The notes: generated by a model not told the origin, from the letters alone. A DNA stretch of 64,000 nucleotides from an uncultured delta proteobacterium (GCA_963790095.1 CAWBNO010000013.1:30857-94856), one strand, 5' to 3'; shown: positions 1 through 64,000, counted from the stretch's first letter. Numbers and translations: made by a program.

Positions 1-104
1 CAGGTGATCTCCCGACGCCGGTTTTTAGCCGGTTCTCTTTCTATGAGTGCCGTTTCAAGGCCATACATACGCGCATTTCGAGCCAGCATCTCGATAATCA
101 GCAT
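1..104 (-). CDS. AMP-dependent synthetase/ligase (acyl-CoA ligase family), N-terminal fragment; the gene runs off the window start
   Basis: Reverse-strand ATG at 104-102 opens MLIIEMLARNARMYGLETALIEREPAKNRRREIT. This resembles N-termini of adenylate-forming CoA ligases. Only 34 codons are visible. Confidence 0.4.
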   Translation of the reverse strand, partial: MLIIEMLARNARMYGLETALIEREPAKNRRREIT

Positions 105-189
105 AAAGAATTCCTTTCGAGTAAAACTTTTTTTCAGAATCGATATCAAACTCCCATAAAATGGTCAAGGTGACAAAATGATCTCACCG

Positions 190-459
190 GGTTAATGTAT
201 TTGAATCCCAATAGAGAGAGAACGCTCCGCGACGGCGCATATCTCTTTCAAACCGACTGAAACTTGTGCTTAAGCACCCGTAAGCCCGAGCCGTGCCAGA
301 GTTATAAAGAACAATTCGTCCATAAAATATCCGATGGATGTCTTAAACCATAATTTCATTCGGCTCGGTCTAACGTGTGCTAAAGCCCTTCAAACAGCCA
401 GTCGGTTTCCAAGAGAAACGCGCCGTCGCTTCGGTGTACCGAAACCAAATGCGTTTGCC
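190..459 (-). repeat. Family-A structured repeat, copy 1 (~270 nt imperfect palindrome; MITE-like element or structured RNA)
   Basis: Terminal inverted repeats of the type GGCAAACGCATTTG / CAAATGCGTT. A long interrupted stem: GCGACGGCGC..AAACCGACTG pairs with CAGTCGGTTT..GCGCCGTCGC, and CTTAAGCAC..CCGAGCCG pairs with CGGCTCGG..GTGCTAAAG. Near-identical copies lie at 24165-24436 and 53786-54053. The strand given is the one on which stem mismatches become G-U pairs. Confidence 0.85.
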
Positions 460-635
460 ATGAATAATCTTGCGGTGAGGGTTTGAAGCCGTTTCGATTC
501 ATCTTCCCATTGCCGTGGGCGGCAGACGTTGGGAATTCAGGAAATCGGTCGGGATATTTTGCCGGCCGTTGGGCATAACTTATTGACAAAATAATAATTT
601 TTGTTCAAAATAAACCACATGGCTTGTTAGATGCT

Positions 636-680
636 TTGTACGTGTTCAGGGGGTGCGCTTTTCCTGAGAACGTACGATGC
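636..680. repeat. Family-C short motif copy (GTACGTGTTCAGGGGGTGCGC) forming a hairpin with CCTGAGAACGTAC
   Basis: The same ~21-nt motif recurs at 52930-52955 (reverse complement). Variants occur at 7865-7895, 38548-38591, 53550-53579 and 53733-53762. Confidence 0.7.
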
Positions 681-809
681 TTTGTTATGATAGAAATGAC
701 GGAAGTGAAGGACGGGCTTAAACATGGACCTTCAAAATTGCTGGTATGTGATGATGGGCGGGCAGGTCGCCATTGGAATTAAGGTGTGTGATCAAAGAGG
801 ATAACCCCT

Positions 810-1652
810 ATGGCAAGGTTGAAAATACTTCCACCCGGCAGCACGAAGCATGCCAGGGCCCAGGCCCGGGGAAAGTTGTTCCAAGGACTGGTGTCTCAGG
901 TGCTGCACCACTATGGATATGATATCCACCGTCTTTTTCATGCAAACACCCCTGAAATGGAAGTCGAGGTAGAGGGAACGCATACACCCACCGGCGCGCC
1001 ATTTTATGCGGATTGCACCTTCGGTGAAACACCGGTGTCGGCTTCCCACCTTCAGGCATTTTACGGCAAGTACATGGGAAGATGGCATCAAGAGAAACGA
1101 TGCCACGGACTTTTCATGGCACTGCCCGGCATCGACCGCGCTGCCGGAGAATTTTATCGAGATTATATCGCGAAAAATTCAGACGTCACCGCAGTTCTTT
1201 ATGAAGAAGATGCGGTTCTGAAAGCAGTTTCAGCGTCCTCGGGGATTGCCGGCCCGGACGTCCAGGCAAAACATGTTTTCCGGAATATGGGAACTTCCGG
1301 CGATCCTTTTCTGTTTTACACGGAAAAAGGCGTGTTCTGGACCTGGATCACCCCATCAAAAGGCAAAGAAAATCCAAACAGATTTGCGCTTTTCGACAAA
1401 ACCGGTTCTTTGGTATCCGATCCGTCGGTCTTCGCTTATGTCACGAAGTTGTATCCGAAACTTGCCGATTTCGATCCGATTGTTCGTGAAGAGACCGTAG
1501 GTCTTCAGCCCGGTCTGTTTCAAGATACCGATGAAATTGTCGAAGTCCGGGGGGAACGGAATGCTTTGGGTACCACTACCCTGCATCCCCCGGTGACTTT
1601 GTGGGAAGAAAGTCTTTGCTCAACGCACTCGAGGTCTTTGCAGAAACCGTAA
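810..1652 (+). CDS. PD-(D/E)xK (Mrr-like) restriction-endonuclease-fold protein, probably the N-terminal part of a frameshifted fusion with the next ORF
   Basis: 280-aa ORF. The N-terminus (GKLFQGLVSQVLHHYGYDI ... EMEVEVEG ... FYADCTF) resembles the Mrr catalytic-core layout by eye. The last 52 nt overlap the next ORF in another frame. Confidence 0.55.
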   Translation: MARLKILPPGSTKHARAQARGKLFQGLVSQVLHHYGYDIHRLFHANTPEMEVEVEGTHTPTGAPFYADCTFGETPVSASHLQAFYGKYMGRWHQEKRCHGLFMALPGIDRAAGEFYRDYIAKNSDVTAVLYEEDAVLKAVSASSGIAGPDVQAKHVFRNMGTSGDPFLFYTEKGVFWTWITPSKGKENPNRFALFDKTGSLVSDPSVFAYVTKLYPKLADFDPIVREETVGLQPGLFQDTDEIVEVRGERNALGTTTLHPPVTLWEESLCSTHSRSLQKP

Positions 1653-3637
1653 CCCATAAAGAAACATCCCATCGCGGCATTCTTTTCGAAGGGCCTTCGG
1701 GGTGGGGGAAAAGTTCATTGGTTCTGGCCAGTGTTGCACGACTGGAGAAAATGGCGCATTTTGCCGTTGCCATAGATTCCCGAACCGCCGCATCGTCCAA
1801 TTTCATTTTGTGTTTAATGCACCATATCATGGAAAAGTACCAAGACTTCGGGGGTCTATTCCCCCAAGGGGACCGATCCGGATGGATCACCGGCCATGAC
1901 CGTGGGGTTAAGTCGATTCTCGAAATGGGAAACGTACTTGAATCCCATGGCAAACTGCTGTTCATTTTCTTGGATCAGTTTGATCACTGTTTCTCTTTGC
2001 CTGGGGTGATTGAACCCATAAAAGACCTGTTCCTTAAAATATGCCGTGAACAGACGAATATCGTTCTGGGATTTTCGTGGAACAAGGATCTTGTTTCAGG
2101 GGCACGTGGATCTTACAAAGAATTGGGTGATGCGGTTACGGATAACAGTCAAAAAATGATCCTGAACAATTTCTCCGGCGCCGAAACCGATGCATTGTTG
2201 AAAAAACTGAGCGATGAATTGAATGAAACCTTAATCGAAGACCTCCGATGGTTCCTGATGGAATTTTCACAAGGATATCCCTGGCTCCTGAAAATGCTCT
2301 GCTTTCATGTCAAGGTGGCCCGGCAGTCCGGGATTCCACAGGACCATATTGCCGGCAATCTTTTGAGTGTCGAAGAACTTTTCCAGCATGACCTGGAAAA
2401 GCTGTCGGATAAAGGGCGGGTTTCTCTGAGCCATATCGCCCAATTTGCACCCATGCGTCCGGCGGAATCACCCGGCATGCTCGCCCCTCATGTTGTTCAA
2501 AATTTAATCGACCAGAAGTTGGTCCAAAAAATCGGCAATACCGTGGACGTCTCCGGAGAGGTCCTTAGAAATTACCTGAATACCGGCACCCTGCCGTTTC
2601 AGGACAATCCCATCCTCGGAGCCGCCGTCGGGGATGTTGTTAACGCTGTCAATATCCTGCATGCAGCCAACGGCTCACTGGATATTTCCCAATTAAAGGG
2701 CCGGACCGGCCTGGCTGGAGCCCTGTTTTACCGGGTTGCAAAAGATATGGATCAACTCGGGGTTGTCAGATTCGGCAAGGGGACGGCATCCCTGGAAATA
2801 GCGTTGCCTGCCGGGCACCCTGATATGGAAGCATCATTGAGAAAACACCTCCGGGACAGGCTTCGAGGCATTCGTTCGGTTCAGGGGCTTTTAAAAAATT
2901 TGGAAGAAAAAAATACCCTTGACATGGATGACGTATCCGCTCTGTTCGAAATTTCGGTGTCCTACAGATCCGTTGCCGGTAAAGCCGGGTTGAAATATGC
3001 CCGTATTTTGGCGGAATGGATGGACTTTGCCGATCTTGCCGTTTGGAATAAAAAAAATAGAGTGCTCGCTTTCTTTGACCCGGCAACAGAAATCCGAGAG
3101 CGTCGCCTCCTGTTGCCCAAAAGACGTGGATCTAAAATCCCGCAGATCCAGTATTCCCCGGTTGAAGAGATGGCGGAAAGGCTTTTCCAGGCGCTTCAAG
3201 GGGACGGCCGGGTGGATTGGACCGGTTTTGGCAAAAATGCCGTTTTTAGAACCCTGGCAACCCTGGAAGACCTGGGTTTCATCGTTCGGCGGGCGCCATT
3301 GATTAAAATGCTGCCCAAGGGGCAAGAATTCGTGCAGAATATGGACAAACGTCCTGCACTGTTTGCAGAAGGGGCCTTGCAGATGCCCTCGTTTCCAATT
3401 TTCATGGAGATACTCGAATCCCATCGGTTTAAAGGCAATACACTTTTGGGGCTCGGTGTGGAACTCAAAGAGAAGCTCGGCACCAACTGGAAGGACAGTA
3501 CCGCCGAAAACATCGCCAAAATTATGCTCGATTGGGCGCGTCATGCCAAACTCGCTCCGGGGGTGTTTGCCCGGATTCGAAAGGGACCCATAAAAGGGTG
3601 GAAAAAGAAGGATGACCGGCAGATGGCCCTGTTTTAA
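1601..3637 (+). CDS. P-loop NTPase of the AAA_16/STAND type with C-terminal winged-helix-like segments
   Basis: Walker A GPSGWGKSS, Walker B-like LLFIFLDQFD and a GYPWLLKML motif. The GTG start has no visible SD. The frame is open back to 1535 and reads ...ASPGDFVGRKSLLNALEVF, an FxGR(E/K)xEL-type pre-P-loop motif. That argues the true N-terminus lies upstream. Confidence 0.7.
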   Translation: MGRKSLLNALEVFAETVTHKETSHRGILFEGPSGWGKSSLVLASVARLEKMAHFAVAIDSRTAASSNFILCLMHHIMEKYQDFGGLFPQGDRSGWITGHDRGVKSILEMGNVLESHGKLLFIFLDQFDHCFSLPGVIEPIKDLFLKICREQTNIVLGFSWNKDLVSGARGSYKELGDAVTDNSQKMILNNFSGAETDALLKKLSDELNETLIEDLRWFLMEFSQGYPWLLKMLCFHVKVARQSGIPQDHIAGNLLSVEELFQHDLEKLSDKGRVSLSHIAQFAPMRPAESPGMLAPHVVQNLIDQKLVQKIGNTVDVSGEVLRNYLNTGTLPFQDNPILGAAVGDVVNAVNILHAANGSLDISQLKGRTGLAGALFYRVAKDMDQLGVVRFGKGTASLEIALPAGHPDMEASLRKHLRDRLRGIRSVQGLLKNLEEKNTLDMDDVSALFEISVSYRSVAGKAGLKYARILAEWMDFADLAVWNKKNRVLAFFDPATEIRERRLLLPKRRGSKIPQIQYSPVEEMAERLFQALQGDGRVDWTGFGKNAVFRTLATLEDLGFIVRRAPLIKMLPKGQEFVQNMDKRPALFAEGALQMPSFPIFMEILESHRFKGNTLLGLGVELKEKLGTNWKDSTAENIAKIMLDWARHAKLAPGVFARIRKGPIKGWKKKDDRQMALF

Positions 3638-3872
3638 TTAATCCGGTAATTAAACATGTCATTCCGGCCGCACCCCGGGCTTGATTCGGGGGAAGAGCCG
3701 GAATAGAGGAACCCTATGAAAATACTGGATTCCCGCCGCAGTTTATCCCGCACTTGATGCGGGGCGGGAATGAAGTGACGGTTAATCGAAATTGATGTGT
3801 TAAATTAATAATTGTGTGGTCGCTCCTTTTATGTTTCAGTGATGTATCCAACGGCACCATGGCGCATTTTTT

Positions 3873-4313
3873 TTGACAGGAGTGACGAATTTGCTTCTTT
3901 TCGACGGGACATATCGGTTGCAACGGCAGGGAGACGCCCCTTCAAAGTTGGGTCGTAAATGGGCCTGCGCATGGCGCTTGAGGGTCTTTGATTTTTCGAA
4001 AAAATATCCGGACGTTCAGCATCTCAGACCGTACGCCGTTGTGGCCACCCAGACCGGAGAAGGGATATTTAAGACAACCTGCGCCGAAAGTCTGGGAAAT
4101 AGAATATGCCGGGACTTTGATCTGAAAGTCGACGAAATCCTCTGGGTCGAGCATTATCCGGATGAGCCGGCCCTGTATGTCGCCATATTTTCTCCCAAGT
4201 CCTATTATGGAACGGAAATATTTTATGACGTCGATTGGCGGCCCATCATGCCCAATGAACTGGACGCCATCCGTCCCTTAATGCCGGAAATCGAAGATTT
4301 CCAGTGTCCATAG
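3873..4313 (+). CDS. hypothetical protein (146 aa; start possibly TTG 3891 after AGGAG)
   Basis: Clean ORF with no recognisable motif. AGGAG lies 8 nt before TTG 3891. It sits directly downstream of the nuclease/NTPase ORFs. Confidence 0.4.
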   Translation: MTGVTNLLLFDGTYRLQRQGDAPSKLGRKWACAWRLRVFDFSKKYPDVQHLRPYAVVATQTGEGIFKTTCAESLGNRICRDFDLKVDEILWVEHYPDEPALYVAIFSPKSYYGTEIFYDVDWRPIMPNELDAIRPLMPEIEDFQCP

Positions 4314-4704
4314 CCCTCCTTTTTCCTTGCCATTGGAAACCAGATGGTGGATACTAATTACCCAGATTCCCCTGAAAAAGGGCCTCTGTGGGTAAATAGT
4401 ATCCATATGGATCCAGGTTCCTGAAAAAAAGCTCGGTTGAGGAGTTCAGGGTTCCACGTTCCGGGTTGAAAAAACTCGTCGATGGGATGCCGGCTCCAGG
4501 GTGACCTCAAAACCGCTTCACCCAATAGGTTGTGGCAGGTATTTCCTATTCTTATCAATAGGGTGCGCAGGTTTAATCCGATGTAACCCTTGAACGTTGA
4601 ACCCTGAACCCGGAACCGATCCGTCGCGGAAAAAGCCTGTATCCAACAGGGGGAGGTTCGGAAAAATTGACAATGGCATCAGATTTGCATTAGTGCGTAC
4701 CGTT

Positions 4705-6454
4705 ATGCCGAATAAAATTAAACATAACAGATTTTGGGCCGGTGTGCCGCCGTGGATATTTATCGGCGCCGTGGTGGTCCTGTTTCCGATTTTTGCCTTT
4801 ATCACCGTCCAGAACATCCACCGCCAGAACCAGAACAACACCCGCCTCTTGCTGGAAAAGGGGGCTGCCCTGATCCGGTCTTTCGAGGCAGGGACAAGGA
4901 CAGGACTGGGAATGAGCCGAAACGAATTCCAGCTCCAGAGACTCCTTGCCGAGACAGCCCAGCAGCCCGACATTCTATATCTTTTGGTCACCGATGTAGA
5001 CGGCAGGATCCTTGCCCACGACAACCCCAAGCATTTGGGAAAATACCATGGCAAAGGTTTGGATCTTAAAAGGATTTCGAATCTTAAAACGGTTCAGTGG
5101 CACATCGTCTCCACCACCAGCGGGAAGAAAATATTTGAAGTGTTCAGCAGATTCCTGCCCCAGGAACGAAGCTTTAGTATGGGGCCCGGCCGCATGATGA
5201 TGCATCTGTGGTTTCAACGGGGGATGGATGAACGAATGGATGTCCCGCCGCCCACGCCGATCATCTTCGTGGGGCTCGACATGACGTCCATCGAAGAGGC
5301 TGTCCGGACTGATACCCGGCATGCCGTTATCATGGGCATTATCCTACTTATGGTTGGATTTGCCGGCATCATTCTTTTATTTTTGGCCCAGAGTTATCGG
5401 GCGACACGGATGTCCCTCTCCAGGATAAAAGCCTTTTCCGACAACCTGGTGGAGCACATGCCCATCGGCTTGGTGGCCACCGATGACCAAAAAAGGATTA
5501 CCTCCCTCAACCATGTGGCCGGAACGATTCTGGGCCTTTCCGCCGAAGCGGTCATGGGGGAAAATGCAGCGGACGTCCTGCCCGAGGATTTGTGGCAGAT
5601 GCTCAAAGACCTGGATATGGAAAAAGGAGTTGTTGAAAAGGAGATGGATTGTGTCGTTGGCGAAGGGGGGATGATCCCCCTTGAAATCAGCGCGACACCA
5701 CTGAGGGATGAAAACGGAACGTTTCTCGGGGATGTGCTCCTGTTCAAGGATCTGAGCGAAGTCCGTTCTTTGAGAAAAGAGATTGCACGGAGCCAGCGTC
5801 TTGCCTCTGTGGGAAGACTTGCCGCCGGTGTTTCCCATGAGATACGCAACCCCTTAAGTTCCATCAAGGGGTTTGCCACCTATTTCAAGGAAAGATACCA
5901 TGATGTTCCGGAAAACCAACAGATCTCCAACCTCATGATTCAGGAAGTCGACCGGTTGAACCGGGTGGTGGGTCAGCTTCATCGAGTTTGCCCGGCCCAT
6001 AAAAATATCGAGAAAATCGATCCCCGTCGAAGCCTTTTTAAAGGATTCTCTCAAACTCATCGAACGGCAGGCTTCGGAAGCGAACATCGACATCAAAACC
6101 CGCTTTGATCTTGAAATAGACACGGCGTTTTTCGATCCGGACAGGATCAACCAGGTCCTTCTGAATCTGTATCTGAACGCCATCGAATCCATGGACCATG
6201 AAGGAACCATGACCGTCGTACTGGAAAAAGATGTGAAAAAGAACGGCATTGAAATCCGGGTTTCGGATACCGGCGCCGGCATCGATGAAAACGATCTTGC
6301 CCATGTTTTCGATCCCTACTTTACCACCAAAGCATCCGGCACTGGTTTGGGATTGGCCATCGTTCACAATATCGTAGAGGCTCACGGCGGGGAGATAAAG
6401 GTGGAGAGCCGATCGGGGCAGGGGACCACGGTTCGTATCGTATTGCCCAACTGA
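4705..6454 (+). pseudogene. ZraS/AtoS-like sensor histidine kinase, split by a +1 frameshift between the DHp and HATPase domains
   Basis: ATG 4705 opens MPNKIKHNRFWAGVPPWIFIGAVVV (TM). PAS-like segment and H-box HEIRNPLSSIKGF. After ...RLNRVVGQL the homologous sequence (I)EFARPIKI...NQVLLNLYLNAIES...GTGLGLAIVHNIVEAHGGEI continues in the next frame, which is open from 5960. The intact paralogue is at 49007-50761. Confidence 0.85.
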
Positions 6455-6474
6455 ATATAGAAAAGAGATGCGCC

Positions 6475-7845
6475 ATGAAACATAAAAAAAACCTATTGAT
6501 CGTTGATGACGACCGCACCCATCGCACCATGTTGCGCACCCTTATCGGGGGCTGGGGATATGATATTGTGGAGGCGGATGACGGTTCCACCGCCATCGAA
6601 GCGGTTCAGAAGCGTCCTTTTGATCTGGTCCTGATGGATGTCAGAATGCTGAAGATCAGCGGCCTTGAAGCCCTCGAAGAGATAAAAGCCTTCAACCCGG
6701 CCATACCGGTAACCATCATGACTGCCTATTCATCGGTTGAAACGGCGGTGGACGCTCTGAAAAAAGGGGCCTACGATTATCTCACAAAACCCCTCGATTT
6801 CGACAAACTTCGACTGACCATAGAACGGGCCATGGAGCACACCCGCCTGAAAGAGGAAAACCGCATTCTCAAGGAAAACCTCGGGAAGCATTTTGACATG
6901 CAGAATATTGTGGGCCGAAGCCCTGCCATGGTGAGCCTGATGGAAACAGTGGCCCATGTGGCCCCGTCCGAAGCCACGGTAATGATCACCGGAGCGTCCG
7001 GTACGGGGAAGGAATTGATTGCAGGGGTGATCCATTACAACAGCCCGAGAAAAGACGGGCCCTTTGTCAAGATCAATTGTGCGGCCATTACGGAAACGCT
7101 CTTGGAATCGGAGCTTTTCGGGCATGAAAAAGGGGCATTCACCGGCGCAGATCGGAGAAAAGAAGGGCGTTTTATTCAGGCACACCACGGGAGCCTGTTC
7201 CTCGACGAGGTGAGTGAAATGTCGCTGACCATGCAGGTCAAACTGCTGCGGGTGCTCCAGGAGAGAGAATTGACCCGGGTGGGGGGTGAAGAAGTGCTCA
7301 AGGTGGATGTCCGGGTCATCGCCGCCACCAACAGAGACCTGATCGATCTGAAAAGTAAAGGGCTGTTCCGTGAGGATCTGTTCTATCGGTTGAACGTTGT
7401 CAGTTTGGAAATTCCGCCCTTGAGCGAGCGGAGAGAAGATATTCCTTTGCTGGCCCAGCATTTTCTCGGGATGTTTTCCGAAAAGAACAATAAAGAGATA
7501 AAGGGGTTCACCCCCGGGGCCATGGATCGCCTGATACGCTATGACTGGCCCGGCAATGTCCGTGAACTCATGAACGCCGTTGAAAGGGGGGTTGTGCTGA
7601 CCCGAACGGATTATCTCGATGTGCAGGATTTTGCCATGGCGCAGAATGGCTCCCGCCCTCCGGCTAAAGCCGTGCCGATGTTGGGCGGAAACGAGAAGAA
7701 CCTGCCTCTGGAGGCGATTGAAAAGGTCGCAGTTCTGCGCATGCTGGAGGCCACGGACGGCAATAAAAGCGAAGCGGCAAGGCGCCTTGGCATTACCCGG
7801 AAAACTCTGCACAAGAAGCTCAAAAAGTACGGAGTCATGGATTGA
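6475..7845 (+). CDS. sigma54-dependent response regulator (NtrC/ZraR/AtoC family)
   Basis: Receiver domain (LIVDDD, LVLMDVRM), AAA+ sigma54-interaction domain (GASGTGKE, ESELFGHEKGAFTGA) and a C-terminal Fis-type HTH. Confidence 0.95.
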   Translation: MKHKKNLLIVDDDRTHRTMLRTLIGGWGYDIVEADDGSTAIEAVQKRPFDLVLMDVRMLKISGLEALEEIKAFNPAIPVTIMTAYSSVETAVDALKKGAYDYLTKPLDFDKLRLTIERAMEHTRLKEENRILKENLGKHFDMQNIVGRSPAMVSLMETVAHVAPSEATVMITGASGTGKELIAGVIHYNSPRKDGPFVKINCAAITETLLESELFGHEKGAFTGADRRKEGRFIQAHHGSLFLDEVSEMSLTMQVKLLRVLQERELTRVGGEEVLKVDVRVIAATNRDLIDLKSKGLFREDLFYRLNVVSLEIPPLSERREDIPLLAQHFLGMFSEKNNKEIKGFTPGAMDRLIRYDWPGNVRELMNAVERGVVLTRTDYLDVQDFAMAQNGSRPPAKAVPMLGGNEKNLPLEAIEKVAVLRMLEATDGNKSEAARRLGITRKTLHKKLKKYGVMD

Positions 7846-7991
7846 TCCTGACGCTGCATACACGACTGGGTTAGGGGGTGCGCTCCCCCGCCTCACTCCA
7901 TTACATAAACAACAGGCTTGGCTTAAGTCTATTGCTTTTAACTATTTATTTTAGTACTTTCTTTTGTTTGCGATAGAATAAGATTGATGAA

Positions 7992-8104
7992 CTTGTAAAA
8001 AGTGAAACGTGAAATGTAAAACGGCTACATTTAGCACATTAAGAAGCAATATTGCACAACATCTATATTTTTCACGTTTAACTTTTTACTTTTTACCGAA
8101 CGGT
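7992..8104. repeat. Family-B palindromic intergenic repeat, copy 1 (~113 nt)
   Basis: GTAAAAAGTGAAACGTG pairs with CACGTTTAACTTTTTAC. Inner hairpin AAATGTA..TACATTT and palindrome GCAATATTGC. Reverse-complement homologue at 11584-11697. Confidence 0.8.
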
Positions 8105-8193
8105 CAAGGTTGACAGCTTCGTAAAAAACAGATTTTTTACGACTTCATCAAGATTACACCATGACCGGAATGTCCGGAATAGGAGATAAATCC

Positions 8194-8901
8194 ATGAAGT
8201 ACAAACTCACAGCATTGCTGGTGTTTGCTTTTTTATTTTTCTTTGGTTCGGCGGAATTGTGCCAAAATGTATCGGCCCAACCGCAAACGCCCGTGGAGGA
8301 TTCCCAATTATCCCTCGACGATATTATGGAAAAAATAGAACAACGGTATGCGGTTCCGGGATTCTCGGCACACTTTTTCCAAACTTCGACCCTAAAAGCC
8401 ATGGAAATAACGGACAGTGCATCCGGAAAAGCCTTTTTCAAACGTCCCGGCAAAATGCGATGGGAATATAAAACCCCCAACCGCCAAACCATCATTACCG
8501 ACAACGAAACGTTGTGGATATTCAGGGCCGAAGACAACCAGGTGATGATCGGTAAAGCACCTTCTTTTTTCGAAGGCGGCAAAGGGTTCAGTTTTCTTTC
8601 CGATATGAAATCGATCCAACAGAAATTCAGTATTGCTCTTGAAAAAAAGGCGCAAGATGACTACTATGAGCTGAAGCTTTTACCCAGGGAAAAAGCATTC
8701 GACGTATCGGTCATCTATCTGTCCGTTTCAACCAGAACGTTTGATGTTGTCAAAATTGTTACCGTCAATTCATATGGCGATGAAACCCGGATCGTCTTTA
8801 ACGATATTCAGTTTGCAAAGGAAATCAACGATTCCCTGTTCAGTTTTAAATTGCCCGAAGGGGTAGAAGTGTTGAATCTCGATGAACAGAGAGACCTTTG
8901 A
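8194..8901 (+). CDS. LolA-like outer-membrane lipoprotein carrier protein
   Basis: Signal peptide MKYKLTALLVFAFLFFFGSA. LolA-like core (GKAFFKRPGKMRWEY...ETLWIF). AGGAGA lies 7 nt before ATG 8194; the ORF track extends to 8161. Confidence 0.8.
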   Translation: MKYKLTALLVFAFLFFFGSAELCQNVSAQPQTPVEDSQLSLDDIMEKIEQRYAVPGFSAHFFQTSTLKAMEITDSASGKAFFKRPGKMRWEYKTPNRQTIITDNETLWIFRAEDNQVMIGKAPSFFEGGKGFSFLSDMKSIQQKFSIALEKKAQDDYYELKLLPREKAFDVSVIYLSVSTRTFDVVKIVTVNSYGDETRIVFNDIQFAKEINDSLFSFKLPEGVEVLNLDEQRDL

Positions 8902-9148
8902 AAAACGTCCCCTTTTGTCCAATTCCTGCGTCCCCGATGGGCGAGATTTATCAACAGGCTCAAATTTTAATTCTCGAAATACATAATATATGTCTGTGGT
9001 TTAAATTTTCGCCTTCCTTGGACTTGAACAAAATTGAACATTTTTCAAAGGCCTCAGGTTGAATGAAATCTTTGAAGTATCAGCGATTGATTGAAGAAAA
9101 CTCCGGATCCAAATAATATATAAAAAAATCAGAGCTAAAGGAAAAAAA

Positions 9149-10051
9149 ATGAAGGAAAAGATCAGAAGTTTGTTGAAAGAAAGAAAAGCGATTATGCTTT
9201 CACATAACTACCAACTCCCGGAGATTCAGGATGTTGCAGATCTTTGCGGCGATTCACTGGAGTTGAGTATCAAAGCCGCCCAAACCGATGCCGAAGTCAT
9301 CGTTTTTTGCGGCGTGCATTTTATGGCGGAAACCGCGTCGATTCTGTCTCCGGACAAAACCGTTCTTCTACCCCGTTTAGATGCCGGATGTCCCATGGCC
9401 GATATGATAGCACCGGCGGGGCTGCAAGCCATGCTGGACAAGCTTCCTCCTATGCCGGTGGTCACCTATGTCAATTCCACCGCAGCGGTGAAAGCCCTTT
9501 CCACCATTTGCTGCACCTCGGCCAATGTCGTCGATGTCGTGAACAGTCTGGATGCCCATGAGATACTCATGACGCCGGATCGAAATCTCGCCCTGTACGC
9601 CGCTTCCCAGACAAAAAAGAAGATACACACCTGGGACGGATATTGTCCGATCCATGACAGCCTCAAACCCGAAGATGTGAACCATGCCAGACGGACCTAT
9701 CCGGATGCCGTCTTCATGGCCCATCCGGAATGCCGGCCGGAAGTTCTCGAATTGGCAGATGTTATCCTCAGCACTTCAGGGATGATCCGGTATGCCAAAG
9801 AATCGAAAACCTCCGCCTTTATCGTTGGTACGGAGGTCGGGCTCCTTTATCCCTTGAAAAAAGCCAATCCTGACAAAAAGTTTTACCCGGCCGCCGCCAA
9901 GATGCTGTGTAAAAACATGAAAAAGATCTCCCTTGAAGATGTTGCCAGGAGCCTCGAATTAATGGAAGGAGAGGTCAAGGTGCCTGAAAATGTTCGGCAA
10001 CCGGCCTTTGCAACGGTTCAAAAAATGATCGATTTGTACCTGTCTAAATAG
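9149..10051 (+). CDS. nadA: quinolinate synthase
   Basis: 300 aa with IMLSHNYQ, FCGVHFMAET, DAGCPMADM and MAHPEC, typical NadA signatures. Confidence 0.95.
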   Translation: MKEKIRSLLKERKAIMLSHNYQLPEIQDVADLCGDSLELSIKAAQTDAEVIVFCGVHFMAETASILSPDKTVLLPRLDAGCPMADMIAPAGLQAMLDKLPPMPVVTYVNSTAAVKALSTICCTSANVVDVVNSLDAHEILMTPDRNLALYAASQTKKKIHTWDGYCPIHDSLKPEDVNHARRTYPDAVFMAHPECRPEVLELADVILSTSGMIRYAKESKTSAFIVGTEVGLLYPLKKANPDKKFYPAAAKMLCKNMKKISLEDVARSLELMEGEVKVPENVRQPAFATVQKMIDLYLSK

Positions 10052-10079
10052 ATATATGCGGCCCGAGCCCAGCAGTAGA

Positions 10080-10159
10080 ATTCGTTCATTTGCAAGACGT
10101 CAGGGATGATGTTGTAGCAAGCTGCCGCAACTCCCTGACACCCCAGCAAATGGACGAAT
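10080..10159. terminator. long inverted repeat between convergent nadA and the YebC-family gene (possible bidirectional terminator)
   Basis: ATTCGTTCATTTGC (10080-10093) pairs with GCAAATGGACGAAT (10146-10159). Inner pair GTCAGGGA/TCCCTGAC. No clear U-run on either strand. Confidence 0.35.
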
Positions 10160-10896
10160 CAGACCACCAGGTCTTCGGGAATGTCAGCGTTGGTGTAAAC
10201 CTTTTGGACGTCATCACAATCTTCGAGGGTCTCCATCAATTTGACCATCTGCTCGGCTTCGTTGCCCACAAGGTTCACGGTTGACTGGGGAAGCATGGTA
10301 ATTTCCGCGACGATGAAAGGAATGGATTGGTCTTCTATGGCGGTTCTAACCTGCTCGAAATCTTGTGGGGCGGTGATGACTTCGAAGGTGCTCTCATCTT
10401 CTCTGATATCTTCGGCGCCGGAATCGATGGCGGTTTCCATCAACAGTTCCTCGTCAACGGCATTGTGCTCCACAACAATATACCCCTTTGTTTCGAACAT
10501 CCATGCAACGCATCCGTTGGACCCGAGGTTTCCGCCGGCTTTGGTTAGAATATGACGGATATCCGCCACGGCCCGGTTCTTGTTGTCCGTCAGCGACTCG
10601 ATGTAAATGGCCGCACCGCCGGGGCCGTACCCTTCGTAAACGCTTTCTTCATAATCGACCCCTTCCAATTCACCGGTCCCTTTTTTAATGGCCCGCTCCA
10701 TGTTGTCTTTGGGCATGTTTTCGTTTTTTGCTGCCTGGATGGCGGTCCGCAGTCTGGGGTTTGCAGCGGGATCCCCACCGCCCATCCTTGCCGCCACTGT
10801 AATTTCTTTGATGAGCTTGCTGAAAATCTTACCCCGTTTGGCGTCTGTCGCCCCTTTTTTGTGTTTTATGGAAGACCACTTGCTGTGTCCTGACAT
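10159..10896 (-). CDS. YebC/PmpR-family DNA-binding transcriptional regulator
   Basis: Canonical N-terminus [32 protein letters not shown]; 245 aa. Confidence 0.95.
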
Positions 10897-10963
10897 ATCT
10901 TCCTCCTATCCTTTCCGTAAAATTGAACGCTTTGAAACACGGTATTTTCAAAAAAATGCCGTG

Positions 10964-11566
10964 TTATTTTTTTCCGAATCCAATAATATAAATTTCCTTG
11001 CTGACCTTTCGGGTGCTTTGGGGTTTAAAAATCTTGTGCCTGTTAAAAACAGCTTTGACCGAATCTGAAAATTCCTTGAAATCTTCTCCCTGAAATATCT
11101 TGCAGACAAACGATCCACCGGTTTTCACGGTGGATTGAGCCACGGTGAGTGCCATTTGGCACAGGTTATAAGACCGGGTGCTGTCCACGAATCGGTTGCC
11201 GGTGGTGGAAGGGGCCATGTCGCTCATAACCACATCGACGTCTTGACCCAGGGAACTGAAAAACCCATCGTCCATGGAGAGAATGTCGTTGGTAAATATT
11301 TTTACATGGGGCGGGACCTGGATCTTAACCGGCACAAGATCGATACCGATCACGTGTCCCGTGTTTCCGGTCAAATCGGCCGCATAAAGCAGCCATGACC
11401 CCGGCGCACAGCCCAGGTCCAGAATTTTATTTCCCTTTTTTATGAGACTGTATTTTTTCTGTATTTCCTTGAGTTTATATACAGATCTGGCCGGGAACCG
11501 CTCCTTTTTTGCCCGTTGGGAATAGTGATCCTCCCACCGGTTATGTTTTCCTCCAGATCGTTTCAT
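10964..11566 (-). CDS. rlmE: 23S rRNA (uridine2552-2'-O)-methyltransferase RlmE/FtsJ
   Basis: RSVYKLKEIQKKY and the SAM motif LDLGCAPGSW; 200 aa. Confidence 0.9.
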   Translation of the reverse strand: MKRSGGKHNRWEDHYSQRAKKERFPARSVYKLKEIQKKYSLIKKGNKILDLGCAPGSWLLYAADLTGNTGHVIGIDLVPVKIQVPPHVKIFTNDILSMDDGFFSSLGQDVDVVMSDMAPSTTGNRFVDSTRSYNLCQMALTVAQSTVKTGGSFVCKIFQGEDFKEFSDSVKAVFNRHKIFKPQSTRKVSKEIYIIGFGKK

Positions 11567-11583
11567 ATCAAAACTTGGTGCAT

Positions 11584-11697
11584 GTTCGGTTTTAGTAAAT
11601 AAAAAGTTAAAAGTAAAAAGTTAAACGTCTTTATGTTGCGTAATATTGCCTCGTATTGTGTTAAATGTAATCGTTTTACATTTTACTTTTTACAATT
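11584..11697. repeat. Family-B palindromic intergenic repeat, copy 2
   Basis: Aligns to the reverse complement of 7992-8104 (AAAAGTAAAAAGTTAAACGT ... AATATTGC ... TAAATGTA.CGTTTTACATTT). Confidence 0.8.
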
Positions 11698-11711
11698 TTA
11701 TTAAATTCGGT

Positions 11712-13082
11712 TTAGAACAGATTTTCCATGGCTTCCGATACGGTTTTTACGCCGATGAGTTCTATCCCTTTTATATTCGTCATTCGTTTCAGATTGCTTT
11801 GGGGCACAAGGCACCTATTAAACCCCATTTTCTTTGCTTCGGCAACCCTAATTTCAACATGGCCGATGCCTCTGATTTCGCCGGTGAGACCGACTTCACC
11901 GAATATGACGGTCCCTATATGGATGGGCCGATCCAAAAAGCTCGAAGCAATGGCAGATACAATCCCCATGTCAACGGCAGGTTCGTCGATTTTGACGCCG
12001 CCGGCCACATTGATAAAGATATCGTGTCCCATCAGATGGAGCCCCAGTTTTTTTTCCATCACCGCCACCAGCAACGCCACCCGGTTTTGATCGATGCCCA
12101 GGATGGTTCTCCGGGGGTTGCCGAAGCTGGTACTGCTTGCAAGAGCCTGCAGTTCAACGAGAATCGGCCGTGTTCCCTCCATGCTGGCCGTTACCACCGA
12201 CCCGGGGGCGTTCTCAGGGCGTTCGGACAGAAACACCGCCGAAGGGTTGGCCACTTCATTCAGGCCCGACGCATTCATTTCAAACACGCCGATTTCATTG
12301 GTCGACCCGAATCGATTCTTTACTGTCCTCAGAATCCTGAATACGTGGTTCCGGTCACCTTCAAAGTAAAGAACCGTATCCACCATATGTTCCAGAAGCC
12401 GGGGTCCGGCAATGGCACCGTCCTTGGTGACATGCCCCACCAGAAATATGGGCGTCCCGGTCTTTTTGGCCATGAGCATCAGCTGCATAGCGGATTCCCG
12501 CACCTGGGTAACGCTTCCGGGAGCGGAAGTCAGTTCCGGGCTGTACATGGTCTGGATGGAATCGATGACCATCACGTCCGGCTGAACCGATTCCGCCATC
12601 CGGAGGATCGATTCCATGTCGTTTTCCGAGACCACCATCAATTCAGAGGAAACTGCGGAAAGTCTTTGGCTGCGCATTCTCATCTGGCGGACCGATTCTT
12701 CACCGGAAACATACAATACTTTGCGACCGTTTTCCGCAATACCGTACAGGGCCTGAAGCATGAGGGTCGATTTGCCGATTCCCGGATCTCCGCCGATGAG
12801 GATAAGGGTTCCGGGGACCAGACCGCCGCCCAGGACCCGGTCGAATTCTCTGATTCCGGTTAAAAAACGATCTTCCGGGTCCAGTTCAACGGCGTCGATG
12901 GGGACCGGTTTTGGCGGTGACGCCGATAAAATCCCTGGGCCCCGCCGGCCGGATTTGCCGGACTGGATTTCTTCCACAAATGACTGCCATTCCCCGCAAT
13001 CCGGGCATTTGCCCATCCATTTGGGGGTTTGATATCCGCATGCCTGACATGAAAATACTGTTTTTGACTTTTTTTTCACCAT
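11712..13082 (-). CDS. radA: DNA repair protein RadA/Sms
   Basis: Zn-finger CQACGY..CPDCGEW, Walker A GGDPGIGKST, the KNRFG motif and a Lon-like C-terminus; 456 aa. Confidence 0.97.
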   Translation of the reverse strand: MVKKKSKTVFSCQACGYQTPKWMGKCPDCGEWQSFVEEIQSGKSGRRGPGILSASPPKPVPIDAVELDPEDRFLTGIREFDRVLGGGLVPGTLILIGGDPGIGKSTLMLQALYGIAENGRKVLYVSGEESVRQMRMRSQRLSAVSSELMVVSENDMESILRMAESVQPDVMVIDSIQTMYSPELTSAPGSVTQVRESAMQLMLMAKKTGTPIFLVGHVTKDGAIAGPRLLEHMVDTVLYFEGDRNHVFRILRTVKNRFGSTNEIGVFEMNASGLNEVANPSAVFLSERPENAPGSVVTASMEGTRPILVELQALASSTSFGNPRRTILGIDQNRVALLVAVMEKKLGLHLMGHDIFINVAGGVKIDEPAVDMGIVSAIASSFLDRPIHIGTVIFGEVGLTGEIRGIGHVEIRVAEAKKMGFNRCLVPQSNLKRMTNIKGIELIGVKTVSEAMENLF

Positions 13083-13120
13083 GTTAACCTGAATTAATGA
13101 ATGAAATTTTTATTTTCACT

Positions 13121-13159
13121 CGAACCCTGGAATCCTGGAATCCTGGAATCCTTGAACCC
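13121..13159. repeat. tandem octamer microsatellite (TGGAATCC x3 flanked by degenerate GAACCC units)
   Basis: The sequence reads CGAACCC TGGAATCC TGGAATCC TGGAATCC TTGAACCC. Related TTGAAYCC arrays lie at 42355-42388 and 4581-4620. Confidence 0.85.
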
Positions 13160-13386
13160 TATGGGAACACATCTGCTCAATAGACGATGATACACTAAAT
13201 TTATCCGAATTAACGACAACGAGTCGGAATGTCCCTTATTTTTTTGTTTGTTGGTTCAACACCGGGTGCACCCTTGCCGCGTTTTATAAAATCTTCTAAA
13301 CGGTTTCTAATCATTGACAATGGAATTCATACCATGTCATTTAAATCGGATCAAGCCGTGTCCTGTTTAACCGGTCCCATAACCCT

Positions 13387-14232
13387 ATGATCGATTACCA
13401 CTTACATACCCTGTTTTGCAACCATGCTTCGGGCAGTATGGAGCAATATATCCGAAGTGCCGCCGAGTTGGGGCTCGAGGAGATCTGTTTTCTGGATCAC
13501 CTGACCGTCCAAGCGGCGGAAAAAGGGCTTTCCATGTCGGTGAAAGAAATTCCTTACTATTTTCAGGCCGTCCGGGTGTTAAAACAAAAATATAGACACA
13601 CACTCCGCATAAAGGTCGGTCTTGAAATCGATTTTAATCCGGACCATACCGGCCTTTTCCAGGAAGTTGCCGGGACCTATGCCTTTGATGTTATTGCAAC
13701 CGGGCTGCATTTTCCGGGGGGAATGGACGTGGTGAGCCGCCGTTCGGCGTGGGGTTTCGGAGGAAAAGATACCGATGACGTCTACGGCCTCTATTTCGAA
13801 GCCCTTGAAAAGATGCTGGATCATACCTATTTCGATGTGATATGTCATATCGATCTCGTGAAAAAATTCGGTCGAAAACCTTCGAGGTCCTTTGATGGGA
13901 CGGTGGATGAAATACTGTCAAAAATAAAAGAAAAAAATCTGACCGTGGAGGTCAATACCAGCGGATTCAATCATCCCATCCAAACACCGTATCCCTCTGT
14001 GGATGTGATCAGAAAATGTCATGAAAAAGGGATCAGCATTACCCTGGGTTCAGATGCCCACAAACCCGTGGATGTCGGACAACACTACGAAAGGGCATTG
14101 CCCATGATCCTGTCCGCCGGGTATCGGCACCTGGCGACGTTTACAAAACGGAAGCGTAGTGAGATCCCCATAAAGAAAGGACAACACCTTCATTACTTGA
14201 ACCAAGTGACGGATTCAAATGCGTCTGAATAA
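13387..14232 (+). CDS. HisJ-family histidinol-phosphatase (PHP domain)
   Basis: MIDYHLHT... N-terminus and PHP-domain His/Asp pattern (FLDH, GLHF, HIDL, GSDAH); 281 aa. Confidence 0.85.
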   Translation: MIDYHLHTLFCNHASGSMEQYIRSAAELGLEEICFLDHLTVQAAEKGLSMSVKEIPYYFQAVRVLKQKYRHTLRIKVGLEIDFNPDHTGLFQEVAGTYAFDVIATGLHFPGGMDVVSRRSAWGFGGKDTDDVYGLYFEALEKMLDHTYFDVICHIDLVKKFGRKPSRSFDGTVDEILSKIKEKNLTVEVNTSGFNHPIQTPYPSVDVIRKCHEKGISITLGSDAHKPVDVGQHYERALPMILSAGYRHLATFTKRKRSEIPIKKGQHLHYLNQVTDSNASE

Positions 14233-15112
14233 AATGACATGGAACAAATACATCGCCTTTTTCTTCAGTCTATTGATGCTATCGGGGATTGTTTTTCCGG
14301 AAAACGCCATGGGCGTGGGAAAAAACCACAGCTATTTCGAATCCCTCCAAAAAAGACTGATAAAGGATGGATTCGATTCCGCTAGGATCACCCAATTATA
14401 CAGCAAGCCCGGGGTCTATTTCGAGGGCAAAGGGGTTTCCGGTTTTTTGGTCCATCGGGAGTCGCGACTTAATTACGATCAGTTTACACGTAAAAAAGCG
14501 ATCAAGGGTGCATTGAAATATATGGAAACCCACCAAGGGGCGCTGGAAAGGGCCGAAAAGGAATACGGCGTCGACAAAGAAATTATTACAGCCATCTTTC
14601 TGGTGGAAACCCGTTTGGGGACCTTTCTCGGGGGGCCGTCCATATTGAATACCCTCTCCACCATAGCTGCCCTGGCAGACCCGGATGTGCGGGATATGTT
14701 TTGGAAGAACGTCTCGAAATCAAAAGAAGTTACCCGGAAGCAGCTGGAAAAATGGGTGGCAAGAAAATCGACCTGGGCCTACAACGAACTCAAGGCCTTT
14801 TTGACCTATACCGACCGGGTGAACATGGATCCCACTGCCGTTTCCGGATCCTATTCGGGTGCCATGGGCATTCCCCAGTTTATGCCGAGCAACGTTATCA
14901 TTTTTGCCAGAGACGGTGACGGTGACGGCCGCATCGATGTTTTTAACCATGCAGATGCCATCACCAGCACTGCCAGTTATCTCAAACATTACGGATGGCA
15001 TCCCGGAATAGACCGGAAAAAGGCTTACAAGGTCATTTATCATTACAACCACAGCAGTCAGTATGTTAACACCATTTTAAAAGTTTCGGACCTGTTGAAG
15101 CCCAAAACGTAA
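14219..15112 (+). CDS. lytic murein transglycosylase (MltB/SLT_2 family)
   Basis: Signal/TM segment, GAMGIPQFMPS and DGDGDGRIDV motifs. Alternative start at ATG 14234. Confidence 0.85.
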   Translation: MRLNKMTWNKYIAFFFSLLMLSGIVFPENAMGVGKNHSYFESLQKRLIKDGFDSARITQLYSKPGVYFEGKGVSGFLVHRESRLNYDQFTRKKAIKGALKYMETHQGALERAEKEYGVDKEIITAIFLVETRLGTFLGGPSILNTLSTIAALADPDVRDMFWKNVSKSKEVTRKQLEKWVARKSTWAYNELKAFLTYTDRVNMDPTAVSGSYSGAMGIPQFMPSNVIIFARDGDGDGRIDVFNHADAITSTASYLKHYGWHPGIDRKKAYKVIYHYNHSSQYVNTILKVSDLLKPKT

Positions 15113-15132
15113 ATTGGAGCGATGGGATAAAC

Positions 15133-15363
15133 ATGGAAATCTCAACAGTAATGCTATGGATTAAAATAAGTGTCGTTTTTTATCTGCTCACAATAATGGC
15201 AATCATCGACGTTGTGCGAAAGGATTTCGGTACCATCGGGAAGAAAGCGCTTTGGGGAATCATCGCCATGATTCCCTTTGTCGGATGGCTGATCTATCTG
15301 ATATTCGGATTCAGAAAGGGGAAGAAGCCGGGAAGCGATACGGAATCGGCAAATAATGTTTGA
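15133..15363 (+). CDS. PLD-nuclease-N-terminal-domain (PLDc_N) small membrane protein
   Basis: 76 aa with two TM segments; KALWGIIAMIPFVGWLIYLIFG is typical of PLDc_N. Confidence 0.7.
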   Translation: MEISTVMLWIKISVVFYLLTIMAIIDVVRKDFGTIGKKALWGIIAMIPFVGWLIYLIFGFRKGKKPGSDTESANNV

Positions 15364-15400
15364 CAAATTAAACTTCATCCTTTAAATTTCTATTCTTTTC

Positions 15401-15475
15401 GGTCCCATCGTCTAGCGGTTAGGACGCCGGCCTCTCACGCCGGTAACGGGGGTTCGATTCCCCCTGGGATCACCA
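15401..15475 (+). tRNA. tRNA-Glu (anticodon CUC)
   Basis: Cloverleaf: acceptor GGTCCCA/TGGGATC. Anticodon stem CCGGC/GCCGG with loop CTCTCAC. T-arm GGGGG-TTCGATT-CCCCC. Encoded CCA. Confidence 0.93.
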
Positions 15476-15487
15476 CAAATAAAAACA

Positions 15488-15520
15488 GGGAGTTATAATA
15501 TATTATAGCTCCCTTTTTAT
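15488..15520 (+). terminator. rho-independent terminator after tRNA-Glu
   Basis: GGGAGTTATAATA / TATTATAGCTCCC stem followed by TTTTTATTT. Confidence 0.8.
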
Positions 15521-15590
15521 TTCCCAAGTTTTCAAGACCCACCGCTATCCCCAACAAACCCGAAGTAAATTCAGAAAAACCCTGTGGGTG

Positions 15591-15659
15591 ATTCCTGGGG
15601 GCAAACCCTATAGGGATAGGATTTGCTCCCATCAAAATGAGCCTTTTGCCTATGGACAA
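15591..15659. repeat. Family-E repeat, copy 1
   Basis: TTCCTG..CCATAGGGAT..CTCCCAT(C/T)AAAATGA(G/A)CCTT.TGC..TATGGACAA is shared with 25870-25925. Confidence 0.65.
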
Positions 15660-15861
15660 ATTTTATAAAATGATTAAATATTGGTTAAACTAAATGTCAC
15701 TCAGCTTCAACACCATGAATTTAACCATGTGATGACTCAATCTCACGAAGGTTACACTATAAAAAGAGAGGCTTGATGTGACATTTATAGGGCTTCTCGG
15801 ATGCCCGTGCATCTCAATGCAAGACTGCATTGTACAACGGCATTTAGGGAGGCCAAAAGGT

Positions 15862-15930
15862 ATGATGCTTGGTAGTCTCTGGTTTGATTATTTAAAAAGA
15901 GTCTATCGGGCTAATACGGGCAAGGCATAA
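15862..15930 (+). CDS. candidate 22-aa micro-ORF (MMLGSLWFDYLKRVYRANTGKA)
   Basis: GGGAGG lies 9 nt upstream of the ATG. The stop is embedded in the hairpin GGGCAAGGC..GCCTTGCCC plus a T-run. There is no homology evidence. Confidence 0.25.
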   Translation: MMLGSLWFDYLKRVYRANTGKA

Positions 15931-16076
15931 ACGGCCTTGCCCTTTTTATTTTTTATTATATCCCGACAGGATGTTTAACGGTAAAGGCCATATCTTCATT
16001 CTTTCCTGTGCTCTCTGTTTCTAAAAAAAAATCTACCATCTCTGTTGTTCACAAAATTTGGAATTGTACAATAACA

Positions 16077-16376
16077 TTATGACCTTTTTTTTGTTAAAAG
16101 CCGTCTTATGAGTTTCCCCAAAAGTGCGATTAAAATTATAAAAGCACCTAACAGGGAAATAGGAACAACAAGAAAAGCACCAATCTTTAAAATGATAAGC
16201 AGTACAGGTATGACTATAAATAGTATTAATCCAATAACGATCAGGGCACTAAAGCCTGTAATAAAATCAGCAATAAAATCTAAATATCGGTTCTTTTTCT
16301 TATGATCTTGTTTATAAGTTTCGAACAGTTTTAAATCCTTGACCTCATGGTTTTCTGGTTTTATTTTGTCATTCAT
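16077..16376 (-). CDS. hypothetical membrane protein (99 aa, two TM segments)
   Basis: ORF with strongly hydrophobic segments, located in the AT-rich stretch. Confidence 0.45.
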   Translation of the reverse strand: MNDKIKPENHEVKDLKLFETYKQDHKKKNRYLDFIADFITGFSALIVIGLILFIVIPVLLIILKIGAFLVVPISLLGAFIILIALLGKLIRRLLTKKRS

Positions 16377-16394
16377 ATTTATTAGCCTTTTGAC

Positions 16395-16680
16395 CTAATT
16401 TCCATTAACCCTGTCCCTCAATTTCCCAGAACACTTAAACGTCACAACCTTCCTCGGTTCAAGCATCAGGTCATCCCCGGTGGCCGGATTTCTGCCTTTA
16501 CGTTCTTCCTTTTCCTTTACACAGAACTCTCCCGAAATTGGAGATCATAACATCCTCACCGGATGCCAGTGTCTTTTTGATGATCTCAACAAAGGTTTCC
16601 AGGATTTCTGTGGACTTATTCTTGGGCAACCCGGTTTCATTATGGATCGATTCTACGATCTGAGTTTTTGTAAGTGCCAT
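16395..16680 (-). pseudogene. HU/IHF-family DNA-binding protein, frameshifted paralogue of 24987-25268
   Basis: MALTKTQIVESI...ISNFG is in one frame. (E)FCVKEKEERKGRNPATGDDLMLEPRKVVTFKCSGKLRDRVNGN* is in the next. The shift lies at GGGAGAG (about 16527-16533). Confidence 0.8.
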
Positions 16681-16723
16681 GGTTTTAGCTCCTTATTTGA
16701 TAAGAGTTTGGAATTATGTGTTA

Positions 16724-16752
16724 TTTATCTCAATAACTGGCATGAATGTCAA
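16724..16752 (-). promoter_or_regulatory. sigma70-type promoter of the HU/IHF pseudogene
   Basis: TTGACA (16752-16747), 17-nt spacer, GATAAA (16729-16724). AAGGAG SD at 16694-16689 lies 8 nt before the ATG. Confidence 0.4.
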
Positions 16753-17505
16753 ATGCAAAGCTTAAACTACCACTATGTAGCAATTTTAGTAAACACTTGA
16801 CAAGTTGGCAAAATTATGAGAAAGAACAGACCGAAAATAGATTCTATTATCAACAGTTTGCCTTATAATCCCTTTCGGGTTTCTCTTCTGATATCTCGCC
16901 TGCTTTTACCTGCTGTTAATTCAATTTTGGCTTGCCTTGGTACTATGACAACTATATCTTTTTCATCCTGACACAAAGGGAGAATATATGTGATTATTTT
17001 GAACCCCATTCCTCAAATAGAGAGGTGGGGTTTTGTATTCAAGTTAATGTAATGAGTGGGAATTATTTCCAGCTTGTGTTTATCAAGATATGTGAACCTG
17101 AGTTTTGTCCAAAGACATTTTGCATCTGGGTTTCTTTCCAATATAATCTGAAATATCTCTCTCAAACTATAGTTCAATTCCCACACTGTTTTTAAATCAA
17201 GTCCGAATCTGTCCTTCTTTCCCCTGTTTTTTACACATTTTATGGATTAGTGTGCTCGCAAAAAGATACATTTTTCGTGATACAGAAATGTCCCGACAAA
17301 CTTTTTGTGAGACATGTGCTTTAGGCTGGTTCCTTGAAATAACAATTGGTTGTACAATTGAAACACATTGGCATGACTGTTGCTTTATTAGGGTAATGTT
17401 TTTGCAATCCCGACTATTTGGCCATCTGGTCTGTGATTGGGCAGAATCAGAAAAACAAGGGAGGTTTTTTTTACTAACCGCTATTTAACGTTAGGAGATA
17501 CACCA

Positions 17506-18207
17506 ATGAGAAAATCAAATATGAGATTATTAAGTGTTCTATTGGCAGTCATTATCGGTACCATGGTCTTCGGATTTACCATTCCGGCAACAGCGGGAGA
17601 GCCCATTGAGCAGCAGGGTCTTGTGGATCAGGCGCGTGTAACGTTTGAAAGCTTCATGGCAGATAAAGACCAGGTCTGGTTAAAGGAAAACCTGAACCAG
17701 GCCAAAGGACTGATCATCATTCCGAGTTTACTTAAGGCGGGATTTGTTATTGGGGGTTCCGGAGGCAGTGGTGTGCTCATCGTCAAAAACGATAAAACTG
17801 GACAATGGAGCCAACCGGCGTTTTACACCCTCGGTTCTGGAACCTTTGGACTTCAGATCGGTGCCGAGGCAGCGGAAGTTATTATGATGGTGAGAACCCA
17901 GAAGGCTGTGGATGCACTGTTTACCTCTTCTTTCAAACTCGGGGGTGATACTTCCATCGCCGTTGGGCCGGTGGGTGCAGGTGCCAAATCGAATATTGTG
18001 GCAGACATTATCTCCTTTTCACGAACAAAAGGCGCTTATGCAGGTGTTTCATTGGAGGGTTCTGTCATTTCGACGAAAGACAAGTGGAATGCGGCGTATT
18101 ACGGAAAAGCAGTGAGTCCCGTCGATATTATCGTGAAGCGATCTGTCAGCAACCCCGGATCAGATGCTTTACGTACAGGCGTGGCCAAAGCTGCATCTGG
18201 GAAATAA
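17506..18207 (+). CDS. SYLF/Ysc84 (DUF500) lipid-binding domain protein, secreted
   Basis: AGGAGA SD lies 8 nt before ATG 17506. Signal peptide present. GGSGGSGVLIV...GLQIGAEA...GGDTSIAVGPVG pattern. Confidence 0.8.
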   Translation: MRKSNMRLLSVLLAVIIGTMVFGFTIPATAGEPIEQQGLVDQARVTFESFMADKDQVWLKENLNQAKGLIIIPSLLKAGFVIGGSGGSGVLIVKNDKTGQWSQPAFYTLGSGTFGLQIGAEAAEVIMMVRTQKAVDALFTSSFKLGGDTSIAVGPVGAGAKSNIVADIISFSRTKGAYAGVSLEGSVISTKDKWNAAYYGKAVSPVDIIVKRSVSNPGSDALRTGVAKAASGK

Positions 18208-18232
18208 AGTGCAATTGTTCCTAAGGCATTAA

Positions 18233-18261
18233 TTATTCGCCTTCGCCTGAATACCCTGCAG
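18233..18261. repeat. left arm of a perfect 29-bp inverted repeat flanking the dinB segment
   Basis: TTATTCGCCTTCGCCTGAATACCCTGCAG. Its exact reverse complement is at 20196-20224. Confidence 0.95.
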
Positions 18262-18305
18262 CTTGTTGGCGTGAAACGGAAATCCCGCCAGCGGGGCTGC
18301 AGGGA
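18254..18305 (+). repeat. hairpin repeat H1 (~50 nt)
   Basis: CCCTGCAGC pairs with GCTGCAGGG. The inner stem TTGTTGGCG/CGCCAGCGG is continuous only with G-U pairs on the + strand. Second copy at 18381-18433. Confidence 0.85.
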
Positions 18306-18380
18306 TGACAGGCATGGTGAACCGCGACGAAGCTTGCCAGAGCGGAGGCGGGTTAGGCTTCGGAGCAATTCCGCTTTGAT

Positions 18381-18433
18381 TTCCCGCAGCTTGTTGGAGT
18401 GAAACGGAAATCCCGCCAGCGGGGCTGCGGGGG
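18381..18433 (+). repeat. hairpin repeat H2
   Basis: TTCCCGCAGC pairs with GCTGCGGGGG. It differs from H1 by a compensatory T-A to C-G change in the outer stem. Confidence 0.85.
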
Positions 18434-18966
18434 TTTCATTAGCGTGGTGTTTATTTGACATTCCTCCAGAAATATTTGGTGGAGCGGATAGATACTGGTT
18501 GTCCAGAAGCGCCTCGGAAACAGAAAGCAATAAGAATGGCCGAAAAAATATGCATGAAATAAAAAACTTTCATGATGATACCGTAAATGTTACTAAATAA
18601 CCAGATTCCCCAAACCCTTAGAATCCCCCAAAAAGTCCAAGTTCAGATCAAGATTCAAACTGACCGAAAAAGATCGGCAGAATATCCGAGATAAAGGTAT
18701 CGACACCATCCGGCAGCACGCGATCGATTTTATCTCCGCAAGGATAGCGCCGCAGTTCCCAAAAAACGATGGCTAACAGACGCCAATGAGAGGTCACCTT
18801 GTTTTCATTGCTCAGCATGCCACGATAACTTGTTGCCGGGGTTGTATTCAGAAGTGGCATGGGATAAAGAAAGGAAAAGAGCTTTCAGATCAGGAGATAC
18901 AGTTTCTTGTTGAATTGATAATGAGATGGATTGAAAGATAAATCTGTTTTCCGAGCACAAGTTTTT

Positions 18967-20148
18967 ATGGACAAGCAAATTCAGTCAAAACACATCATTC
19001 ATTTGGACATGGATGCTTTTTATCCCTCGGTCGAGGTTCTGGACACTCCTGCTTTAAAAGGTAAACCGATCATAGTGGGGGGCAGCAAGGAAAGGGGCGT
19101 GGTATCATCTGCCTCATATGAAGCTCGGAAATTCGGGATTCATTCCGCCCAACCCATTGCGAAAGCAAAACGCCTTTGCCCCGGTGGGATTTTTTTGCCT
19201 GTCCGAATGTCAAGATATCAAGAAGTTTCTAAACAAGTCTTTGAAATATTTCATCGTTTCACGTCATTGGTTGAACCCCTATCTATTGATGAAGCATTTC
19301 TGGATGTAACAGGTTCCATCCGTCTTTTTGGTCAGCCCGAGAACATCGCAAAAAAGATTAAGCAAATAATTTTTTCAGAGACAGGTCTGACAATCTCGGC
19401 CGGTGTTGCGCCTTCAAAATTCGTGGCAAAGATTGCCTCTGACTTTGACAAACCTGACGGTTTAACCGTGGTACATCCCGATGGTGTTAGATATTTCTTA
19501 GATCCGCTTCCAGTCAAAAAAATGTGGGGGATTGGAAAAATGTTGCAGCGACGCTTAAGTCGCCTCAATATCCACACTTTTAAGGATCTGAGACAAACGC
19601 CGGTTGAGATATTGGAGAAAAATTTTGGAAAACAGGGGGCCAAAATACATCTTCTGGCCATGGGAATCGATGATCGAGAGGTTATACCGGAACATGACGT
19701 GAAGTCCATCGGTCATGAACAGACTTTTTCACAGGACATTATCTCTCTGGATTGGGCTGAAAAAGAGCTCCTTGCTTTGGGAAATAAAGTGGCTCGACGG
19801 ATGCGGCATAAGGGCCTAAAAGGAAAAACTGTCACATTGAAAGTCAAATATGGTGATTTTGTTCAGATCACCCGATCCGTAACCTTGCCCAAATCCACGG
19901 ATGACGGTTCGGAGATATATTCAGTTGCTTGTGGTCTTTTAAAAAAGACCGAGGCAACGAAAAAACCAATCCGGCTTTTAGGGATTTCTTTGTCTCATCT
20001 CAGTTTTTTTGGCACCGGGACCCAGCTTTCTCTTTTTGATCAAAACCCGTCATCTCAAAAACGTCAGAGATTGAATACAGTTTTAGATTCGGTATCCGAG
20101 AAATTTGGTGATGAAAGCGTTCTGCCTGGCACGCTTTTATACGATTAG
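18967..20148 (+). CDS. dinB: DNA polymerase IV (Y-family)
   Basis: IIHLDMDAFYPSVE, PIIVGG and SIDEAFLD motifs. First ATG at 18967; the ORF track starts at TTG 18931. Confidence 0.95.
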   Translation: MDKQIQSKHIIHLDMDAFYPSVEVLDTPALKGKPIIVGGSKERGVVSSASYEARKFGIHSAQPIAKAKRLCPGGIFLPVRMSRYQEVSKQVFEIFHRFTSLVEPLSIDEAFLDVTGSIRLFGQPENIAKKIKQIIFSETGLTISAGVAPSKFVAKIASDFDKPDGLTVVHPDGVRYFLDPLPVKKMWGIGKMLQRRLSRLNIHTFKDLRQTPVEILEKNFGKQGAKIHLLAMGIDDREVIPEHDVKSIGHEQTFSQDIISLDWAEKELLALGNKVARRMRHKGLKGKTVTLKVKYGDFVQITRSVTLPKSTDDGSEIYSVACGLLKKTEATKKPIRLLGISLSHLSFFGTGTQLSLFDQNPSSQKRQRLNTVLDSVSEKFGDESVLPGTLLYD

Positions 20149-20195
20149 ATTTGTTGTATTGGCATAAAGTGCCGACGATTTTTAATGGTCAAAAA

Positions 20196-20224
20196 CTGCA
20201 GGGTATTCAGGCGAAGGCGAATAA
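20196..20224. repeat. right arm of the perfect 29-bp inverted repeat
   Basis: CTGCAGGGTATTCAGGCGAAGGCGAATAA is the reverse complement of 18233-18261. Confidence 0.95.
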
Positions 20225-20409
20225 AGGATTCGTCGTTACATCGGCTTTCCCGCAGGTTAAACAAAAAGGAGATTTCATTTAACTATTTATAATTCACTTA
20301 TGAACGGATTATAACATGATAGGCTAAACCGGCATTATGTCCCGAACCATTTGACGATAATCAGCTTTCTTCATCAATTAGGGTTCTAATAATCCAGAAC
20401 GTAATAAGG

Positions 20410-20619
20410 GTGATTTTCGGCATGTCCCAATATCAGGAATGGAAAGATTTTAAATCAAGCATCGAAGGATATTTGAAAAAAAAGAAGATTCCAAATCTTC
20501 TTTTAATGGTTAAAAATAGGATCCCCGGAAAAGAAATGATTTGGATACTGGCAACCCTCGTGGTCACCGGTCTGGCGGTTTTTATGGTCATTTGGTTTTT
20601 CGTTGCGCCGAATTTTTAG
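20410..20619 (+). CDS. hypothetical small membrane protein
   Basis: 69-aa ORF with a C-terminal TM segment (WILATLVVTGLAVFMVIWFFV). It lies 18 nt before the next ORF. Confidence 0.35.
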   Translation: MIFGMSQYQEWKDFKSSIEGYLKKKKIPNLLLMVKNRIPGKEMIWILATLVVTGLAVFMVIWFFVAPNF

Positions 20620-20637
20620 AAGAAAAAGGTTTATAAT

Positions 20638-21447
20638 ATGTTGGATGAAAAAATCGTTGAACTGGCGTGCCGACGCACGCAACTGGAAATAAAAGAGCAA
20701 TGGGAACACCTCCGGAATGAACTCAATACCATAAAAACGAAGATGGCAGTACAGGGAGCCTTGGGTTCCGGCGCGACACTGGTTCGGATTACCGATATGT
20801 GCGCTCACGCCATCAACAATCGGGCGCATTTAATATGGCACACCCTGCATCGGTTTATTACCACCACGGGGATACAGTATTCCGATGAACTGTCTTCGGA
20901 GCTAAAGGCGTTGATCGCCCATGAACTGCCCGAAGACTTGTCTGATTTCAAAGGTTATATCAAAAACACCATCAAAATACTCAATGCCCCGAAAACGGCG
21001 GAAAAGCTGTTGGATCAGCTCGATAGTGCCAGAGATCATTCGCTGAACAAAATGGGAACTGAAATCGATTTGTTTGTACAATCATTAAAGAAAAAAAGCG
21101 AACTGTCTGAAACCGATGTGGAATCACAGATCTTCAACATGTATTCTCCCACAGGTCCCGTTCAGACCATCGGTGCGGAACTCGGCCGGCAACTGATAAA
21201 CGCTTTGGACGCGATAAAATCTGACATCAATCAACTCCAAGATCTGCCGGAACACCCCAAAAGTGAGATGGTCGAAATTATCCGAGATTGTTGCATTGAA
21301 CTTGAAAAAGACACGCCGAATATAATGAGATTGCGCAGTCTGTTAACCACGGTGGGCACATCGATTCAGAGCAATCACAGCCTGAAACCGGGGTATGAGG
21401 TGTTGAGGCAGGAACTTACGTACTTGGGTATATCCTTATCTTATTAA
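20638..21447 (+). CDS. hypothetical protein (269 aa, no recognisable motif)
   Basis: Long clean ORF in an AT-richer region, predicted to be helical and charged by eye. Confidence 0.5.
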   Translation: MLDEKIVELACRRTQLEIKEQWEHLRNELNTIKTKMAVQGALGSGATLVRITDMCAHAINNRAHLIWHTLHRFITTTGIQYSDELSSELKALIAHELPEDLSDFKGYIKNTIKILNAPKTAEKLLDQLDSARDHSLNKMGTEIDLFVQSLKKKSELSETDVESQIFNMYSPTGPVQTIGAELGRQLINALDAIKSDINQLQDLPEHPKSEMVEIIRDCCIELEKDTPNIMRLRSLLTTVGTSIQSNHSLKPGYEVLRQELTYLGISLSY

Positions 21448-21586
21448 GGAACTCAATGTAGCGTTTCAAAGGAAAGTGGACAGATTTAAGGTATAGGAAA
21501 GAGAAAAAAGGAAATAGGAAAGAGGGCAACCCGGATGACCAGGGGGCCGGGCAGGGGGTCTGCAAATGAAACTCTTAGGGTCCGTA

Positions 21587-22225
21587 TCAGCCGTTTTCCT
21601 TGACCTCGAGTTTCAGAAAAACCTGCCGGTGTTTCCATTCCAGGTGCCCTATTTTTTCCACCGTCAGGGGCGTACCGTCAATTTCTGCGGCCCGGCACCC
21701 CGGCCAGAAATAATCCGGAACTTTCTTGAAGAAATTTTCCATATGCTTTCCCCGGACCCAGATACCTTGCTTCAGAAGCCCAGGCCCCAGTTCCAATGCC
21801 ACGAGATTGAAAAGCTTCATCATCACGACGCCGTTTGCGACAGAATCGTGGCCGGCCTTATTCTGATGAGAAATTTGACGCCGCATGGCTGCATACGCAC
21901 CGCCCCGGCGCAACGTAGCCCCTGCCAACCCGGGCATTGCGGCTGAAAGGGCCAGGGTGGAATCCCGCCGGATCACAGCGGTGTCCACATCGTCCACAGT
22001 TTTTCCATCCAGAAATATCGTTTGAATCCGCTGATCGACATAGTCTGAACGTACACCCAGTTGTCCGCACAGCAGTTCTCGCAGGGAGCATCCTGTCCGG
22101 ACTTTGAGTGTAAAACCCTGTCCGAGCAGTGAGGAAAAAAGTGAAAGGCGGTCCGATTCTACGGTCAGCTTCAAGTTTAAAGTTGAATAATTTTCAGGTT
22201 CCGGTGCCATGGGCCTCTTTAACAC
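21587..22225 (-). CDS. hypothetical protein co-transcribed with AOR; N-terminal part may be a MoaD/ThiS-like beta-grasp domain
   Basis: 212-aa ORF starting 62 nt after the AOR stop. The segment LKLTV...GCSLRELL...IFLDGKTVDDVDTAVIRRDSTLALSAAMPG resembles ThiS/MoaD-like layouts by eye only. Confidence 0.5.
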   Translation of the reverse strand: MLKRPMAPEPENYSTLNLKLTVESDRLSLFSSLLGQGFTLKVRTGCSLRELLCGQLGVRSDYVDQRIQTIFLDGKTVDDVDTAVIRRDSTLALSAAMPGLAGATLRRGGAYAAMRRQISHQNKAGHDSVANGVVMMKLFNLVALELGPGLLKQGIWVRGKHMENFFKKVPDYFWPGCRAAEIDGTPLTVEKIGHLEWKHRQVFLKLEVKENG

Positions 22226-22287
22226 ACATTAAAATGGGGGACCCCTTGCGGGACCCCCCATGGGATTACCATCGAATACAAGGGATT

Positions 22288-24024
22288 TTACCAGTTAAAG
22301 ACCCGGTCAAGATCTTCATCTTTGACGTCAAACGTTACATTGTGGGGCGGGAGCGGCTCTGTCTTGAAGAAATCGGGCAGACGGTCGTCCTTTTGGGTAA
22401 AGCCGGCCCGAGAATTGAAATCCCTTTCAAAGGTAAGGATCGTTTTCCCCAGTTCGGTGACGTCGTCAGCGGTGAGGTTCTGGCCGGTAAATGCGCCGAT
22501 CATGTCAACAAGGGCTTCAAATGTTTCCGGCTGATCCAGAATTGCAAAGGCGATAAACAGGCACATTCCGGTGGCGTCGATGGCGGCCGTTGCGATCTGA
22601 AGATTCCTGGAGAGCTCTACCTGCCCTTCGGAGTTTAGGGGGTCTACACTGCCCCCAACATTGAGAACGTTGGCGGTGACCGCATAACCGGCCGTGTGAT
22701 CGGCCCCCATGGTGGTGGTGGCGTAGGTGACCCCCATCCCCTGAACAGACCGGGGATCATAGGCCGGCAAGGCCTGCCCTTTGACCACAGGAACCCTTTC
22801 AACTCCAAAGACCTTACCGGTTACGGCGGCACCGTTCCCGATAATGCGGCCCAGGGGGGATCCTTTCCCGACCTCCTTCAGAAGATTAATGGCGGCTTCG
22901 GCATCACCGAACTTGGCCACCCCCCCTTCCATGGCCACACCGATGGCGGCACCCATTTCAATGGTATCGAGTCCGTAATCGTCGTCCAGACGATCGAGTT
23001 CGGCGATGGCGTCCATGTCATCGATACCGCAGTTTCCACCGTGGGCCCAGACGGTTTCATATTCCGGTCTCTTGGTAACAAAGTTGCCGTCTTTATCATT
23101 GTAGATGCCCGAGCAGCGGATAACGCAGCCTTTGTGGCAGCCGTGGGCAACCATGCCCCCCCGAGCCTTCATGATTTCCGACTGGGTTTCGCCGCTGATG
23201 TTGCTGGCACCGTCAAACCGGCCGGTTTTAAAGTTATGGGTGGGCAATGCCCCGGCTTCGTTAATGACATTGGTCAAAATGTTGGTCCCGAAGGAAGGGA
23301 GTCCCTCACCGGTTATGGGATGCTTCTTAAGACCCTGGACAAACGCCTTATTGGCTGCTTTAAATTTTTCCGGGTCCTTGGGACTACGGGCGGCCATACC
23401 GGTGTCGTCCAGCACGATGACTTTAACGCCTTTGGATCCCATTACAGCGCCGACACCCCCCCGACCTGCATGCCGGGTGGGTCTCTGCTCCACGTCGGTG
23501 AAGGCGACGGAAGCGGCGGCCATTTTCATTTCACCCGCAGGTCCAATGGAGATACAGGCAACCTTGTCGCCGTATGCTTCCCGGATCGTGTCGATGAGAT
23601 CGTAGTTCCCCATCATCTTCAAACTGTTGTCAGGGGTGATATCTACACCATCTTTGTTGATGACAATTTTATAGAGGGTATCGTCACCGGGTTTTCCTTC
23701 GAGTACTATGGCGGCATATCCGAGCCGGGCGAGGACTTGAGCACCTTGTCCCCCGGAATTGGCTTCTTTGATTCCGCCGGTGAGCGGGCTTTTGCAGCCC
23801 ACCGAAACGCGTCCTGATTGAGCGGCGTGGCTCCCGCTCAACAGCCCGGGGGCAATGACCAGTTTATTGTTTTTTCCGAGGGGATGGCACAACGGTGGTA
23901 CTTCTTTGGCGACAATGGCCGAGGTCATACCGCGGCCGGCCAAACCGGCGTAGTTGCCCAGGGGTTCTTCACTGGCTTTCGGTCCACCGTCCATCCCCAT
24001 GTCGATTCTCAAGAGTTTGTCCAT
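22288..24024 (-). CDS. tungsten-type aldehyde:ferredoxin oxidoreductase (AOR family)
   Basis: 578 aa. AOR N-domain (MDKLLRIDM...GLAGRGMTSAIV...KSPLTGG) and C-terminal pterin/FeS-binding regions (DATGMCLF). Confidence 0.93.
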   Translation of the reverse strand: MDKLLRIDMGMDGGPKASEEPLGNYAGLAGRGMTSAIVAKEVPPLCHPLGKNNKLVIAPGLLSGSHAAQSGRVSVGCKSPLTGGIKEANSGGQGAQVLARLGYAAIVLEGKPGDDTLYKIVINKDGVDITPDNSLKMMGNYDLIDTIREAYGDKVACISIGPAGEMKMAAASVAFTDVEQRPTRHAGRGGVGAVMGSKGVKVIVLDDTGMAARSPKDPEKFKAANKAFVQGLKKHPITGEGLPSFGTNILTNVINEAGALPTHNFKTGRFDGASNISGETQSEIMKARGGMVAHGCHKGCVIRCSGIYNDKDGNFVTKRPEYETVWAHGGNCGIDDMDAIAELDRLDDDYGLDTIEMGAAIGVAMEGGVAKFGDAEAAINLLKEVGKGSPLGRIIGNGAAVTGKVFGVERVPVVKGQALPAYDPRSVQGMGVTYATTTMGADHTAGYAVTANVLNVGGSVDPLNSEGQVELSRNLQIATAAIDATGMCLFIAFAILDQPETFEALVDMIGAFTGQNLTADDVTELGKTILTFERDFNSRAGFTQKDDRLPDFFKTEPLPPHNVTFDVKDEDLDRVFNW

Positions 24025-24110
24025 GGTTCCCTTCCTTTCATTCGTTCAAATTAGGTAGAAGGTAATCGGGCCCTACTAAAAAATCCTTTGTACGGCCGAG
24101 CACTGCTTTG

Positions 24111-24138
24111 AGTTTATCGCAGTTATCCGGAATGTCAA
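24111..24138 (-). promoter_or_regulatory. candidate sigma70 promoter for AOR
   Basis: TTGACA (24138-24133), 16-nt spacer, TAAACT (24116-24111). It lies between family-A copy 2 and the AOR ATG. Confidence 0.35.
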
Positions 24139-24164
24139 GCAAAACCATAATTCGCTAAAGGGCA

Positions 24165-24436
24165 GGGCAAAAGCATTTGAATCCCAATAGAGAGAGAACG
24201 CTCCACGGCGGCGCATATCTCTTTCCAACCGACTGGAACTTGTGCTTAAGCACCCGTAAGCCCGAGCCGTGCGAAGGTTATAAAGAATAATTCGTCAAAA
24301 ACATATCCGATGGATGTTTTAAATCATAATTTCATTCGGCTCGGTCTAACGTGTGCTAAAGCCCTTCAAACAGCCAGTCGGTTTCCAAGAGAAACACGCC
24401 GTCGCTTTGCTGTAACGAAATCAAATGCGTTAACCC
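24165..24436 (-). repeat. Family-A structured repeat, copy 2
   Basis: Aligns end to end with 190-459 (roughly nine in ten positions by eye), same strand. It lies 140 nt upstream of the AOR start. Confidence 0.85.
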
Positions 24437-24586
24437 TGCGCTAAAGAGGTAACCGCATTGAAAAAAAATATGATTTATGAGATAGTCCCGGCAGGTATGG
24501 AAAAACATCGATCATGGAGAAACGGTGAGGATTGATCCGGGGAAACCTTTATCCCAGAATTGAAGGTGTACATTTTTAATCATTTT

Positions 24587-24901
24587 ATGAAACAGCTAAC
24601 CAAGAAAATTATTGTGATTTTTATCATTGCCCTGGTTCATTTGGGTGTCTGCAGAACAGTCGTGGCCATAGGGTTGGTCGGCACATCGGGGGATGCTTTT
24701 AACGGGGAGATGTCCGTGTGGGTCAAGATTATGATCTGGATGACAAAGGTGTTATATTTCCCGATTGTTTCTCTTTCACTCTATTCAAGGCAATGGTTTC
24801 CGGGGAAATTGATAACCATACCCATTTTCACGAACAGTCTGCTGTGGGCGTTAGTGATTTATTTTGCGGTTCGCTGTTTGTCAAAAATATTAAAACCCTA
24901 A
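24587..24901 (+). CDS. hypothetical membrane protein
   Basis: ORF with 3 hydrophobic segments. ATG 24587; the track starts at TTG 24560. Confidence 0.4.
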   Translation: MKQLTKKIIVIFIIALVHLGVCRTVVAIGLVGTSGDAFNGEMSVWVKIMIWMTKVLYFPIVSLSLYSRQWFPGKLITIPIFTNSLLWALVIYFAVRCLSKILKP

Positions 24902-24986
24902 TCGATGGTAAAAATACTGGGAGAAATATTAACCGTATTTAGATGGTTGTAAATTTCCCAGATACCAATGAATTTTCACAAGCCTT

Positions 24987-25268
24987 TTAGGTATTAATTT
25001 CATCCCTCAGGCTGGCCGAACATTTAAAGGTGACAACCTTTCTTGCCGAGAGCATCATATCTTCCCCGGTTGCAGGATTTCTGCCCCGTCGCGAATCCTT
25101 GTCCTTTACGCAGAATTTTCCAAATCCACTGATCAGGACATCGTCGCCGGATGCAAGGGTGCCTTTGAGGATTTCCAAAAGGGATTCCACCAAGTCGGTG
25201 GACTTCTTCATGGTGAATCCGTTTCGGCTGCTGATTTCTTCGATGATTTGAGCTTTTGTGAGTGCCAT
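24987..25268 (-). CDS. HU/IHF-family DNA-binding protein
   Basis: 93 aa: MALTKAQIIEEI...GFGKFCVKDKDSRRGRNPATGEDMMLSARKVVTFKCS. Confidence 0.92.
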   Translation of the reverse strand: MALTKAQIIEEISSRNGFTMKKSTDLVESLLEILKGTLASGDDVLISGFGKFCVKDKDSRRGRNPATGEDMMLSARKVVTFKCSASLRDEINT

Positions 25269-25288
25269 AGTGTGTTGCTCCTTATTGT

Positions 25289-25669
25289 CTAAATAATCCA
25301 GGAAAGAATTGCCGTTCCAAGAATTAACGTAATAATCCCAAAAAACCTGTAGGTTTGATCAGATACCGAGTTTAAGTACCAGTCGATAATTTTATCATAC
25401 AGATTGTTCGGGTTCCAGAATATAAACCCCCCTTTCAATAGGGCCAAAATTCCAAAAAGCCTTATCATCCAAGACTGACGGGCCCATGCTGCCGAAAATA
25501 AGAGCAGAATTCCGATGACGGCCGGTAACGCACAGAGAATTCTACGATCAATATTTTTGACCAACTGTTTGAACACCTTCCTGGATTCATGTGAATAAAG
25601 AATCATCCAGGCACCGCTTCCAATCCAGATCAAAGCAATCACATAAAGAAACCATTTCATGTTCGACAC
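25289..25669 (-). CDS. hypothetical membrane protein (4 TM)
   Basis: 126-aa hydrophobic ORF, 20 nt downstream of the HU/IHF gene on the same strand. Confidence 0.55.
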   Translation of the reverse strand: MSNMKWFLYVIALIWIGSGAWMILYSHESRKVFKQLVKNIDRRILCALPAVIGILLLFSAAWARQSWMIRLFGILALLKGGFIFWNPNNLYDKIIDWYLNSVSDQTYRFFGIITLILGTAILSWII

Positions 25670-25869
25670 CTTTACCGATGAGAAGTAAAAATTGATAGAG
25701 AAAAATCCGTATGGTGTTATAAAAATAGCATATTTTCAGGTCTAACAGGTTTTGTCAAGATCTGATCTGCCATTTGGCAGGGCAAACGTTTTTAAAATTT
25801 TGCATGGGACAAGAAGATCTTCCCGGCCCAAGGGAAACGTTTTGTATCTTCCGGGGATGTCCGGGACAG

Positions 25870-25925
25870 GTTCCTGCCCCATAGGGATTTCTCCCATTAA
25901 AATGAACCTTCTGCTCTATGGACAA
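25870..25925. repeat. Family-E repeat, copy 2
   Basis: Aligns with 15591-15659. Confidence 0.65.
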
Positions 25926-26076
25926 TGAGAATAATAATTTGATAAATATCAAATGAATTTGAATTCTGAGCGAACAGTTCTTGAATAAGGACGTTATAAA
26001 TAATGAAATTAGCAGGTTATGGCTATATTCGTCGGCAGTAATTTTGTGAAATTCGGGGTCGGAGGTTTCATGTCAG

Positions 26077-26391
26077 ATGGAAAAAAGAATCGATGATCGA
26101 CGTAAATGCGACGCGTCCATTGTTTGCACATATTTTAATAAAGAAAATGTTTGCAATGCCAAAATGCTAAACTATAGTCGGGATGGTATGTATTTCGAGT
26201 CCGATTCTCTGTTTAAAGAGGGGAGCAACATTTTCTTCAAAATAAAAAATTGCCTGTTTGCCCCTTCTGATCCGGACCTCTTCGAGGGCCTTCGAACCGC
26301 ATCCCTCGCTCAGGTAAAGTGGTGCAAAGATATGGGCGAAAAAGACGCCTCTCATTTCGGAATCGGTGTTAAATATTATAGAGAATTTTAG
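26077..26391 (+). CDS. PilZ-domain protein
   Basis: DDRRKCD and LNYSRDGMYF match the RxxxR / (D/N)xSxxG c-di-GMP-binding motifs. Confidence 0.75.
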   Translation: MEKRIDDRRKCDASIVCTYFNKENVCNAKMLNYSRDGMYFESDSLFKEGSNIFFKIKNCLFAPSDPDLFEGLRTASLAQVKWCKDMGEKDASHFGIGVKYYREF

Positions 26392-26682
26392 TTCATTTCT
26401 TCCTGTCCTATACAAGCCCAACCCGGCCCTTGTGAAGTGGAGTTCCTTTCTTTATTAATACGGAAGCGGGAAACGGAAAAGACTCCTCATCGCGAAAGCA
26501 CCCCAGAACGATACCGCTTCAGCGGGACCTACGGGGCTGGCAAAAATACGAAAACACGAAAAAGGAAATGGTAAAATTTCGTGTTTTCGTGCTTGATTTT
26601 AATTTTTTGCCAGACAAAGCAAAATAATTACAACGAAGGGAATAAATAGGCAGAAATATCTTTTGGTTTTAGTGAGATAACA

Positions 26683-27042
26683 ATGGCCAATATCCTTGTT
26701 ATAGATGATCAGCTATGGATCAAAAATCTATGCCGGGAAGCCCTGGCCGACCAGGGGCATACCGTGTCAACGACGGATAATATCGAGGCTGTCATGGAGA
26801 ATGTTTTATCTTTCAAGCCCCAAATTGTCCTACTGAATCAGTATCTTAAGCGAGGTTTCCTCGTGTGGGATGTTTTGAGGAACATAAAAATGCGATACCC
26901 CAGCCTCCCGGTGCTCATCGTTACAGCCCACGACACCCACCTGAATGATCTTCAACTTTCCCAAGCGGACGGCTATCTGGTCCAAAGCCACTTGGCAGCC
27001 GAGGAACTCAAGCAAAAAATCTCAGAGTTATTGTCCCTTTAA
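26683..27042 (+). CDS. stand-alone receiver-domain protein, apparently lacking the phospho-acceptor Asp
   Basis: CheY-like fold (ILVIDDQ..., PVLIVTAHD). Asn stands where the acceptor Asp is expected (IVLLNQYL) and Gln where the conserved Lys is expected (GYLVQS), from by-eye alignment. Confidence 0.75.
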   Translation: MANILVIDDQLWIKNLCREALADQGHTVSTTDNIEAVMENVLSFKPQIVLLNQYLKRGFLVWDVLRNIKMRYPSLPVLIVTAHDTHLNDLQLSQADGYLVQSHLAAEELKQKISELLSL

Positions 27043-27213
27043 CCGATCCCTCCGGAATAGGCCGTGAATTTTCACCTAAAACCGGGTGCTTTGCACCCGG
27101 TAGCCAAAAAGGCCAGTCACTTGTTTTATGGGGGGGCTTTGACTCAAGGAGAAAACGTCGTTTCCCTGTGATAACTCCAAACGCCGGTGCTTTGCTTACC
27201 GGCACCTTTTTCT

Positions 27214-27242
27214 TTGACACCCATTTTCCATTGAATTATATT
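27214..27242 (+). promoter_or_regulatory. strong sigma70-type promoter ahead of the glycogen genes
   Basis: TTGACA (27214-27219), exact 17-nt spacer, TATATT (27237-27242). It lies about 125 nt before ATG 27370. Confidence 0.55.
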
Positions 27243-27369
27243 TACGCTTTATTGCCTGATCGGGAAGGTTCTATTCAGCGTTCCGGCGCCCAGGAGAGTT
27301 TTTGTTTCAACGGAGTTTCAGGGAACCTTCAATGGAACTCCCCCATTTAAAAAGAAAAAGTGAGGCCTA

Positions 27370-30300
27370 ATGGACACATCGATAGGGGTCATTCAGGACC
27401 CTGCGCCAGGAATACGAATTCTCATGTTTCGGGGCGATGTCCAGTCGTTTACACTCTCCCTTGGCAAACCGCAAAAGGGCCGTGCATGGCTTCGAACGAA
27501 TATCGGCCATGCAGAAGTTGCCAGGGGGGAAATCATCGAAGCGGTGGACAAGAACCAGCCGCCATTAGGCCGGGATTGGTTCGATATCCCCATGAAGCGG
27601 TTTGACGACAGAAGCTTTAAGATTACAATTTCCTTGTGTGAAGTCGGGCATTTTCAAGCCAAATGTTTCTTTTTGGGGGAAGGTGAGACCCGGCCGGTTT
27701 GGCCGGAGGGATCCAATGTGGTCATCAATGTAGAGCCTCCGGATGCGTGCTGCTCGAATATCATCTACAATGCCTTTGTCCGTCAGTTCGGGCCCAACAA
27801 AAGGGGTAATTTTTTTTACGAATCAGATAGCGATCTAATCCAGGATCTGGACAAAAACGGTTACACCGTCATCCCGCCTTCGGGAACTTTTCGTGATTTG
27901 ATCGGAGAACTGGATTTCATTGTCGGCGAACTGGGGTGTCGAATACTCCAGTTGCTTCCCATTCATCCCACCCCCACCACGTATGCCCGAATGGGGCGGT
28001 TTGGGAGCCCGTACGCCGCCCTCAGTTTTACCGCCGTGGATCCGGCCCTGGCTGAATTCGATCCCCGGGCTACGCCACTGGAGCAGTTCATCGAACTGGT
28101 GGATGCCGTCCATGAGCGTCAGGCCATGGTTTTTATCGACATTGCCATCAACCACACCGGATGGGCCGCAAGCCTTCACGAAACCCATCCCCAATGGCTG
28201 GTTCGAGACCCGGACGGCCAGATCAAAGCGCCAGGGGCCTGGGGAATCGTATGGGCGGATCTCACCAGACTCGATTTTGCCAACAAGGATCTGTGGCAGT
28301 ATATGGCCGATGTTTTCATTACCTGGTGTCGCCGGGGTGTGGACGGGTTCCGTTGCGATGCAGGATATATGATACCGGTTCCTGCCTGGCAATACATTAT
28401 TGCCAGAGTTAGAGACCAGTATCCGGACACGGTTTTTCTCCTGGAAGGGCTCGGCGGAAAAATTTCCGTAACCCGTGACCTCCTGAACAAGGCCAATTTC
28501 AACTGGGCCTATTCAGAGCTGTTTCAAAACTATGACCGGGCTCAGATCGAAGCCTATCTTCCGGTTGCCATCGAGATTTCAGCCAGTGACGGAATCACCA
28601 TCCATTTTGCCGAGACCCACGACAACCCCCGCCTGGCCGAACGGTCAAGGAGCTATGCCCGCATGCGTACCGCCCTGTGCGCGCTTTTCAGCCAACAGGG
28701 CGGTTTCGGTTTTGCCAACGGTGTTGAATGGTATGCATCGGAAAAGATCGATGTTCACCGATCGCCGTCTCTGAACTGGGGGGCGGATACCAACCAGGTG
28801 AAACAGATTCGACGGCTCAACACCCTCCTCAAGATCCATCCCGCTTTCCATGACCAGACGGAGGTAAAAATGGTCCAGAAAGGGGAGGGCAATCACTTGG
28901 CACTGCTTCGGCACCACCGTGTTTCGGGAAAAAAACTCCTGATTGTGGCGAATCTTGATGATCAACGGAAGGTTTTGGGAGCCTGGGACCCTCTGGAGGC
29001 CGGAATGGGAGGAACGTCCCTCATGGACCTTGTCACCGGAGAGCCGGTGGTCATCGAACCCTCAGATGAACAGCATGCCTGCCGCCTCGACCCCGGCCGG
29101 GTTCTTTGCCTCACCGCCGACGAGAAAGATATGGATCTTATTCTCGATGCAGAGTCTCAACCCGTTGTATTCCCGGAAAGAATAACCCGACAGCGGTTGC
29201 GTGCCAAGGCCCTGGATGTCTTTCGATTTTATAACGACATTCAGGATCTGGATTTATTCGAGCCGGATCGGGCGGCCCGGGAACTGGCAGAAAGCCCGGT
29301 GGAATTCTGCCGCAGCCTTAACCCGGTGAGCCATGAACCGAGGGTTATAACCTGGCAATGGCCACAGGACATTAAAAGGGAAGTCATGGTGCCGCCGGAC
29401 CACTTTCTAATGGTACGTTCGGACGTTCCTTTCCGTGCCCGAATCATGGATCAAAACAGGTGTCTGGCCCTGGAAGAAAGTTTGCCGGGTCTTGATGGAT
29501 GGTTTTTTGCCTTCTTTTCACCGCTGCCGCCCAGGAAAGTTCACCAGTCTTTTACCCTGAAACTGTCGGTTTACACACCGGGAGCGCCCCGCCGTGTAAA
29601 CGGACCTCTTCTGTATCTCTCCAGGCCCGAAGATGCCACTGTAAAACAGGTCTACAGCCGGTGGAATCTGGCGGATCGATCGCTGCTGATGCTGGGGACC
29701 AACCGCCGGGGTGCCATGCTTCGGGCACATGTTTCCTGGGGTGAACTCCCCAGCCGGTACGACGCCCTTCTGGCTGGAAATATGGATCAAAAATTTCCCC
29801 AAGACCGGTGGATCATGTTTGCCCGCTGCCGGGCGTGGCTGGTGTTCCAGGACTACTCCCAGGAAATCTGCGATGACGGTTTTGTCTCTTTTTGTTCCGA
29901 ATCAGGTTCTAAAGGCATATGGCGGTTTCAGGTGCTCACCGGCCAGGGCCAGTATGTTTTTTTGAACGTTCGGGTTGAAATGATCGAAGAAGAGAATGCC
30001 GTACGAATGATTTTTTATCGTGAGCCGACCAAAGGCCGGAACAGGGGTCTGGCGGACCACGAACCGGTCCGGCTCATCTTGAGACCCGATATCGAAAGCC
30101 GTAATTTTCATGATACCACCAAAGCATATCAGGGCGCTGAAGATGCCTGGCCGGCGGCTGTGGATTCACATCCGGACGGTTTCGTTTTTTCTCCGGATCC
30201 GGACCACCGGCTGACCCAAAAGATTTCCGACGGCGTCTTTGTTTGGGAGCCTGAATGGCAATATATGGTTCACAGACCCCTGGAGGCTGAGCGGGGTCTC

Positions 30301-31674
30301 GATCCGGATTCGGACCTGTTCAGCCCCGGGTATTTTTATGCATTCCTCGAAGGGGGCCAATCTGTGGCCTTGTCTGCAAGAATTGACGGCGCACAGGTTC
30401 CAAAGACGCCGGTTATAGAACCATCGACGGGAGATGTGGAAACGGTTGGTTTTGTAAAAAACAGGCGTATGAAATTGAATGCGACGCTGAAAAAATCCAT
30501 GGATCACTTTATGGTAGAGAGAGGGGAATTGCGTACGGTCATTGCCGGGTATCCATGGTTCCTCGACTGGGGCCGGGATGCGCTGATTTTCGTTCGGGGC
30601 TTGATTACTGCGGGGAAAACCGATGAAGCCCGGGCGACCCTAAAACTGTTCGGGCAGTATGAAAAGGACGGAACCATTCCCAATATGATTCATGGCGAAG
30701 ATGCCCGAAACAGGGACACTTCCGATGCCCCCTTGTGGTATTTTGTTGCATGTGACGAGCTTGTAAAGGCCGAGGAAAGTGAAGAATTTCTCGATACGGC
30801 CTGCGGCAACCGAACCATCCGCCAAATTCTTTTTTCCATTGCCCATGCTTACAGAACCGGTACCCCCGGCGGTATCCGGATGGACCCTCAATCGGGTCTT
30901 ATTTTCAGCCCGGCTCATTTTACATGGATGGATACCGATTATCCGGCCGGAACCCCCCGGGAAGGTTATCCCATCGAGATCCAGGCCCTGTGGTTTGCCG
31001 CACTCTCCTTTTTGGCCCGCATCGATCCTTCGGGGGATAAGGGCCATTGGCAACAGGAGGCTTCCCGGGTTCAGTCCTCGATTTTGGAACATTTTCTTTT
31101 AAAAGAAGAGAATTACCTGGCCGACTGTCTCCATGCCGAACCCGGAACGTCGGCCGGTGAGGCAGCGCCCGATGATGCCCTGAGACCCAATCAGCTATTG
31201 GCAATAACCCTCGGCGCTGTCACAGACCACCCGGTCTGTCGACAGGTCCTGTGGGCATGTGAGGAACTTTTGGTTCCCGGAGCCATCCGGAGTCTTGCGG
31301 ACCGCCGCGTTCGACGCCCCCTTTCCATCGATCACCATGGAAGGACCCTCAACCATCCCCATTATCCCTACCAGGGGAAATATGCCGGCGACGAGGATAC
31401 CAACCGGAAGCCGGCCTATCATAACGGAACGGCGTGGACATGGCTATTCCCCAGTTATTGTGAAGCTTGGGCAATGACGTACGGCAAAAAAAGCAGAAAG
31501 ACCGCACTTGCTTGGCTGGCAAGCAGTTCCGGGCTCGTAACCCGGGGGTGTATCGGTCATGTGCCGGAGATTCTGGACGGTGATTTTCCCCATAAACAGC
31601 GTGGGTGCGATGCGCAGGCCTGGGGCGCCAGTGAGTTTGTCCGGGTCTGGAAGCTGCTTGATATAACAAAATAG
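27370..31674 (+). CDS. bifunctional-type glycogen debranching enzyme (N-terminal GH13 alpha-amylase-family domain + C-terminal amylo-alpha-1,6-glucosidase/GDE_C domain)
   Basis: 1434 aa. GH13 signatures GFRCDAG, LLEGLGG and FAETHDN. C-terminal GYPWFLDWGRDALIF...DAPLWYF...IEIQALW is typical of GDE_C. Confidence 0.88.
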   Translation: MDTSIGVIQDPAPGIRILMFRGDVQSFTLSLGKPQKGRAWLRTNIGHAEVARGEIIEAVDKNQPPLGRDWFDIPMKRFDDRSFKITISLCEVGHFQAKCFFLGEGETRPVWPEGSNVVINVEPPDACCSNIIYNAFVRQFGPNKRGNFFYESDSDLIQDLDKNGYTVIPPSGTFRDLIGELDFIVGELGCRILQLLPIHPTPTTYARMGRFGSPYAALSFTAVDPALAEFDPRATPLEQFIELVDAVHERQAMVFIDIAINHTGWAASLHETHPQWLVRDPDGQIKAPGAWGIVWADLTRLDFANKDLWQYMADVFITWCRRGVDGFRCDAGYMIPVPAWQYIIARVRDQYPDTVFLLEGLGGKISVTRDLLNKANFNWAYSELFQNYDRAQIEAYLPVAIEISASDGITIHFAETHDNPRLAERSRSYARMRTALCALFSQQGGFGFANGVEWYASEKIDVHRSPSLNWGADTNQVKQIRRLNTLLKIHPAFHDQTEVKMVQKGEGNHLALLRHHRVSGKKLLIVANLDDQRKVLGAWDPLEAGMGGTSLMDLVTGEPVVIEPSDEQHACRLDPGRVLCLTADEKDMDLILDAESQPVVFPERITRQRLRAKALDVFRFYNDIQDLDLFEPDRAARELAESPVEFCRSLNPVSHEPRVITWQWPQDIKREVMVPPDHFLMVRSDVPFRARIMDQNRCLALEESLPGLDGWFFAFFSPLPPRKVHQSFTLKLSVYTPGAPRRVNGPLLYLSRPEDATVKQVYSRWNLADRSLLMLGTNRRGAMLRAHVSWGELPSRYDALLAGNMDQKFPQDRWIMFARCRAWLVFQDYSQEICDDGFVSFCSESGSKGIWRFQVLTGQGQYVFLNVRVEMIEEENAVRMIFYREPTKGRNRGLADHEPVRLILRPDIESRNFHDTTKAYQGAEDAWPAAVDSHPDGFVFSPDPDHRLTQKISDGVFVWEPEWQYMVHRPLEAERGLDPDSDLFSPGYFYAFLEGGQSVALSARIDGAQVPKTPVIEPSTGDVETVGFVKNRRMKLNATLKKSMDHFMVERGELRTVIAGYPWFLDWGRDALIFVRGLITAGKTDEARATLKLFGQYEKDGTIPNMIHGEDARNRDTSDAPLWYFVACDELVKAEESEEFLDTACGNRTIRQILFSIAHAYRTGTPGGIRMDPQSGLIFSPAHFTWMDTDYPAGTPREGYPIEIQALWFAALSFLARIDPSGDKGHWQQEASRVQSSILEHFLLKEENYLADCLHAEPGTSAGEAAPDDALRPNQLLAITLGAVTDHPVCRQVLWACEELLVPGAIRSLADRRVRRPLSIDHHGRTLNHPHYPYQGKYAGDEDTNRKPAYHNGTAWTWLFPSYCEAWAMTYGKKSRKTALAWLASSSGLVTRGCIGHVPEILDGDFPHKQRGCDAQAWGASEFVRVWKLLDITK

Positions 31675-31774
31675 ATGATGAGTTGATTTATTGGGTGATT
31701 AAGTGGTAAAGTGATCGAGTCGATAGGTTGCAGTTAAATTCCGAATATCCCATGACCGATAATTGAGGCTTACT

Positions 31775-34324
31775 ATGAGTCATATACAGACCTTTCAGGT
31801 ATTCCCTGTTATTCCCGAACCGCTGTCTTTTCTCCAGGTTTTGGCACGGAACCTCTGGTGGTGTTGGCACCTGGATGCCGTCGAGCTGTTTCGCCGCATA
31901 AACCCCAGGCTCTGGGAGAAGTCAGGGCGAAATCCCATCGTTTTTTCAACGCTGATTCCCCAGGAACAATTGGAGAAACTGTCAAAGGACGAAAGCTTTC
32001 TGGCACACCAGCAGCGTGTGAAAGAGAGTTTTGTGAGCCAGGTGTTGACGCCGGTGGATCGCAGCGGATCGCCATACGGCGAACAGGGGACCATCGCATA
32101 TTTTTCCATGGAATATGGAATTCATGAAAGTGTCCCCATGTTTGCCGGCGGACTCGGCGTCCTTTCCGGCGACCATCTGAAGGCAGCTTCCGATCTTGCA
32201 CTTCCATTGGTTGGGGTCGGCATCCTTTACGGACAGGGCTATTTCCGTCAGTATCTGGATCAGGATGGATGGCAGCAGGCGGAATACCCGGGAATCGATC
32301 TTTATCATCTGCCGGTGGAGCGGGCAAAGGATCGTTCAGGCAATGATGTCAGCATCTCGGTGAACGGACCGGACGGTGAAATTCGGGCCATTGTCTGGAA
32401 ACTCATGGTGGGTCGTATCCCCCTTTACCTGCTCGATACCAATTTGCCGGAGAATCCACCGGAAATTCGGGAAATCTCAGGGCGTCTGTACGCCGGGGAT
32501 TCGAAGACGCGACTGGCCCAGGAGGTGCTTCTCGGCATCGGCGGGATGCGTTGCCTGGAAGCCTTGGGGATTTATCCCACGGTGTTCCATATGAACGAAG
32601 GACACTGTGCCTTCGCCACCCTGGAGCGGCTGGCACAGACCATGTCGTTATTCAACGTCGATCTGGAGACCGCCGAAGAAATTGTTAACCGCACCACGGT
32701 GTTTACCACCCATACACCGGTGGCCGCCGGACACGATGAGTTCCCCGTGGATCTTGTAAAACCCTACCTCAATTCTTTGACAGACCGTCTGGGGGTGACG
32801 GTTGACGAGATTTTATCGTGGGGACAGCCGGTGGAATCCGGTATGGGCACCCCCCTTTCCATGTTTGTTCTGGGGTTGCGCATGTCTCAATACTGCAACG
32901 GGGTCAGTAAGCTGCACGGAAAAGTGGCCCGGCGCATGTGGTCCCATGTTTGGCCGGGAATACCGGAAGATGAGATCCCTATCATCCATATCACCAACGG
33001 TGTCCACATCCCATCCTGGATTTCCCTTGAAAATGCGTTGCTGTTTGAAAGATATCTCGGGCCGGGGTGGTATTTGCACTCGTGGGATCCGGAGATCGCC
33101 CGGCGGATCGACGAGATTTATGACGAGGAACTGTGGCGGGCCCGTGAGATGAGTCACAGCCGTCTGGTTCGCACCTGCAGGTCGCTGATGGTAAAGCAAT
33201 ACAGCCGTCGCAATGCTCCAAAAGCCATGATGAGAGATGCTGAATCAGTGCTCGAACAGGACGTATTGAGCATCGGGTTCGCCCGCAGATTTGCCACGTA
33301 TAAGCGCGCCGGTCTTTTATTTAAAGACCCGGATCGCCTGGAGGCCATGATCGGGTCCGAGACCCAGCCGGTTCAGTTTATTTTTGCAGGCAAAGCCCAT
33401 CCCAAGGACAATGAAGGCAAGGAACTCATAAAAAGCATTATTGAGTTTGCCCGCAGACCGGGTATGCGCAATAGAATTATCTTCCTCGAAGACTACGATA
33501 TCAAAATTGCCAGGCACCTGGTTCAGGGCGTGGATGTATGGCTTAACACCCCCAGACGACCGTTTGAAGCCTGCGGCACTTCCGGCATGAAAGCCGCTGC
33601 CAACGGCGTCCTCAACGTGAGTATCCTCGACGGATGGTGGTGTGAAGGGTATGCTAAAGGAAAAGGCTGGCGCATCGGAAACGGGGAGGAGTACGCGGAT
33701 CCGGCGTATCAGGATTCCGTGGATGCCCAGGCCCTTTACAATGTTCTGGAAAACGAGGTGATTCCCTGTTTTTATGAAAGAAAGAACGGAGATGTTCCGG
33801 ATCAATGGGTTAAAATGATGAAGGAATCGATGAAGATGGCGATGGAGCATTTTTGCTCCCATATCATGGTATCCAAATATGAACGGCTTTTTTATGCTCC
33901 TGCAGCAAAAAGTCTGCCATATCTGACTTCGGATAACGCCAAAGAAGCCGTGTCTCTTTCAGTACAATACAAACGACTCCATGCCCTGTGGGACGGAATT
34001 AGGATCGCGCGTCCGGTCCGGGAAACGAAAGACCCGTTTCGGGTGGGAGAACACCTGGTTGTTACGGCCGTCGTGAATCTGGGAGAACTCCGTCCGGATG
34101 AAGTACTGGTCGAACTCTATTACGGTCTCCTGAAGACGGTGGATACCATCTCTAACAGCAATTCTGAGGAAATGGCGGTCAAGGAAGACCATGGTACGGG
34201 TGAATACCTTTACAGCTGCACCATACCCTGCGCCGCTTCCGGCCGGTACGGTTTTACCGTCCGGGCGATCCCAAAGGGGGATGACCGGATCAGATTTGCA
34301 CCGGGTTTGATTACATGGGCCTAA
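31775..34324 (+). CDS. glgP: alpha-glucan phosphorylase (GT35 with DUF3417-type N-terminus)
   Basis: N-terminus LARNLWWCWH...; PLP-lysine motif EACGTSGMKAAANG. ATG 31775 follows GAGG. Confidence 0.92.
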   Translation: MSHIQTFQVFPVIPEPLSFLQVLARNLWWCWHLDAVELFRRINPRLWEKSGRNPIVFSTLIPQEQLEKLSKDESFLAHQQRVKESFVSQVLTPVDRSGSPYGEQGTIAYFSMEYGIHESVPMFAGGLGVLSGDHLKAASDLALPLVGVGILYGQGYFRQYLDQDGWQQAEYPGIDLYHLPVERAKDRSGNDVSISVNGPDGEIRAIVWKLMVGRIPLYLLDTNLPENPPEIREISGRLYAGDSKTRLAQEVLLGIGGMRCLEALGIYPTVFHMNEGHCAFATLERLAQTMSLFNVDLETAEEIVNRTTVFTTHTPVAAGHDEFPVDLVKPYLNSLTDRLGVTVDEILSWGQPVESGMGTPLSMFVLGLRMSQYCNGVSKLHGKVARRMWSHVWPGIPEDEIPIIHITNGVHIPSWISLENALLFERYLGPGWYLHSWDPEIARRIDEIYDEELWRAREMSHSRLVRTCRSLMVKQYSRRNAPKAMMRDAESVLEQDVLSIGFARRFATYKRAGLLFKDPDRLEAMIGSETQPVQFIFAGKAHPKDNEGKELIKSIIEFARRPGMRNRIIFLEDYDIKIARHLVQGVDVWLNTPRRPFEACGTSGMKAAANGVLNVSILDGWWCEGYAKGKGWRIGNGEEYADPAYQDSVDAQALYNVLENEVIPCFYERKNGDVPDQWVKMMKESMKMAMEHFCSHIMVSKYERLFYAPAAKSLPYLTSDNAKEAVSLSVQYKRLHALWDGIRIARPVRETKDPFRVGEHLVVTAVVNLGELRPDEVLVELYYGLLKTVDTISNSNSEEMAVKEDHGTGEYLYSCTIPCAASGRYGFTVRAIPKGDDRIRFAPGLITWA

Positions 34325-34366
34325 ACCCCTTTTCGCTCAATTAGGATTAAAGATTGAGAGTTGATT

Positions 34367-35875
34367 ATGAAACATCCAAAGCGCAATCCCCGAATACTGA
34401 TTGTCACCCCTGAAGTCACGTATCTCCCCGACCGCATGAAAAGTATGGCCAATTACTTTACGGCCAAGGCCGGCGGGCTTGCCGATGTTTCCGCCGCCCT
34501 GATCAAGGCTCTGTTCGATCAGGGCGCCGATGTTCATGTGGCGCTTCCCGATTATCGTGCCATATTCAGAGACCATCTGGCGCCTTTCCTTAAAAAAGAG
34601 CTCAAGGCCATCCACCGCATTATGCCCGATGATCGGGTGCATTTGGCCGAAGACCGCGCCTTTTTTTATCTTAACCGGGTCTATTCCAATTATGGCGGCG
34701 AAAACACCAAGCTTTCTCTGGCGTTTCAAAGGGAGGTCATCAACAATATCATTCCCCGCGTGCAGCCGGATCTGATCCACTGCAACGACTGGATGACCGG
34801 CCTGATTCCGGCCCTGTCCAGGGAAGGGGGCATCCCCTGTCTCTTCACCATCCACAATATTCATACCGTAAAAACCTTTCTGTCTTTCATTGAGGATCGC
34901 GGGATCGACGCGGCATACTTTTGGCACCATTTGTATTATGAAAATATGGCCTACGAATATGAAAAAGCCCGTGAATTCAATCCAGTGGATTTTCTGGTGA
35001 GCGGCGTCTTTGCTGCGCATTTTGTCAACACGGTGAGCCCGACCTTTCTTAAGGAGATCATCGAGGGTCGACACGATTTCGTGGAACCGCCGTTGAGAGA
35101 TGAACTGGCAAACAAATGGCATGCCGGATGTGCCGCCGGCATACTCAATGCACCGGATCCCGGCTTCAACCCTGCTGAAGATCCGGCGCTTTTTCGTCGG
35201 TACGGCGCCAAAGATCATCCGGAAGGCAAAAAGGAAAACAAACGGTATCTCCAGGAAAAACTCGGACTCATGGAGGCCGAAAAGGCTCCGATCTTTTTTT
35301 GGCCCTCGCGGTTGGACTACAGACAAAAAGGGTGCCAATTGCTGTCGGATATACTCTATCGGCTGTTGTCGACGTACTGGGAAGAGTATCTCCAGATCGT
35401 TTTTGTGGCCAACGGTGAGTTTCAGAAACACTTCAGAGATATCGTCCATTATCATCAGCTGTATCAGCAAGTGGCCATTTGCGATTTTGACGAGGACCTG
35501 GAGCATCTGTCCTACGGCGCTGCCGACTTTGTACTGATGCCTTCCCTTTTTGAGCCCTGTGGCCTGCCGCAGATGATCGGCGCTATTTACGGCGCGTTGC
35601 CGGTGGTCCATGATACCGGAGGACTCCACGATACGGTGGTTCATCTGGACTTGAAACTCAATTCGGGCAACGGTTTTGTTTTCGAAACCTATGATAGCAA
35701 TGGACTGTTCTGGGCGATCCAGGAAGCCGTGAAATTTTATAAACTCCCCCCCAAAACCAAAGCGCGACACATCGAGCGCATCATGACCGAGAGCGCCGCC
35801 ACTTTCAATCATGACGTTACGGCCCAACAGTACATCGAACTTTACGAAAAGATGCTGCAGCGCCCGCTGATTTAG
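34367..35875 (+). CDS. glgA: glycogen synthase (GT5)
   Basis: AKAGGLADV motif and PSLFEPCGLPQM. ATG 34367; the track starts at TTG 34361. Confidence 0.92.
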   Translation: MKHPKRNPRILIVTPEVTYLPDRMKSMANYFTAKAGGLADVSAALIKALFDQGADVHVALPDYRAIFRDHLAPFLKKELKAIHRIMPDDRVHLAEDRAFFYLNRVYSNYGGENTKLSLAFQREVINNIIPRVQPDLIHCNDWMTGLIPALSREGGIPCLFTIHNIHTVKTFLSFIEDRGIDAAYFWHHLYYENMAYEYEKAREFNPVDFLVSGVFAAHFVNTVSPTFLKEIIEGRHDFVEPPLRDELANKWHAGCAAGILNAPDPGFNPAEDPALFRRYGAKDHPEGKKENKRYLQEKLGLMEAEKAPIFFWPSRLDYRQKGCQLLSDILYRLLSTYWEEYLQIVFVANGEFQKHFRDIVHYHQLYQQVAICDFDEDLEHLSYGAADFVLMPSLFEPCGLPQMIGAIYGALPVVHDTGGLHDTVVHLDLKLNSGNGFVFETYDSNGLFWAIQEAVKFYKLPPKTKARHIERIMTESAATFNHDVTAQQYIELYEKMLQRPLI

Positions 35876-35946
35876 GTGCGCATTGGAGCTGAGCTAAAAT
35901 AGAACCCTCAATGATCGTAAACAAAAGGGTGGAAGCGTAACGACTT

Positions 35947-37983
35947 ATGACCACAGACGGCAGACAACCGCCATCCCATTTGCTCGATAGCATGCTGGAA
36001 AATGATCCCTACCTTCAACCGTATGCGCACGTCCTGGTACGTCGTCTGGAAAACATCCGAAAAGTGGAAGAGCGGCTGATCCGCGATACAGAGGATCTGG
36101 CCGAATTTGCCGCCGGTCACGAATACTTCGGGCTTCATTTCCGTGGCCATGAGTGGGTTTTTCGGGAATGGGCGCCCCATGCCGAAGCAATCTGTCTGGT
36201 GGGAGATATGACGGACTGGCAGGAACGAAAAGGGTTTTCCCTGGAGCGGATCGACCGGGAAGGGGTGTGGGAAATCCGTCTGCCTTCAGAGGTGTTGGGG
36301 CACGGGGATTTATATCGGCTCCGGATTCACTGGCCGGGGGGCCGAGGAGACCGGATACCCGCATATGCTCGGCGTGTGGTGCAGGATCCTGACACGCTGA
36401 TTTTCAATGCCCAGGTCTGGCACCCTCCGGACCCTTATGTCTGGAAGTGCAGGGATTTCAAACTGCCTTCGGATGCGATTTTTCTCTACGAGGCCCATGT
36501 GGGCATGGCCCAGGAAGGGGAGGGGACGGGGTCTTTTGATGAGTTCACCCAACATATTCTGCCCCGGATTGCCGCAGCCGGATACAATACGCTTCAACTC
36601 ATGGCCATCCAGGAGCATCCCTATTACGGGTCATTCGGTTACCAGGTTTCCAACTTTTTTGCGGCGTCATCCCGGTTCGGGACCCCCGAGGCACTCAAAG
36701 GGCTTATCGATGCCGCCCATGCTTCGGGTCTTCGGGTGATCATGGACCTGATTCATTCACACGGCGTTTCCAACGAGGTGGAGGGACTGAGCAGATTCGA
36801 CGGAACCCTATACCAGTATTTCCATGAAGGACCCCGGGGGATTCATGAGGCCTGGGATTCCAGGTGCTTTGATTACGGAAAGCTCCAGGTACTTCATTTC
36901 CTTCTTTCCAACTGCCGGTTCTGGCTGGATGAATACCGCCTCGACGGTTTCCGTTTTGACGGGGTTACGAGCATGCTCTACCTCCATCACGGGCTGTCAA
37001 AAGCCTTCACCTCGTACGACGACTATTTTGACGGCAGCGTTGACGAGGATGCCCTTGCCTATCTGGCCCTTGCAAACAAACTCATCCACCAGGTCCGCCC
37101 TGACGCCATTACCATTGCAGAAGACATCAGCGGTATGCCGGGTCTGGCGGCGCCCTACTCCTCGGGGGGCATCGGATTCGATTATCGTTTTGCCATGGGC
37201 GTTTCCGACAACTGGATCCGTCTAGTAAAAGATGTGCCCGACGAAGACTGGCACATGGGGCGGTTATGGTATGAGTTGACCAATCGGAGACAGGATGAAA
37301 AGACCATCAGTTATGCCGAATCCCACGACCAGGCCCTTGTGGGCGACCAGACCCTTATTTTCCGGCTCATCGGCTCGGACATGTTCGATTCCATGGAAGA
37401 AAGCTGCAAAAACATCACGGTGGACAGGGGCATGGCCCTTCATAAACTCATCCGCTTTATTACCCTTACCACGGCCGGAAGCGGCTACCTCAACTTTATG
37501 GGCAATGAATTCGGGCATCCGGAATGGATCGATTTCCCCCGTGAAGGGAACAACTGGTCTTTCAGATATGCCCGGCGTCAATGGCACCTGGTGGACAGCC
37601 CCACCCTAAAATACCGATTTCTTGCAAATTTTGACAAAGATATGATCTCCCTGGCCAAACGTTTCAAGCTCCTGGAATCTTCAGGTCCGCATCTTATTTA
37701 TGAGCATTCAGAAGACAAGGTGATCGTTTTCATTCGGGCCGGTATTATATTTGTATTTAATTTTCATCCCGCCCGCTCTTATACAGACTACGGTTTTGAA
37801 GCGCCCTCCGGAAAGTACCGGATGATTTTCAACAGCGATGAGCCTGAATACGGCGGTTATAACCGGCTGGTTCGGGATCAATATCATCTGACGCTGTTCG
37901 ATACGTCCACCGGGCGGGAAAGAAACCTGCTCAGCTTATATCTTCCCAACCGCACCGCTCTGGTCCTGGCGCCGTCTGAGTGA
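35947..37983 (+). CDS. glgB: 1,4-alpha-glucan branching enzyme (GH13)
   Basis: DGFRFDGVTSM, IAEDISGMP and YAESHDQALVGD signatures; 678 aa. Confidence 0.92.
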   Translation: MTTDGRQPPSHLLDSMLENDPYLQPYAHVLVRRLENIRKVEERLIRDTEDLAEFAAGHEYFGLHFRGHEWVFREWAPHAEAICLVGDMTDWQERKGFSLERIDREGVWEIRLPSEVLGHGDLYRLRIHWPGGRGDRIPAYARRVVQDPDTLIFNAQVWHPPDPYVWKCRDFKLPSDAIFLYEAHVGMAQEGEGTGSFDEFTQHILPRIAAAGYNTLQLMAIQEHPYYGSFGYQVSNFFAASSRFGTPEALKGLIDAAHASGLRVIMDLIHSHGVSNEVEGLSRFDGTLYQYFHEGPRGIHEAWDSRCFDYGKLQVLHFLLSNCRFWLDEYRLDGFRFDGVTSMLYLHHGLSKAFTSYDDYFDGSVDEDALAYLALANKLIHQVRPDAITIAEDISGMPGLAAPYSSGGIGFDYRFAMGVSDNWIRLVKDVPDEDWHMGRLWYELTNRRQDEKTISYAESHDQALVGDQTLIFRLIGSDMFDSMEESCKNITVDRGMALHKLIRFITLTTAGSGYLNFMGNEFGHPEWIDFPREGNNWSFRYARRQWHLVDSPTLKYRFLANFDKDMISLAKRFKLLESSGPHLIYEHSEDKVIVFIRAGIIFVFNFHPARSYTDYGFEAPSGKYRMIFNSDEPEYGGYNRLVRDQYHLTLFDTSTGRERNLLSLYLPNRTALVLAPSE

Positions 37984-38103
37984 GACCTTTGAGAGGACGC
38001 CCCTTTTTGCCTTCCCGGAAAAAACCTCCAGGGCCATTTATCCGGGTCAACGCCCGTTTCACGGGAGGCCCCTTGAAATTTCACGCCATGGGGATCCCAT
38101 TCA

Positions 38104-38523
38104 TTAAGAGTCGATCTTGGCCGCCATTTTGGCATTGAATTTGGCGGCGTCGATAATGAACCGGTCGTGGGTTCCTTCAGATATTGTATCGATGCCGTCA
38201 TCGGCCACGATGGAGAAGACAAGTTTCCGACCTTCCACGGCTTCCAATTTTCCTTTGACCGTAACCGTCAGTCCTGGGGGTGTTGCGGCCATATGATTGA
38301 ATTTGACATCGATCCCCACCGTTTGCTCACGGGGCCAGTCTATATAGGGATTGACGAACCGGATACATGCCCACTCAAACAAACCGACCATGAAACCCGT
38401 GGCCAATACCCTCGGCATTGCTTGAAACTCGGAGGATTCAGGATAAAGAAAGGGCACGGTCTTGTTTTCCGGAATCTTGAATTTAAATTCAAAGGTTAAC
38501 CCCGACTGCAAATCATTTTTCAC
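38104..38523 (-). CDS. hotdog-fold thioesterase (FlK-like family)
   Basis: 139 aa: VLATGFMVGLFEWACIR...TVGIDVKFNHMAATPPG... Confidence 0.75.
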   Translation of the reverse strand: MKNDLQSGLTFEFKFKIPENKTVPFLYPESSEFQAMPRVLATGFMVGLFEWACIRFVNPYIDWPREQTVGIDVKFNHMAATPPGLTVTVKGKLEAVEGRKLVFSIVADDGIDTISEGTHDRFIIDAAKFNAKMAAKIDS

Positions 38524-38566
38524 GGTTCACCTCCACGGATAGATTTTTTGTACGTGTTCACGAAGA

Positions 38567-38591
38567 ATCGCACCCCCTGAATACGTGCGAT
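38567..38591. promoter_or_regulatory. perfect dyad ATCGCAC-N11-GTGCGAT in the thioesterase/LysR divergent intergenic region (candidate LTTR box, but it overlaps a family-C repeat motif)
   Basis: 7-bp arms with an 11-nt spacer, lying between divergent starts at 38523 and 38681. Confidence 0.3.
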
Positions 38592-38680
38592 TTTTTGTTG
38601 TTCCGGGTCATTGTTTCTGTTAGTGGTATATAAGTCAAATTAATTGTTTTAATGAAACCAATTAGCGGAGCTTATTTCAA

Positions 38681-39586
38681 ATGGAATGGCAACAAATACT
38701 CGGATTCTACCATGCCGCCAAGCTGGGCAGCTTTACAAAGGCTGCCGACGCCACATTTCGGAGCCAGTCGGCAATCAGTCAACAAATTAAAAATCTTGAA
38801 GAGGAGTTAGGATGTCTGCTCTTTGAAAGAATGGTAAAGGGCAGATTGCGCCTGACTTTCGCCGGTAAAAAGGTTTTTAAATTTTCAGAGAAAATTCTAA
38901 AAAATTACGATTTCCTTACCGAAGAACTCAACGAGATGAAAGGGCTGCATATGGGGCAGTTGAGAATGGCCGCACCGTTTACAACCCTCTATCATCTATT
39001 TCCGTTTTCGATAAAAACCTATACCGAGCGATTTCCCCATGTGGAGCTGACCATACTCGATCGCTCCCAGCAGGACATTCTTGATCTTATAAAAAATGGG
39101 GATATCGATCTTGGGTTCGTTCTGGAATCCAACGTTCCAAAAGAACTTTCAGCATTTCGCTGGAAGAAGGTGAGAACGGTTTTGATGACGCCCATTGACC
39201 ATCCATTGGCCCAAGGGGATGGCATTACCCTGGAAGGAATAGGAAAATACCCTCTGATCCTACCGCCCAAAAATCTAAAATACCGCACGACCTTGGAATC
39301 GCGGTTCCGAGAACTCCATATCGACTACCATATTATAATGGAATCTTCGAATGTGGAATTAAGTTCTCTGTATGTGGAGATGGGGCTGGGTATATCTTTT
39401 GCGACGGTGGTGATGGACTTGGGTGAATTGAGACAGAGAAAGCTGGCGTTTTTGCCGATGGATCATTTATTTAAACCCGATCATATCGCCATGGTAAAAA
39501 GAAAATCCAACACTTTGGTTTCATACAAACAAGCATTTATTGGGATTCTGTTTGGAGACGGGGCAGCGGAGATGGCTTCTAAATAG
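38681..39586 (+). CDS. LysR-family transcriptional regulator
   Basis: N-terminal HTH (LGSFTKAADATFRSQSAISQQIKNLEEELG) plus a substrate-binding domain; 301 aa. Confidence 0.93.
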   Translation: MEWQQILGFYHAAKLGSFTKAADATFRSQSAISQQIKNLEEELGCLLFERMVKGRLRLTFAGKKVFKFSEKILKNYDFLTEELNEMKGLHMGQLRMAAPFTTLYHLFPFSIKTYTERFPHVELTILDRSQQDILDLIKNGDIDLGFVLESNVPKELSAFRWKKVRTVLMTPIDHPLAQGDGITLEGIGKYPLILPPKNLKYRTTLESRFRELHIDYHIIMESSNVELSSLYVEMGLGISFATVVMDLGELRQRKLAFLPMDHLFKPDHIAMVKRKSNTLVSYKQAFIGILFGDGAAEMASK

Positions 39587-39743
39587 CGCCGTCTAAACAG
39601 TAAATTTGTCTGCTCATCGGATGCCGATTTCCTCGCGCATTTTTTCGAGATCCTGCAAGCAGACCCATAATAACCACAAAGATGATCATCAGCTTTTTCA
39701 TATAAGCCCCCTTTCAGGGGTTAAAAAGTCCATATGGTGGCAA

Positions 39744-41444
39744 TTAATTTTGGATATCTTCCACGATGTAAAGTGCCATCTCTTCTTGAACCCCTTTTAA
39801 GTGGGCCGTGAAAGATTTTTTAACTTTAACATCATTTTTTATATAATCGTAAGCCGAATTCGATATAATGACATCGCCCCCTTTGGCTTGGGATTGAATT
39901 CGATCGGTGATGTTTACAGCGGAACCCACGATGCCATACTTGGCTCGGGTGGCCGAGCCGATATTCCCCACCACCACTTCACCCACATTCACACCGATGC
40001 CGGTTTGAAGTTCCGGTAGATTTTCCGCTTTCATTTCAGTATTGAACGGCGCCATGTTCCGCTGCATCTCAAGACTGCAGCGGACGGCACGTCGAACCGT
40101 GGGTTGGATGGGGCCTTCAAGGGGATCAAAAAAAACAAGGACACCGTCACCGTAGAAATCGACAATAATCCCTTTATGTTTTTGGATCACTTCGATCATG
40201 TGGGAAAAATAATGATTAAGCAGGTGAATAGTTCCCTCGGGGGTTAAACGTTCCGATATGGGTGTAAAACCGCGAATATCGGACATCAAAACCGCCACTT
40301 CACGCTTTTCACCACCCAGCCTCCCGGCTTCGGGACGCTTGATCAGCTCTCTGGCAACTTCCGGATCCATGTATCGGCCGAACGTGTCTCTGATGATATC
40401 TCTTTCTTTTAAGCCCCGAACCATGGCATTGAAGTTGTCGGTCAATTGCCCTATTTCATCGGCGGTTTTGCGTGGAAGGGGATCACCGTAATCGCCCTTT
40501 GCCACCTCCTCGGCTGCCAGGGAAAGGGTGTGGATCGAACGCACGATTTGCCCCCCCACCAATTGAATCAGCAGCAAAATAACAACGACACACAAACCAC
40601 CGGCAACCAGGTAATAATAACGAAACTCTACGATTGGGGTTAAGATTTTCTCACCGGGGGCAAACATCGCGATAACCCAGGGGGCCTCTTTCAATCGGTA
40701 AAAGCCGCTTACCAGTTTCGGGGGGTGACCGGCCCCCAGATAGGTTCCATAGGGTTTGACGCCCATGTTTTTCAATATGATCAGTTCAACGGGATCACCG
40801 GTTTCTCCCAGCTGAATACGCCCTTTCATGGCTCCGCTGTGGGCAAGATAGCGACCGGATTTGTCGATCAGACAGGCCATGTCGCTTTGCCACCAGCCGA
40901 ATTTTTTGATATCCTGCATCAGAAAGCCAAACCCGAGAGAGACCTCCAGCCGCCCCACAAGGCGGCCGGAGGCGTCCTTAAGATCTGAAATAAGGGTCAC
41001 CGTCTTTTGTTTGGCCTGGGCATCGTATCGCGGAGCCGTCACTTCCGAGATTCTTCCCTGATGAAACCCCATCATGTCCCCGTCGCCTTTATGATATCCG
41101 GGCATCATCATGTGATCCGGTTCAAATTGACGGTCCAGCCATTTTAAATCGACCCGGGTGACCCCCTCCTGATTTTTCAACTGATTCAAGAGCCAATCCC
41201 GGTCTATGGAATGGCCGCGGCTGTCCGCACTTTTGTGAAACATGTTTATCCACTCGATGGGTCGGCCCAGCCGCATGTCGATGTGGTGGGCAGCCCGTTC
41301 CAGCTTGAGGATGGCAGACTCCCGCCATTCATTGATGAGGGTATTTCTCACGTAGATAAACCCTGTAACCCCCGTGAACAGGAGCATTGCCGCCACCGGA
41401 AGGATCAGCAAAATCGTCAGTCGTTGTTTCAGGGTTTTGATCAT
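39744..41444 (-). CDS. membrane sensor adenylate/guanylate cyclase (Cache-like periplasmic domain, HAMP, class III cyclase)
   Basis: Two TM segments flank a ~270-aa extracytoplasmic domain. HAMP (AEEVAKGDYG...). Cyclase core VAVLMSDIRGFT...FYGDGVLVFF. Confidence 0.9.
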   Translation of the reverse strand: MIKTLKQRLTILLILPVAAMLLFTGVTGFIYVRNTLINEWRESAILKLERAAHHIDMRLGRPIEWINMFHKSADSRGHSIDRDWLLNQLKNQEGVTRVDLKWLDRQFEPDHMMMPGYHKGDGDMMGFHQGRISEVTAPRYDAQAKQKTVTLISDLKDASGRLVGRLEVSLGFGFLMQDIKKFGWWQSDMACLIDKSGRYLAHSGAMKGRIQLGETGDPVELIILKNMGVKPYGTYLGAGHPPKLVSGFYRLKEAPWVIAMFAPGEKILTPIVEFRYYYLVAGGLCVVVILLLIQLVGGQIVRSIHTLSLAAEEVAKGDYGDPLPRKTADEIGQLTDNFNAMVRGLKERDIIRDTFGRYMDPEVARELIKRPEAGRLGGEKREVAVLMSDIRGFTPISERLTPEGTIHLLNHYFSHMIEVIQKHKGIIVDFYGDGVLVFFDPLEGPIQPTVRRAVRCSLEMQRNMAPFNTEMKAENLPELQTGIGVNVGEVVVGNIGSATRAKYGIVGSAVNITDRIQSQAKGGDVIISNSAYDYIKNDVKVKKSFTAHLKGVQEEMALYIVEDIQN

Positions 41445-41540
41445 CGAATTTTCCTTTACCCGTAAATGGTTGGCGCTTAATTTTTTTTGTCGATTTTGGG
41501 TGTTCCTAAATACACATGTAATTTTTCGACAACCTTGGGG

Positions 41541-41570
41541 AAAAAGGGCTTCAGGGTTTTTCTGAAGCCC
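41541..41570 (-). terminator. rho-independent terminator ending the efflux operon
   Basis: GGGCTTCAG/CTGAAGCCC 9-bp stem. On the minus strand it is followed by TTTTT. Confidence 0.6.
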
Positions 41571-41614
41571 GATTATTTTTTAAGCCCTGACGTATTGAAA
41601 GCTCTCGGATAAAG

Positions 41615-42130
41615 TTATTTATCTTTCAACAGTTCGTTGTGCGGGTACCAGAACTTGAAAATGTGTTTTTTCCCGTCGACTTTCACCAGACAGATCACAC
41701 CGTATTTTCCATTTTGGTTGAAGGTAACGTTGGCGGCGAAAATGCCGTTGTAATTTTCCAGAGTGCCGGTCTGCTCCTGTTTGTCAGGACCGATCACCTT
41801 GACCTTGCCCACTGCGTCTAGGATGGGATGATTCATGTTGTCGTGAAACAATTTCACCATAATATGATGGGTGGCACCGCCGGCGTCCTTCATATTCATG
41901 CTGGCCAGGCTCATGACCTGAAATTCGGCCCGAACGTTTTTGTCGACCATCTGGTGCTCGAAAGTACCTGCAGCGGATTTCTGCATACCTTCGTGTCCTT
42001 CGTGGGACATTTGCTCTGCAGAATTCTGGGCCTTGCCGTGTCCTTCATGGGACATGTCCGCCGCAGGCAGGTTGCCGGCCATCAACGTCGTCCCGATGAG
42101 TAGGGTTGTCAAAACTATGATTTTTTTCAT
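41615..42130 (-). CDS. periplasmic His-rich putative metal-binding protein
   Basis: Signal peptide. Duplicated MSHEGH(G/E) motif. The C-terminal beta-rich domain resembles YtkA/FixH-like Ig folds by eye. It is the last gene of the HME-RND cluster. Confidence 0.6.
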   Translation of the reverse strand: MKKIIVLTTLLIGTTLMAGNLPAADMSHEGHGKAQNSAEQMSHEGHEGMQKSAAGTFEHQMVDKNVRAEFQVMSLASMNMKDAGGATHHIMVKLFHDNMNHPILDAVGKVKVIGPDKQEQTGTLENYNGIFAANVTFNQNGKYGVICLVKVDGKKHIFKFWYPHNELLKDK

Positions 42131-42354
42131 GATAAAATCTCCTTTAGATGTCGTTGATTCTGTAAAAAGTCGAAAACGCTTTTTACGAAGAATTTGTTAA
42201 ATGTTAATAATTATGGTTCTTCTCCAAATCTTTTTTCTTTTGAATTTTTTTTGTTTTTCTATAAAGATCCAGACAGCATCTATACGACCTTTAGCAAACT
42301 TTCAGATCTCTCTAATTCTTTAGAATTTTTATCCGCCTGTTTTGTGGCGGGTCA

Positions 42355-42388
42355 CTCGAATCCTTGAACCCTTGCCCCCTTGAATCCT
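42355..42388. repeat. tandem octamer array (TCGAATCC TTGAACCC TTGCCCCC TTGAATCC)
   Basis: Same TTGAAYCC unit as at 13121-13159. Confidence 0.75.
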
Positions 42389-42406
42389 TTTCACTAAGGG
42401 CTGTTG

Positions 42407-45400
42407 CTACTCCTTCGGCAACCCCCTTTCTTTCCACAAACCGTAAATCGCCGGCACCACCAAAAGGGTCAGAATGGTGGCACTGACCATGCCGCCGACC
42501 ATGGGGGCAGCAATGCGCTTCATGACTTCGGAGCCGGTGCCGTGACTCCACATAATGGGCATCAGTCCGGCCATAATGGCCACCACGGTCATCATTTTCG
42601 GCCGCACCCGCAGGGCCGCGCCTTCTTCGATGGCCTCCCATAGGTGTTTCCGGGTGAAGGCTTCCTGGTATCGGTCTTTAAATTTACGATAAGAAATGTC
42701 CAGGTAGATCAGCATCACCACCCCGGTTTCCGCCGCAACACCGGCCAGGGCGATGAATCCCACCCCCACGGCAACACTCATGTTGTACCCGAGCAGATAC
42801 ATCAACCACAATCCTCCGGTAAGGGAAAAGGGTACGCTCAGCATGATGATCAAGCTCTCGGCGATATTTTTAAAATTGAGATACAGGAGCAGAAAAATAA
42901 TGACCAGGGTCATGGGCACCACGATCATCATGCGTTTCTGGGCCCGCATCATATATTCATACTGACCGCTCCAGATCATGCTGTAGCCGGCCGGCAGTTT
43001 GATTTTTTCGTTGACGACCTGCTGCGCCTTTTTGACATATGTTCCAATGTCGATGTTCTTGATGTCCACGTAAATCCAGGCGGTGCTGCGGGCGTTTTCG
43101 CTTTTGACCACCGGCGGCCCCTTGACGATTTGTATCTCGGCCAGCTGGGTAATGGGTATTTGAGCACCTGAGGGCGTCGGCACCAGGATGCGTCTTAATT
43201 TTTCCGGTGTATCTCTGAGTTCCGATCCATAGCGAAGATTTACCGGATAGCGTTCCAATCCTTCCACGGTCTGGGTGATGTTCATGCCGCCGATGGCGGT
43301 CATGATGATATCCTGGACATCGCCGACGGTGAGGCCAAACCGCGCAGCTTCCATTCGTTTGATCCTGAAGTCTAAAAAATTTCCGCCGGTAACCCTTTCA
43401 GCGTATACGCTGAGGGTTCCGGGAACTTTCCGCATCACCGCTTCGATTTCTTCTCCCAGATCACTCAGCACCTGCAGGTCCTCACCCATGAGTTTGATTC
43501 CCACCGGTGTCTTTATTCCGGTGGAAAGCATGTCGATGCGGGTTTTGATGGGCATGGTCCATGCATTGGTCAAACCGGGAAACTGGATGGCCTGATCGAG
43601 TTCTCTGACCAGTTTCTCCATGGTCATTCCCTTGCGCCACTCGGACTCGGGTTTAAGTGTAATGGTTGTTTCTATCATGGAAAGGGGCGCAGGATCGGTG
43701 GCCGTCTCTGCCCGGCCGATTTTGCCGAATACGTGTTGGACTTCAGGAAAAGTGGCAATAATTCGGTCGGTCTGCTGGAGAAGCTCTTTGGCCTTTGTCA
43801 CCGAGATGCCCGGCAGGGTGGTGGGCATATAAAGCAAATCCCCCTCGTTCAGCGGCGGCATAAATTCGGATCCGATGTTTTTCCAGGGGATATAACTTAA
43901 ACCCAGAGCCACCACGGCTAAAAGGATAACCAGAATTTTGGCTTTGAGCACCAGTTTGATAATCGGGTGATAAATCCAAACCATAAAACGATTGACCGGG
44001 TTTTTCTTTTCCGGTCGGATCTTGCCGCGGACCAAATAGCCCATTAGAATCGGGACGATGCTGACGGACAGCAGGGCAGCCCCCATCATGGCGTATGTCT
44101 TGGTAAAAGCCAGGGGCTTAAAAAGCCGGCCTTCCTGAGCTTCCAGGGTGAATACCGGCAAAAAACTGATGGCAATGATCAACAAAGAGAAAAAAAGGGC
44201 CGGTCCAACCTCTTTGGATGCATCCAAGATCAGATCCCAGTGAGGCTTTACCCCCCCATCGTGCTCAATGTGCTTGTGTGCATTTTCAATCATTACGATG
44301 GCCCCGTCCACCATGGCGCCGATAGCGATGGCAATACCGCTCAAACTCATAATGTTGGCATTGATCCCCTGCCTTTCCATAATAATAAAACTGATTAAAA
44401 TTCCGACCGGCAGGGTGAAAATCGCTACAAAGGCGCTGCGCAGATGAAACAAAAAGACGATACAGACCAGCGCCACGATAACACTTTCCTCAATAAGCGT
44501 CCGTTTCAGGTTGTCCACGGCCCGCAGGATCAGACTTGAACGGTCGTAAACGCTTTGTATTCGAACGCCTTCGGGCAACCCTGCTTTGAGCTGATCCAGT
44601 CGTTTTTTGACATTTTCGATAACTTTGAGGGCATTTTCACCATACCGCATCACCACAATACCCCCGACGGTTTCGCCGGTACCGTTATTATCGGCAATTC
44701 CTCGCCGGAGCTCCGGACCGGTTTTAATGATGGCAATGTTTCTGAGAAGGATCGGGGTGCCCCCTTTGTTGATGCCAAGGGAAATGTTTTTGAGGTCTTC
44801 CACGCTTTTGATATAGCCAAGCCCCCGAACCATGAACTCGGTCTCGCCCATCTCCACCAGTTTGCCGCCCACATCATTGTTGCTTCGCTGGACGGCCATT
44901 TTGACCTTTTGAAGGGGGATGTTGTATGCCAGCAGTTTGTTGGGATCGACGATCACCTGATACTGTTTTACATACCCGCCGATGGAGGCTACTTCGGATA
45001 CTCCGGGGACACTGGCAATCTCATAGCGCAGAAACCAGTCCTGAATCGAACGCAACTGGGCCAGATCATGCCGATCACTCTCCAGGGTATATTCATAGAC
45101 CCATCCCACACCGGTGGCATCCGGTCCCAAGGACGGCGTTACGCCTTTGGGAAGGCGCCCGGAAACAAAGTTTAAATACTCCAGAACCCTGCTTCGTGCC
45201 CAATACAGATCGGTCCCGTCTTCGAAAATGATGTAAACAAAAGAAAGGCCGAAAAATGAATAGCCGCGGACCACTTTGGCAAAGGGCACCGAAAGCATGG
45301 CCGTTGTCAGCGGATAGGTGACCTGATCTTCCACCACCTGGGGTGCCTGGCCGGAGTATTCGGTAAAAATGATCACCTGTACATCCGAAAGATCCGGTAT

Positions 45401-45514
45401 GGCATCCAACGGCGTCTTCAACATGGCATAGATGCCGGCCGCAATCACAAACACGGTCATCAGGATCACCAGAAATTTGTTTTTAATGGATAACTCTATG
45501 ATTTTTTCTATCAT
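42407..45514 (-). CDS. CusA/CzcA-family heavy-metal efflux RND pump
   Basis: 1035 aa, 12-TM RND architecture. N-terminus MIEKIIELSIKNKFLVI... is typical of HME-RND. Confidence 0.95.
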   Translation of the reverse strand: MIEKIIELSIKNKFLVILMTVFVIAAGIYAMLKTPLDAIPDLSDVQVIIFTEYSGQAPQVVEDQVTYPLTTAMLSVPFAKVVRGYSFFGLSFVYIIFEDGTDLYWARSRVLEYLNFVSGRLPKGVTPSLGPDATGVGWVYEYTLESDRHDLAQLRSIQDWFLRYEIASVPGVSEVASIGGYVKQYQVIVDPNKLLAYNIPLQKVKMAVQRSNNDVGGKLVEMGETEFMVRGLGYIKSVEDLKNISLGINKGGTPILLRNIAIIKTGPELRRGIADNNGTGETVGGIVVMRYGENALKVIENVKKRLDQLKAGLPEGVRIQSVYDRSSLILRAVDNLKRTLIEESVIVALVCIVFLFHLRSAFVAIFTLPVGILISFIIMERQGINANIMSLSGIAIAIGAMVDGAIVMIENAHKHIEHDGGVKPHWDLILDASKEVGPALFFSLLIIAISFLPVFTLEAQEGRLFKPLAFTKTYAMMGAALLSVSIVPILMGYLVRGKIRPEKKNPVNRFMVWIYHPIIKLVLKAKILVILLAVVALGLSYIPWKNIGSEFMPPLNEGDLLYMPTTLPGISVTKAKELLQQTDRIIATFPEVQHVFGKIGRAETATDPAPLSMIETTITLKPESEWRKGMTMEKLVRELDQAIQFPGLTNAWTMPIKTRIDMLSTGIKTPVGIKLMGEDLQVLSDLGEEIEAVMRKVPGTLSVYAERVTGGNFLDFRIKRMEAARFGLTVGDVQDIIMTAIGGMNITQTVEGLERYPVNLRYGSELRDTPEKLRRILVPTPSGAQIPITQLAEIQIVKGPPVVKSENARSTAWIYVDIKNIDIGTYVKKAQQVVNEKIKLPAGYSMIWSGQYEYMMRAQKRMMIVVPMTLVIIFLLLYLNFKNIAESLIIMLSVPFSLTGGLWLMYLLGYNMSVAVGVGFIALAGVAAETGVVMLIYLDISYRKFKDRYQEAFTRKHLWEAIEEGAALRVRPKMMTVVAIMAGLMPIMWSHGTGSEVMKRIAAPMVGGMVSATILTLLVVPAIYGLWKERGLPKE

Positions 45515-45580
45515 TTCATCGTGCGCTTTCTGTTCTTCAAATTCCCGAGGAACATTTTATGAATACCGTTAACCAGATGT

Positions 45581-47023
45581 CTACTTATGTGGATCCGCCT
45601 TTGAATTTTCAGTCGTCGGGTCCATTTTCATATCCGACATGTCGAGATCGTCGGATTCTGTTGTCATAGATTCGGCTGAATTTGAAATTGGACGTTGCTG
45701 TTGGACTTCCAGCATCTTTTGAATGGCCTCTCGCAGACGGCTTTCAGAATCGAGCATGAACTGAGCTGAGATCACAATCGCTTCGTTTTCCTTGAGACCT
45801 TCTAATACCTGGAACTCATTGTCGTTGCCTTCCACGCCGAGTTTGACTTCCCGGGGCTGAAATTTGCCCTTGCCGAGGGCCACAAAAACGATCTTTCGAA
45901 CGCCGCTGTCGATGACCGCTTCCTGGGGAATCACCAGACTGTCTCCGGCAATGGCGGACTCGAGGGTCACATTGACGTACATATCCGGCTTCAGCTGATA
46001 ATCCGGGTTGGGGAATTCCAATCTGAGGGTGGCCGTGCGGGTCTTGGCCGAAAGAAACGGATAGACGAACAGCACGTTGCCGTAAAAAATTTTACCGGGA
46101 ATGTAAGACAGTTCCATTTTTGCAGGCATCCCCTTTCGAACCCAGGGGAGCTCGTATTCATAGATGTCCACATCCACCCACACCCTTGAAAGATCGGTGA
46201 TTTCATACTGGTTCTGGCCCGCTGTTACATAATGACCCTGAAAGGCATTCTTCTTCATGACCACGCCCCGTGCCGGAGAATATATGGTCAGAGTCTTTTG
46301 GACGTTACCGGTATTTTCGATGGTCTTTATCTGCTTTTCGCTCAAATCCCAGTATCTCAGTCGGGTACGGGAGGCTTTCAAAAGGCGTTGGGCCCCTTCA
46401 CGGATGCTGGGATAGGAACTGTCTTTTAGATCTCTATTATGCTGAAGTGCCAGAAGATATTCCTCCTGGGCGGTTAACAGTTCAGGACTGTAAATATCAA
46501 ACAGCGGTTGACCTTTTTTTACCGTTTCGCCGACAAAATCAACATACAACTTTTCAATCCATCCGCTGAACTTGGTATTGACCGTATAGATTCGCCTTTC
46601 ATCGTAGGTGATGTTGCCGAATGTCCGGATATGTTTGACCAGGGGTTTCCGTTCTACCCGCCCCAGACGAACGCCCATATTTTGAATGGTCACCGGATCG
46701 ATACGGATGGTCGAAGCCGCCGCCTTATCTCCGCCGTCTTCTTCGTACACCGGTACCAGATCCATACCCATGGGAGATTTTCCCGGTTCGTTTCGGATAT
46801 ACGTCGGATCCATGGGGGCAGCCCAGTATTTGATCTTTTTGCCGGTTTTGGGATCGATCATTCCTGCTTTGAGTGCCTTTTCCGCGGCAAAGACCTTTTT
46901 CACCGTAACGTAGGGTACGTCAGCCGGATTCATATCCATCCCCGACCCGGTGACCCACACGGCGAGCACGACCATCCACCCAAAGGTTTTTCGAAGAATT
47001 GATCTGTTTATGAATCGTTTCAT
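45581..47023 (-). CDS. efflux RND periplasmic adaptor (CusB-like) with N-terminal metal-binding segment
   Basis: 480 aa. YWAAPMDPTY...KSPMGMDLVP motif, HlyD-like barrel-sandwich, and an acidic/Met-rich tail. Confidence 0.9.
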   Translation of the reverse strand: MKRFINRSILRKTFGWMVVLAVWVTGSGMDMNPADVPYVTVKKVFAAEKALKAGMIDPKTGKKIKYWAAPMDPTYIRNEPGKSPMGMDLVPVYEEDGGDKAAASTIRIDPVTIQNMGVRLGRVERKPLVKHIRTFGNITYDERRIYTVNTKFSGWIEKLYVDFVGETVKKGQPLFDIYSPELLTAQEEYLLALQHNRDLKDSSYPSIREGAQRLLKASRTRLRYWDLSEKQIKTIENTGNVQKTLTIYSPARGVVMKKNAFQGHYVTAGQNQYEITDLSRVWVDVDIYEYELPWVRKGMPAKMELSYIPGKIFYGNVLFVYPFLSAKTRTATLRLEFPNPDYQLKPDMYVNVTLESAIAGDSLVIPQEAVIDSGVRKIVFVALGKGKFQPREVKLGVEGNDNEFQVLEGLKENEAIVISAQFMLDSESRLREAIQKMLEVQQQRPISNSAESMTTESDDLDMSDMKMDPTTENSKADPHK

Positions 47024-48367
47024 GATATTTTTTCCTTTTGCAAATAAGATAGGGTGTCACCGGAATTTTGAGGATAAAGGGGTGCGCCCAAAACCTCTTC
47101 CAGCTCCGCACGCTTTTTATACAGGCTGAACAAGTAATTTTCGGATTGAAGTTGGAAACGAAGCAACCGAATTTGGGCATTGATGGTCGTATTGAAGTTT
47201 ACCTTGTTCACCGAATAGGCGGTCAAGGAAGAGCGCGCCCATTGTTCTGCCTGGACGATCAGGGCATCTGTTATGAGGCGGTAGTTTTTCTGCAAATTTT
47301 GGATATCGGTCGCCAGGGTGTCAATTTTGTAAGGGAGATTGTTGGCCAAATTTTTATAAGATTGTAATGCGGCCTGATGACGCAGTTTGGTGGCTTCGAG
47401 TTTTTTGTCCTGTCTGGTTTTCTGCCAGAGGGGAATGTTGAGCACCACAGAGGTTGAAAAAAAGTCTGCACGGTCCTGGCCGCTCTCACTCTCGTCCCGC
47501 TGACCGTATGCCACTGTGAAATCCATATCCGGCCAATAATCCTTTCGAGCCAACTCGATTTCCACATGGCTCAGTTCGATGTCGGCCTGCTTGACTTTTA
47601 GCCACGGGTTCAGGGTCAAGACACGCGTTTTCAATTTTTCTGTTTCCATTATCAGATCGGGATATGGCATGCTTTCAGGGGGTGTTACCGGGGTGAAACT
47701 TTCCCGATTGAGCAGGCCGTTGACTTGATCTTCCAGGGTGCGGCGTTTGTTTCCTAAAGTGATCTGTTCGTCAAGAAGTTTGCTCACTTCTACCTGGGCT
47801 TGTAAAACATCTTGCTGGAGACCCTGGCCGGCTGCATATCTCGTCTCCGATACCCGGAGCAACTGGGTTAACATTTTAATCAATCGCTCGTTAATTTTCT
47901 GGGCGCTGCCGACAAAACCGAGTTCATAATACGCCAACGCAATTTGCCGGGCGAGTTCCAGCCGTTTTGCCTTTAGGACGGCTTCCTGACGGATCGCTTC
48001 CATGGCTGCCCGCTGGGATTGGAGGTCTAATTTGCCGAACCACGGTATTTTCTGGGCGATGAAAAGCTGCTTTTGGGTCATCGGCTCCTGGTCGAACCTG
48101 AAGGTGTCGGTGGGAAGATTCAGCAAGCCGATCCCGATGCGAGGATCGTTCAATGAACCGGCAAAGGAGATCTCTTCTTTGAGACTTTCCACCTTGGACT
48201 CCATGCTCTTGATGTCTTGGTTATTGGCCAACCCTTCTTCGAATCAGCCGGCCCAGTGGTTGGGGCGCCCAGATGGAAGGGTCGTCTGCCGAAACGTTGA
48301 GGGCTGTAAATAGAATCACGGTCGCTGCCCACGTCGAATATAATAATTTTCGTAACAACGGTTTCAT
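47020..48367 (-). pseudogene. TolC/CusC-family outer-membrane factor, N-terminal signal peptide in a different frame (frameshift within 48224-48243)
   Basis: ATG 48367 opens MKPLLRKLLYSTWAATVILFTALNVSA...PLGRLI in one frame. (E)EGLANNQDIKSMESKVESLKEE... and the remaining 400 aa are in the next. The stop overlaps the cusB-like start (ATGA). Confidence 0.8.
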
Positions 48368-48408
48368 TTCAAACCTCCCTGAATGGTTGGGATTTGTACG
48401 TGAATTAG

Positions 48409-48424
48409 AGCAAAACACGTGCCA
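48409..48424 (-). promoter_or_regulatory. sigma54 (-24/-12) promoter of the efflux operon
   Basis: The minus strand reads TGGCACGTGTTTTGCT, an exact match to TGGCAC-N5-TTGC. It lies 42 nt upstream of ATG 48367, with GGGAGG SD in between. Confidence 0.8.
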
Positions 48425-49006
48425 AAGTTATAACGTGTTGGAATTAACATAAAAGATGTTCTGGGACAAATTGAACAAATTAAAGGGTGCGCAAATTGTG
48501 CGCATTTTATGGAAATTTACGGTCTATGTGCGAAATATATTTGCACTCACGATGTTGCTGTGGTATTTGAAAGCGTTAGTAGGTGAGAATGTTAACCAAA
48601 TTCGAATGAGAGCTGCACGTTGGCAACTGAAATACAGTATGTTGTATTTATAGAAAAGTATCAAGCAGATTCTCTTGGATGACTTAAACCATCTGCCCGA
48701 TAACACGCCAAATTCGAGTTAATTAACTTAACGTCTCGGGAATTCTACAGTTTATTGGAAATGAAGGTGTTTTTTAGGCGTATACTTTTAACTCGGACAT
48801 GGAATAATAATTTAAATAAGATGACATTCCTCTATTTAATTCCCGTAAATAGGAATTTTACAATAACCCAATGTTCCATCATTCCAATTGTGCCCTGCCC
48901 GCTCGTACCTTGCAATGACAGGCGGGACGAAGCGAACTAAGTTCTGTTTTCAGTATAATTCGCAACGAACCTCTCTTGTTTGACCGGAGGCAACCTTGGG
49001 TGTTTT

Positions 49007-50761
49007 ATGAGAATCCTGAAATTAAAACGGCTGTACCTGCCCGCCCTGTCCATCCTTGCCGTGGTGGTTCTTCTGCTCGTCCTCATCAGTATCTCCACCT
49101 ACCGTAATTTGAAACGGCAGGAAAAGACCGTCTTGACTTTTGTACATCAGCAGGGGTTGGCCATCCTCCATACGTTGGAAGCCGGTGCCCGGTCCGGCAT
49201 GGTAATGAATCAATGGGGAAAAGATTCCATTGGGAACCTTATAATGGAAACCGGAAAAGATGAAAACATTGCATATGTCTATCTCATCGATTCACAGGGT
49301 ACCGTTGTCCACCATTCAAATCCGTCGTTTGGGGGCATGTCTTCAGCCTGGCGCCCGCAGTTGGACGATGAGAATCCAGTCCAAAGCCGGGTTAGAAAGC
49401 TGGCGGACGGCACCCAGGTGTACGATCTGGCCAAACGCTTTTCTCCACGCCCATCGTTGCTTATGAATCAAGGTCAAAAAGGAATGATGGGCCCCGGCCC
49501 CGGTATGTCTTCCCATAACCATTCAGACAGCGTCATTGTTCTGGGACTTAAAATGACGGCCTTTGAAGCGGCCCGCCGCTCGGATATTCATCATGCCGTG
49601 GTTATGGCGGCCATTCTTGTGGCCCTGGGAACCGGAGCGCTGTTCTTCATATTTGTCATCCAGAACTATTATCTGGTGGACAGGACCCTTGAACAGACTC
49701 GGGACTATACCCGGCAGGTGGTGGCCAACATGGCCAACGGCCTCCTAAGTATCGACCCGGAAGGCCGCATTCGCTCATATAACCGGCTATCACTGGAATT
49801 GCTGGGACTCAAAGAGGCCGGGATCGATGGAATGGACCTGAAATCGGTGATGGACTTCCAGGAAACCGGCATTGACCGAACCCTTTCAATACGTCAGCCG
49901 GTGTTTGAACGAGAATACCTTCACCGACAAAAATCCGGTGCGCTGATGCCGATGACCCTGAGCGTCACGCCGATCCTTGACGAGAAACAGACCTGCACCG
50001 GGGCCGTTATCGTACTCAGGGACTTGAGGGAAATCAAGAAACTGGAGGAGAAGATCCGGCATTCGGAAAAACTTGCGGCCATCGGGGAACTGGCTGCCGG
50101 GGTCGCCCATGAAATCCGAAACCCCCTCAGCTCCATCAAGGGATTTGCCCGGTTCCTGGCCCATTCTCTTTCGGATCGGGTCCAGGAAAAAGAATATGCT
50201 GAAATTATGGTCAAAGAAGTCGATCGGATTAACCGTGTGGTCAATGATCTGCTTACGTTTGCACGTCCGTTGGAGCCCGAACTGGCACCGACAGATGTCC
50301 TGGAGCTGGGGGAACATACCATGCGGCTGGTGGAAACCGATGCACGGTCCCGTGACATAAAGATCCGCAGTATCATCGATCCGGATTTAAAGCGTTTTTT
50401 TCTGGATGCCAATCAGATCACCCAGGCACTGCTCAATCTCATGCTGAATGCCCTCCAGGAAGTCGATAACGGTGGGAGTATAGACGTGGGTGCGGATGTC
50501 AATGAATCGGGCACCCGGCTGAATATTTGGGTGGAAGACGACGGACCGGGGATTCCCCGGGATAAAAAGAAAAAGATTTTCGATCCTTTTTTTACCACCC
50601 GGCAAAAAGGCACCGGGTTGGGGCTTGCCATTGTTCATAAAATCGTTGAAAACCACCGGGGTGAAATTTGGGTGGAAAGCCCGTTGCCCGGAAAAACCCG
50701 AGGGAGTCGATTTGTCATGAGCCTTCCGGTGGACCCGCCGGGCATTGATGAGAAGCCGTAA
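49007..50761 (+). CDS. ZraS-like sensor histidine kinase
   Basis: TM, periplasmic domain, TM, PAS. H-box HEIRNPLSSIKGF, N-box LLNLMLNALQE, G-boxes DDGPGI and GTGLGLAIVHKIV. Confidence 0.93.
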   Translation: MRILKLKRLYLPALSILAVVVLLLVLISISTYRNLKRQEKTVLTFVHQQGLAILHTLEAGARSGMVMNQWGKDSIGNLIMETGKDENIAYVYLIDSQGTVVHHSNPSFGGMSSAWRPQLDDENPVQSRVRKLADGTQVYDLAKRFSPRPSLLMNQGQKGMMGPGPGMSSHNHSDSVIVLGLKMTAFEAARRSDIHHAVVMAAILVALGTGALFFIFVIQNYYLVDRTLEQTRDYTRQVVANMANGLLSIDPEGRIRSYNRLSLELLGLKEAGIDGMDLKSVMDFQETGIDRTLSIRQPVFEREYLHRQKSGALMPMTLSVTPILDEKQTCTGAVIVLRDLREIKKLEEKIRHSEKLAAIGELAAGVAHEIRNPLSSIKGFARFLAHSLSDRVQEKEYAEIMVKEVDRINRVVNDLLTFARPLEPELAPTDVLELGEHTMRLVETDARSRDIKIRSIIDPDLKRFFLDANQITQALLNLMLNALQEVDNGGSIDVGADVNESGTRLNIWVEDDGPGIPRDKKKKIFDPFFTTRQKGTGLGLAIVHKIVENHRGEIWVESPLPGKTRGSRFVMSLPVDPPGIDEKP

Positions 50762-50799
50762 CATCCGACAATATATTATTTGTCAAATAAGGGAAAAAC

Positions 50800-52155
50800 A
50801 TGAAACCGAAAATCCTAATTGTCGATGACGAAACCGCACATTTAAAGATGCTTGAAACTGTGCTTTCGGCTGAAGGATATCAGATACAACCGGCGGAGGA
50901 CGGACAAACGGCAATTGCCGCCGTGGAAGAGCGCTTCTATGACCTCATATTGATGGACATCCGCATGAATCGGATGGGTGGAATCGAGGCGTTGAAAAGA
51001 ATTAAGGAAATCAGTTCCGGGATACCGGTCATCATGATGACCGCCTATTCTTCAGTAGGCACGGCCGTGGATGCTTTAAAATCAGGCGCCTATGATTATT
51101 TGACCAAGCCCCTGGATATCGATGAGCTCAAAATCCTGGTGAAAAAAGCATTGCATCATCACCAGCTGGAACTGGAAAATGTTTATCTGAAGGAAAGGTT
51201 GGAAGATCGCTTCGATTTTTCGAATATCATCGGCCGAGGTTCCGCCATGAAACAGGTATTGGAAACCATCGCATTGGTGGCACCCACCGAAGCCACCGTG
51301 CTCATAACCGGTGAAAGCGGAACGGGCAAGGAACTCATGGTCAACGCCATCCATCAAAACAGCCCGCGAAGGGAAAAACCCCTGATCAAGGTCAACTGTG
51401 CCGCCCTGTCCGAAACCCTATTGGAAAGCGAGTTGTTCGGCCATGAAAAAGGTGCATTTACCGGGGCGCTGAAATATCGACAGGGCCGCTTTCAACGGGC
51501 CCATCAGGGAACCATATTCCTGGATGAAATCGCAGAGATGGCGCCCCAAACACAGGCCAAGATTCTCCGTGTGCTTCAGGAGCGGGAGTTCGAACCCGTG
51601 GGCAGCTCGAATACGGTTCGGATAGACACCCGAGTGATCGCTGCAACCAACAGGAATCTGGACGAAGAAATTCAGGACGGCCGCTTCCGCGAAGATCTTT
51701 TTTATCGAATCAATGTGGTCACCCTCAGCATACCCCCCTTGCGCGAACGGCGAGACGACATCCCCCTACTTGCCGATTTTTTCCTTAAACAGTATGCGGA
51801 AAAGAACCGTAGGCTCATCAAGGGATTTACGCCCCGAGCCACCGATTTGCTCATGCGTTACGACTGGCCCGGAAATGTTAGAGAACTTGAGAACATGGTG
51901 GAACGGGCCGTGATTATGTCTCGCGGAGACATGATCACTCCCGACGAATTCTCCGATGTCTTGCGAGCACTGGACCCGGAGGTGACAAAACCTGAAATCG
52001 ATCTCACGCCGGGAAGATCACTCAAAGATGTTGAAAAACAGATGATCCTAAGAACCCTGGCGGAGACCGACGGTAATCGAACCCATGCGTCAAAGATACT
52101 GGGTATCAGCCGTCGGACCCTGCAGATTAAACTGAAAGCGTATGGAATTAATTAG
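50800..52155 (+). CDS. sigma54-dependent response regulator (ZraR/NtrC family)
   Basis: Receiver (ILIVDDE, LILMDIRM), AAA+ (GESGTGKE, ESELFGHEKGAFTGA) and a Fis HTH. Confidence 0.95.
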   Translation: MKPKILIVDDETAHLKMLETVLSAEGYQIQPAEDGQTAIAAVEERFYDLILMDIRMNRMGGIEALKRIKEISSGIPVIMMTAYSSVGTAVDALKSGAYDYLTKPLDIDELKILVKKALHHHQLELENVYLKERLEDRFDFSNIIGRGSAMKQVLETIALVAPTEATVLITGESGTGKELMVNAIHQNSPRREKPLIKVNCAALSETLLESELFGHEKGAFTGALKYRQGRFQRAHQGTIFLDEIAEMAPQTQAKILRVLQEREFEPVGSSNTVRIDTRVIAATNRNLDEEIQDGRFREDLFYRINVVTLSIPPLRERRDDIPLLADFFLKQYAEKNRRLIKGFTPRATDLLMRYDWPGNVRELENMVERAVIMSRGDMITPDEFSDVLRALDPEVTKPEIDLTPGRSLKDVEKQMILRTLAETDGNRTHASKILGISRRTLQIKLKAYGIN

Positions 52156-52371
52156 TTTCCATCCATAAATGGTCCTTTTTGCCCGGATCTGCGTTCTCCG
52201 CGGGTTTCCGGCTGCGGCATACAGGAAGTATGCCTCACCGAAAACCCTTGTGCGGCCTTGATCCAGACAAAAATTGCTCATTTATGAATTGGAAACGCAA
52301 CGTGCCTATTTAACAATTGTGGATGGACACTAATTAGTTTCCATCCGAAAATGGCCTTTTCCCGGGACGTG

Positions 52372-52818
52372 TTATTTTGGATTGGCTGTCTGAAATGATT
52401 GCGATGTTTTGGTCAACCAGTCATTTAAATTGAATTTTTGCTTTTCCAAATTTCGAATCGGCAAAAATTTAGGTTCCGGGAGGTTTGACCAGCTGAACCA
52501 ATCCCATTGGTCACACTTTTTAGGTTCTTTTACGGTTAATACGCCCGAATCGTATTCTGCGATGACAAATAGGGTGATATAATGCTTACTTTCCGCCTCA
52601 AAAATATCGTTGGTATAGGGTCCAAATCTGAGATTTTGTATTTTTAAACCCGTTTCTTCGAAAAGTTCTCTTCTGGCACAATCTTCTATGGATTCTTCGA
52701 ACTCCAAATGGCCCCCTGGAAACTGCCAGGTGCCCGATCCGTGTGAACCCACACGTCTTCCAAGAAGAATCTTAGCGTCTTTGACAACGATGATTGCGAC
52801 GCCAACTAAAGGTCTCAT
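52372..52818 (-). CDS. NUDIX hydrolase
   Basis: Nudix box GGHLEFEESIEDCARRELFEETGL; 148 aa. Confidence 0.92.
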   Translation of the reverse strand: MRPLVGVAIIVVKDAKILLGRRVGSHGSGTWQFPGGHLEFEESIEDCARRELFEETGLKIQNLRFGPYTNDIFEAESKHYITLFVIAEYDSGVLTVKEPKKCDQWDWFSWSNLPEPKFLPIRNLEKQKFNLNDWLTKTSQSFQTANPK

Positions 52819-53016
52819 AGGGTTTTTCCTTGTTCATCGATGGTTGTCTGTTTTTAAATCATTGAAATAACGAAGCCACTCCGCCAACCCGCCTGCCATG
52901 CGAGGTACGAGCGGGCAGGTATCGTTACACGGGGAAGCGCACCCCCTGAACACGTACCCGGAATTTATCCAGCAATATATTTATCCGGCATGATATAGGG
53001 GTGACGGGGTTATATT

Positions 53017-53496
53017 TTAGGGTATGGAAAGGAATTCCAAAAGGCCCAAAACCGCATCCTCGATATCGAGAAAACAAAAACGGTATGCGTCGTAATTAAG
53101 TCCATAGGGATCCGCAACGCCTCGGTTTCGTGAGCCAAAGCGTGCAAAATGCCGTATCAAAAAAACCTTGTTTGCTGCCATGGAAAAGTCGGTTAGGAGG
53201 GCATCTTTGTGGGAATTTTCCATGACCAGGATCAGGTCTGATCCGGTGACCAGTTTTTCAGATACAAGTTTTGCCTGGTGTTCGGTTAAATCGACACCGT
53301 ACTCGGCCGCAACTTTTTGTGCAAGAAAAGTGGCCGAATTTCCGGGAAGTGCCAGTAAACCTGCTGATTCTGCACGAACGCCTTTATGCCCTTTTTGATC
53401 CGCAAGCTTTGTGAAAAGGCCTTGGGCAAAAGGACTGCGGCAGATGTTTCCAATGCAAACAAACAAGATATTCGATGGCGGATGGCTCATACGCAT
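53017..53496 (-). CDS. low-molecular-weight protein-tyrosine phosphatase
   Basis: CX5R(S/T) loop ILFVCIGNICRSP and C-terminal DPYG. Start trimmed to ATG 53496 or 53490, because the longer ORF (to 53607) runs into a palindromic repeat. Confidence 0.85.
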   Translation of the reverse strand: MRMSHPPSNILFVCIGNICRSPFAQGLFTKLADQKGHKGVRAESAGLLALPGNSATFLAQKVAAEYGVDLTEHQAKLVSEKLVTGSDLILVMENSHKDALLTDFSMAANKVFLIRHFARFGSRNRGVADPYGLNYDAYRFCFLDIEDAVLGLLEFLSIP

Positions 53497-53549
53497 ATGT
53501 TTTTTTACCCAAGATCCATATCTGAGAAATTGGATTCTGTCAAATCGAC

Positions 53550-53762
53550 CGTAGATGTTCAGGGGGGCGCTCCCCCGTGTCACTCCGACGTCTACGTGGC
53601 TGGTCATTTCAATGACTTAACAGCGGGGGCATTCCTGCCCCCTCCGCGTTCTCCCGCGAAAAGCATGCGGGAGCCGCGGTCTCCCCCACTGCTAAGTCAT
53701 TGAAATAACGAAGCCACTCCGCCAAAATCGTTACACGGGGGAGCGCCCCCCTGAACATCTAC
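53550..53762. repeat. Family-C 213-bp palindromic element with perfect 30-bp terminal inverted repeats (MITE-like)
   Basis: GTAGATGTTCAGGGGGGCGCTCCCCCGTGT (53550-53579) is the exact reverse complement of 53733-53762. Inner arms ATTTCAATGACT/AGTCATTGAAAT. Two internal 7-bp hairpins. Solo arm homologue at 52858-52955. Confidence 0.9.
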
Positions 53763-53785
53763 TATCAACAAAATATTTCAGAGAG

Positions 53786-54053
53786 GGGTAAGGCATCTCA
53801 TTTCGGTACAGCGAAGCGACGGTGTGTTTCTCTTGGAAATCGACTGACTGTTTGAAGGGCTTTAGCACGCGTTAGACCGAGCCGAATGAAATTATGATTT
53901 AAAACACCCATCGGATATTTTATCGATATTGTTCTTTATAACTCTGGCACGGCTCGGGCTTACGGGTGCTTAAGCACAAGTTTCAGTCGGTTGGAAAGAG
54001 ATATACGCCGTCGTGGAGCGTTCTCTCTATCGGGATTCAAATGCGTTTGCCCT
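53786..54053 (+). repeat. Family-A structured repeat, copy 3 (inverted relative to copies 1 and 2)
   Basis: Reverse complement aligns end to end with 190-459 and 24165-24436. It lies 201 nt upstream of the hydrolase start. Confidence 0.85.
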
Positions 54054-54158
54054 GCTATTTCAGAAGATTCTTCTCCAATTAAGTCGGGGAAGCGGGAACA
54101 AGGATTTGAGGATTCAATGGGACGTTTGTTCTCTAAAGGCGTAAGTTGGCAAAATACG

Positions 54159-54186
54159 TTGATTTTGGTTCGGTATCTGCTATAAA
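54159..54186 (+). promoter_or_regulatory. candidate sigma70 promoter for the hydrolase gene
   Basis: TTGATT (54159-54164), 16-nt spacer, TATAAA (54181-54186). Confidence 0.4.
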
Positions 54187-54254
54187 TTCAGAGAAGTTAC
54201 AGGCAAGGGCTTGATTCCGTTTTAACGGGGCACGGGAAGAGAGAGGTAAAAAAA

Positions 54255-55304
54255 ATGACAGAATACCTGACCGGAAAGTGTTCCCGCATTGTCTCGGATC
54301 ACGGCATCAATCCCGTTTCAGCGGGGCTTCGGGAAATTTTCAAAGGAAAGTTATGTGTCTTCCTGTCATGGGGCCTTATCCTGTTCGTCTCGATGTTTAA
54401 CGCCCATTGTTCTTCGGCTGGGCAGAGCAGGCCTAAATCCCAGAACGATGTGCCCCCCCTTCATGACGCACGGACTTCACCGACGGAAGATTACGCCATG
54501 GGCTGGTTTAAAGCCGAAACCCCGGATAACATAAACGGTGTGGCATTGGTCATTCACGGGCTCAATTTGCGGCCTTCTAAAATGGAATCCATCATTAAAT
54601 TGCTCACGGATTCTGGAATCGATGTGTTAAATTTATCGCTGCGGGGGCATGGACAAAATTATTTTCATGAAAAGGACGTCGACACCCGTGAAGCCCGCAT
54701 GGAAGCTTTTAAAACCGTATCGTACAAATTGTGGATGGATGAAACACATCGGGCATATGTCCACGCGAGAAAACGGGGTGATGAAAAAAAAGCCCCTTTG
54801 TTTTTGGTCGGTTTTTCCATGGGAGGGTTGATGGGTGCCGACCTGTTGGTATCGCATGGGGATGTTCGTTTTGACAGGATGGTGCTTTTAGCACCTGCAT
54901 TGGATATACATGGGCTCCATTATGTGGCAAAACTGCTGTCCTTGTTTCCAGGATTGGTCCTCCCGAGTTTTACGTCAAAGTCTTATCTTGCCAATAACGG
55001 GACACCCATGGCAGCGTACAATGCACTGTTTGAGACCATCCAGCATTTCAATCAACATGTCGGCGCGAAACTCAACGTCCCGACGATAATTTTTATAGAC
55101 CCGAAAGATGAATTGGTTTCGTACCGGAAATTAAAACAGAGGGTTGAAAAAGAGTCCCTGGATCGATGGCAAATTCGCCTTCTGGAAAAAGGGAAGACCG
55201 GCGTGCAGGAGAAAATGCATCATCTTATCATTGACGAACCGTCGGTGGGAACGGATACCTGGAACCAAATAAAGAGCGTCATGATCGAACATCTTTTGCC
55301 TTAG
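54255..55304 (+). CDS. alpha/beta-fold hydrolase (lysophospholipase/monoacylglycerol-lipase-like)
   Basis: VALVIHGLNLRP, nucleophile elbow GFSMGG, N-terminal TM/signal segment; 349 aa. Confidence 0.85.
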   Translation: MTEYLTGKCSRIVSDHGINPVSAGLREIFKGKLCVFLSWGLILFVSMFNAHCSSAGQSRPKSQNDVPPLHDARTSPTEDYAMGWFKAETPDNINGVALVIHGLNLRPSKMESIIKLLTDSGIDVLNLSLRGHGQNYFHEKDVDTREARMEAFKTVSYKLWMDETHRAYVHARKRGDEKKAPLFLVGFSMGGLMGADLLVSHGDVRFDRMVLLAPALDIHGLHYVAKLLSLFPGLVLPSFTSKSYLANNGTPMAAYNALFETIQHFNQHVGAKLNVPTIIFIDPKDELVSYRKLKQRVEKESLDRWQIRLLEKGKTGVQEKMHHLIIDEPSVGTDTWNQIKSVMIEHLLP

Positions 55305-55340
55305 GGTACGCTAAAAAAAGACATCGCAGAAATCGAAATA

Positions 55341-56597
55341 ATGTTAAAATCGCTGATAAAATATATAGAAAACAAACCGCTTGTCGGAGTGAAACGAAGA
55401 TCCCGTCATCGGGGAACCCTTGACCCCTGCCTACGACCCATAGGGCCTAGGGCCCGGAGGGAATCCTTGGACCCTCTTCTCCAACTTAATTGGAGAAGAC
55501 CCTCTTTTGTTAAATACCGGTTCGTTTGTTTGTGGAACGTCAGCGTTATTTTTTTCTTACTTTCCGGGGTCACATTGACCGGATGTGAATCGGTACGCTA
55601 CTATAACCACCTGATATCCGGTCAAATAAAGATTATCAATAAAAACGAGCCGATCCATCAATTGCTGGAGAACCCCCATGCCTCCGAAACGTTGAAAGCG
55701 CAGCTCCAACTTGTTCTGGATATTCGGACATTTGCCAAAAACGAGCTTTGTCTGCCGGTGAAAAATCAATACCTCAGTTTCGCAGATCTTCAACGACCCT
55801 TTGCCGCCTGGAATGTGTATGCAACCCCGGAGTTCTCTTTTACGCCCAAAACATGGTGCTATCCGGTGGTGGGCTGTACGGCGTACCGGGGATACTTTTC
55901 CGAGGAGGATGCCCGGGATTATTCCGACAAGTTGAAGAAACAGGGATATGACGTCTTTATGGGCGGTGTCGCAGCATATTCGACATTGGGTTGGTTCGAC
56001 GATCCGGTTTTAAGTACTTTCGTATATCGCAGCCATGTTAAGCTGGCGGCACTCATCTTTCACGAGCTGGCACATCAGCTGCTCTATGTGGAAGATGATA
56101 CGACCTTTAATGAAAGTTTTGCCACAGCAGTGGAACAGGAAGGTCTGCGTCGCTGGCTGGCGACAAAAAACGATCTCAATGCTCTGACGGATTATCAAAT
56201 CGATTACCAGCGGCGCCGGCAGTTTATCCAGGTGGTTATGAAATATCGTAAACAGCTTGAATCCCTGTACGCCGAAGATCTGCCAACGTTCACCAAAAGA
56301 GATGCCAAGGCACGGGTGTTCGACGGGTTGAGAGATGAATATAGACTTCTGAAACAGGAGTGGGAAGGATATCCCGGGTATGATCTATGGTTCAGCCAAC
56401 CACTGAACAATGCCCAGATGATATCCGTGTCCACCTATTATGACCTTGTTCCGGAATTTTTAAGACTTCTCCAACACACCGAATATAATCTTGAGATGTT
56501 CTACAAAGAATGTCAAAACCTGGCCCGACAAACAAAAGAAGAACGGCGTGCCCGCCTGGAGGAATATTCACATCCCAAAAGGGCGGAAACAAAATGA
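55341..56597 (+). CDS. putative zinc aminopeptidase lipoprotein (HELAHQ family); true start probably near 55530
   Basis: HELAHQ...ESFA zinc-protease motif. Lipobox-like FFLLSGVTLTGC at codons ~70-80. The first ~60 codons overlap a 10-bp perfect hairpin and palindromes that look non-coding. Confidence 0.75.
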   Translation: MLKSLIKYIENKPLVGVKRRSRHRGTLDPCLRPIGPRARRESLDPLLQLNWRRPSFVKYRFVCLWNVSVIFFLLSGVTLTGCESVRYYNHLISGQIKIINKNEPIHQLLENPHASETLKAQLQLVLDIRTFAKNELCLPVKNQYLSFADLQRPFAAWNVYATPEFSFTPKTWCYPVVGCTAYRGYFSEEDARDYSDKLKKQGYDVFMGGVAAYSTLGWFDDPVLSTFVYRSHVKLAALIFHELAHQLLYVEDDTTFNESFATAVEQEGLRRWLATKNDLNALTDYQIDYQRRRQFIQVVMKYRKQLESLYAEDLPTFTKRDAKARVFDGLRDEYRLLKQEWEGYPGYDLWFSQPLNNAQMISVSTYYDLVPEFLRLLQHTEYNLEMFYKECQNLARQTKEERRARLEEYSHPKRAETK

Positions 56598-56764
56598 CTC
56601 CGGGCGAACGTCGCTTGGGAAACCTCCCATTTTTCCTCGGATCGGTCCGTTACTTTGTCCAAAAGCCTGGTCCTTCTCCGTATGGCGGGATCTTCGATGG
56701 GCCATGCCTGTCCCGCATTGCGGAAGTCAGAGTTCTCCGGCTCTGGTTTGGAGTTGGGTGTCTT

Positions 56765-56910
56765 AAATCACAAATCCCAAGCACAAAATTCCAAATAAAT
56801 CTCAAATTCCAGATTCCAAACCGTTTCTAAAGCGATTGTTTTTTTGTTTGGGATTTTGAATTTGGTCATTGTTATTTGTTTGTTTTTTGGGATTTGTTAT
56901 TTGGAATTTT
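56765..56910. repeat. AT-rich ~145-bp imperfect palindrome built from AAATCCCAA / AAATTCCAA units
   Basis: The left arm ...CAAATTCCAGATTCCAAAC mirrors the right arm GTTTGGGATTTTGAATTTGG. It lies in a 650-nt non-coding gap. Confidence 0.7.
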
Positions 56911-57247
56911 AATAAGTCAATGAACTTTCAATAAAGCAAATCCCCTCTGGGGATAAAAAAAGCCGATCCTTCTCCGCCCCATACCAAACCCCTGCAACTT
57001 TAGTTGACATCGCAACTCTGTGTGAATGTCCTATAACCTCTCGATATTACAAATATTAAACTCTTTAAACCCCTGAATCCCCGCAACTTAAATTGCGGGC
57101 CTTCCCAAGGCCTTTTTGCATCTTTAGAAGAAAAAAATCAAATAAAATCGAATGGATATACAGGATGCATGTTGGTGGCATGTCTTTTGCTCTATCCAGA
57201 GGGCAAAAACATGAATAAATGGCCGCAGACGTTTCTGGGTACAGGTT

Positions 57248-57493
57248 GTGTGCCATGGTCAAGGAGTCGTGTCACCCGTGAAAAAGATTATCGGAAAAGA
57301 AGAACTCGAAACCCCAGCCCCGGATCCCATTACATTCAACGGAGAACTCCCCTCTATCGAGCAACTGGTGCATCTCCTTGCGGCCGAGGCAATGAAACGG
57401 GCTGTGGGAAACACGGAGGCTGTGGCCGAAATGCTGGGTATTTCTCAGGGTGTGGTGGGCAAATACCTTAAAATAAAACGGCAAGAAGAGTGA
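57248..57493 (+). CDS. small Fis-type HTH protein (start may be GTG 57278)
   Basis: The C-terminus LLAAEAMKRAVGNTEAVAEMLGISQGVVGKYLK matches the Fis/NtrC-type HTH pattern. AAGGAG lies upstream of GTG 57278. Confidence 0.5.
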   Translation: MCHGQGVVSPVKKIIGKEELETPAPDPITFNGELPSIEQLVHLLAAEAMKRAVGNTEAVAEMLGISQGVVGKYLKIKRQEE

Positions 57494-57517
57494 CTTATGG
57501 TGAAGGAGACATCGATC

Positions 57518-59038
57518 ATGTTGGGAAAATTCAGTAAATATACATTCAATTTCGGTTTTATTTTTTGGTTCGTTCTCTTGACATCGGCTTTAATCTTTTT
57601 GCCCGCCTATGATGCGTCTGCGTCGACGGAGGTGGTACTGGAGTGGACGCCAAACACCGAACCTGATTTGGCCGGCTATAAAGTATTCTGCCGGGAGGAC
57701 GGGCAATCCTATAATTATACCACCCCATCCTGGTCGGGAGCAGACAACTATTGTACCATATATGATCTGAATGAAAATAAGACTTACTGCTTTGTGGCAA
57801 GAGCGTATGACAGCGAGGGGTTCGAGAGTGGAGACTCCGAGGAAGTGTGTCACATACCGACGGTAATGCCCGGCAATCTGCCGCCTGTCGCAAATGCCGG
57901 TCCGGATCAGACCGCTGACCAAGACCAGCTTATCACCCTGAACGGATCTAATTCAACGGATCCGGATGACGGTATTGCCGCATATCATTGGGCCCAAACC
58001 GGCGGATTTCTGGTCACCCTTTCCGACGCAAACGGCCAACAGCCGACGTTTACAGCCCCGGATGTCGGGACAGAGGACGCTTCTTTGATTTTCGAGTTGA
58101 CCGTTGTCGATTACGGCGGTCTGGAGAACACGGATTCGTGTGTCGTGAATATTTCCCGGCTCAACGAGCCGCCTGACGCCCACGCCGGCACCGACCAGAC
58201 GGTGGATGAAGGGAGTGTTGTTGCCTTGGATGGAACTTCTTCACTGGACATCGATGACGGCATTGCCGCTTATTCGTGGGTCCAGATCAGCGGTCCAGCG
58301 GTCAATCTTTCAGATCCGGCTTCTTCTCAGCCCACCTTTACGGCCCCGAATGTGGAACCGGAGGGTGCGTCACTGACGTTCGATCTAACCGTAACCGACT
58401 TAGGAGGGCTCCAGGACACGGACTCAAGCATCGTCAATATCAGCCGGAAAAACGATCCTCCAACAGCAGTGGTTGCTGAAGAATACCAGGAGGTCAATCC
58501 GGGTGCGAAGGTCACATTGGACGGGTCTGGATCCATTGATGCCGATGACGGCATTGCATCGTATGTCTGGACCCAGGCGGACGGAGATCCGGTCACCTTG
58601 TCAGACCCCACATCCGCAGTAACGACTTTTTTCGCTCCTGAAACAGATGAGAATGGGAGCAATCTATCCTTCCAATTGAAGGTTAAGGATGCCGGCGGGC
58701 TTCAAAGCTCAGCCGATTGTTCGGTTTACGTAGCTCCTACCATAGACGAACCAACGGTTCCAACCGTAATGATCCAACGGTTCCTATCAATAAGCCGCCT
58801 GTCGCGGGTTTCAGTTTTAAAAGCAGCAAATTAAAAGTGACATTCACCGACGGCAGCATCGACAGCGACGGAACCATCGTGTCCTGGTTTTGGGATTTTG
58901 GCGACGGCACGACCAACACGCCACAGAATCCCAGGCACCGGTACCGTAAACCGGGTGAGTATACAATAAAACTCGAAGGTTACCGATGACAGTGGAGCCG
59001 TTGATTCCATATCGAAAAAGGTTACTGTTTCCAAGTAA
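57518..59038 (+). pseudogene. secreted Fn3 + 3x Ig-like (PKD/K319L-like) repeat + PKD-domain protein, interrupted by two compensating frameshifts
   Basis: AAGGAGA SD lies 8 nt before ATG 57518. Signal/TM segment, then an Fn3-like domain (LEWTPNTEPDLAGYKVF). Three 96-aa repeats. The terminal PKD domain (WFWDFGDGT...HRYRKPGEYTIKLEVTDDSG) can only be read by shifting frame near 58770 and back near 58976. Confidence 0.8.
57881..58744 (+). repeat. three tandem 288-nt coding repeats
   Basis: Units start at 57881, 58169 and 58457. Each encodes PP.A.AG.DQ...LDGS.S.D.DDGIA.Y.W.Q..G..V.LSD......TF.AP.....L.F.L.V.D.GGL. Confidence 0.85.
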
Positions 59039-59075
59039 CAAGTCGTTTCTATAAATTTTCGAGGAGAACTTCTCT

Positions 59076-59103
59076 GCGGGGCCGGCAATGGCCCCGCTTT
59101 TTT
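59076..59103 (+). terminator. rho-independent terminator
   Basis: GCGGGGCC/GGCCCCGC stem, 6-nt loop, TTTTTT. Confidence 0.8.
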
Positions 59104-59166
59104 AGGCGGGGAGGTTCACTTTGGTGGAAGGAGTCCTTTTTTCGATTATTACAGGCCCACTTTAGG

Positions 59167-60171
59167 CTAAAAGATCTCGATGCTCTCAGCAGGGCAGGTC
59201 ACCCAGACGTCATCGCCAATACCCATGTTGTGGCGATTGAACGATTCTTTGGAAATCAGAACATTCAGCGGTACTCCGGTATCCACGAGGGCTCGGACAT
59301 GGATGCGTTCTTCGTTGAGTTGAATGATTTTTCCCTTTACGGTATTTTCTGCCGCTGTCGGTGGATTTGGAATGAGTATCAGTGCATCGGGGGCGATGGA
59401 TATTCTCATGGGCCCCGATTTTTCGGACCGCACCTTAAATCGGAGCCCGTTGGGGAGCGTACAAAATTTGTGATCTCCGGTACCGGTTTCGATGCGGGCA
59501 CTGAAGATATTTTCATATATGGACTTTGCAACCTTTCCCTCAAGAAGAAATATGGTGTCATCCGCAAGCCTTGACGTCTGAACCACATCATGGGTGGTGA
59601 AAACCACTGAAATGCCTTTTATCTGGTTGACCTCCCGGACGATGCGTTCGATGGTGATCTGATTTTCAACATCAACACTGCTCATGGGCTCATCCAAAAG
59701 AATGACTTCCGGGGAACAGGCAAGGGCGCGCGCAATGGCCACCCGCTGAGTTTGACCGCCGGAAAGGGTTTGTGCGCCTGCATCCCTGACTGATGCCATG
59801 CCAACCAGCTCCAGCAATTCTTCGACCATTTCGCTTCTTCTTGCTTTGGGAGTGTTTCTGATCTTGAGCGGGAAATCTATATTTTTATAAACGGTCGTGG
59901 TAAAGAGGATGGGGTGCTGCTGAACAAGAACCACCTTGCGTCTCAGTTTCATCAGCCTGCCCATATTTGAATTGATGGATTCCTGCTCGAACCGGATTTC
60001 ACCGGAGGTTGGCGGCAAAAGAAACGCCAGAATTTCCAGGAGTGTCGTTTTTCCCGAACCGTTGGGGCCAAGAAGTCCGATCACCTTACCTTTTTGGAGA
60101 GACAGGCGTTTTATGTCTAAAACTGCCTGTCCGTCGTAGGCCTTGATAGTGTTCTTGAGCTGGTAGAGCAT
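59167..60171 (-). CDS. tupC: tungstate/molybdate-type ABC transporter ATP-binding protein with C-terminal TOBE-like domain
   Basis: Walker A GPNGSGKT, LSGGQ, Walker B ILLDEP. ATG 60171 lies immediately after the permease stop. Confidence 0.85.
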   Translation of the reverse strand: MLYQLKNTIKAYDGQAVLDIKRLSLQKGKVIGLLGPNGSGKTTLLEILAFLLPPTSGEIRFEQESINSNMGRLMKLRRKVVLVQQHPILFTTTVYKNIDFPLKIRNTPKARRSEMVEELLELVGMASVRDAGAQTLSGGQTQRVAIARALACSPEVILLDEPMSSVDVENQITIERIVREVNQIKGISVVFTTHDVVQTSRLADDTIFLLEGKVAKSIYENIFSARIETGTGDHKFCTLPNGLRFKVRSEKSGPMRISIAPDALILIPNPPTAAENTVKGKIIQLNEERIHVRALVDTGVPLNVLISKESFNRHNMGIGDDVWVTCPAESIEIF

Positions 60172-60172
60172 A

Positions 60173-60874
60173 CTAGTTATTTCCTCGCCCCCTGCCCTGA
60201 AAATAATTGCAAAAGATATTGACGGCAAAACTGACACTCAAGAGCACGAGTCCCAGAGCGACGCTCAACACAAATTCCCCTTTGTCATATTCCAAGGCCA
60301 TGGCCGTGGTCATGGTCCGGGTAAATCCTTTTGCGTTGCCGCCGAGCATCATGCTGATTCCCACTTCTGCGATGACTCTTCCAAACGCCATGACGACGGC
60401 GGCCGTAACAGCGAATCGCGCTTCACGGATGATGACCCATGCAGTTTGTCTGAGATTTGCGCCAAGGGTCAAGGCGGCTTTCCGGTAACGGTCGTCAAGG
60501 CGGCTCACGGCGGAGAGGGTCAGGGTGGTGACGATGGGAACGATAAGGATGACCTGACCGATGATAATCGCTTTCTGGGTATAGAGAAGGTCATAGGCGC
60601 CGAAAACACCTCTTCTGGAAATAAAAGCGTAGACAAACAAGCCGATAACCACCGTGGGCAGCGCGAGTAGGGTGTTGAGCAGGGTGATGACCAGCCGTTT
60701 TCCTCGAAACTCGGAAAAGGCGATTAAAAACCCCGAAGGAACTCCCATAAAACTTGCAATGAAGGTGGAGATGGAGCTCACTTTGAGGGAGACGCCGACG
60801 ATGACCAATAGATCATGATTCAGGGTCCAGATAAGAAGTATGGCCGAAAGAAAGCTGTCTGTCAAAAAATTCAT
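60173..60874 (-). CDS. tupB: ABC transporter permease (TupB-like)
   Basis: 233 aa, 5-6 TM, with an EAA-like loop (REARFAVTAAVVMAFGRVIAEVG). Confidence 0.85.
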   Translation of the reverse strand: MNFLTDSFLSAILLIWTLNHDLLVIVGVSLKVSSISTFIASFMGVPSGFLIAFSEFRGKRLVITLLNTLLALPTVVIGLFVYAFISRRGVFGAYDLLYTQKAIIIGQVILIVPIVTTLTLSAVSRLDDRYRKAALTLGANLRQTAWVIIREARFAVTAAVVMAFGRVIAEVGISMMLGGNAKGFTRTMTTAMALEYDKGEFVLSVALGLVLLSVSFAVNIFCNYFQGRGRGNN

Positions 60875-60977
60875 AATCGCTGCTTATATTTTCTTTGCGT
60901 TTACGCATACATGATTTTCGGTCCTGTCCGGGGCGGGACTACCCGAAGGCGAAAATATACATACACGGACAAAAACA

Positions 60978-61904
60978 CTATTCCGAAACAGGGACTGCAT
61001 CCGGGAAAAAGGCCTGCCTTCCGGAAATTTTGTATTGGCCGATGAGGGCCTGGGCCTGGGCCGATACCAGCCATCTGGCGAACCGATCCGCTGATGCAAA
61101 TTTGACATGGGGATGTTTTTTTGGGCTGACGGGGATCACGCCGTAGGGATTAAACAGTAAGGGATCCCCTTCACATAAAATCTCAAGATTAAGGCCAAGC
61201 TTTCGCCCATACTTGTATTTTAGAAATGTTCCCCGATCGGTGAGGGTATAGGCCTGTTTCTCTTCTGCAAATGTCAGGGCTTTCCCCATGCCCTGGCCGA
61301 TGGATATATAACGCTTCCCCAATCCTACGGGATACACAAAAGAAAGGGCCGCTTTCTTTCCTTTTTTTATGATCTCGGTGGCTTCGGTTTTCAGCGCCTC
61401 CCCGCTGGCTTTCCAGATGGCCTGTTCCTTGATATGGGTCCCGCTGTCATCTCCCCGGGAGATGAACGTTACCTTTGTTGCGGCAATTTTCCTGAATGCA
61501 CCGGCCGCATCCCGTATTCCCGCGATTTTCCCAGGGTCACCGGCAGGACCGACAATCACAAAGTCGTTGTGCATGACCCCCAATCGATACGCCCCATAGC
61601 CTTCAGCGATAAACGTTTCCTCCCGGGCTTTGGCATGGACAAAAATAACATCCACATTACCGTCCATACCGTCCCGGATGGCGGCCCCGGTTCCCTTGGC
61701 AAAGACTTTGACCTCAATACCGGTCTTTTTCGTAAATTCGGGCAACAGGACCTCCAGCAGTCCGGAGTTTTCCGTGCTCGTGGTCGTGGACATCTTGATT
61801 GTCTGTGATTCTCCTTTGGCCATAAAGGGAAGCAGGAGAAGGACAAAGAAAACCAGAATCGCTGGACCCATTATTTTATTCAACCCTTTGAATTTAGAGT
61901 CCAT
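60978..61904 (-). CDS. tupA: tungstate-binding periplasmic protein (TupA-like)
   Basis: Signal peptide and the TTTSTENSGL motif characteristic of TupA-type oxoanion-binding proteins. Confidence 0.85.
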   Translation of the reverse strand: MDSKFKGLNKIMGPAILVFFVLLLLPFMAKGESQTIKMSTTTSTENSGLLEVLLPEFTKKTGIEVKVFAKGTGAAIRDGMDGNVDVIFVHAKAREETFIAEGYGAYRLGVMHNDFVIVGPAGDPGKIAGIRDAAGAFRKIAATKVTFISRGDDSGTHIKEQAIWKASGEALKTEATEIIKKGKKAALSFVYPVGLGKRYISIGQGMGKALTFAEEKQAYTLTDRGTFLKYKYGRKLGLNLEILCEGDPLLFNPYGVIPVSPKKHPHVKFASADRFARWLVSAQAQALIGQYKISGRQAFFPDAVPVSE

Positions 61905-62018
61905 ATAGACACTCCCTTAACATTTTTCAGACCCAAAAAACTTTTAATCCGTATTTTAAAAAAAACTCGACCCTTTGAACGATAACGGATTTGAACCATA
62001 GATTCTTGTTTTTGCCAC

Positions 62019-62927
62019 TCATTTATGGGGGAAAACCATCTTCGAGCAGAGACTCATATCATATCCTTTCAGATCTTGAGTCAATTTCCGAATGGCGGCT
62101 TCAGGTAAAAGTCCTAAAAAGAGTTGCACGCCTTTTTCGAAAAAACGATCTTTGAGAATCAGAAAATCAAAACGTTCCCAGCGGAGGGGTATAAAATCAA
62201 GATCCAACAGACCGGCCACTGCTTCGATTCCGGGACCCGCATCCGCCCTGCCGGACAACACCTCAAGCCCCACATCCAGGTGCCGCTGAAGCTCCAGCTG
62301 GTACCCTTTGATCTGGTCTCCGATGATTTCAGCCTTTTTAAGTTCTCCGTCAAAGAGCAACCGGGTTCCGGTGCCCAAGGGCCGATTGACAATTCTTATG
62401 CCGGGTTTTCCCAAATCGGCTATTTTTTTAATCCCTTTTGGATTTCCTTTTGCCAGCAAAAGTCCCTGCTGCCGCTGGCAGAAGTTGACCACTGCCGGCA
62501 GCTGCTCCAGTTCCTCTCTGACAAAGCCGAAATTATAGTCCTCCCCGTTTTCCTGAAGCAGGTGGCTCGATGCAATATGGCAGAGATTGCGTCGGAGCGC
62601 CCGAATTCCTCCCATGCTACCCAGGTTCCCGAAGACCGCCAAATGCTCGGGATGCAGGCGATTGAACAGGGAAATCGTACGATCAAGAAGGATATCGTTG
62701 CTCCCGGTGATGATCAGAAGGCCTTGATACGGGGGTAAAGGAACCGTTGGCTTTGGAAAGTTGATGGTTTCATTTTCCAGCCACTGTTCTACCAGATACC
62801 GCGGAAAAAGCCACTTTCCCGTCACCTTGGTGGCCGGCAGCCCTTTTTCTGAAACCAGGGTATACACCATTTTTTCGTTGACCCCTAAAAACTGGGCCAC
62901 CTCTTTGGTCGATAAAAACTTTTTCAT
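62019..62927 (-). CDS. HTH (excisionase/MerR-like) + periplasmic-binding-protein-like domain regulator, TunR-like candidate tungstate/molybdate-responsive regulator
   Basis: MKKFLSTKEVAQFLGVNEKMVYTLVSEKGLPATKVTGKWLF is HTH_17-like. The C-terminal PBP-like domain follows. It lies immediately upstream of tupABC on the same strand. Confidence 0.75.
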   Translation of the reverse strand: MKKFLSTKEVAQFLGVNEKMVYTLVSEKGLPATKVTGKWLFPRYLVEQWLENETINFPKPTVPLPPYQGLLIITGSNDILLDRTISLFNRLHPEHLAVFGNLGSMGGIRALRRNLCHIASSHLLQENGEDYNFGFVREELEQLPAVVNFCQRQQGLLLAKGNPKGIKKIADLGKPGIRIVNRPLGTGTRLLFDGELKKAEIIGDQIKGYQLELQRHLDVGLEVLSGRADAGPGIEAVAGLLDLDFIPLRWERFDFLILKDRFFEKGVQLFLGLLPEAAIRKLTQDLKGYDMSLCSKMVFPHK

Positions 62928-63379
62928 TTTGTTTTGCCTTCTTTCATTTTGATTGTAACTTTTTGATGAGATATTCCCAGATATAGTGTCCATATTGGTA
63001 TCTGTCAATATTTATTAAACAAACAATTTGAGCTTATATTAACCGATAATAACCTCAATATGGCCTTGTTGCCGCTATTTCTGCTTAATTTTCTCGTCCC
63101 ATCTTCGGCGAGACCCGTCGGATAGCTGATATATGTCCATGGGCTCAAAACATCCCTTGAAATTGTGGTTGGGTGGATCTGGAAAACTGTCTTTTATTGT
63201 CGCTATTGATAATTCAGAGTTATTAATCAGCAAGTAAAATATAACATCAAGAAAATATTGACATTTAATTACTTATGGGTTGTTTGCAGGTTGGATTTTG
63301 TGTGAGATTTATACCTCAAATGTTCGGAATTTAGTCGGGTGTTTATGTCTATTATAATTCGAGTTGGCGGAGGTGACGG

Positions 63380-63745
63380 ATGAAAAAAGATTTAATTGGC
63401 GTTTTGATTTTTCTGATGATGGGAATATGCCTGGGTTTTCCACCCAGCGGATTTTCAGAAACGGAAACACAATGGACGGAAGAATACACCCTGGGAGAGG
63501 TCGTGGTTTCCGGCGAACGGGAGGGTGTGGAGTCTATCGGTACGGTGCGGGAAATCATCGCCGAAGATATCAACAGGCGGCGTGTACAAACTCTGGATCA
63601 GGCCTTGGAACTGCTTCCAGGGTTGGACATCCGAACTGCAACCGACGGTATTGCACGGGTCGATCTGAGGGGTTATCGTTCACGGCACGTAATGCTGCTG
63701 CTGGATGGAATTCCCTTTTTGAAGTATGATATCACAACCAATTGA
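63380..63745 (+). pseudogene. TonB-dependent receptor, plug-domain fragment only (truncated after 121 codons)
   Basis: Signal peptide plus plug-domain motifs (LGEVVVSG, LDQALELLPGLD, VDLRGYRSRHVMLLLDGIP), then a stop. There is no beta-barrel sequence downstream. Confidence 0.7.
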
Positions 63746-63814
63746 ACCAACTTCAAAATTCAAGATACATTGATACATGCAATAGTATTAAAAGGCAAAA
63801 TTACAATCTATGGA

Positions 63815-63851
63815 AATAAAAAAGGCAGAGCCGAATGACCCTGCCTTTTTG
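63815..63851. terminator. bidirectional rho-independent terminator
   Basis: AAAAAGGCAG/CTGCCTTTTT 10-bp stem flanked by A-run and T-run. Confidence 0.75.
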
Positions 63852-63864
63852 TTGAATAAATTAT

Positions 63865-64000
63865 TCATCCGCCTCGCTGTTGAGTTGTTTGGCCTCCTCC
63901 GCCAGTGCCTGTACTACCTTGTCCCTTGCTGCCATGATTTTGGTCACCACCAGCAAAAGCAAACGCTGTAAACGATACAAAGATTACCAAGGTCAAAAAA
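63865..64000 (-). CDS. C-terminal part of a small Gly/Gln-rich secreted or membrane protein (start outside the window)
   Basis: The minus strand reads ...FLTLVIFVSFTAFAFAGGDQNHGSKGQGSTGTGGGGQTTQQRGG*, followed by the terminator. Confidence 0.3.
   Translation of the reverse strand, partial: FLTLVIFVSFTAFAFAGGDQNHGSKGQGSTGTGGGGQTTQQRGG

What the first reader, a model, noticed from the sequence alone, without database searches (positions are those of the whole stretch)
190..459. Family A: a ~270-nt imperfect-palindrome element present three times, each time upstream of and co-oriented with a gene
Copies at 190-459, 24165-24436 and 53786-54053 align end to end.
- Each has ~15-nt terminal inverted repeats and a ~65-bp interrupted central stem closing a ~70-nt apical region.
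- If 'sense' is defined by copy 3 on the + strand, every copy points towards the next gene start: acyl-CoA ligase at 84 nt, AOR at 140 nt, alpha/beta hydrolase at 201 nt.
- All three downstream genes plausibly act on fatty acids, aldehydes or lipids.
- I do not recognise the element as any known RNA family or IS end.
- It could be a MITE, an sRNA or cis-RNA, or a protein-binding scaffold.
- Three co-oriented copies alone is weak evidence (about 1 in 4 by chance).
Basis: seen in the sequence. Interest (0 to 1): 0.72.

Follow-up and report, generated by a model that had tools for sequence, protein, structure and literature searches.

The report
Promoter-hunting miniature transposon in Desulfobacterales
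The three 270-base repeats are copies of a small non-coding jumping element (a MITE) common in sulfate-reducing Desulfobacterales, and its copies almost always sit exactly 19 bases upstream of the first recognition box (TTGACA) of a gene's promoter, an insertion rule I could not find described for any bacterial transposon.

Summary
Three copies lie at 187-462(-), 24163-24438(-) and 53783-54054(+). They are 91-97% alike, and each is one long fold-back hairpin.

The element is a MITE, not an RNA gene.
- It has 18-bp terminal inverted repeats (CAGGGYAAACGCATTTGA) and 10-bp target-site duplications.
- It has no coding capacity and no Rfam match.
- More than 230 further loci were found in 27 Desulfobacterales MAG species and in metagenomes.
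- Four clean filled/empty site pairs exist.

All three window copies lie between apparently divergent genes, and across the family orientation is random.

What is unusual is where copies land. In 86 of 145 independent sites, a TTGACA-like hexamer (at least 5 of 6) starts 19-21 nt outside one end, that is, the 10-bp duplication plus 9 bp. At other offsets about 4% of sites match. A TA..T -10 box follows 17 bp further on, with a gene reading outward. The hexamer is already present in empty sites. Copies with perfect duplications show the rule as often as decayed ones. The same 10 bp has been hit repeatedly.

Best explanation: a transposase acting in trans integrates the element at -55/-45 of sigma-70-type promoters. 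No autonomous partner was found. The CAGGG ends and 10-bp duplications resemble the ISAs1 family.

The parts
187..462 (-). Copy 1 of the 276-nt MITE. The sense strand is the window's minus strand. Both terminal repeats are partly decayed (CATGG... at 445-462, CCGGG... at 187-204).
177..186 (.). Copy 1 target-site duplication, low-coordinate copy. In sense orientation it reads TGAGATCATT.
   Evidence: 7 of 10 match with 463-472
463..472 (.). Copy 1 target-site duplication, high-coordinate copy. In sense orientation it reads CAAGATTATT.
163..168 (-). TTGACC -35-like hexamer starting 19 nt outside the 3' end of copy 1. It faces the acyl-CoA-ligase-like reading frame that starts at 104 (-). The -10 box is weak.
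24163..24438 (-). Copy 2 of the MITE. Both terminal repeats are intact (CAGGGCAAAAGCATTTGA at 24163-24180 and CAGGGTTAACGCATTTGA at 24421-24438 on the minus strand).
24153..24162 (.). Copy 2 target-site duplication (plus strand CGCTAAAGGG).
   Evidence: 9 of 10 match with 24439-24448
24439..24448 (.). Copy 2 target-site duplication (plus strand CGCTAAAGAG).
24458..24486 (+). Promoter-like site TTGAAA-17-(TG)GATAGT. Its -35 hexamer starts exactly 20 nt outside the 5' end of copy 2. It faces the small reading frame at 24560-24901, which has a signal-peptide-like start.
24111..24138 (-). Promoter-like site TTGACA-16-TAAACT in front of the aldehyde:ferredoxin oxidoreductase gene (22288-24024, minus strand). 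Its hexamer starts 25 nt outside the 3' end of copy 2, which is off the canonical distance.
53783..54054 (+). Copy 3 of the MITE. The 5' terminal repeat is decayed (GAGGGGTAAGGCATCTCA). The 3' repeat is perfect (54037-54054).
53773..53782 (.). Copy 3 target-site duplication (ATATTTCAGA).
   Evidence: 9 of 10 match with 54055-54064
54055..54064 (.). Copy 3 target-site duplication (CTATTTCAGA). No -35-like hexamer lies at the canonical offset on either side of this copy.

Best explanation
The element is a non-autonomous DNA transposon (a fold-back MITE). Its consensus is 276 bp.

Shown here:
- It has 18-bp terminal inverted repeats starting 5'-CAGGG.
- It makes 10-bp target-site duplications.
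- It encodes nothing.
- It is dispersed at up to at least 15 sampled loci per genome in many Desulfobacterales species.
- It is present at some orthologous sites and absent from others.

Inferred: a DDE transposase encoded elsewhere binds the terminal repeats, excises or copies the element, and makes cuts staggered by 10 bp in the target.

Shown as a pattern, with the cause inferred: the staggered cut is placed so that 9 bp separate the duplicated 10 bp from a TTGACA-type -35 hexamer, on either side of the element. If the hexamer occupies -35 to -30, the duplication occupies -54 to -45, and the element starts at -55 of a sigma-70-type promoter.

The transpososome therefore measures its distance from the -35 box. 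It could do so by reading the hexamer directly, or by docking on promoter-bound RNA polymerase holoenzyme.

The core promoter and the gene stay intact, so such sites are safe havens, and the same 10 bp can be reused. The long hairpin is the fold-back architecture of the element. There is no good evidence that it acts as an RNA. Orientation carries no information, because it is random and differs between species at the same site.
For: MITE identity:
- The terminal repeats are present.
- An exact 10-bp duplication occurs in 18 of 84 copies against 0 of 84 in the control. At least 8 of 10 positions match in 47 of 80 unique sites against 1 of 80, and in 38 of 65 new sites.
- All six frames contain stop codons. 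A search with the translated arm found only 113 clusters of spurious 42-111 aa reading frames.
- More than 116 loci were found in 27 species-representative MAGs, and more than 120 metagenome loci.
- Filled/empty pairs: L001 against L021; L141 against L169, L014 against L238, and L218 against L058 and L145.

Targeting:
- TTGAC starts at offset 20 in 19 right flanks and 11 left flanks of 84. No other offset has more than 4.
- 51 of 84 copies have at least 5 of 6 matches to TTGACA at offsets 19-21 on one side. Windows centred elsewhere give 3.6 copies on average.
- This was replicated with an anchor from the other arm in another collection: 37 of 65 new sites, against 2.8.
- Registered on the hexamer, T at -12 occurs in 58 of 89 flanks, A at -11 in 60 of 89 and T at -7 in 40 of 89, with a 17-bp spacer. 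The duplicated 10 bp show no sequence preference.
- Sides that carry the hexamer have 43 genes reading outward and 6 reading inward. Sides without it have 52 and 37.
- The hexamer is present in three of the four empty alleles; the fourth has a TTGCAT, 4 of 6.
- The association does not depend on age: 20 of 34 copies with perfect duplications, 21 of 32 with fewer than 5 of 10 matching.
- L034 and L088 use the same 10 bp (GCATTGGCGT) with the element in opposite orientations.
- L081 carries a second copy inserted into the duplication beside an older mini copy, while L169 has only the mini copy.
- Even the 59 sites without a strong hexamer are enriched for TTG at offsets 20-22.
- No copy lies inside a gene.
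Against: - No autonomous element or transposase with these ends was found in 1.7 Mb of fetched loci or through the peptide search. Mobilisation in trans is therefore inferred only.
- Purifying selection removes insertions inside genes, and must contribute to the intergenic, promoter-rich distribution. Targeting and selection cannot be fully separated from sequence alone.
- About 40% of sites lack a match of 5 of 6 or better. Only one or two of the three window copies obey the rule cleanly.
- Same-site copies in different species differ 18% in the outer 30-40 nt of each end but only 7.6-8.4% in the inner stems. A purely neutral, dead element would not obviously behave so. This could mean selection on the stem, or gene conversion between copies.
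- All promoters are predictions. There are no transcription data.
Confidence: 0.8

Rival explanations
1. A structured RNA (sRNA, or a cis-regulatory leader or upstream RNA) that acts on the downstream gene.
For: - The hairpin is very stable (z = -6.6).
- The sense strand folds about 21 kcal/mol better than the antisense strand, because of G-U pairs.
- The inner stems are better conserved than the ends.
- 92.5% of pair cells are standard pairs.
Against: - There is no Rfam match at the gathering score or at E up to 10.
- Orientation relative to the neighbouring gene or promoter is random, and it flips at orthologous sites.
- Copies lie upstream of the -35 box, so the adjacent promoter does not transcribe them.
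- No promoter-like site lies within the copy examined.
- Changes on both sides of a pair (44 cells) fall within the range of the slid controls, 38-68.
- An unbiased comparison of the two arms gives 6 G-T against 4 A-C mismatches, so the strand asymmetry is weak.
- Duplications and empty sites show that the element is mobile DNA.
Confidence: 0.05
2. An ordinary MITE with no target preference. On this view the promoter-proximal position is produced only by selection: insertions elsewhere are lost, or insertions at exactly this distance are favoured because the element end helps the promoter.
For: - Selection against insertions inside genes must operate.
- All copies are intergenic.
- The terminal repeat would sit at -55 to -72, where class I activators bind. 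That point rests on general knowledge, not on a test here.
Against: - The distance is kept to a single base over 145 sites.
- The frequency is the same in copies with perfect duplications as in decayed ones.
- The same 10 bp has been used independently, in the opposite orientation and in tandem.
- Nothing is enriched at other intergenic offsets.
- A second MITE family in the same genomes, with duplications of about 5 bp, shows no such flank. Only 10 copies were examined.
Confidence: 0.12
3. An exapted regulatory module. After insertion the conserved inner stem is kept by selection as a protein-binding or DNA-structural element, such as an insulator, an upstream activating site, or a sigma-54-like GG-N10-GC motif in the 3' arm. 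It would then rewire the adjacent promoter.
For: - The inner stems diverge 7.6-8.4% between same-site copies, against 18% for the ends. The surrounding flanks of those pairs, including coding parts, differ roughly 5-19% in BLAST.
- TGGCAC-N5-GGGC occurs in the 3' arm, in register with GG-N10-GC, in 72 of 84 copies.
Against: - Gene conversion among dozens of copies would also homogenise the interior more than the edges.
- The T of TGGC is present in only 56 of 84 copies. The -12 element lacks the usual TT. The GG is no better conserved than its neighbours.
- The neighbouring genes are functionally unrelated.
- Deletion derivatives that lack most of the stem still occur at such sites.
Confidence: 0.1
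4. A non-mobile extragenic palindrome of the REP/BIME or ERIC type, spread by recombination rather than by transposition.
For: It is an imperfect palindrome, strictly intergenic and multicopy.
Against: - It has defined terminal inverted repeats.
- It has 10-bp duplications of unrelated sequence.
- Precise empty sites hold a single copy of the duplicated 10 bp.
- Its size is 276 bp.
Confidence: 0.02

Closest known systems
Bacterial MITEs such as Correia/NEMIS elements (Neisseria), RUP (Streptococcus pneumoniae), MITEAba12 and Nezha
   Same: Short and non-coding, with terminal inverted repeats, duplications of fixed length, many dispersed intergenic copies and a hairpin-forming sequence. They are mobilised in trans.
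   Different: The 2024 review of prokaryotic MITEs (PMC10969869) reports no positional rule relative to promoters. Correia elements duplicate TA and carry their own promoter pieces (from memory). This element duplicates 10 bp, shows no promoter-like site in the copy scanned, and lands at a fixed distance from an existing -35 box.
ISAs1 family insertion sequences (for example the E. coli H-repeat / yhhI element)
   Same: The ends begin 5'-CAGGG(N)AA. The E. coli K-12 yhhI element has CAGGGAAAGATC... at one end and ...ATCTTGCCCTG at the other. The family's duplications of 8-10 bp (ISfinder, from memory) fit the 10 bp seen here.
   Different: Only about 8 terminal bases are shared. No ISAs1-type transposase was found in 1.7 Mb of loci (tblastn). 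I know of no promoter-directed targeting reported for this family.
Ty3 and Ty1 (yeast) and TRE5-A (Dictyostelium): integration at a fixed distance upstream of RNA polymerase III genes
   Same: The insertion position is set by the transcription-initiation machinery or site of a gene. That leaves the gene intact (a safe haven) and allows repeated use of the same site.
   Different: Those are eukaryotic retrotransposons tethered by TFIIIB or Pol III subunits (from memory). This is a bacterial DNA transposon next to sigma-70-type promoters, and whether protein tethering or direct DNA reading is used is unknown. This is a likeness in how it works, not membership.
Bacterial elements with structured safe-haven targets: IS1397/ISKpn1 and IS110-family members in REP sequences, group II introns after terminators, Tn7 at attTn7
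   Same: Strong preference for a defined class of extragenic site (PMC1525189 for insertion sequences in REPs, listed; the rest from memory).
   Different: Those targets are REP palindromes, terminators or a single att site. None is the -35 region of promoters.
ERIC and REP/BIME extragenic palindromes
   Same: Intergenic, imperfectly palindromic and multicopy.
   Different: They lack terminal repeats bounded by target duplications. Here filled and empty alleles prove insertion.

Membership tests
MITE (miniature inverted-repeat transposable element) | Short (tens to a few hundred bp) and without coding capacity | tested here: met
   The consensus is 276 nt with stop codons in all six frames. 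Public proteins matching it are only 42-111 aa spurious calls.
MITE (miniature inverted-repeat transposable element) | Terminal inverted repeats | tested here: met
   The 18-bp repeat CAGGGYAAACGCATTTGA occurs at both ends.
MITE (miniature inverted-repeat transposable element) | Target-site duplication of fixed length and variable sequence | tested here: met
   The duplication is 10 bp. It is exact in 18 of 84 copies against 0 of 84 in the control. At least 8 of 10 match in 47 of 80 sites against 1 of 80, and this was replicated.
MITE (miniature inverted-repeat transposable element) | Many dispersed copies, with presence/absence differences at orthologous sites | tested here: met
Four filled/empty pairs were found.
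MITE (miniature inverted-repeat transposable element) | A cognate autonomous element with the same ends that supplies the transposase | tested here: inconclusive
   None was found among 236 loci or by peptide search. Whole genomes could not be searched.
ISAs1-family derivative | Ends starting 5'-CAGGG | tested here: met
   Compared with the E. coli K-12 yhhI element, whose ends are CAGGGAAAGAT and CAGGGCAAGAT. That this holds for the whole family is from memory of ISfinder.
ISAs1-family derivative | Duplications of 8-10 bp | tested here: met
   10 bp here. The family range is from memory.
ISAs1-family derivative | Mobilised by an ISAs1-type DDE transposase | not testable with these tools
   tblastn with YhhI found no such gene in the fetched loci. 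Showing mobilisation needs an experiment.
Described RNA family (Rfam) or cis-regulatory RNA | Match to a curated covariance model | tested here: not met
   The only hit in the window is a tRNA at 15401-15472. Nothing credible appears at E up to 10 over copy 3.
Described RNA family (Rfam) or cis-regulatory RNA | Covariation supporting the structure | tested here: inconclusive
   44 cells changed on both sides, against 21.6 in shuffles, but slid controls give 38-68.
Described RNA family (Rfam) or cis-regulatory RNA | Fixed orientation and position within the transcription unit it regulates | tested here: not met
   Orientation is random (16 against 14, 49 against 40). Copies lie upstream of the -35 box.
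REP/BIME or ERIC extragenic palindromes | No terminal repeats plus target duplication; not inserted by transposition | tested here: not met
   Duplications and precise empty sites are present.

The most novel reading that the evidence does not exclude
Integration is guided by the transcription machinery itself. On this reading the (unknown) transposase docks on sigma-70 holoenzyme, or on the sigma region 4 / alpha-CTD complex bound at the -35 box, and cuts one helical turn (10 bp) starting 9 bp upstream. That would make it a bacterial counterpart of Ty3 and Ty1 targeting of Pol III genes. A weaker version is that the transposase carries its own -35-reading DNA-binding domain. Either version gives a transposon family whose copies mark active promoters in uncultured Desulfobacterales.
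Probability: 0.2. Interest if true: 0.9.

Novelty: new variant of a known kind. Interest (0 to 1): 0.66.

Why it matters
- **A new kind of target rule.** A bacterial DNA transposon that inserts at one fixed distance from the -35 box of promoters would be a new kind of target-site selection. It is a safe-haven strategy known from eukaryotic retrotransposons, but I could not find it described for bacteria in the searched literature. The mechanism can be tested directly once the transposase is found.
- **A source of promoter data.** The copies flag real promoters in organisms that cannot be cultured. From 89 flanks one reads a TTGACA-17-TA..T architecture for Desulfobacterales.
- **A cause of errors in public data.** The family breaks MAG assemblies: about one hit in six is cut by a contig end. 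It has also seeded public databases with more than 100 clusters of spurious 'hypothetical proteins'.
- **Possible effects on regulation.** Each insertion moves whatever lay upstream of -55 a further 286 bp away, so the family may have rewired the regulation of many genes.

Tried and rejected
- **Rfam.** The gathering-score scan of the window and a permissive scan of copy 3 found nothing.
- **blastn of the consensus against plasmids.** Only chance 27-nt hits.
- **Scan of viral contigs with the terminal repeat.** Two chance matches that are not the element.
- **Search for solitary terminal repeats or autonomous copies in the loci.** None found.
- **Partial copies checked as possible ends of a parent element.** These were L011, L096, L142 and L191, plus the paired copies in L131 and L151. 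All the adjacent genes are housekeeping genes.
- **The arm as a relic of a transposase C-terminus.** A search of 5.8 billion proteins with the translated arm returned only short spurious reading frames.
- **tblastn with E. coli YhhI against all loci.** Nothing found.
- **Strand asymmetry as evidence for an RNA.** Arm-against-arm alignment gives 6 G-T against 4 A-C mismatches, so I did not rely on it.
- **A sigma-54 promoter in the 3' arm.** The GG-N10-GC register is present, but the T of TGGC and the -12 TT are not conserved. I rejected it as a main explanation.
- **Insertions that disrupt genes.** Six reconstructed sites lay in long stop-free stretches. All turned out to be upstream of the real start codon or at a gene's extreme 3' end.
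- **Literature.** Searches for promoter-directed insertion sequences or MITEs, and for the element's own sequence, found no prior description.

Full report
**1. The observation**

The three copies exist and align over their whole length. Identity is 91% for copy 1 against copy 2, and 90-97% for the arms against copy 3.

Using the terminal repeats and the flanking duplications, the limits are 187-462 (-), 24163-24438 (-) and 53783-54054 (+).

The terminal repeat CAGGGCAAACGCATTTGA matches four of the six ends with 2 mismatches or fewer. Shuffled sequence gives 0.1 matches in the whole window.

Each copy folds as one long interrupted hairpin. Copy 3 gives -109.3 kcal/mol (z = -6.6) on the sense strand and -87.0 (z = -5.7) on the antisense strand.

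Each copy is flanked by a 10-bp direct repeat: 7 of 10, 9 of 10 and 9 of 10 positions match.

Rfam finds only a tRNA in the window and nothing at the element.

**2. The gene context in the window**

- Copy 1 lies between a reading frame that leaves the window at its left edge (start at 104, minus strand) and 810-1652 (+).
- Copy 2 lies between the aldehyde:ferredoxin oxidoreductase gene (22288-24024, minus strand; Pfam AFOR_N and AFOR_C) and a small reading frame at 24560-24901 (+).
- Copy 3 lies between a low-molecular-weight phosphatase gene (53017-53607, minus strand) and an alpha/beta hydrolase gene (54255-55304, plus strand).

All three regions are flanked by reading frames that read away from the element, though two of them (810-1652 and 24560-24901) have no family match. 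A copy in either orientation would therefore point at a gene start.

**3. The family**

All hits are in MAGs labelled Desulfobacterales, Desulfobacteraceae, Deltaproteobacteria or Thermodesulfobacteriota. They come from 27 assemblies, with up to 15 loci per assembly.

A profile of the three window copies found 131 non-overlapping hits, 87 of them full length. About one hit in six is cut by a contig end, which is typical of repeats that break assemblies.

The 276-nt consensus folds at -141.2 kcal/mol (sense) and -119.9 (antisense). Copies are 92.6% identical to it at the median.

These hold 132 hits, 89 of them full length. They also include deletion derivatives of about 94-165 nt that keep both ends.

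**4. It is a transposon**

- Flanks of full-length copies show direct repeats of unrelated sequence immediately outside CAGGG...CCCTG.
- An exact 10-bp repeat occurs in 18 of 84 copies, against 0 of 84 when flanks are paired between different copies.
- At least 8 of 10 positions match in 47 of 80 unique sites, against 1 of 80. In the 65 new metagenome sites, 38 match at 8 of 10 or better.
- Four orthologous pairs have the element in one sequence and a single copy of the 10 bp in the other: L001 against L021; L141 against L169 (97% identity over 588 nt); L014 against L238; and L218 against L058 and L145.
- All six frames of the consensus contain stop codons.
- A search of the large protein database with the translated arm returned 113 clusters, all 42-111 aa and without Pfam domains. 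These are spurious gene calls inside copies.
- No copy interrupts a gene. The six reconstructed sites that lay in long stop-free stretches were upstream of the true start or at the extreme 3' end.

**5. Orientation and structure**

Where only one neighbouring gene reads away from the element, the element points at it 16 times and away from it 14 times. In 29 cases both neighbours read outward.

At orthologous sites the element can be in opposite orientations. L034 and L088 share the same duplication, GCATTGGCGT. L077 and L089 differ in orientation from L110.

On the full hairpin, 92.5% of pair cells are standard pairs. However, the 44 cells changed on both sides are matched or exceeded when the 3' partners are slid by 1-3 columns (38-68 cells). 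Covariation therefore does not support a selected RNA structure.

An arm-against-arm alignment gives 6 G-T against 4 A-C mismatches, which is only a weak strand asymmetry.

Same-site copies in different species differ 18.0% in the outer parts (columns 1-29 and 253-294), 11.7% in the loop, and 7.6-8.4% in the inner stems. This is unexplained. Gene conversion among copies, which spares the edges, and selection on the stem are both possible.

**6. The unexpected finding: where copies land**

Reading outward from either end, TTGAC starts at offset 20 in 19 of 84 right flanks and 11 of 84 left flanks, with a few more at offsets 19 and 21. No other offset has more than 4. Offset 20 means the 10-bp duplication plus 9 bp.

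Counting matches of at least 5 of 6 to TTGACA at offsets 19-21:
- 51 of 84 copies have one on at least one side: 28 on the 3' side only, 20 on the 5' side only, and 3 on both.
- The same test centred elsewhere in the flanks gives 3.6 copies on average.

The result was replicated on 65 new unique sites found with an independent anchor in a different collection. There 37 have the hexamer (20 on the 3' side, 17 on the 5' side), against a background of 2.8.

Even the 59 sites without a match of 5 of 6 are enriched for T, T, G at offsets 20-22. Of these, 27 have 4 of 6 at exactly offset 20, against 8 scoring 4 or more at a control offset.

**7. The hexamers are promoters**

I registered 89 hexamer-bearing flanks from 145 unique sites on TTGACA. 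The next signal is T at -12 (58 of 89), A at -11 (60 of 89) and T at -7 (40 of 89), after a 17-bp spacer. The duplicated 10 bp (-54 to -45) and everything upstream show no preference.

Sides with the hexamer are followed by a gene reading outward in 43 cases and inward in 6. The start codon typically lies 60-180 nt from the element. Sides without the hexamer give 52 and 37.

The hexamer is already present in three of the four empty alleles: GTCAA-N9-GCAAGAATCT in L169, TTGTCCAATT-N9-TTGACT in L238, and TSD-N9-TTGATA and TTGACA in L058 and L145. The fourth, L021, has a 4-of-6 TTGCAT at the same distance. It is therefore part of the target, not of the element.

**8. Targeting or selection?**

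- The association is as strong in copies with perfect duplications (20 of 34, and 19 of their hexamers lie at exactly offset 20) as in the most decayed ones (21 of 32).
- The same 10 bp has been used twice. It appears in opposite orientations in two species. It also appears in tandem: in L081 a full copy sits in the duplication beside an older mini copy, while L169 has only the mini copy and one GCCTCGGTAA.
- A second MITE family in the same genomes (terminal repeat GAGACCTTTGMAAAACG, duplications of about 5 bp) shows no such flank in the 10 copies examined.

These points favour site selection at the moment of integration. Selection against insertions inside genes then acts on top of that.

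Sequence alone cannot decide whether the transposase reads TTGACA itself or docks on promoter-bound RNA polymerase. The near-consensus quality of the hexamers and their occurrence on either side fit both.

**9. In the window**

- Copy 1 has TTGACC (168 to 163, minus strand) 19 nt beyond its 3' end. It faces the acyl-CoA-ligase-like reading frame.
- Copy 2 has TTGAAA-17-(TG)GATAGT (24458-24486, plus strand) exactly 20 nt beyond its 5' end. This faces away from the oxidoreductase gene. The oxidoreductase-side TTGACA-16-TAAACT (24138 to 24111, minus strand) is at offset 25.
- Copy 3 has no hexamer at the canonical distance and has a decayed 5' end.

**10. The missing partner**

No autonomous element was found.
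- There are no solitary terminal repeats in the loci.
- There is no transposase next to partial or paired copies.
- tblastn with E. coli YhhI found nothing in 1.7 Mb.

The ends resemble those of the ISAs1 family. The E. coli K-12 yhhI H-repeat element begins CAGGGAAAGATC and ends ATCTTGCCCTG, and that family is listed with 8-10-bp duplications (my memory of ISfinder). This is a lead, not a demonstrated membership.

**11. What is known**

The searched literature includes a 2024 review of prokaryotic MITEs and several targeted searches. It holds no description of a bacterial insertion sequence or MITE that integrates at a fixed distance from -35 boxes. The element's own sequence appears in no held paper.

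The closest functional parallels are Ty3, Ty1 and TRE5-A upstream of Pol III genes, and bacterial elements that target REPs, terminators or attTn7.

**12. Verdict**

The finding is real, and the element is a MITE. The RNA and co-orientation reading is not supported.

The family's precise placement at -55/-45 of sigma-70-type promoters is a well-supported and replicated pattern that appears to be new. I rate the kind as a new variant of a known kind and the interest as moderately high.

Noticed in passing
window 8891-9055; also L022 3282-3423, L003 1818-1959, L043 1116-1261, L066 2622-2765, L109 5805-5947: A second fold-back MITE family of about 143-165 nt, with terminal repeats GAGACCTTTGMAAAACG and duplications of about 5 bp (for example TCTCT, TATTC). 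In L022, L003 and L043 it is inserted inside copies of the 276-nt family.
   Followed up: partly
window 53547-53766, with a half copy at 52855-52976; also L191 8327-8543, L203 1660-1872, L026 4200-4400, L088 7204-7425, L138, L155: A third palindromic repeat family of about 215 nt lies 7 nt from the left duplication of copy 3. It overlaps the called start of the phosphatase reading frame (53017-53607, minus strand), so that start codon is probably called too far upstream.
   Followed up: partly
window 18226-18440, 20193-20224 and 55362-55422: Two tandem 61-nt repeats (87% alike) and an inverted 32-nt partner bracket a DinB/IMS-type polymerase gene (18931-20148). A weaker copy lies at 55362. Related sequences occur in L164, L032, L229, L183 and L046.
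   Followed up: partly
window 7997-8095 and 11600-11698: A 99-nt inverted repeat (78% complementary) brackets about 3.5 kb. No related sequence occurs in the other loci.
   Followed up: partly
window 54069-54106 and 55462-55499: A 38-nt inverted repeat (87% complementary) brackets the alpha/beta hydrolase gene (54255-55304), directly to the right of copy 3.
   Followed up: no
L230 4729-4863, L210 about 6546-6710, L238 about 6178-6341, L137 about 10044-10208, L169 about 9193-9286, L190 about 1289-1386: Short deletion derivatives of the 276-nt element (about 94-165 nt). They keep both terminal repeats, with recurrent breakpoints after ...GCACGCG (model position about 90).
   Followed up: partly
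alignment A3, columns 1-29 and 253-294 against 30-104 and 198-252: Between same-site copies in different species, the ends of the element diverge more than twice as fast (18%) as the inner stems (7.6-8.4%). Gene conversion or selection could explain it; this is unresolved.
   Followed up: partly
L034 1231-1506 against L088 6171-6446; L077 and L089 against L110; L081 7047-7419 against L169: The same 10-bp target is occupied in opposite orientations in different species. In L081 a second copy is inserted in the duplication beside an older mini copy.
   Followed up: yes
window 53945-53959 (copy 3), and the equivalent position in copy 1: TGGCAC-N5-GGGC in the 3' arm is in the GG-N10-GC register of sigma-54 promoters. 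It occurs in 72 of 84 copies, but the flanking consensus positions are not conserved, and copy 2 has CG in place of GG.
   Followed up: partly
public protein databases (P0001-P0113): 113 clusters of 42-111 aa 'hypothetical proteins' are translations of copies of this element. They are annotation artefacts.
   Followed up: yes
window 15401-15472: A tRNA gene (Rfam RF00005, 64.8 bits). It is the only Rfam hit in the window.
   Followed up: no
window 1601-3637: A 678-aa reading frame with weak matches, below Pfam's cut-offs, to a STAND NTPase (nSTAND1) and to the AAA-associated C-terminal domain. It may be a defence or signalling NTPase.
   Followed up: no

Follow-up and report, generated by a model that had tools for sequence, protein, structure and literature searches.

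Proteins that combine a nuclease, a STAND NTPase and a sensor are a main class of prokaryotic innate immune receptors. To our knowledge, almost all described nuclease/STAND receptors carry repeat-type sensors and were found via defence islands. In a 64,000-nucleotide stretch of DNA from an uncultured delta proteobacterium (hereafter, the window), a preliminary description pointed to two reading frames between positions 810 and 3,637 that overlap out of frame, and proposed that together they encode one defence-like protein of about 940 amino acids (aa) with an Avs-like architecture. The locus raises the questions of whether this is one gene, whether its nuclease could still act, and whether it serves defence in this organism.

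One gene interrupted at a G tract

Both reading frames are as first described: the ORF at 810-1652 has an ATG start and encodes 280 aa in frame 0, the ORF at 1601-3637 has a GTG start and encodes 678 aa in frame 2, and the two overlap out of frame by 52 nt. Frame 2 is open upstream to 1535, reading ...PGGTECFGYHYPASPGDFVGRKSLLNAL, and nothing like AGAGGA, the Shine-Dalgarno-like motif ahead of the first ORF (Table 1), lies 5′ of GTG 1601. A protein search with the conceptual fusion of both frames gave 359 homologues, whose starts (MARLKIL/MGRLKIL) coincide with ATG 810 in the alignment. The best 120 of these 359 (E-values 0 to 1e-246) are nearly all single chains of 935-960 aa with 100% coverage of the fusion, well beyond what chance would give.

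The two closely related loci L001 and L002 (98% and 79% identical) read GGGGGGG (G7), encoding Arg-Gly-Gly, where the window reads GGGGGG, and one G added to this tract restores a protein of 942 aa, in agreement with the homologue lengths. Positions 810-3637 are thus one gene whose G7 tract has lost a single G, and should be annotated as one gene, or one pseudogene, and not as two. A run of five C residues (1587-1591) was also considered as the frameshift site and was ruled out, since the alignment puts the shift in the G run.

What the window shows is a recent pseudogene or else an error made in sequencing the homopolymer. With a genuine frameshift, the efficient product would be the 280-aa N-terminal fragment alone, because GTG 1601 lacks a ribosome-binding site. 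Stop codons, frameshifts or insertions also disrupt about 8 of 69 copies elsewhere. It is very improbable that the interruption reflects two separate genes, a programmed ribosomal or transcriptional frameshift, or regulated phase variation at the G tract. Although homopolymer tracts can serve as contingency loci and five of six close relatives have the G7 tract, it is broken by GGA in L027 and absent from other clades in a codon view of 22 relatives; moreover, CGG GGG GAA is not a slippery X XXY YYZ site, and a separate second gene would start at a codon with no ribosome-binding site. Programmed frameshifting and a two-gene arrangement are rejected because every relative runs uninterrupted as one ORF across the tract. 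Elsewhere in the window, at least one further conserved gene is frameshifted.

Table 1. Features of the interrupted gene and its surroundings (window coordinates; residues of the 942-aa repaired protein)
Feature	Position	Strand	Residues and remarks	Basis
Shine-Dalgarno-like AGAGGA	796-801	+	8 nt 5′ of ATG 810	Read from sequence
PD-(D/E)xK (Mrr_cat-type) nuclease-fold domain	810-1229	+	1-140	AF2, Foldseek, Mrr_cat in homologues, motif table
Small beta-rich middle domain and linker	1230-1544	+	141-245; in all family members	AF2 secondary structure, conserved columns
G6 tract, site of the 1-nt deletion	1549-1554	+	Frame 0 to frame 2	DNA and protein alignments, codon view of 22 relatives
STAND/AAA+-type NTPase module	1553-2608	+	249-600 (frame 2)	Pfam, invariant columns, Foldseek
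Walker A, GPSGWGKSS	1691-1717	+		Read from sequence
Walker B, LLFIFLDQFD	1955-1984	+		Read from sequence
SQGYPWLLK motif	2267-2293	+	487-495; within helical domain, invariant	
First winged helix	about 2408-2584	+	~534-592	AF2 model
C-terminal array	2609-3637	+	601-942 and stop; three more winged helices, helical end	AF2, Pfam, invariant columns
Conserved 140-aa gene	3891-4313	+	TTG start at 3891; AGGAG at 3877-3881	Alignment

Domains and active site of the repaired protein

The suspected N-terminal nuclease fold is borne out by Mrr_cat matches in homologues, by the core of the AF2 model and by weak Foldseek matches. The model contains the restriction-endonuclease core fold (alpha-beta-beta-beta-alpha-beta) within an a-bbb-a-b-a-b topology (helices 13-34 and 78-94; strands 37-46, 51-58, 64-71 and 99-105), with a pLDDT of about 84-90 over residues 1-132. 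Foldseek with this domain returned MspJI (8.7e-4), EndoMS (probability 1.0), XisH, FokI and Cap4, all with weak scores, and an N-domain profile had no significant match in the PDB. Mrr_cat (PF04471) is found at E ≤ 0.01 in 22 of 30 homologous N-domains and also matches 8 of 10 full-length homologues (22.3-38.5 bits, all eight above the cut-off of 21). The window copy itself has no Mrr_cat match even at E ≤ 1 in Pfam; therefore, its homology to the PD-(D/E)xK family is transitive.

The nuclease-motif Lys, initially reported as not obvious in the sequence ADCTF (residues 67-71), is truly absent. Thr70 (1017-1019) occupies the position at which relatives have Lys, so that the catalytic D...(D/E)-x-K triad is incomplete, with acidic residues at E51 (960-962), E53 (966-968) and D68 (1011-1013). 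The window clade has the motif D-C-T, with Thr or Ile at the Lys position throughout. In the larger syntenic Desulfobacterales clade to which it belongs, the motifs include DCK, DCR, DCT/DCI, ACR, ASG, VSR, VCR, VCG, ACK and ECR, and Walker A, Walker B and GxP are invariant despite these changes. All scattered, non-syntenic relatives in the motif table keep E-D...E-C-K. Within the syntenic clade, at least five separate changes have affected the catalytic Asp/Glu-x-Lys. An active nuclease effector is unlikely here because no member of the window clade retains the catalytic Lys, and the window-clade protein is probably nuclease-dead. Loss of the Lys does not prove that catalysis is lost: some PD-(D/E)xK enzymes use residues other than the canonical Lys, and the window clade still has the acidic residues.

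The Walker A and B motifs and the GYPWLL-type motif attributed to the second ORF are all present. G298, G300, K301, S302, S303 and D389 are invariant in 69 sequences, and Walker B takes the form hhhhDQFE, with Gln after the Asp and an acidic residue two positions later. In the AF2 model, helices at 457-530 follow the P-loop core and a winged helix comes next; SQGYPWLLK may be the equivalent of the GxP motif. Pfam places nSTAND1 in homologues at 26.5-38.5 bits (six of the 10 tested exceed the 27.1 cut-off) and in distant relatives at 28.4-40.5, with matches that cover the first 190-230 of 379 profile positions, i.e., the first half only. The window copy falls below the cut-offs for nSTAND1 (25.4 vs 27.1 bits; E 1.4e-5) and AAA_16 (23.5 vs 32.6 bits; E 8.6e-5). 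Foldseek agrees with a STAND-type NTPase centre, matching ORC/Cdc6 (1w5s), PAB2304/SSO1545 (2qen, 2fna) and Avs4 (8dgf).

The several winged-helix segments predicted in the tail are confirmed by the AF2 model, which places further ones at residues about 607-662, 689-755 and 782-834. An AAA_assoc_C match at 3242-3553 (E 1.4e-5) is below the Pfam cut-off in the window copy; in homologues it exceeds 27.6 bits in 7 of 10 and reaches 37.2. The tail, which is very conserved across phyla, also holds weak Pfam matches to IclR/MarR/TrmB HTH domains and a very conserved basic motif, LLLPKRRG. Neither Pfam nor the AF2 model revealed repeat families (TPR, WD40, LRR, FGE), and Pfam gave no match to GerE or Trans_reg_C, the LuxR and OmpR/SARP-type outputs. 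The C-terminal part, proposed as a sensor, is not of the repeat type, and consists of winged helices and AAA_assoc_C instead. The whole-protein AF2 model has a pLDDT of 83; a whole-family profile search of the PDB returned nothing significant, and NCBIfam returned only RuvB, Hda and Orc matches, all sub-threshold.

Several known systems resemble parts of this protein. Avs proteins with PD-(D/E)xK heads, such as Avs4 (PDB 8dgf), likewise place an N-terminal REase-fold head before a central STAND NTPase and a long C-terminal region within one polypeptide, and the whole model matches Avs4 in Foldseek at E 7e-7, but with a low TM-score (0.18). In contrast to Avs, the present tail has no TPR-like repeats, PADLOC finds no match, and in one lineage the gene passes vertically and its active site has eroded. 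Mrr lacks an NTPase and carries its winged helix at the N-terminus and its nuclease at the C-terminus; it shares with the homologue heads the (V/A)-E-C-K-x-Y signature of Mrr_cat and the presence of winged helices in the same protein, whereas the window copy has neither an Mrr_cat match nor the Lys. The best structural matches of the NTPase-lid-winged-helix module are PAB2304/SSO1545 (ATPase_2, 2qen, 2fna) and Orc1/Cdc6 (E 2.5e-8 to 1e-7; TM on target 0.5-0.57), and one relative (P0022) has a weak ATPase_2 match in Pfam. However, those proteins are of about 350-400 aa and have no nuclease head and no extended winged-helix array.

Degenerate REase-fold N-termini on STAND NTPases have a precedent in NA-iREase1 (PF22722, NACHT-associated inactive restriction endonuclease 1), which distant Acinetobacter baumannii and Burkholderia relatives match at about 1e-7; these relatives still have E-C-K, and the window copy has no match to the profile. 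The likeness to nSTAND1 (PF20703) lies in the NTPase-core match of homologues and in the fused REase-fold domain, one of the listed effector classes of nSTAND1-type systems (Kaur et al. 2021, PMC8195603). Effector or adaptor domains vary among described nSTAND1 systems, whose sensors are of the lectin/FGE type (PMC8195603), whereas here the N-terminal module is constant, the profile match is partial and the window copy scores below the cut-off. A broader framework of STAND proteins distinguishes 589 clades (Lee et al. 2026, PMC13581612).

Family extent, neighbourhoods and inheritance

The protein is a member of a small, uncharacterised family whose architecture is constant (Mrr_cat, beta domain, STAND NTPase, winged helices and AAA_assoc_C), spread over ~660 clusters at 50% identity across bacteria and archaea, with culturable relatives in Acinetobacter, Burkholderia and Streptomyces. 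In a profile search, nearly all full-length sequences among 662 representative relatives match from residue about 250-270, and the A. baumannii relative aligns end to end (E 3.5e-62). Effector swapping was considered and is ruled out by the constant N-terminal length of about 255 aa. It had been stated that no named family could be assigned, and this holds for PADLOC and NCBIfam; at the level of domains, the Pfam scores of Mrr_cat, nSTAND1 and AAA_assoc_C pass the cut-offs in most homologues tested. NCBI names several members "restriction endonuclease". Among the window ORFs, five homologues and three distant relatives, no whole protein was matched by AVAST or any other PADLOC model (PADLOC 2.0 model set, which precedes the Avs7-21 families defined after 2023), the weak nuclease-domain matches being to PDC-S02 only. 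The family, with its winged-helix tail and a head that is never swapped, is unnamed in this defence catalogue, and literature on PF09821/AAA_assoc_C, nSTAND1 and iREase yielded no description of a nuclease/STAND/winged-helix architecture.

In the window lineage, the gene sits in a conserved locus beside biosynthetic and two-component genes, with no defence island. Upstream lie, in order, DAHP synthase, a 136-aa ORF, a hexapeptide transferase and an AMP-binding enzyme; downstream follow a 140-aa ORF, a histidine kinase, a sigma-54 regulator, LolA and NadA. This synteny persists at divergences down to 46% identity, and the syntenic group, all metagenome-assembled genomes, forms one clade in a neighbour-joining tree built without the nuclease domain and without support values. 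The dN/dS ratio is 0.2-0.45, alike in all four domains (neighbouring genes, 0.10-0.31). In one Desulfobacterales lineage that includes the window, the gene has thus become fixed at a single locus on the chromosome, with vertical inheritance and purifying selection. The sequence TGGCTTGTTAGATGCT (about 620-635) was considered as a -24/-12 promoter linking the gene to the adjacent sigma-54 regulator, and was rejected as a chance match because only the window and its 98% relative have it.

Outside this lineage, the distribution is patchy across phyla and domains, with no shared neighbours. Clear defence islands surround two of six canonical relatives examined, the others lying in mixed, mobile or metabolic contexts. 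One of the two (P0088) has a type IIG RM gene and HEPN_AbiV on one side and an AbiEii gene on the other; the second (P0084) adjoins a SEFIR/TIR protein, GmrSD and a DEAD/MZB helicase. For most scattered members the neighbourhood is no defence island: the A. baumannii and Zixibacteria copies are among metabolic genes, and only a few of 118 neighbours of scattered members match PADLOC defence models. Distant relatives are carried on a conjugative Burkholderia plasmid and, in Streptomyces, adjoin tyrosine recombinases; a tblastn search of 50,697 phage records gave no match. The Avs-like defence reading of the preliminary description is upheld only in part, in its nuclease-plus-STAND layout and in the islands around two canonical relatives, and countered by the constant N-terminal module, the housekeeping-type locus of the window lineage, the lost Lys, the tail type and PADLOC, which recognised nothing with AVAST models included.

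Readings of the family's function

We consider it somewhat probable that this is a defence-type, NTP-gated nuclease family whose member was domesticated in the window lineage, is probably nuclease-dead there and is broken in the window itself. By analogy with Avs-type STAND nucleases, members with an intact E-D...E-C-K motif may act as an NTP-gated switch: the winged-helix tail would bind a ligand (nucleic acid or invader protein) and release autoinhibition, ATP-bound NTPase modules would oligomerise, and the nuclease heads would be brought together to cut DNA. In the window lineage, the protein may have no nuclease action and may keep a role for the NTPase and winged helices, e.g., in NTP-gated DNA binding or regulation. 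More tentatively, a defence-type STAND nuclease was perhaps captured as a resident chromosomal gene in one Desulfobacterales lineage, survived there until synonymous sites were saturated, discarded its nuclease chemistry at least five times and kept the ATP switch and tail, an exaptation series that produced a non-destructive cellular factor, NTP-gated and binding DNA or ligand; in that case the canonical relatives would be an undescribed Avs-like family with a winged-helix-array sensor. The Desulfobacterales branch would be a rare natural experiment on an immune-type STAND protein after mobility ends. Against a defence origin stands the constant N-terminal module, unlike many conflict-system STANDs.

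Other readings also have to be weighed. It is unlikely that the whole family is an NTP-dependent restriction enzyme of type IV flavour, in which winged helices read (e.g., modified or foreign) DNA and not phage protein, with assembly on DNA powered by the NTPase and cleavage by the Mrr_cat head. Mrr itself combines a winged helix with Mrr_cat, the tail has three or four winged helices with weak HTH matches and a basic motif, the NTPase is structurally closest to DNA-binding ORC/Cdc6 proteins and archaeal winged-helix ATPases, and both the NCBI label and the GmrSD beside one member fit. However, PADLOC type IV models gave no significant match (the best, mREase_IV at E 0.0096, in a Streptomyces relative), Pfam finds no reader of the SRA, YTH or Mrr_N type, the neighbourhoods share no consistent methyltransferase or modification gene, winged helices bind proteins too, and repeated active-site loss in the syntenic clade is left unexplained. 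Comparably improbable is that the protein was never a defence factor, being a cellular DNA-transaction or regulatory factor, a STAND regulator with winged-helix output like the MalT class, with the island cases coincidental. Long-term synteny under purifying selection, an architecture without effector swapping, the many copies among metabolic genes and the cross-phylum conservation of the tail would suit such a factor, but a patchy spread over phyla and domains in which neighbours are shared within one lineage only, copies on plasmids or near recombinases, a catalytic motif strictly kept in all scattered members, disruption of about one copy in nine and two clear defence islands would not, and LuxR/SARP-type output domains are missing.

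Quite unlikely, too, is an active Avs-like antiviral protein in this organism, whose phage-sensing tail would trigger the head to cause cell death or cut phage DNA, the frameshift being a sequencing error. The change from G7 to G6 is typical of homopolymer errors and the window contains at least a second frameshifted conserved gene; E51, E53 and D68 are kept, and the tripartite nuclease/STAND/C-terminal layout, the Avs4 match and the islands of canonical relatives agree with it. Yet Lys is replaced by Thr or Ile clade-wide, an acidic residue is also lost in sister clades, the syntenic, housekeeping-like locus reaches down to 46% identity, and neither a PADLOC match nor a repeat sensor in the tail is present. 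We therefore favour the domesticated, probably nuclease-dead protein of a defence-type family.

The ORF at 3873-4313 downstream, first described as an orphan of 146 aa, exists, but it is no orphan: it is a conserved gene of 140 aa starting at TTG 3891. It has no Pfam, NCBIfam, PADLOC or PDB match. An obligate partnership with the main gene was considered and rejected, since the 140-aa gene is confined to the syntenic clade and is absent from one subclade that retains the main gene; it is a syntenic neighbour. It lies downstream in 37 of 81 loci, all syntenic Desulfobacterales, with a dN/dS of 0.13-0.28.

Gene structure and protein anatomy

In the window, the STAND gene (810–3637) is read as two open frames overlapping by 52 nt, the second of which is open upstream as far as 1535 in a region encoding PGGTECFGYHYPASPGDFVGRKSLLNAL. 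The motif AGAGGA lies upstream of the ATG at 810, and no comparable motif was found upstream of the GTG of the second frame. The overlap and the GTG start without a Shine-Dalgarno sequence had been reported in the preliminary description and were borne out on the window sequence, as were the Walker A, Walker B, GYPWLL and ADCTF strings, each lying where it had been placed.

A protein search with the conceptual 942-aa fusion returned 359 homologues. Nearly all of the best 120 are single chains of 935–960 aa aligned over 100% of the query, in agreement with the single chain of ~940 aa proposed earlier. Among the matches listed, the closest has 98% identity and the same length, 942 aa. In the protein alignment, relatives read EIVEVRGG(T/P)ECF, and the window changes frame within RGG. 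In the DNA alignments, positions 1549–1554 of the window read GGGGGG where the 98% (L001) and 79% (L002) relatives have GGGGGGG, and inserting one G at the tract restores the 942-aa protein. The seven-G tract is common to five of six close relatives, is interrupted by GGA in locus L027, and is missing from other clades. As judged from these alignments, the window copy of the STAND gene is interrupted.

Coordinates of features in the window and at relatives' loci (L-numbers)
Feature	Location	Strand	Details
ORF	window 810-1652	+	ATG start, 280 aa, frame 0
ORF	window 1601-3637	+	GTG start, 678 aa, frame 2
MITE-like repeat	window 199-455	+	~265 bp, terminal inverted repeats
MITE-like repeat	window 24163-24439	+	~265 bp, terminal inverted repeats
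MITE-like repeat	window 53786-54054	-	~265 bp, terminal inverted repeats
MITE-like repeat	L001 2351-2626; L002 13353-13629		relatives' copies
tRNA gene	window 15401-15472	+	sole window Rfam match at gathering score
In-frame stop	L040 ~11455		STAND gene homologue, MAG
In-frame stop	L068 ~2135		STAND gene homologue, MAG
Frameshifts	L070 ~11805 and ~12060		STAND gene homologue, MAG
Frameshift	L074 ~10920		STAND gene homologue, MAG
Frameshift	L006 ~12430		STAND gene homologue, MAG
Insertion	L067 12100-13028		STAND gene homologue, MAG
Insertion	L077 10420-11783		STAND gene homologue, MAG

The missing G may be an assembly error or, alternatively, a genuine mutation. It falls in a homopolymer, and at least one further conserved gene of the window, the sensor kinase at 4597–6454, is frameshifted, with a PKD-domain pair at 57494–58989 as a possible third case; these points argue for an assembly error. 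A genuine mutation is favored by nine other seven-long G or C runs in the window that the assembly did not shorten to six, and by the frequent decay of the family elsewhere: in-frame stops, frameshifts, or insertions interrupt about 8 of 69 copies. One of the two stops sits immediately before SQGYPWLLK. One of the four frameshifts, in a genome of the window clade, arose by a small tandem duplication, and the two insertions measure ~0.9 and 1.4 kb, with ORFs that matched no Pfam family.

An AlphaFold2 model (69-sequence alignment, mean pLDDT 83.4) places an alpha-beta-beta-beta-alpha-beta-alpha-beta restriction-endonuclease core at residues 1–132, a small beta domain at 145–220, a P-loop core with a helical domain at 268–530, and winged helices at ~534–592, 607–662, 689–755, and 782–834 before a helical end. 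Pfam matches of the window copy were below threshold for nSTAND1 (25.4 bits, cut-off 27.1), AAA_16 (23.5, cut-off 32.6), and AAA_assoc_C (26.1, cut-off 27.6). The nuclease fold anticipated for the N-terminus was nevertheless upheld by the model core and by the homologues, although the Pfam scan of the window copy gave no nuclease match: Mrr_cat matched 8 of 10 full-length homologues (22.3–38.5 bits, cut-off 21) and 22 of 30 homologous N-domains at E≤0.01. In the same ten homologues, nSTAND1 scored 26.5–38.5 bits (six exceeding the cut-off) and AAA_assoc_C up to 37.2 bits (seven exceeding it). A sequence search of the PDB found nothing. Foldseek against the PDB aligned the whole model with the archaeal ATPases PAB2304 and SSO1545, ORC2/Cdc6, and RuvB, and with Avs4 over its full length (E 7e-7, low TM-score); the N-domain alone gave weak but consistent matches to the nuclease domains of MspJI, EndoMS, XisH, FokI, Cap4, and AspBHI.

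Family extent, synteny, and catalytic motif

When 1.84 billion proteins were searched with a profile of the NTPase and tail, 662 representatives (clustered at 50%) were recovered, 403 of them at E≤1e-30. The match begins at residue ~250–270 in nearly all full-length hits, so the N-terminal module is constant rather than swapped. A one-genome-per-species scan yielded 158 coding stretches, of which 78 distinct loci were kept, all from MAGs. Most of these loci were in Desulfobacterales; the others were in Dehalococcoidia, Acidobacteriota, cyanobacteria, Verrucomicrobia, Bacteroidales, and a Clostridia MAG, and, among archaea, in Methanosarcinales, Thermoplasmata, and Heimdallarchaeota. Distant relatives (24–28% identical) share this architecture over their whole length (hhalign E 3.5e-62) and reside on Acinetobacter baumannii chromosomes, on the conjugative Burkholderia vietnamiensis plasmid pBVIE01, and on a Streptomyces plasmid, there adjoining tyrosine recombinases; no member was found in the phages searched. 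A literature search found no description of the nuclease-STAND-winged-helix-tail architecture; the nSTAND1 clade (PMC8195603) and a census comprising 589 STAND clades (PMC13581612) come nearest to it as frameworks. The element thus joins a nuclease, a STAND module, and a winged-helix tail in one chain.

When the neighbors of 81 loci were clustered, the Desulfobacterales gene always occupied the same locus, as annotated loci concur: DAHP synthase/prephenate dehydratase, a 136-aa ORF, a hexapeptide transferase, and an AMP-binding enzyme on the 5' side, and a 140-aa ORF, sensor kinase, sigma-54 response regulator, LolA, and NadA after it. Outside this lineage, the clustered loci shared zero neighbors. 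In the motif table, every non-syntenic member carries E51-D53...A-E-C-K. The syntenic copies carry D-C-K, D-C-R, D-C-T/I (window clade), A-C-R, A-S-G, V-S-R, V-C-R, V-C-G, A-C-K, or E-C-R, and Walker A, Walker B (hhhhDQFE), and SQGYPWLLK are unchanged in all members. A neighbor-joining tree of the NTPase and tail, limited by its lack of support values, joins the syntenic genes in one clade, sister to a Clostridia-MAG copy and apart from the clade of all remaining E-C-K members; this topology implies that the catalytic motif changed independently five times or more.

In the window clade, all four domains alike have a dN/dS of 0.2–0.45, versus 0.10–0.31 for neighboring genes in the same genome pairs; at larger distances, the values are 0.17–0.20 versus 0.06–0.18. 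The STAND gene is therefore under purifying selection, although its rate is about double that of most neighbors, and the nuclease-fold domain decays no faster than the rest. In the window lineage, the gene has probably been domesticated, the window copy being broken and probably catalytically degenerate. The contrast worth pursuing is at the family level, between canonical, mobile members and syntenic, eroded ones.

Possible defense role and putative mechanism

Although the structural reasoning of the preliminary description was good, its Avs-like defense label was only partly earned, and the evidence is mixed. In support, two scattered members lie in defense islands: P0088 is flanked by an MmeI-like type IIG RM gene and HEPN_AbiV on one side and an AbiEii toxin-antitoxin pair on the other, and P0084 adjoins a SEFIR/TIR protein, GmrSD, and a large DEAD/MZB helicase. 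P0112 and P0081 are surrounded by toxin-antitoxin or mobile-element genes. Against it, P0090, P0120, and the A. baumannii copy have metabolic or housekeeping surroundings, only a handful of 118 neighbors at 15 scattered loci match PADLOC models, and PADLOC 2.0 recognized no family member tested, including the window copy and distant relatives, so that no named defense family was assigned. The patchy distribution across domains of life, plasmid carriage, the catalytic site kept strictly by non-syntenic members, and the frequently disrupted copies are compatible with, without proving, a mobile, dispensable conflict-type gene. Two near-identical P0120 contigs are listed with different products of the adjacent downstream gene, a 509-aa TPR/TPR_MalT-type repeat protein in one and a 589-aa product without a Pfam match in the other (L093 7810–9339 versus L092 10916–12685).

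For canonical members, with an intact E-D...E-C-K site, the mechanism most likely follows, by analogy, what is established for Avs-type STAND nucleases: the tail would bind a ligand, the NTPase modules would then oligomerize in an ATP-dependent manner, and the PD-(D/E)xK heads would be brought together to cut DNA. The winged-helix tail and the ORC/Cdc6-like structural neighbors make nucleic acid a plausible ligand; if so, the family would lean toward an NTP-dependent restriction enzyme, a reading retained as a rival in its own right. The window lineage is probably nuclease-dead, since its Lys70 is replaced by Thr or Ile and sister clades also lack the acidic residue. The conserved ATP switch and tail suggest that a non-catalytic role is retained. 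In all of this, gene structure, domain homology, synteny, motif pattern, and selection are demonstrated, whereas ligand, oligomerization, cleavage, and the nuclease-dead state are inferred.

Neighboring gene and other window elements

The downstream ORF, earlier described as a 146-aa orphan, is instead a conserved 140-aa gene with a TTG start at 3891 after AGGAG (dN/dS 0.13–0.28). Of the 81 loci, 37 carry it, every one of them syntenic, and it is missing from one subclade that retains the STAND gene. Searches of Pfam, NCBIfam, PADLOC, and PDB gave no match, and it is treated here as a neighbor of unassigned function.

TGGCTTGTTAGATGCT (620–635) has the GG-N10-GC spacing of a sigma-54 promoter and lies 190 nt 5' of the STAND gene, with the gene of a sigma-54-dependent regulator nearby. 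As only the 98% relative conserves it, it was rejected as a probable chance match. The MITE-like repeats, which matched no Rfam family, end in terminal inverted repeats CAGGGCAAACGCATTTGA ... TCAAATGCGTTxACCCTG. Their copies are 89–93% identical, and insertion sites differ between related genomes; the copy 355 nt 5' of the STAND gene ATG is mostly absent there in L001.

The sensor histidine kinase, one 586-aa gene in L002, forms two ORFs in the window, 4597–6108 (503 aa) and 6191–6454 (87 aa), with an additional C near 5983 (CATCGAG versus CATGAG) outside any homopolymer; it is the second frameshifted conserved gene inside 6 kb. The PKD-domain frames, 57494–58834 and 58687–58989, overlap by 148 nt on the same strand and may be one frameshifted gene.
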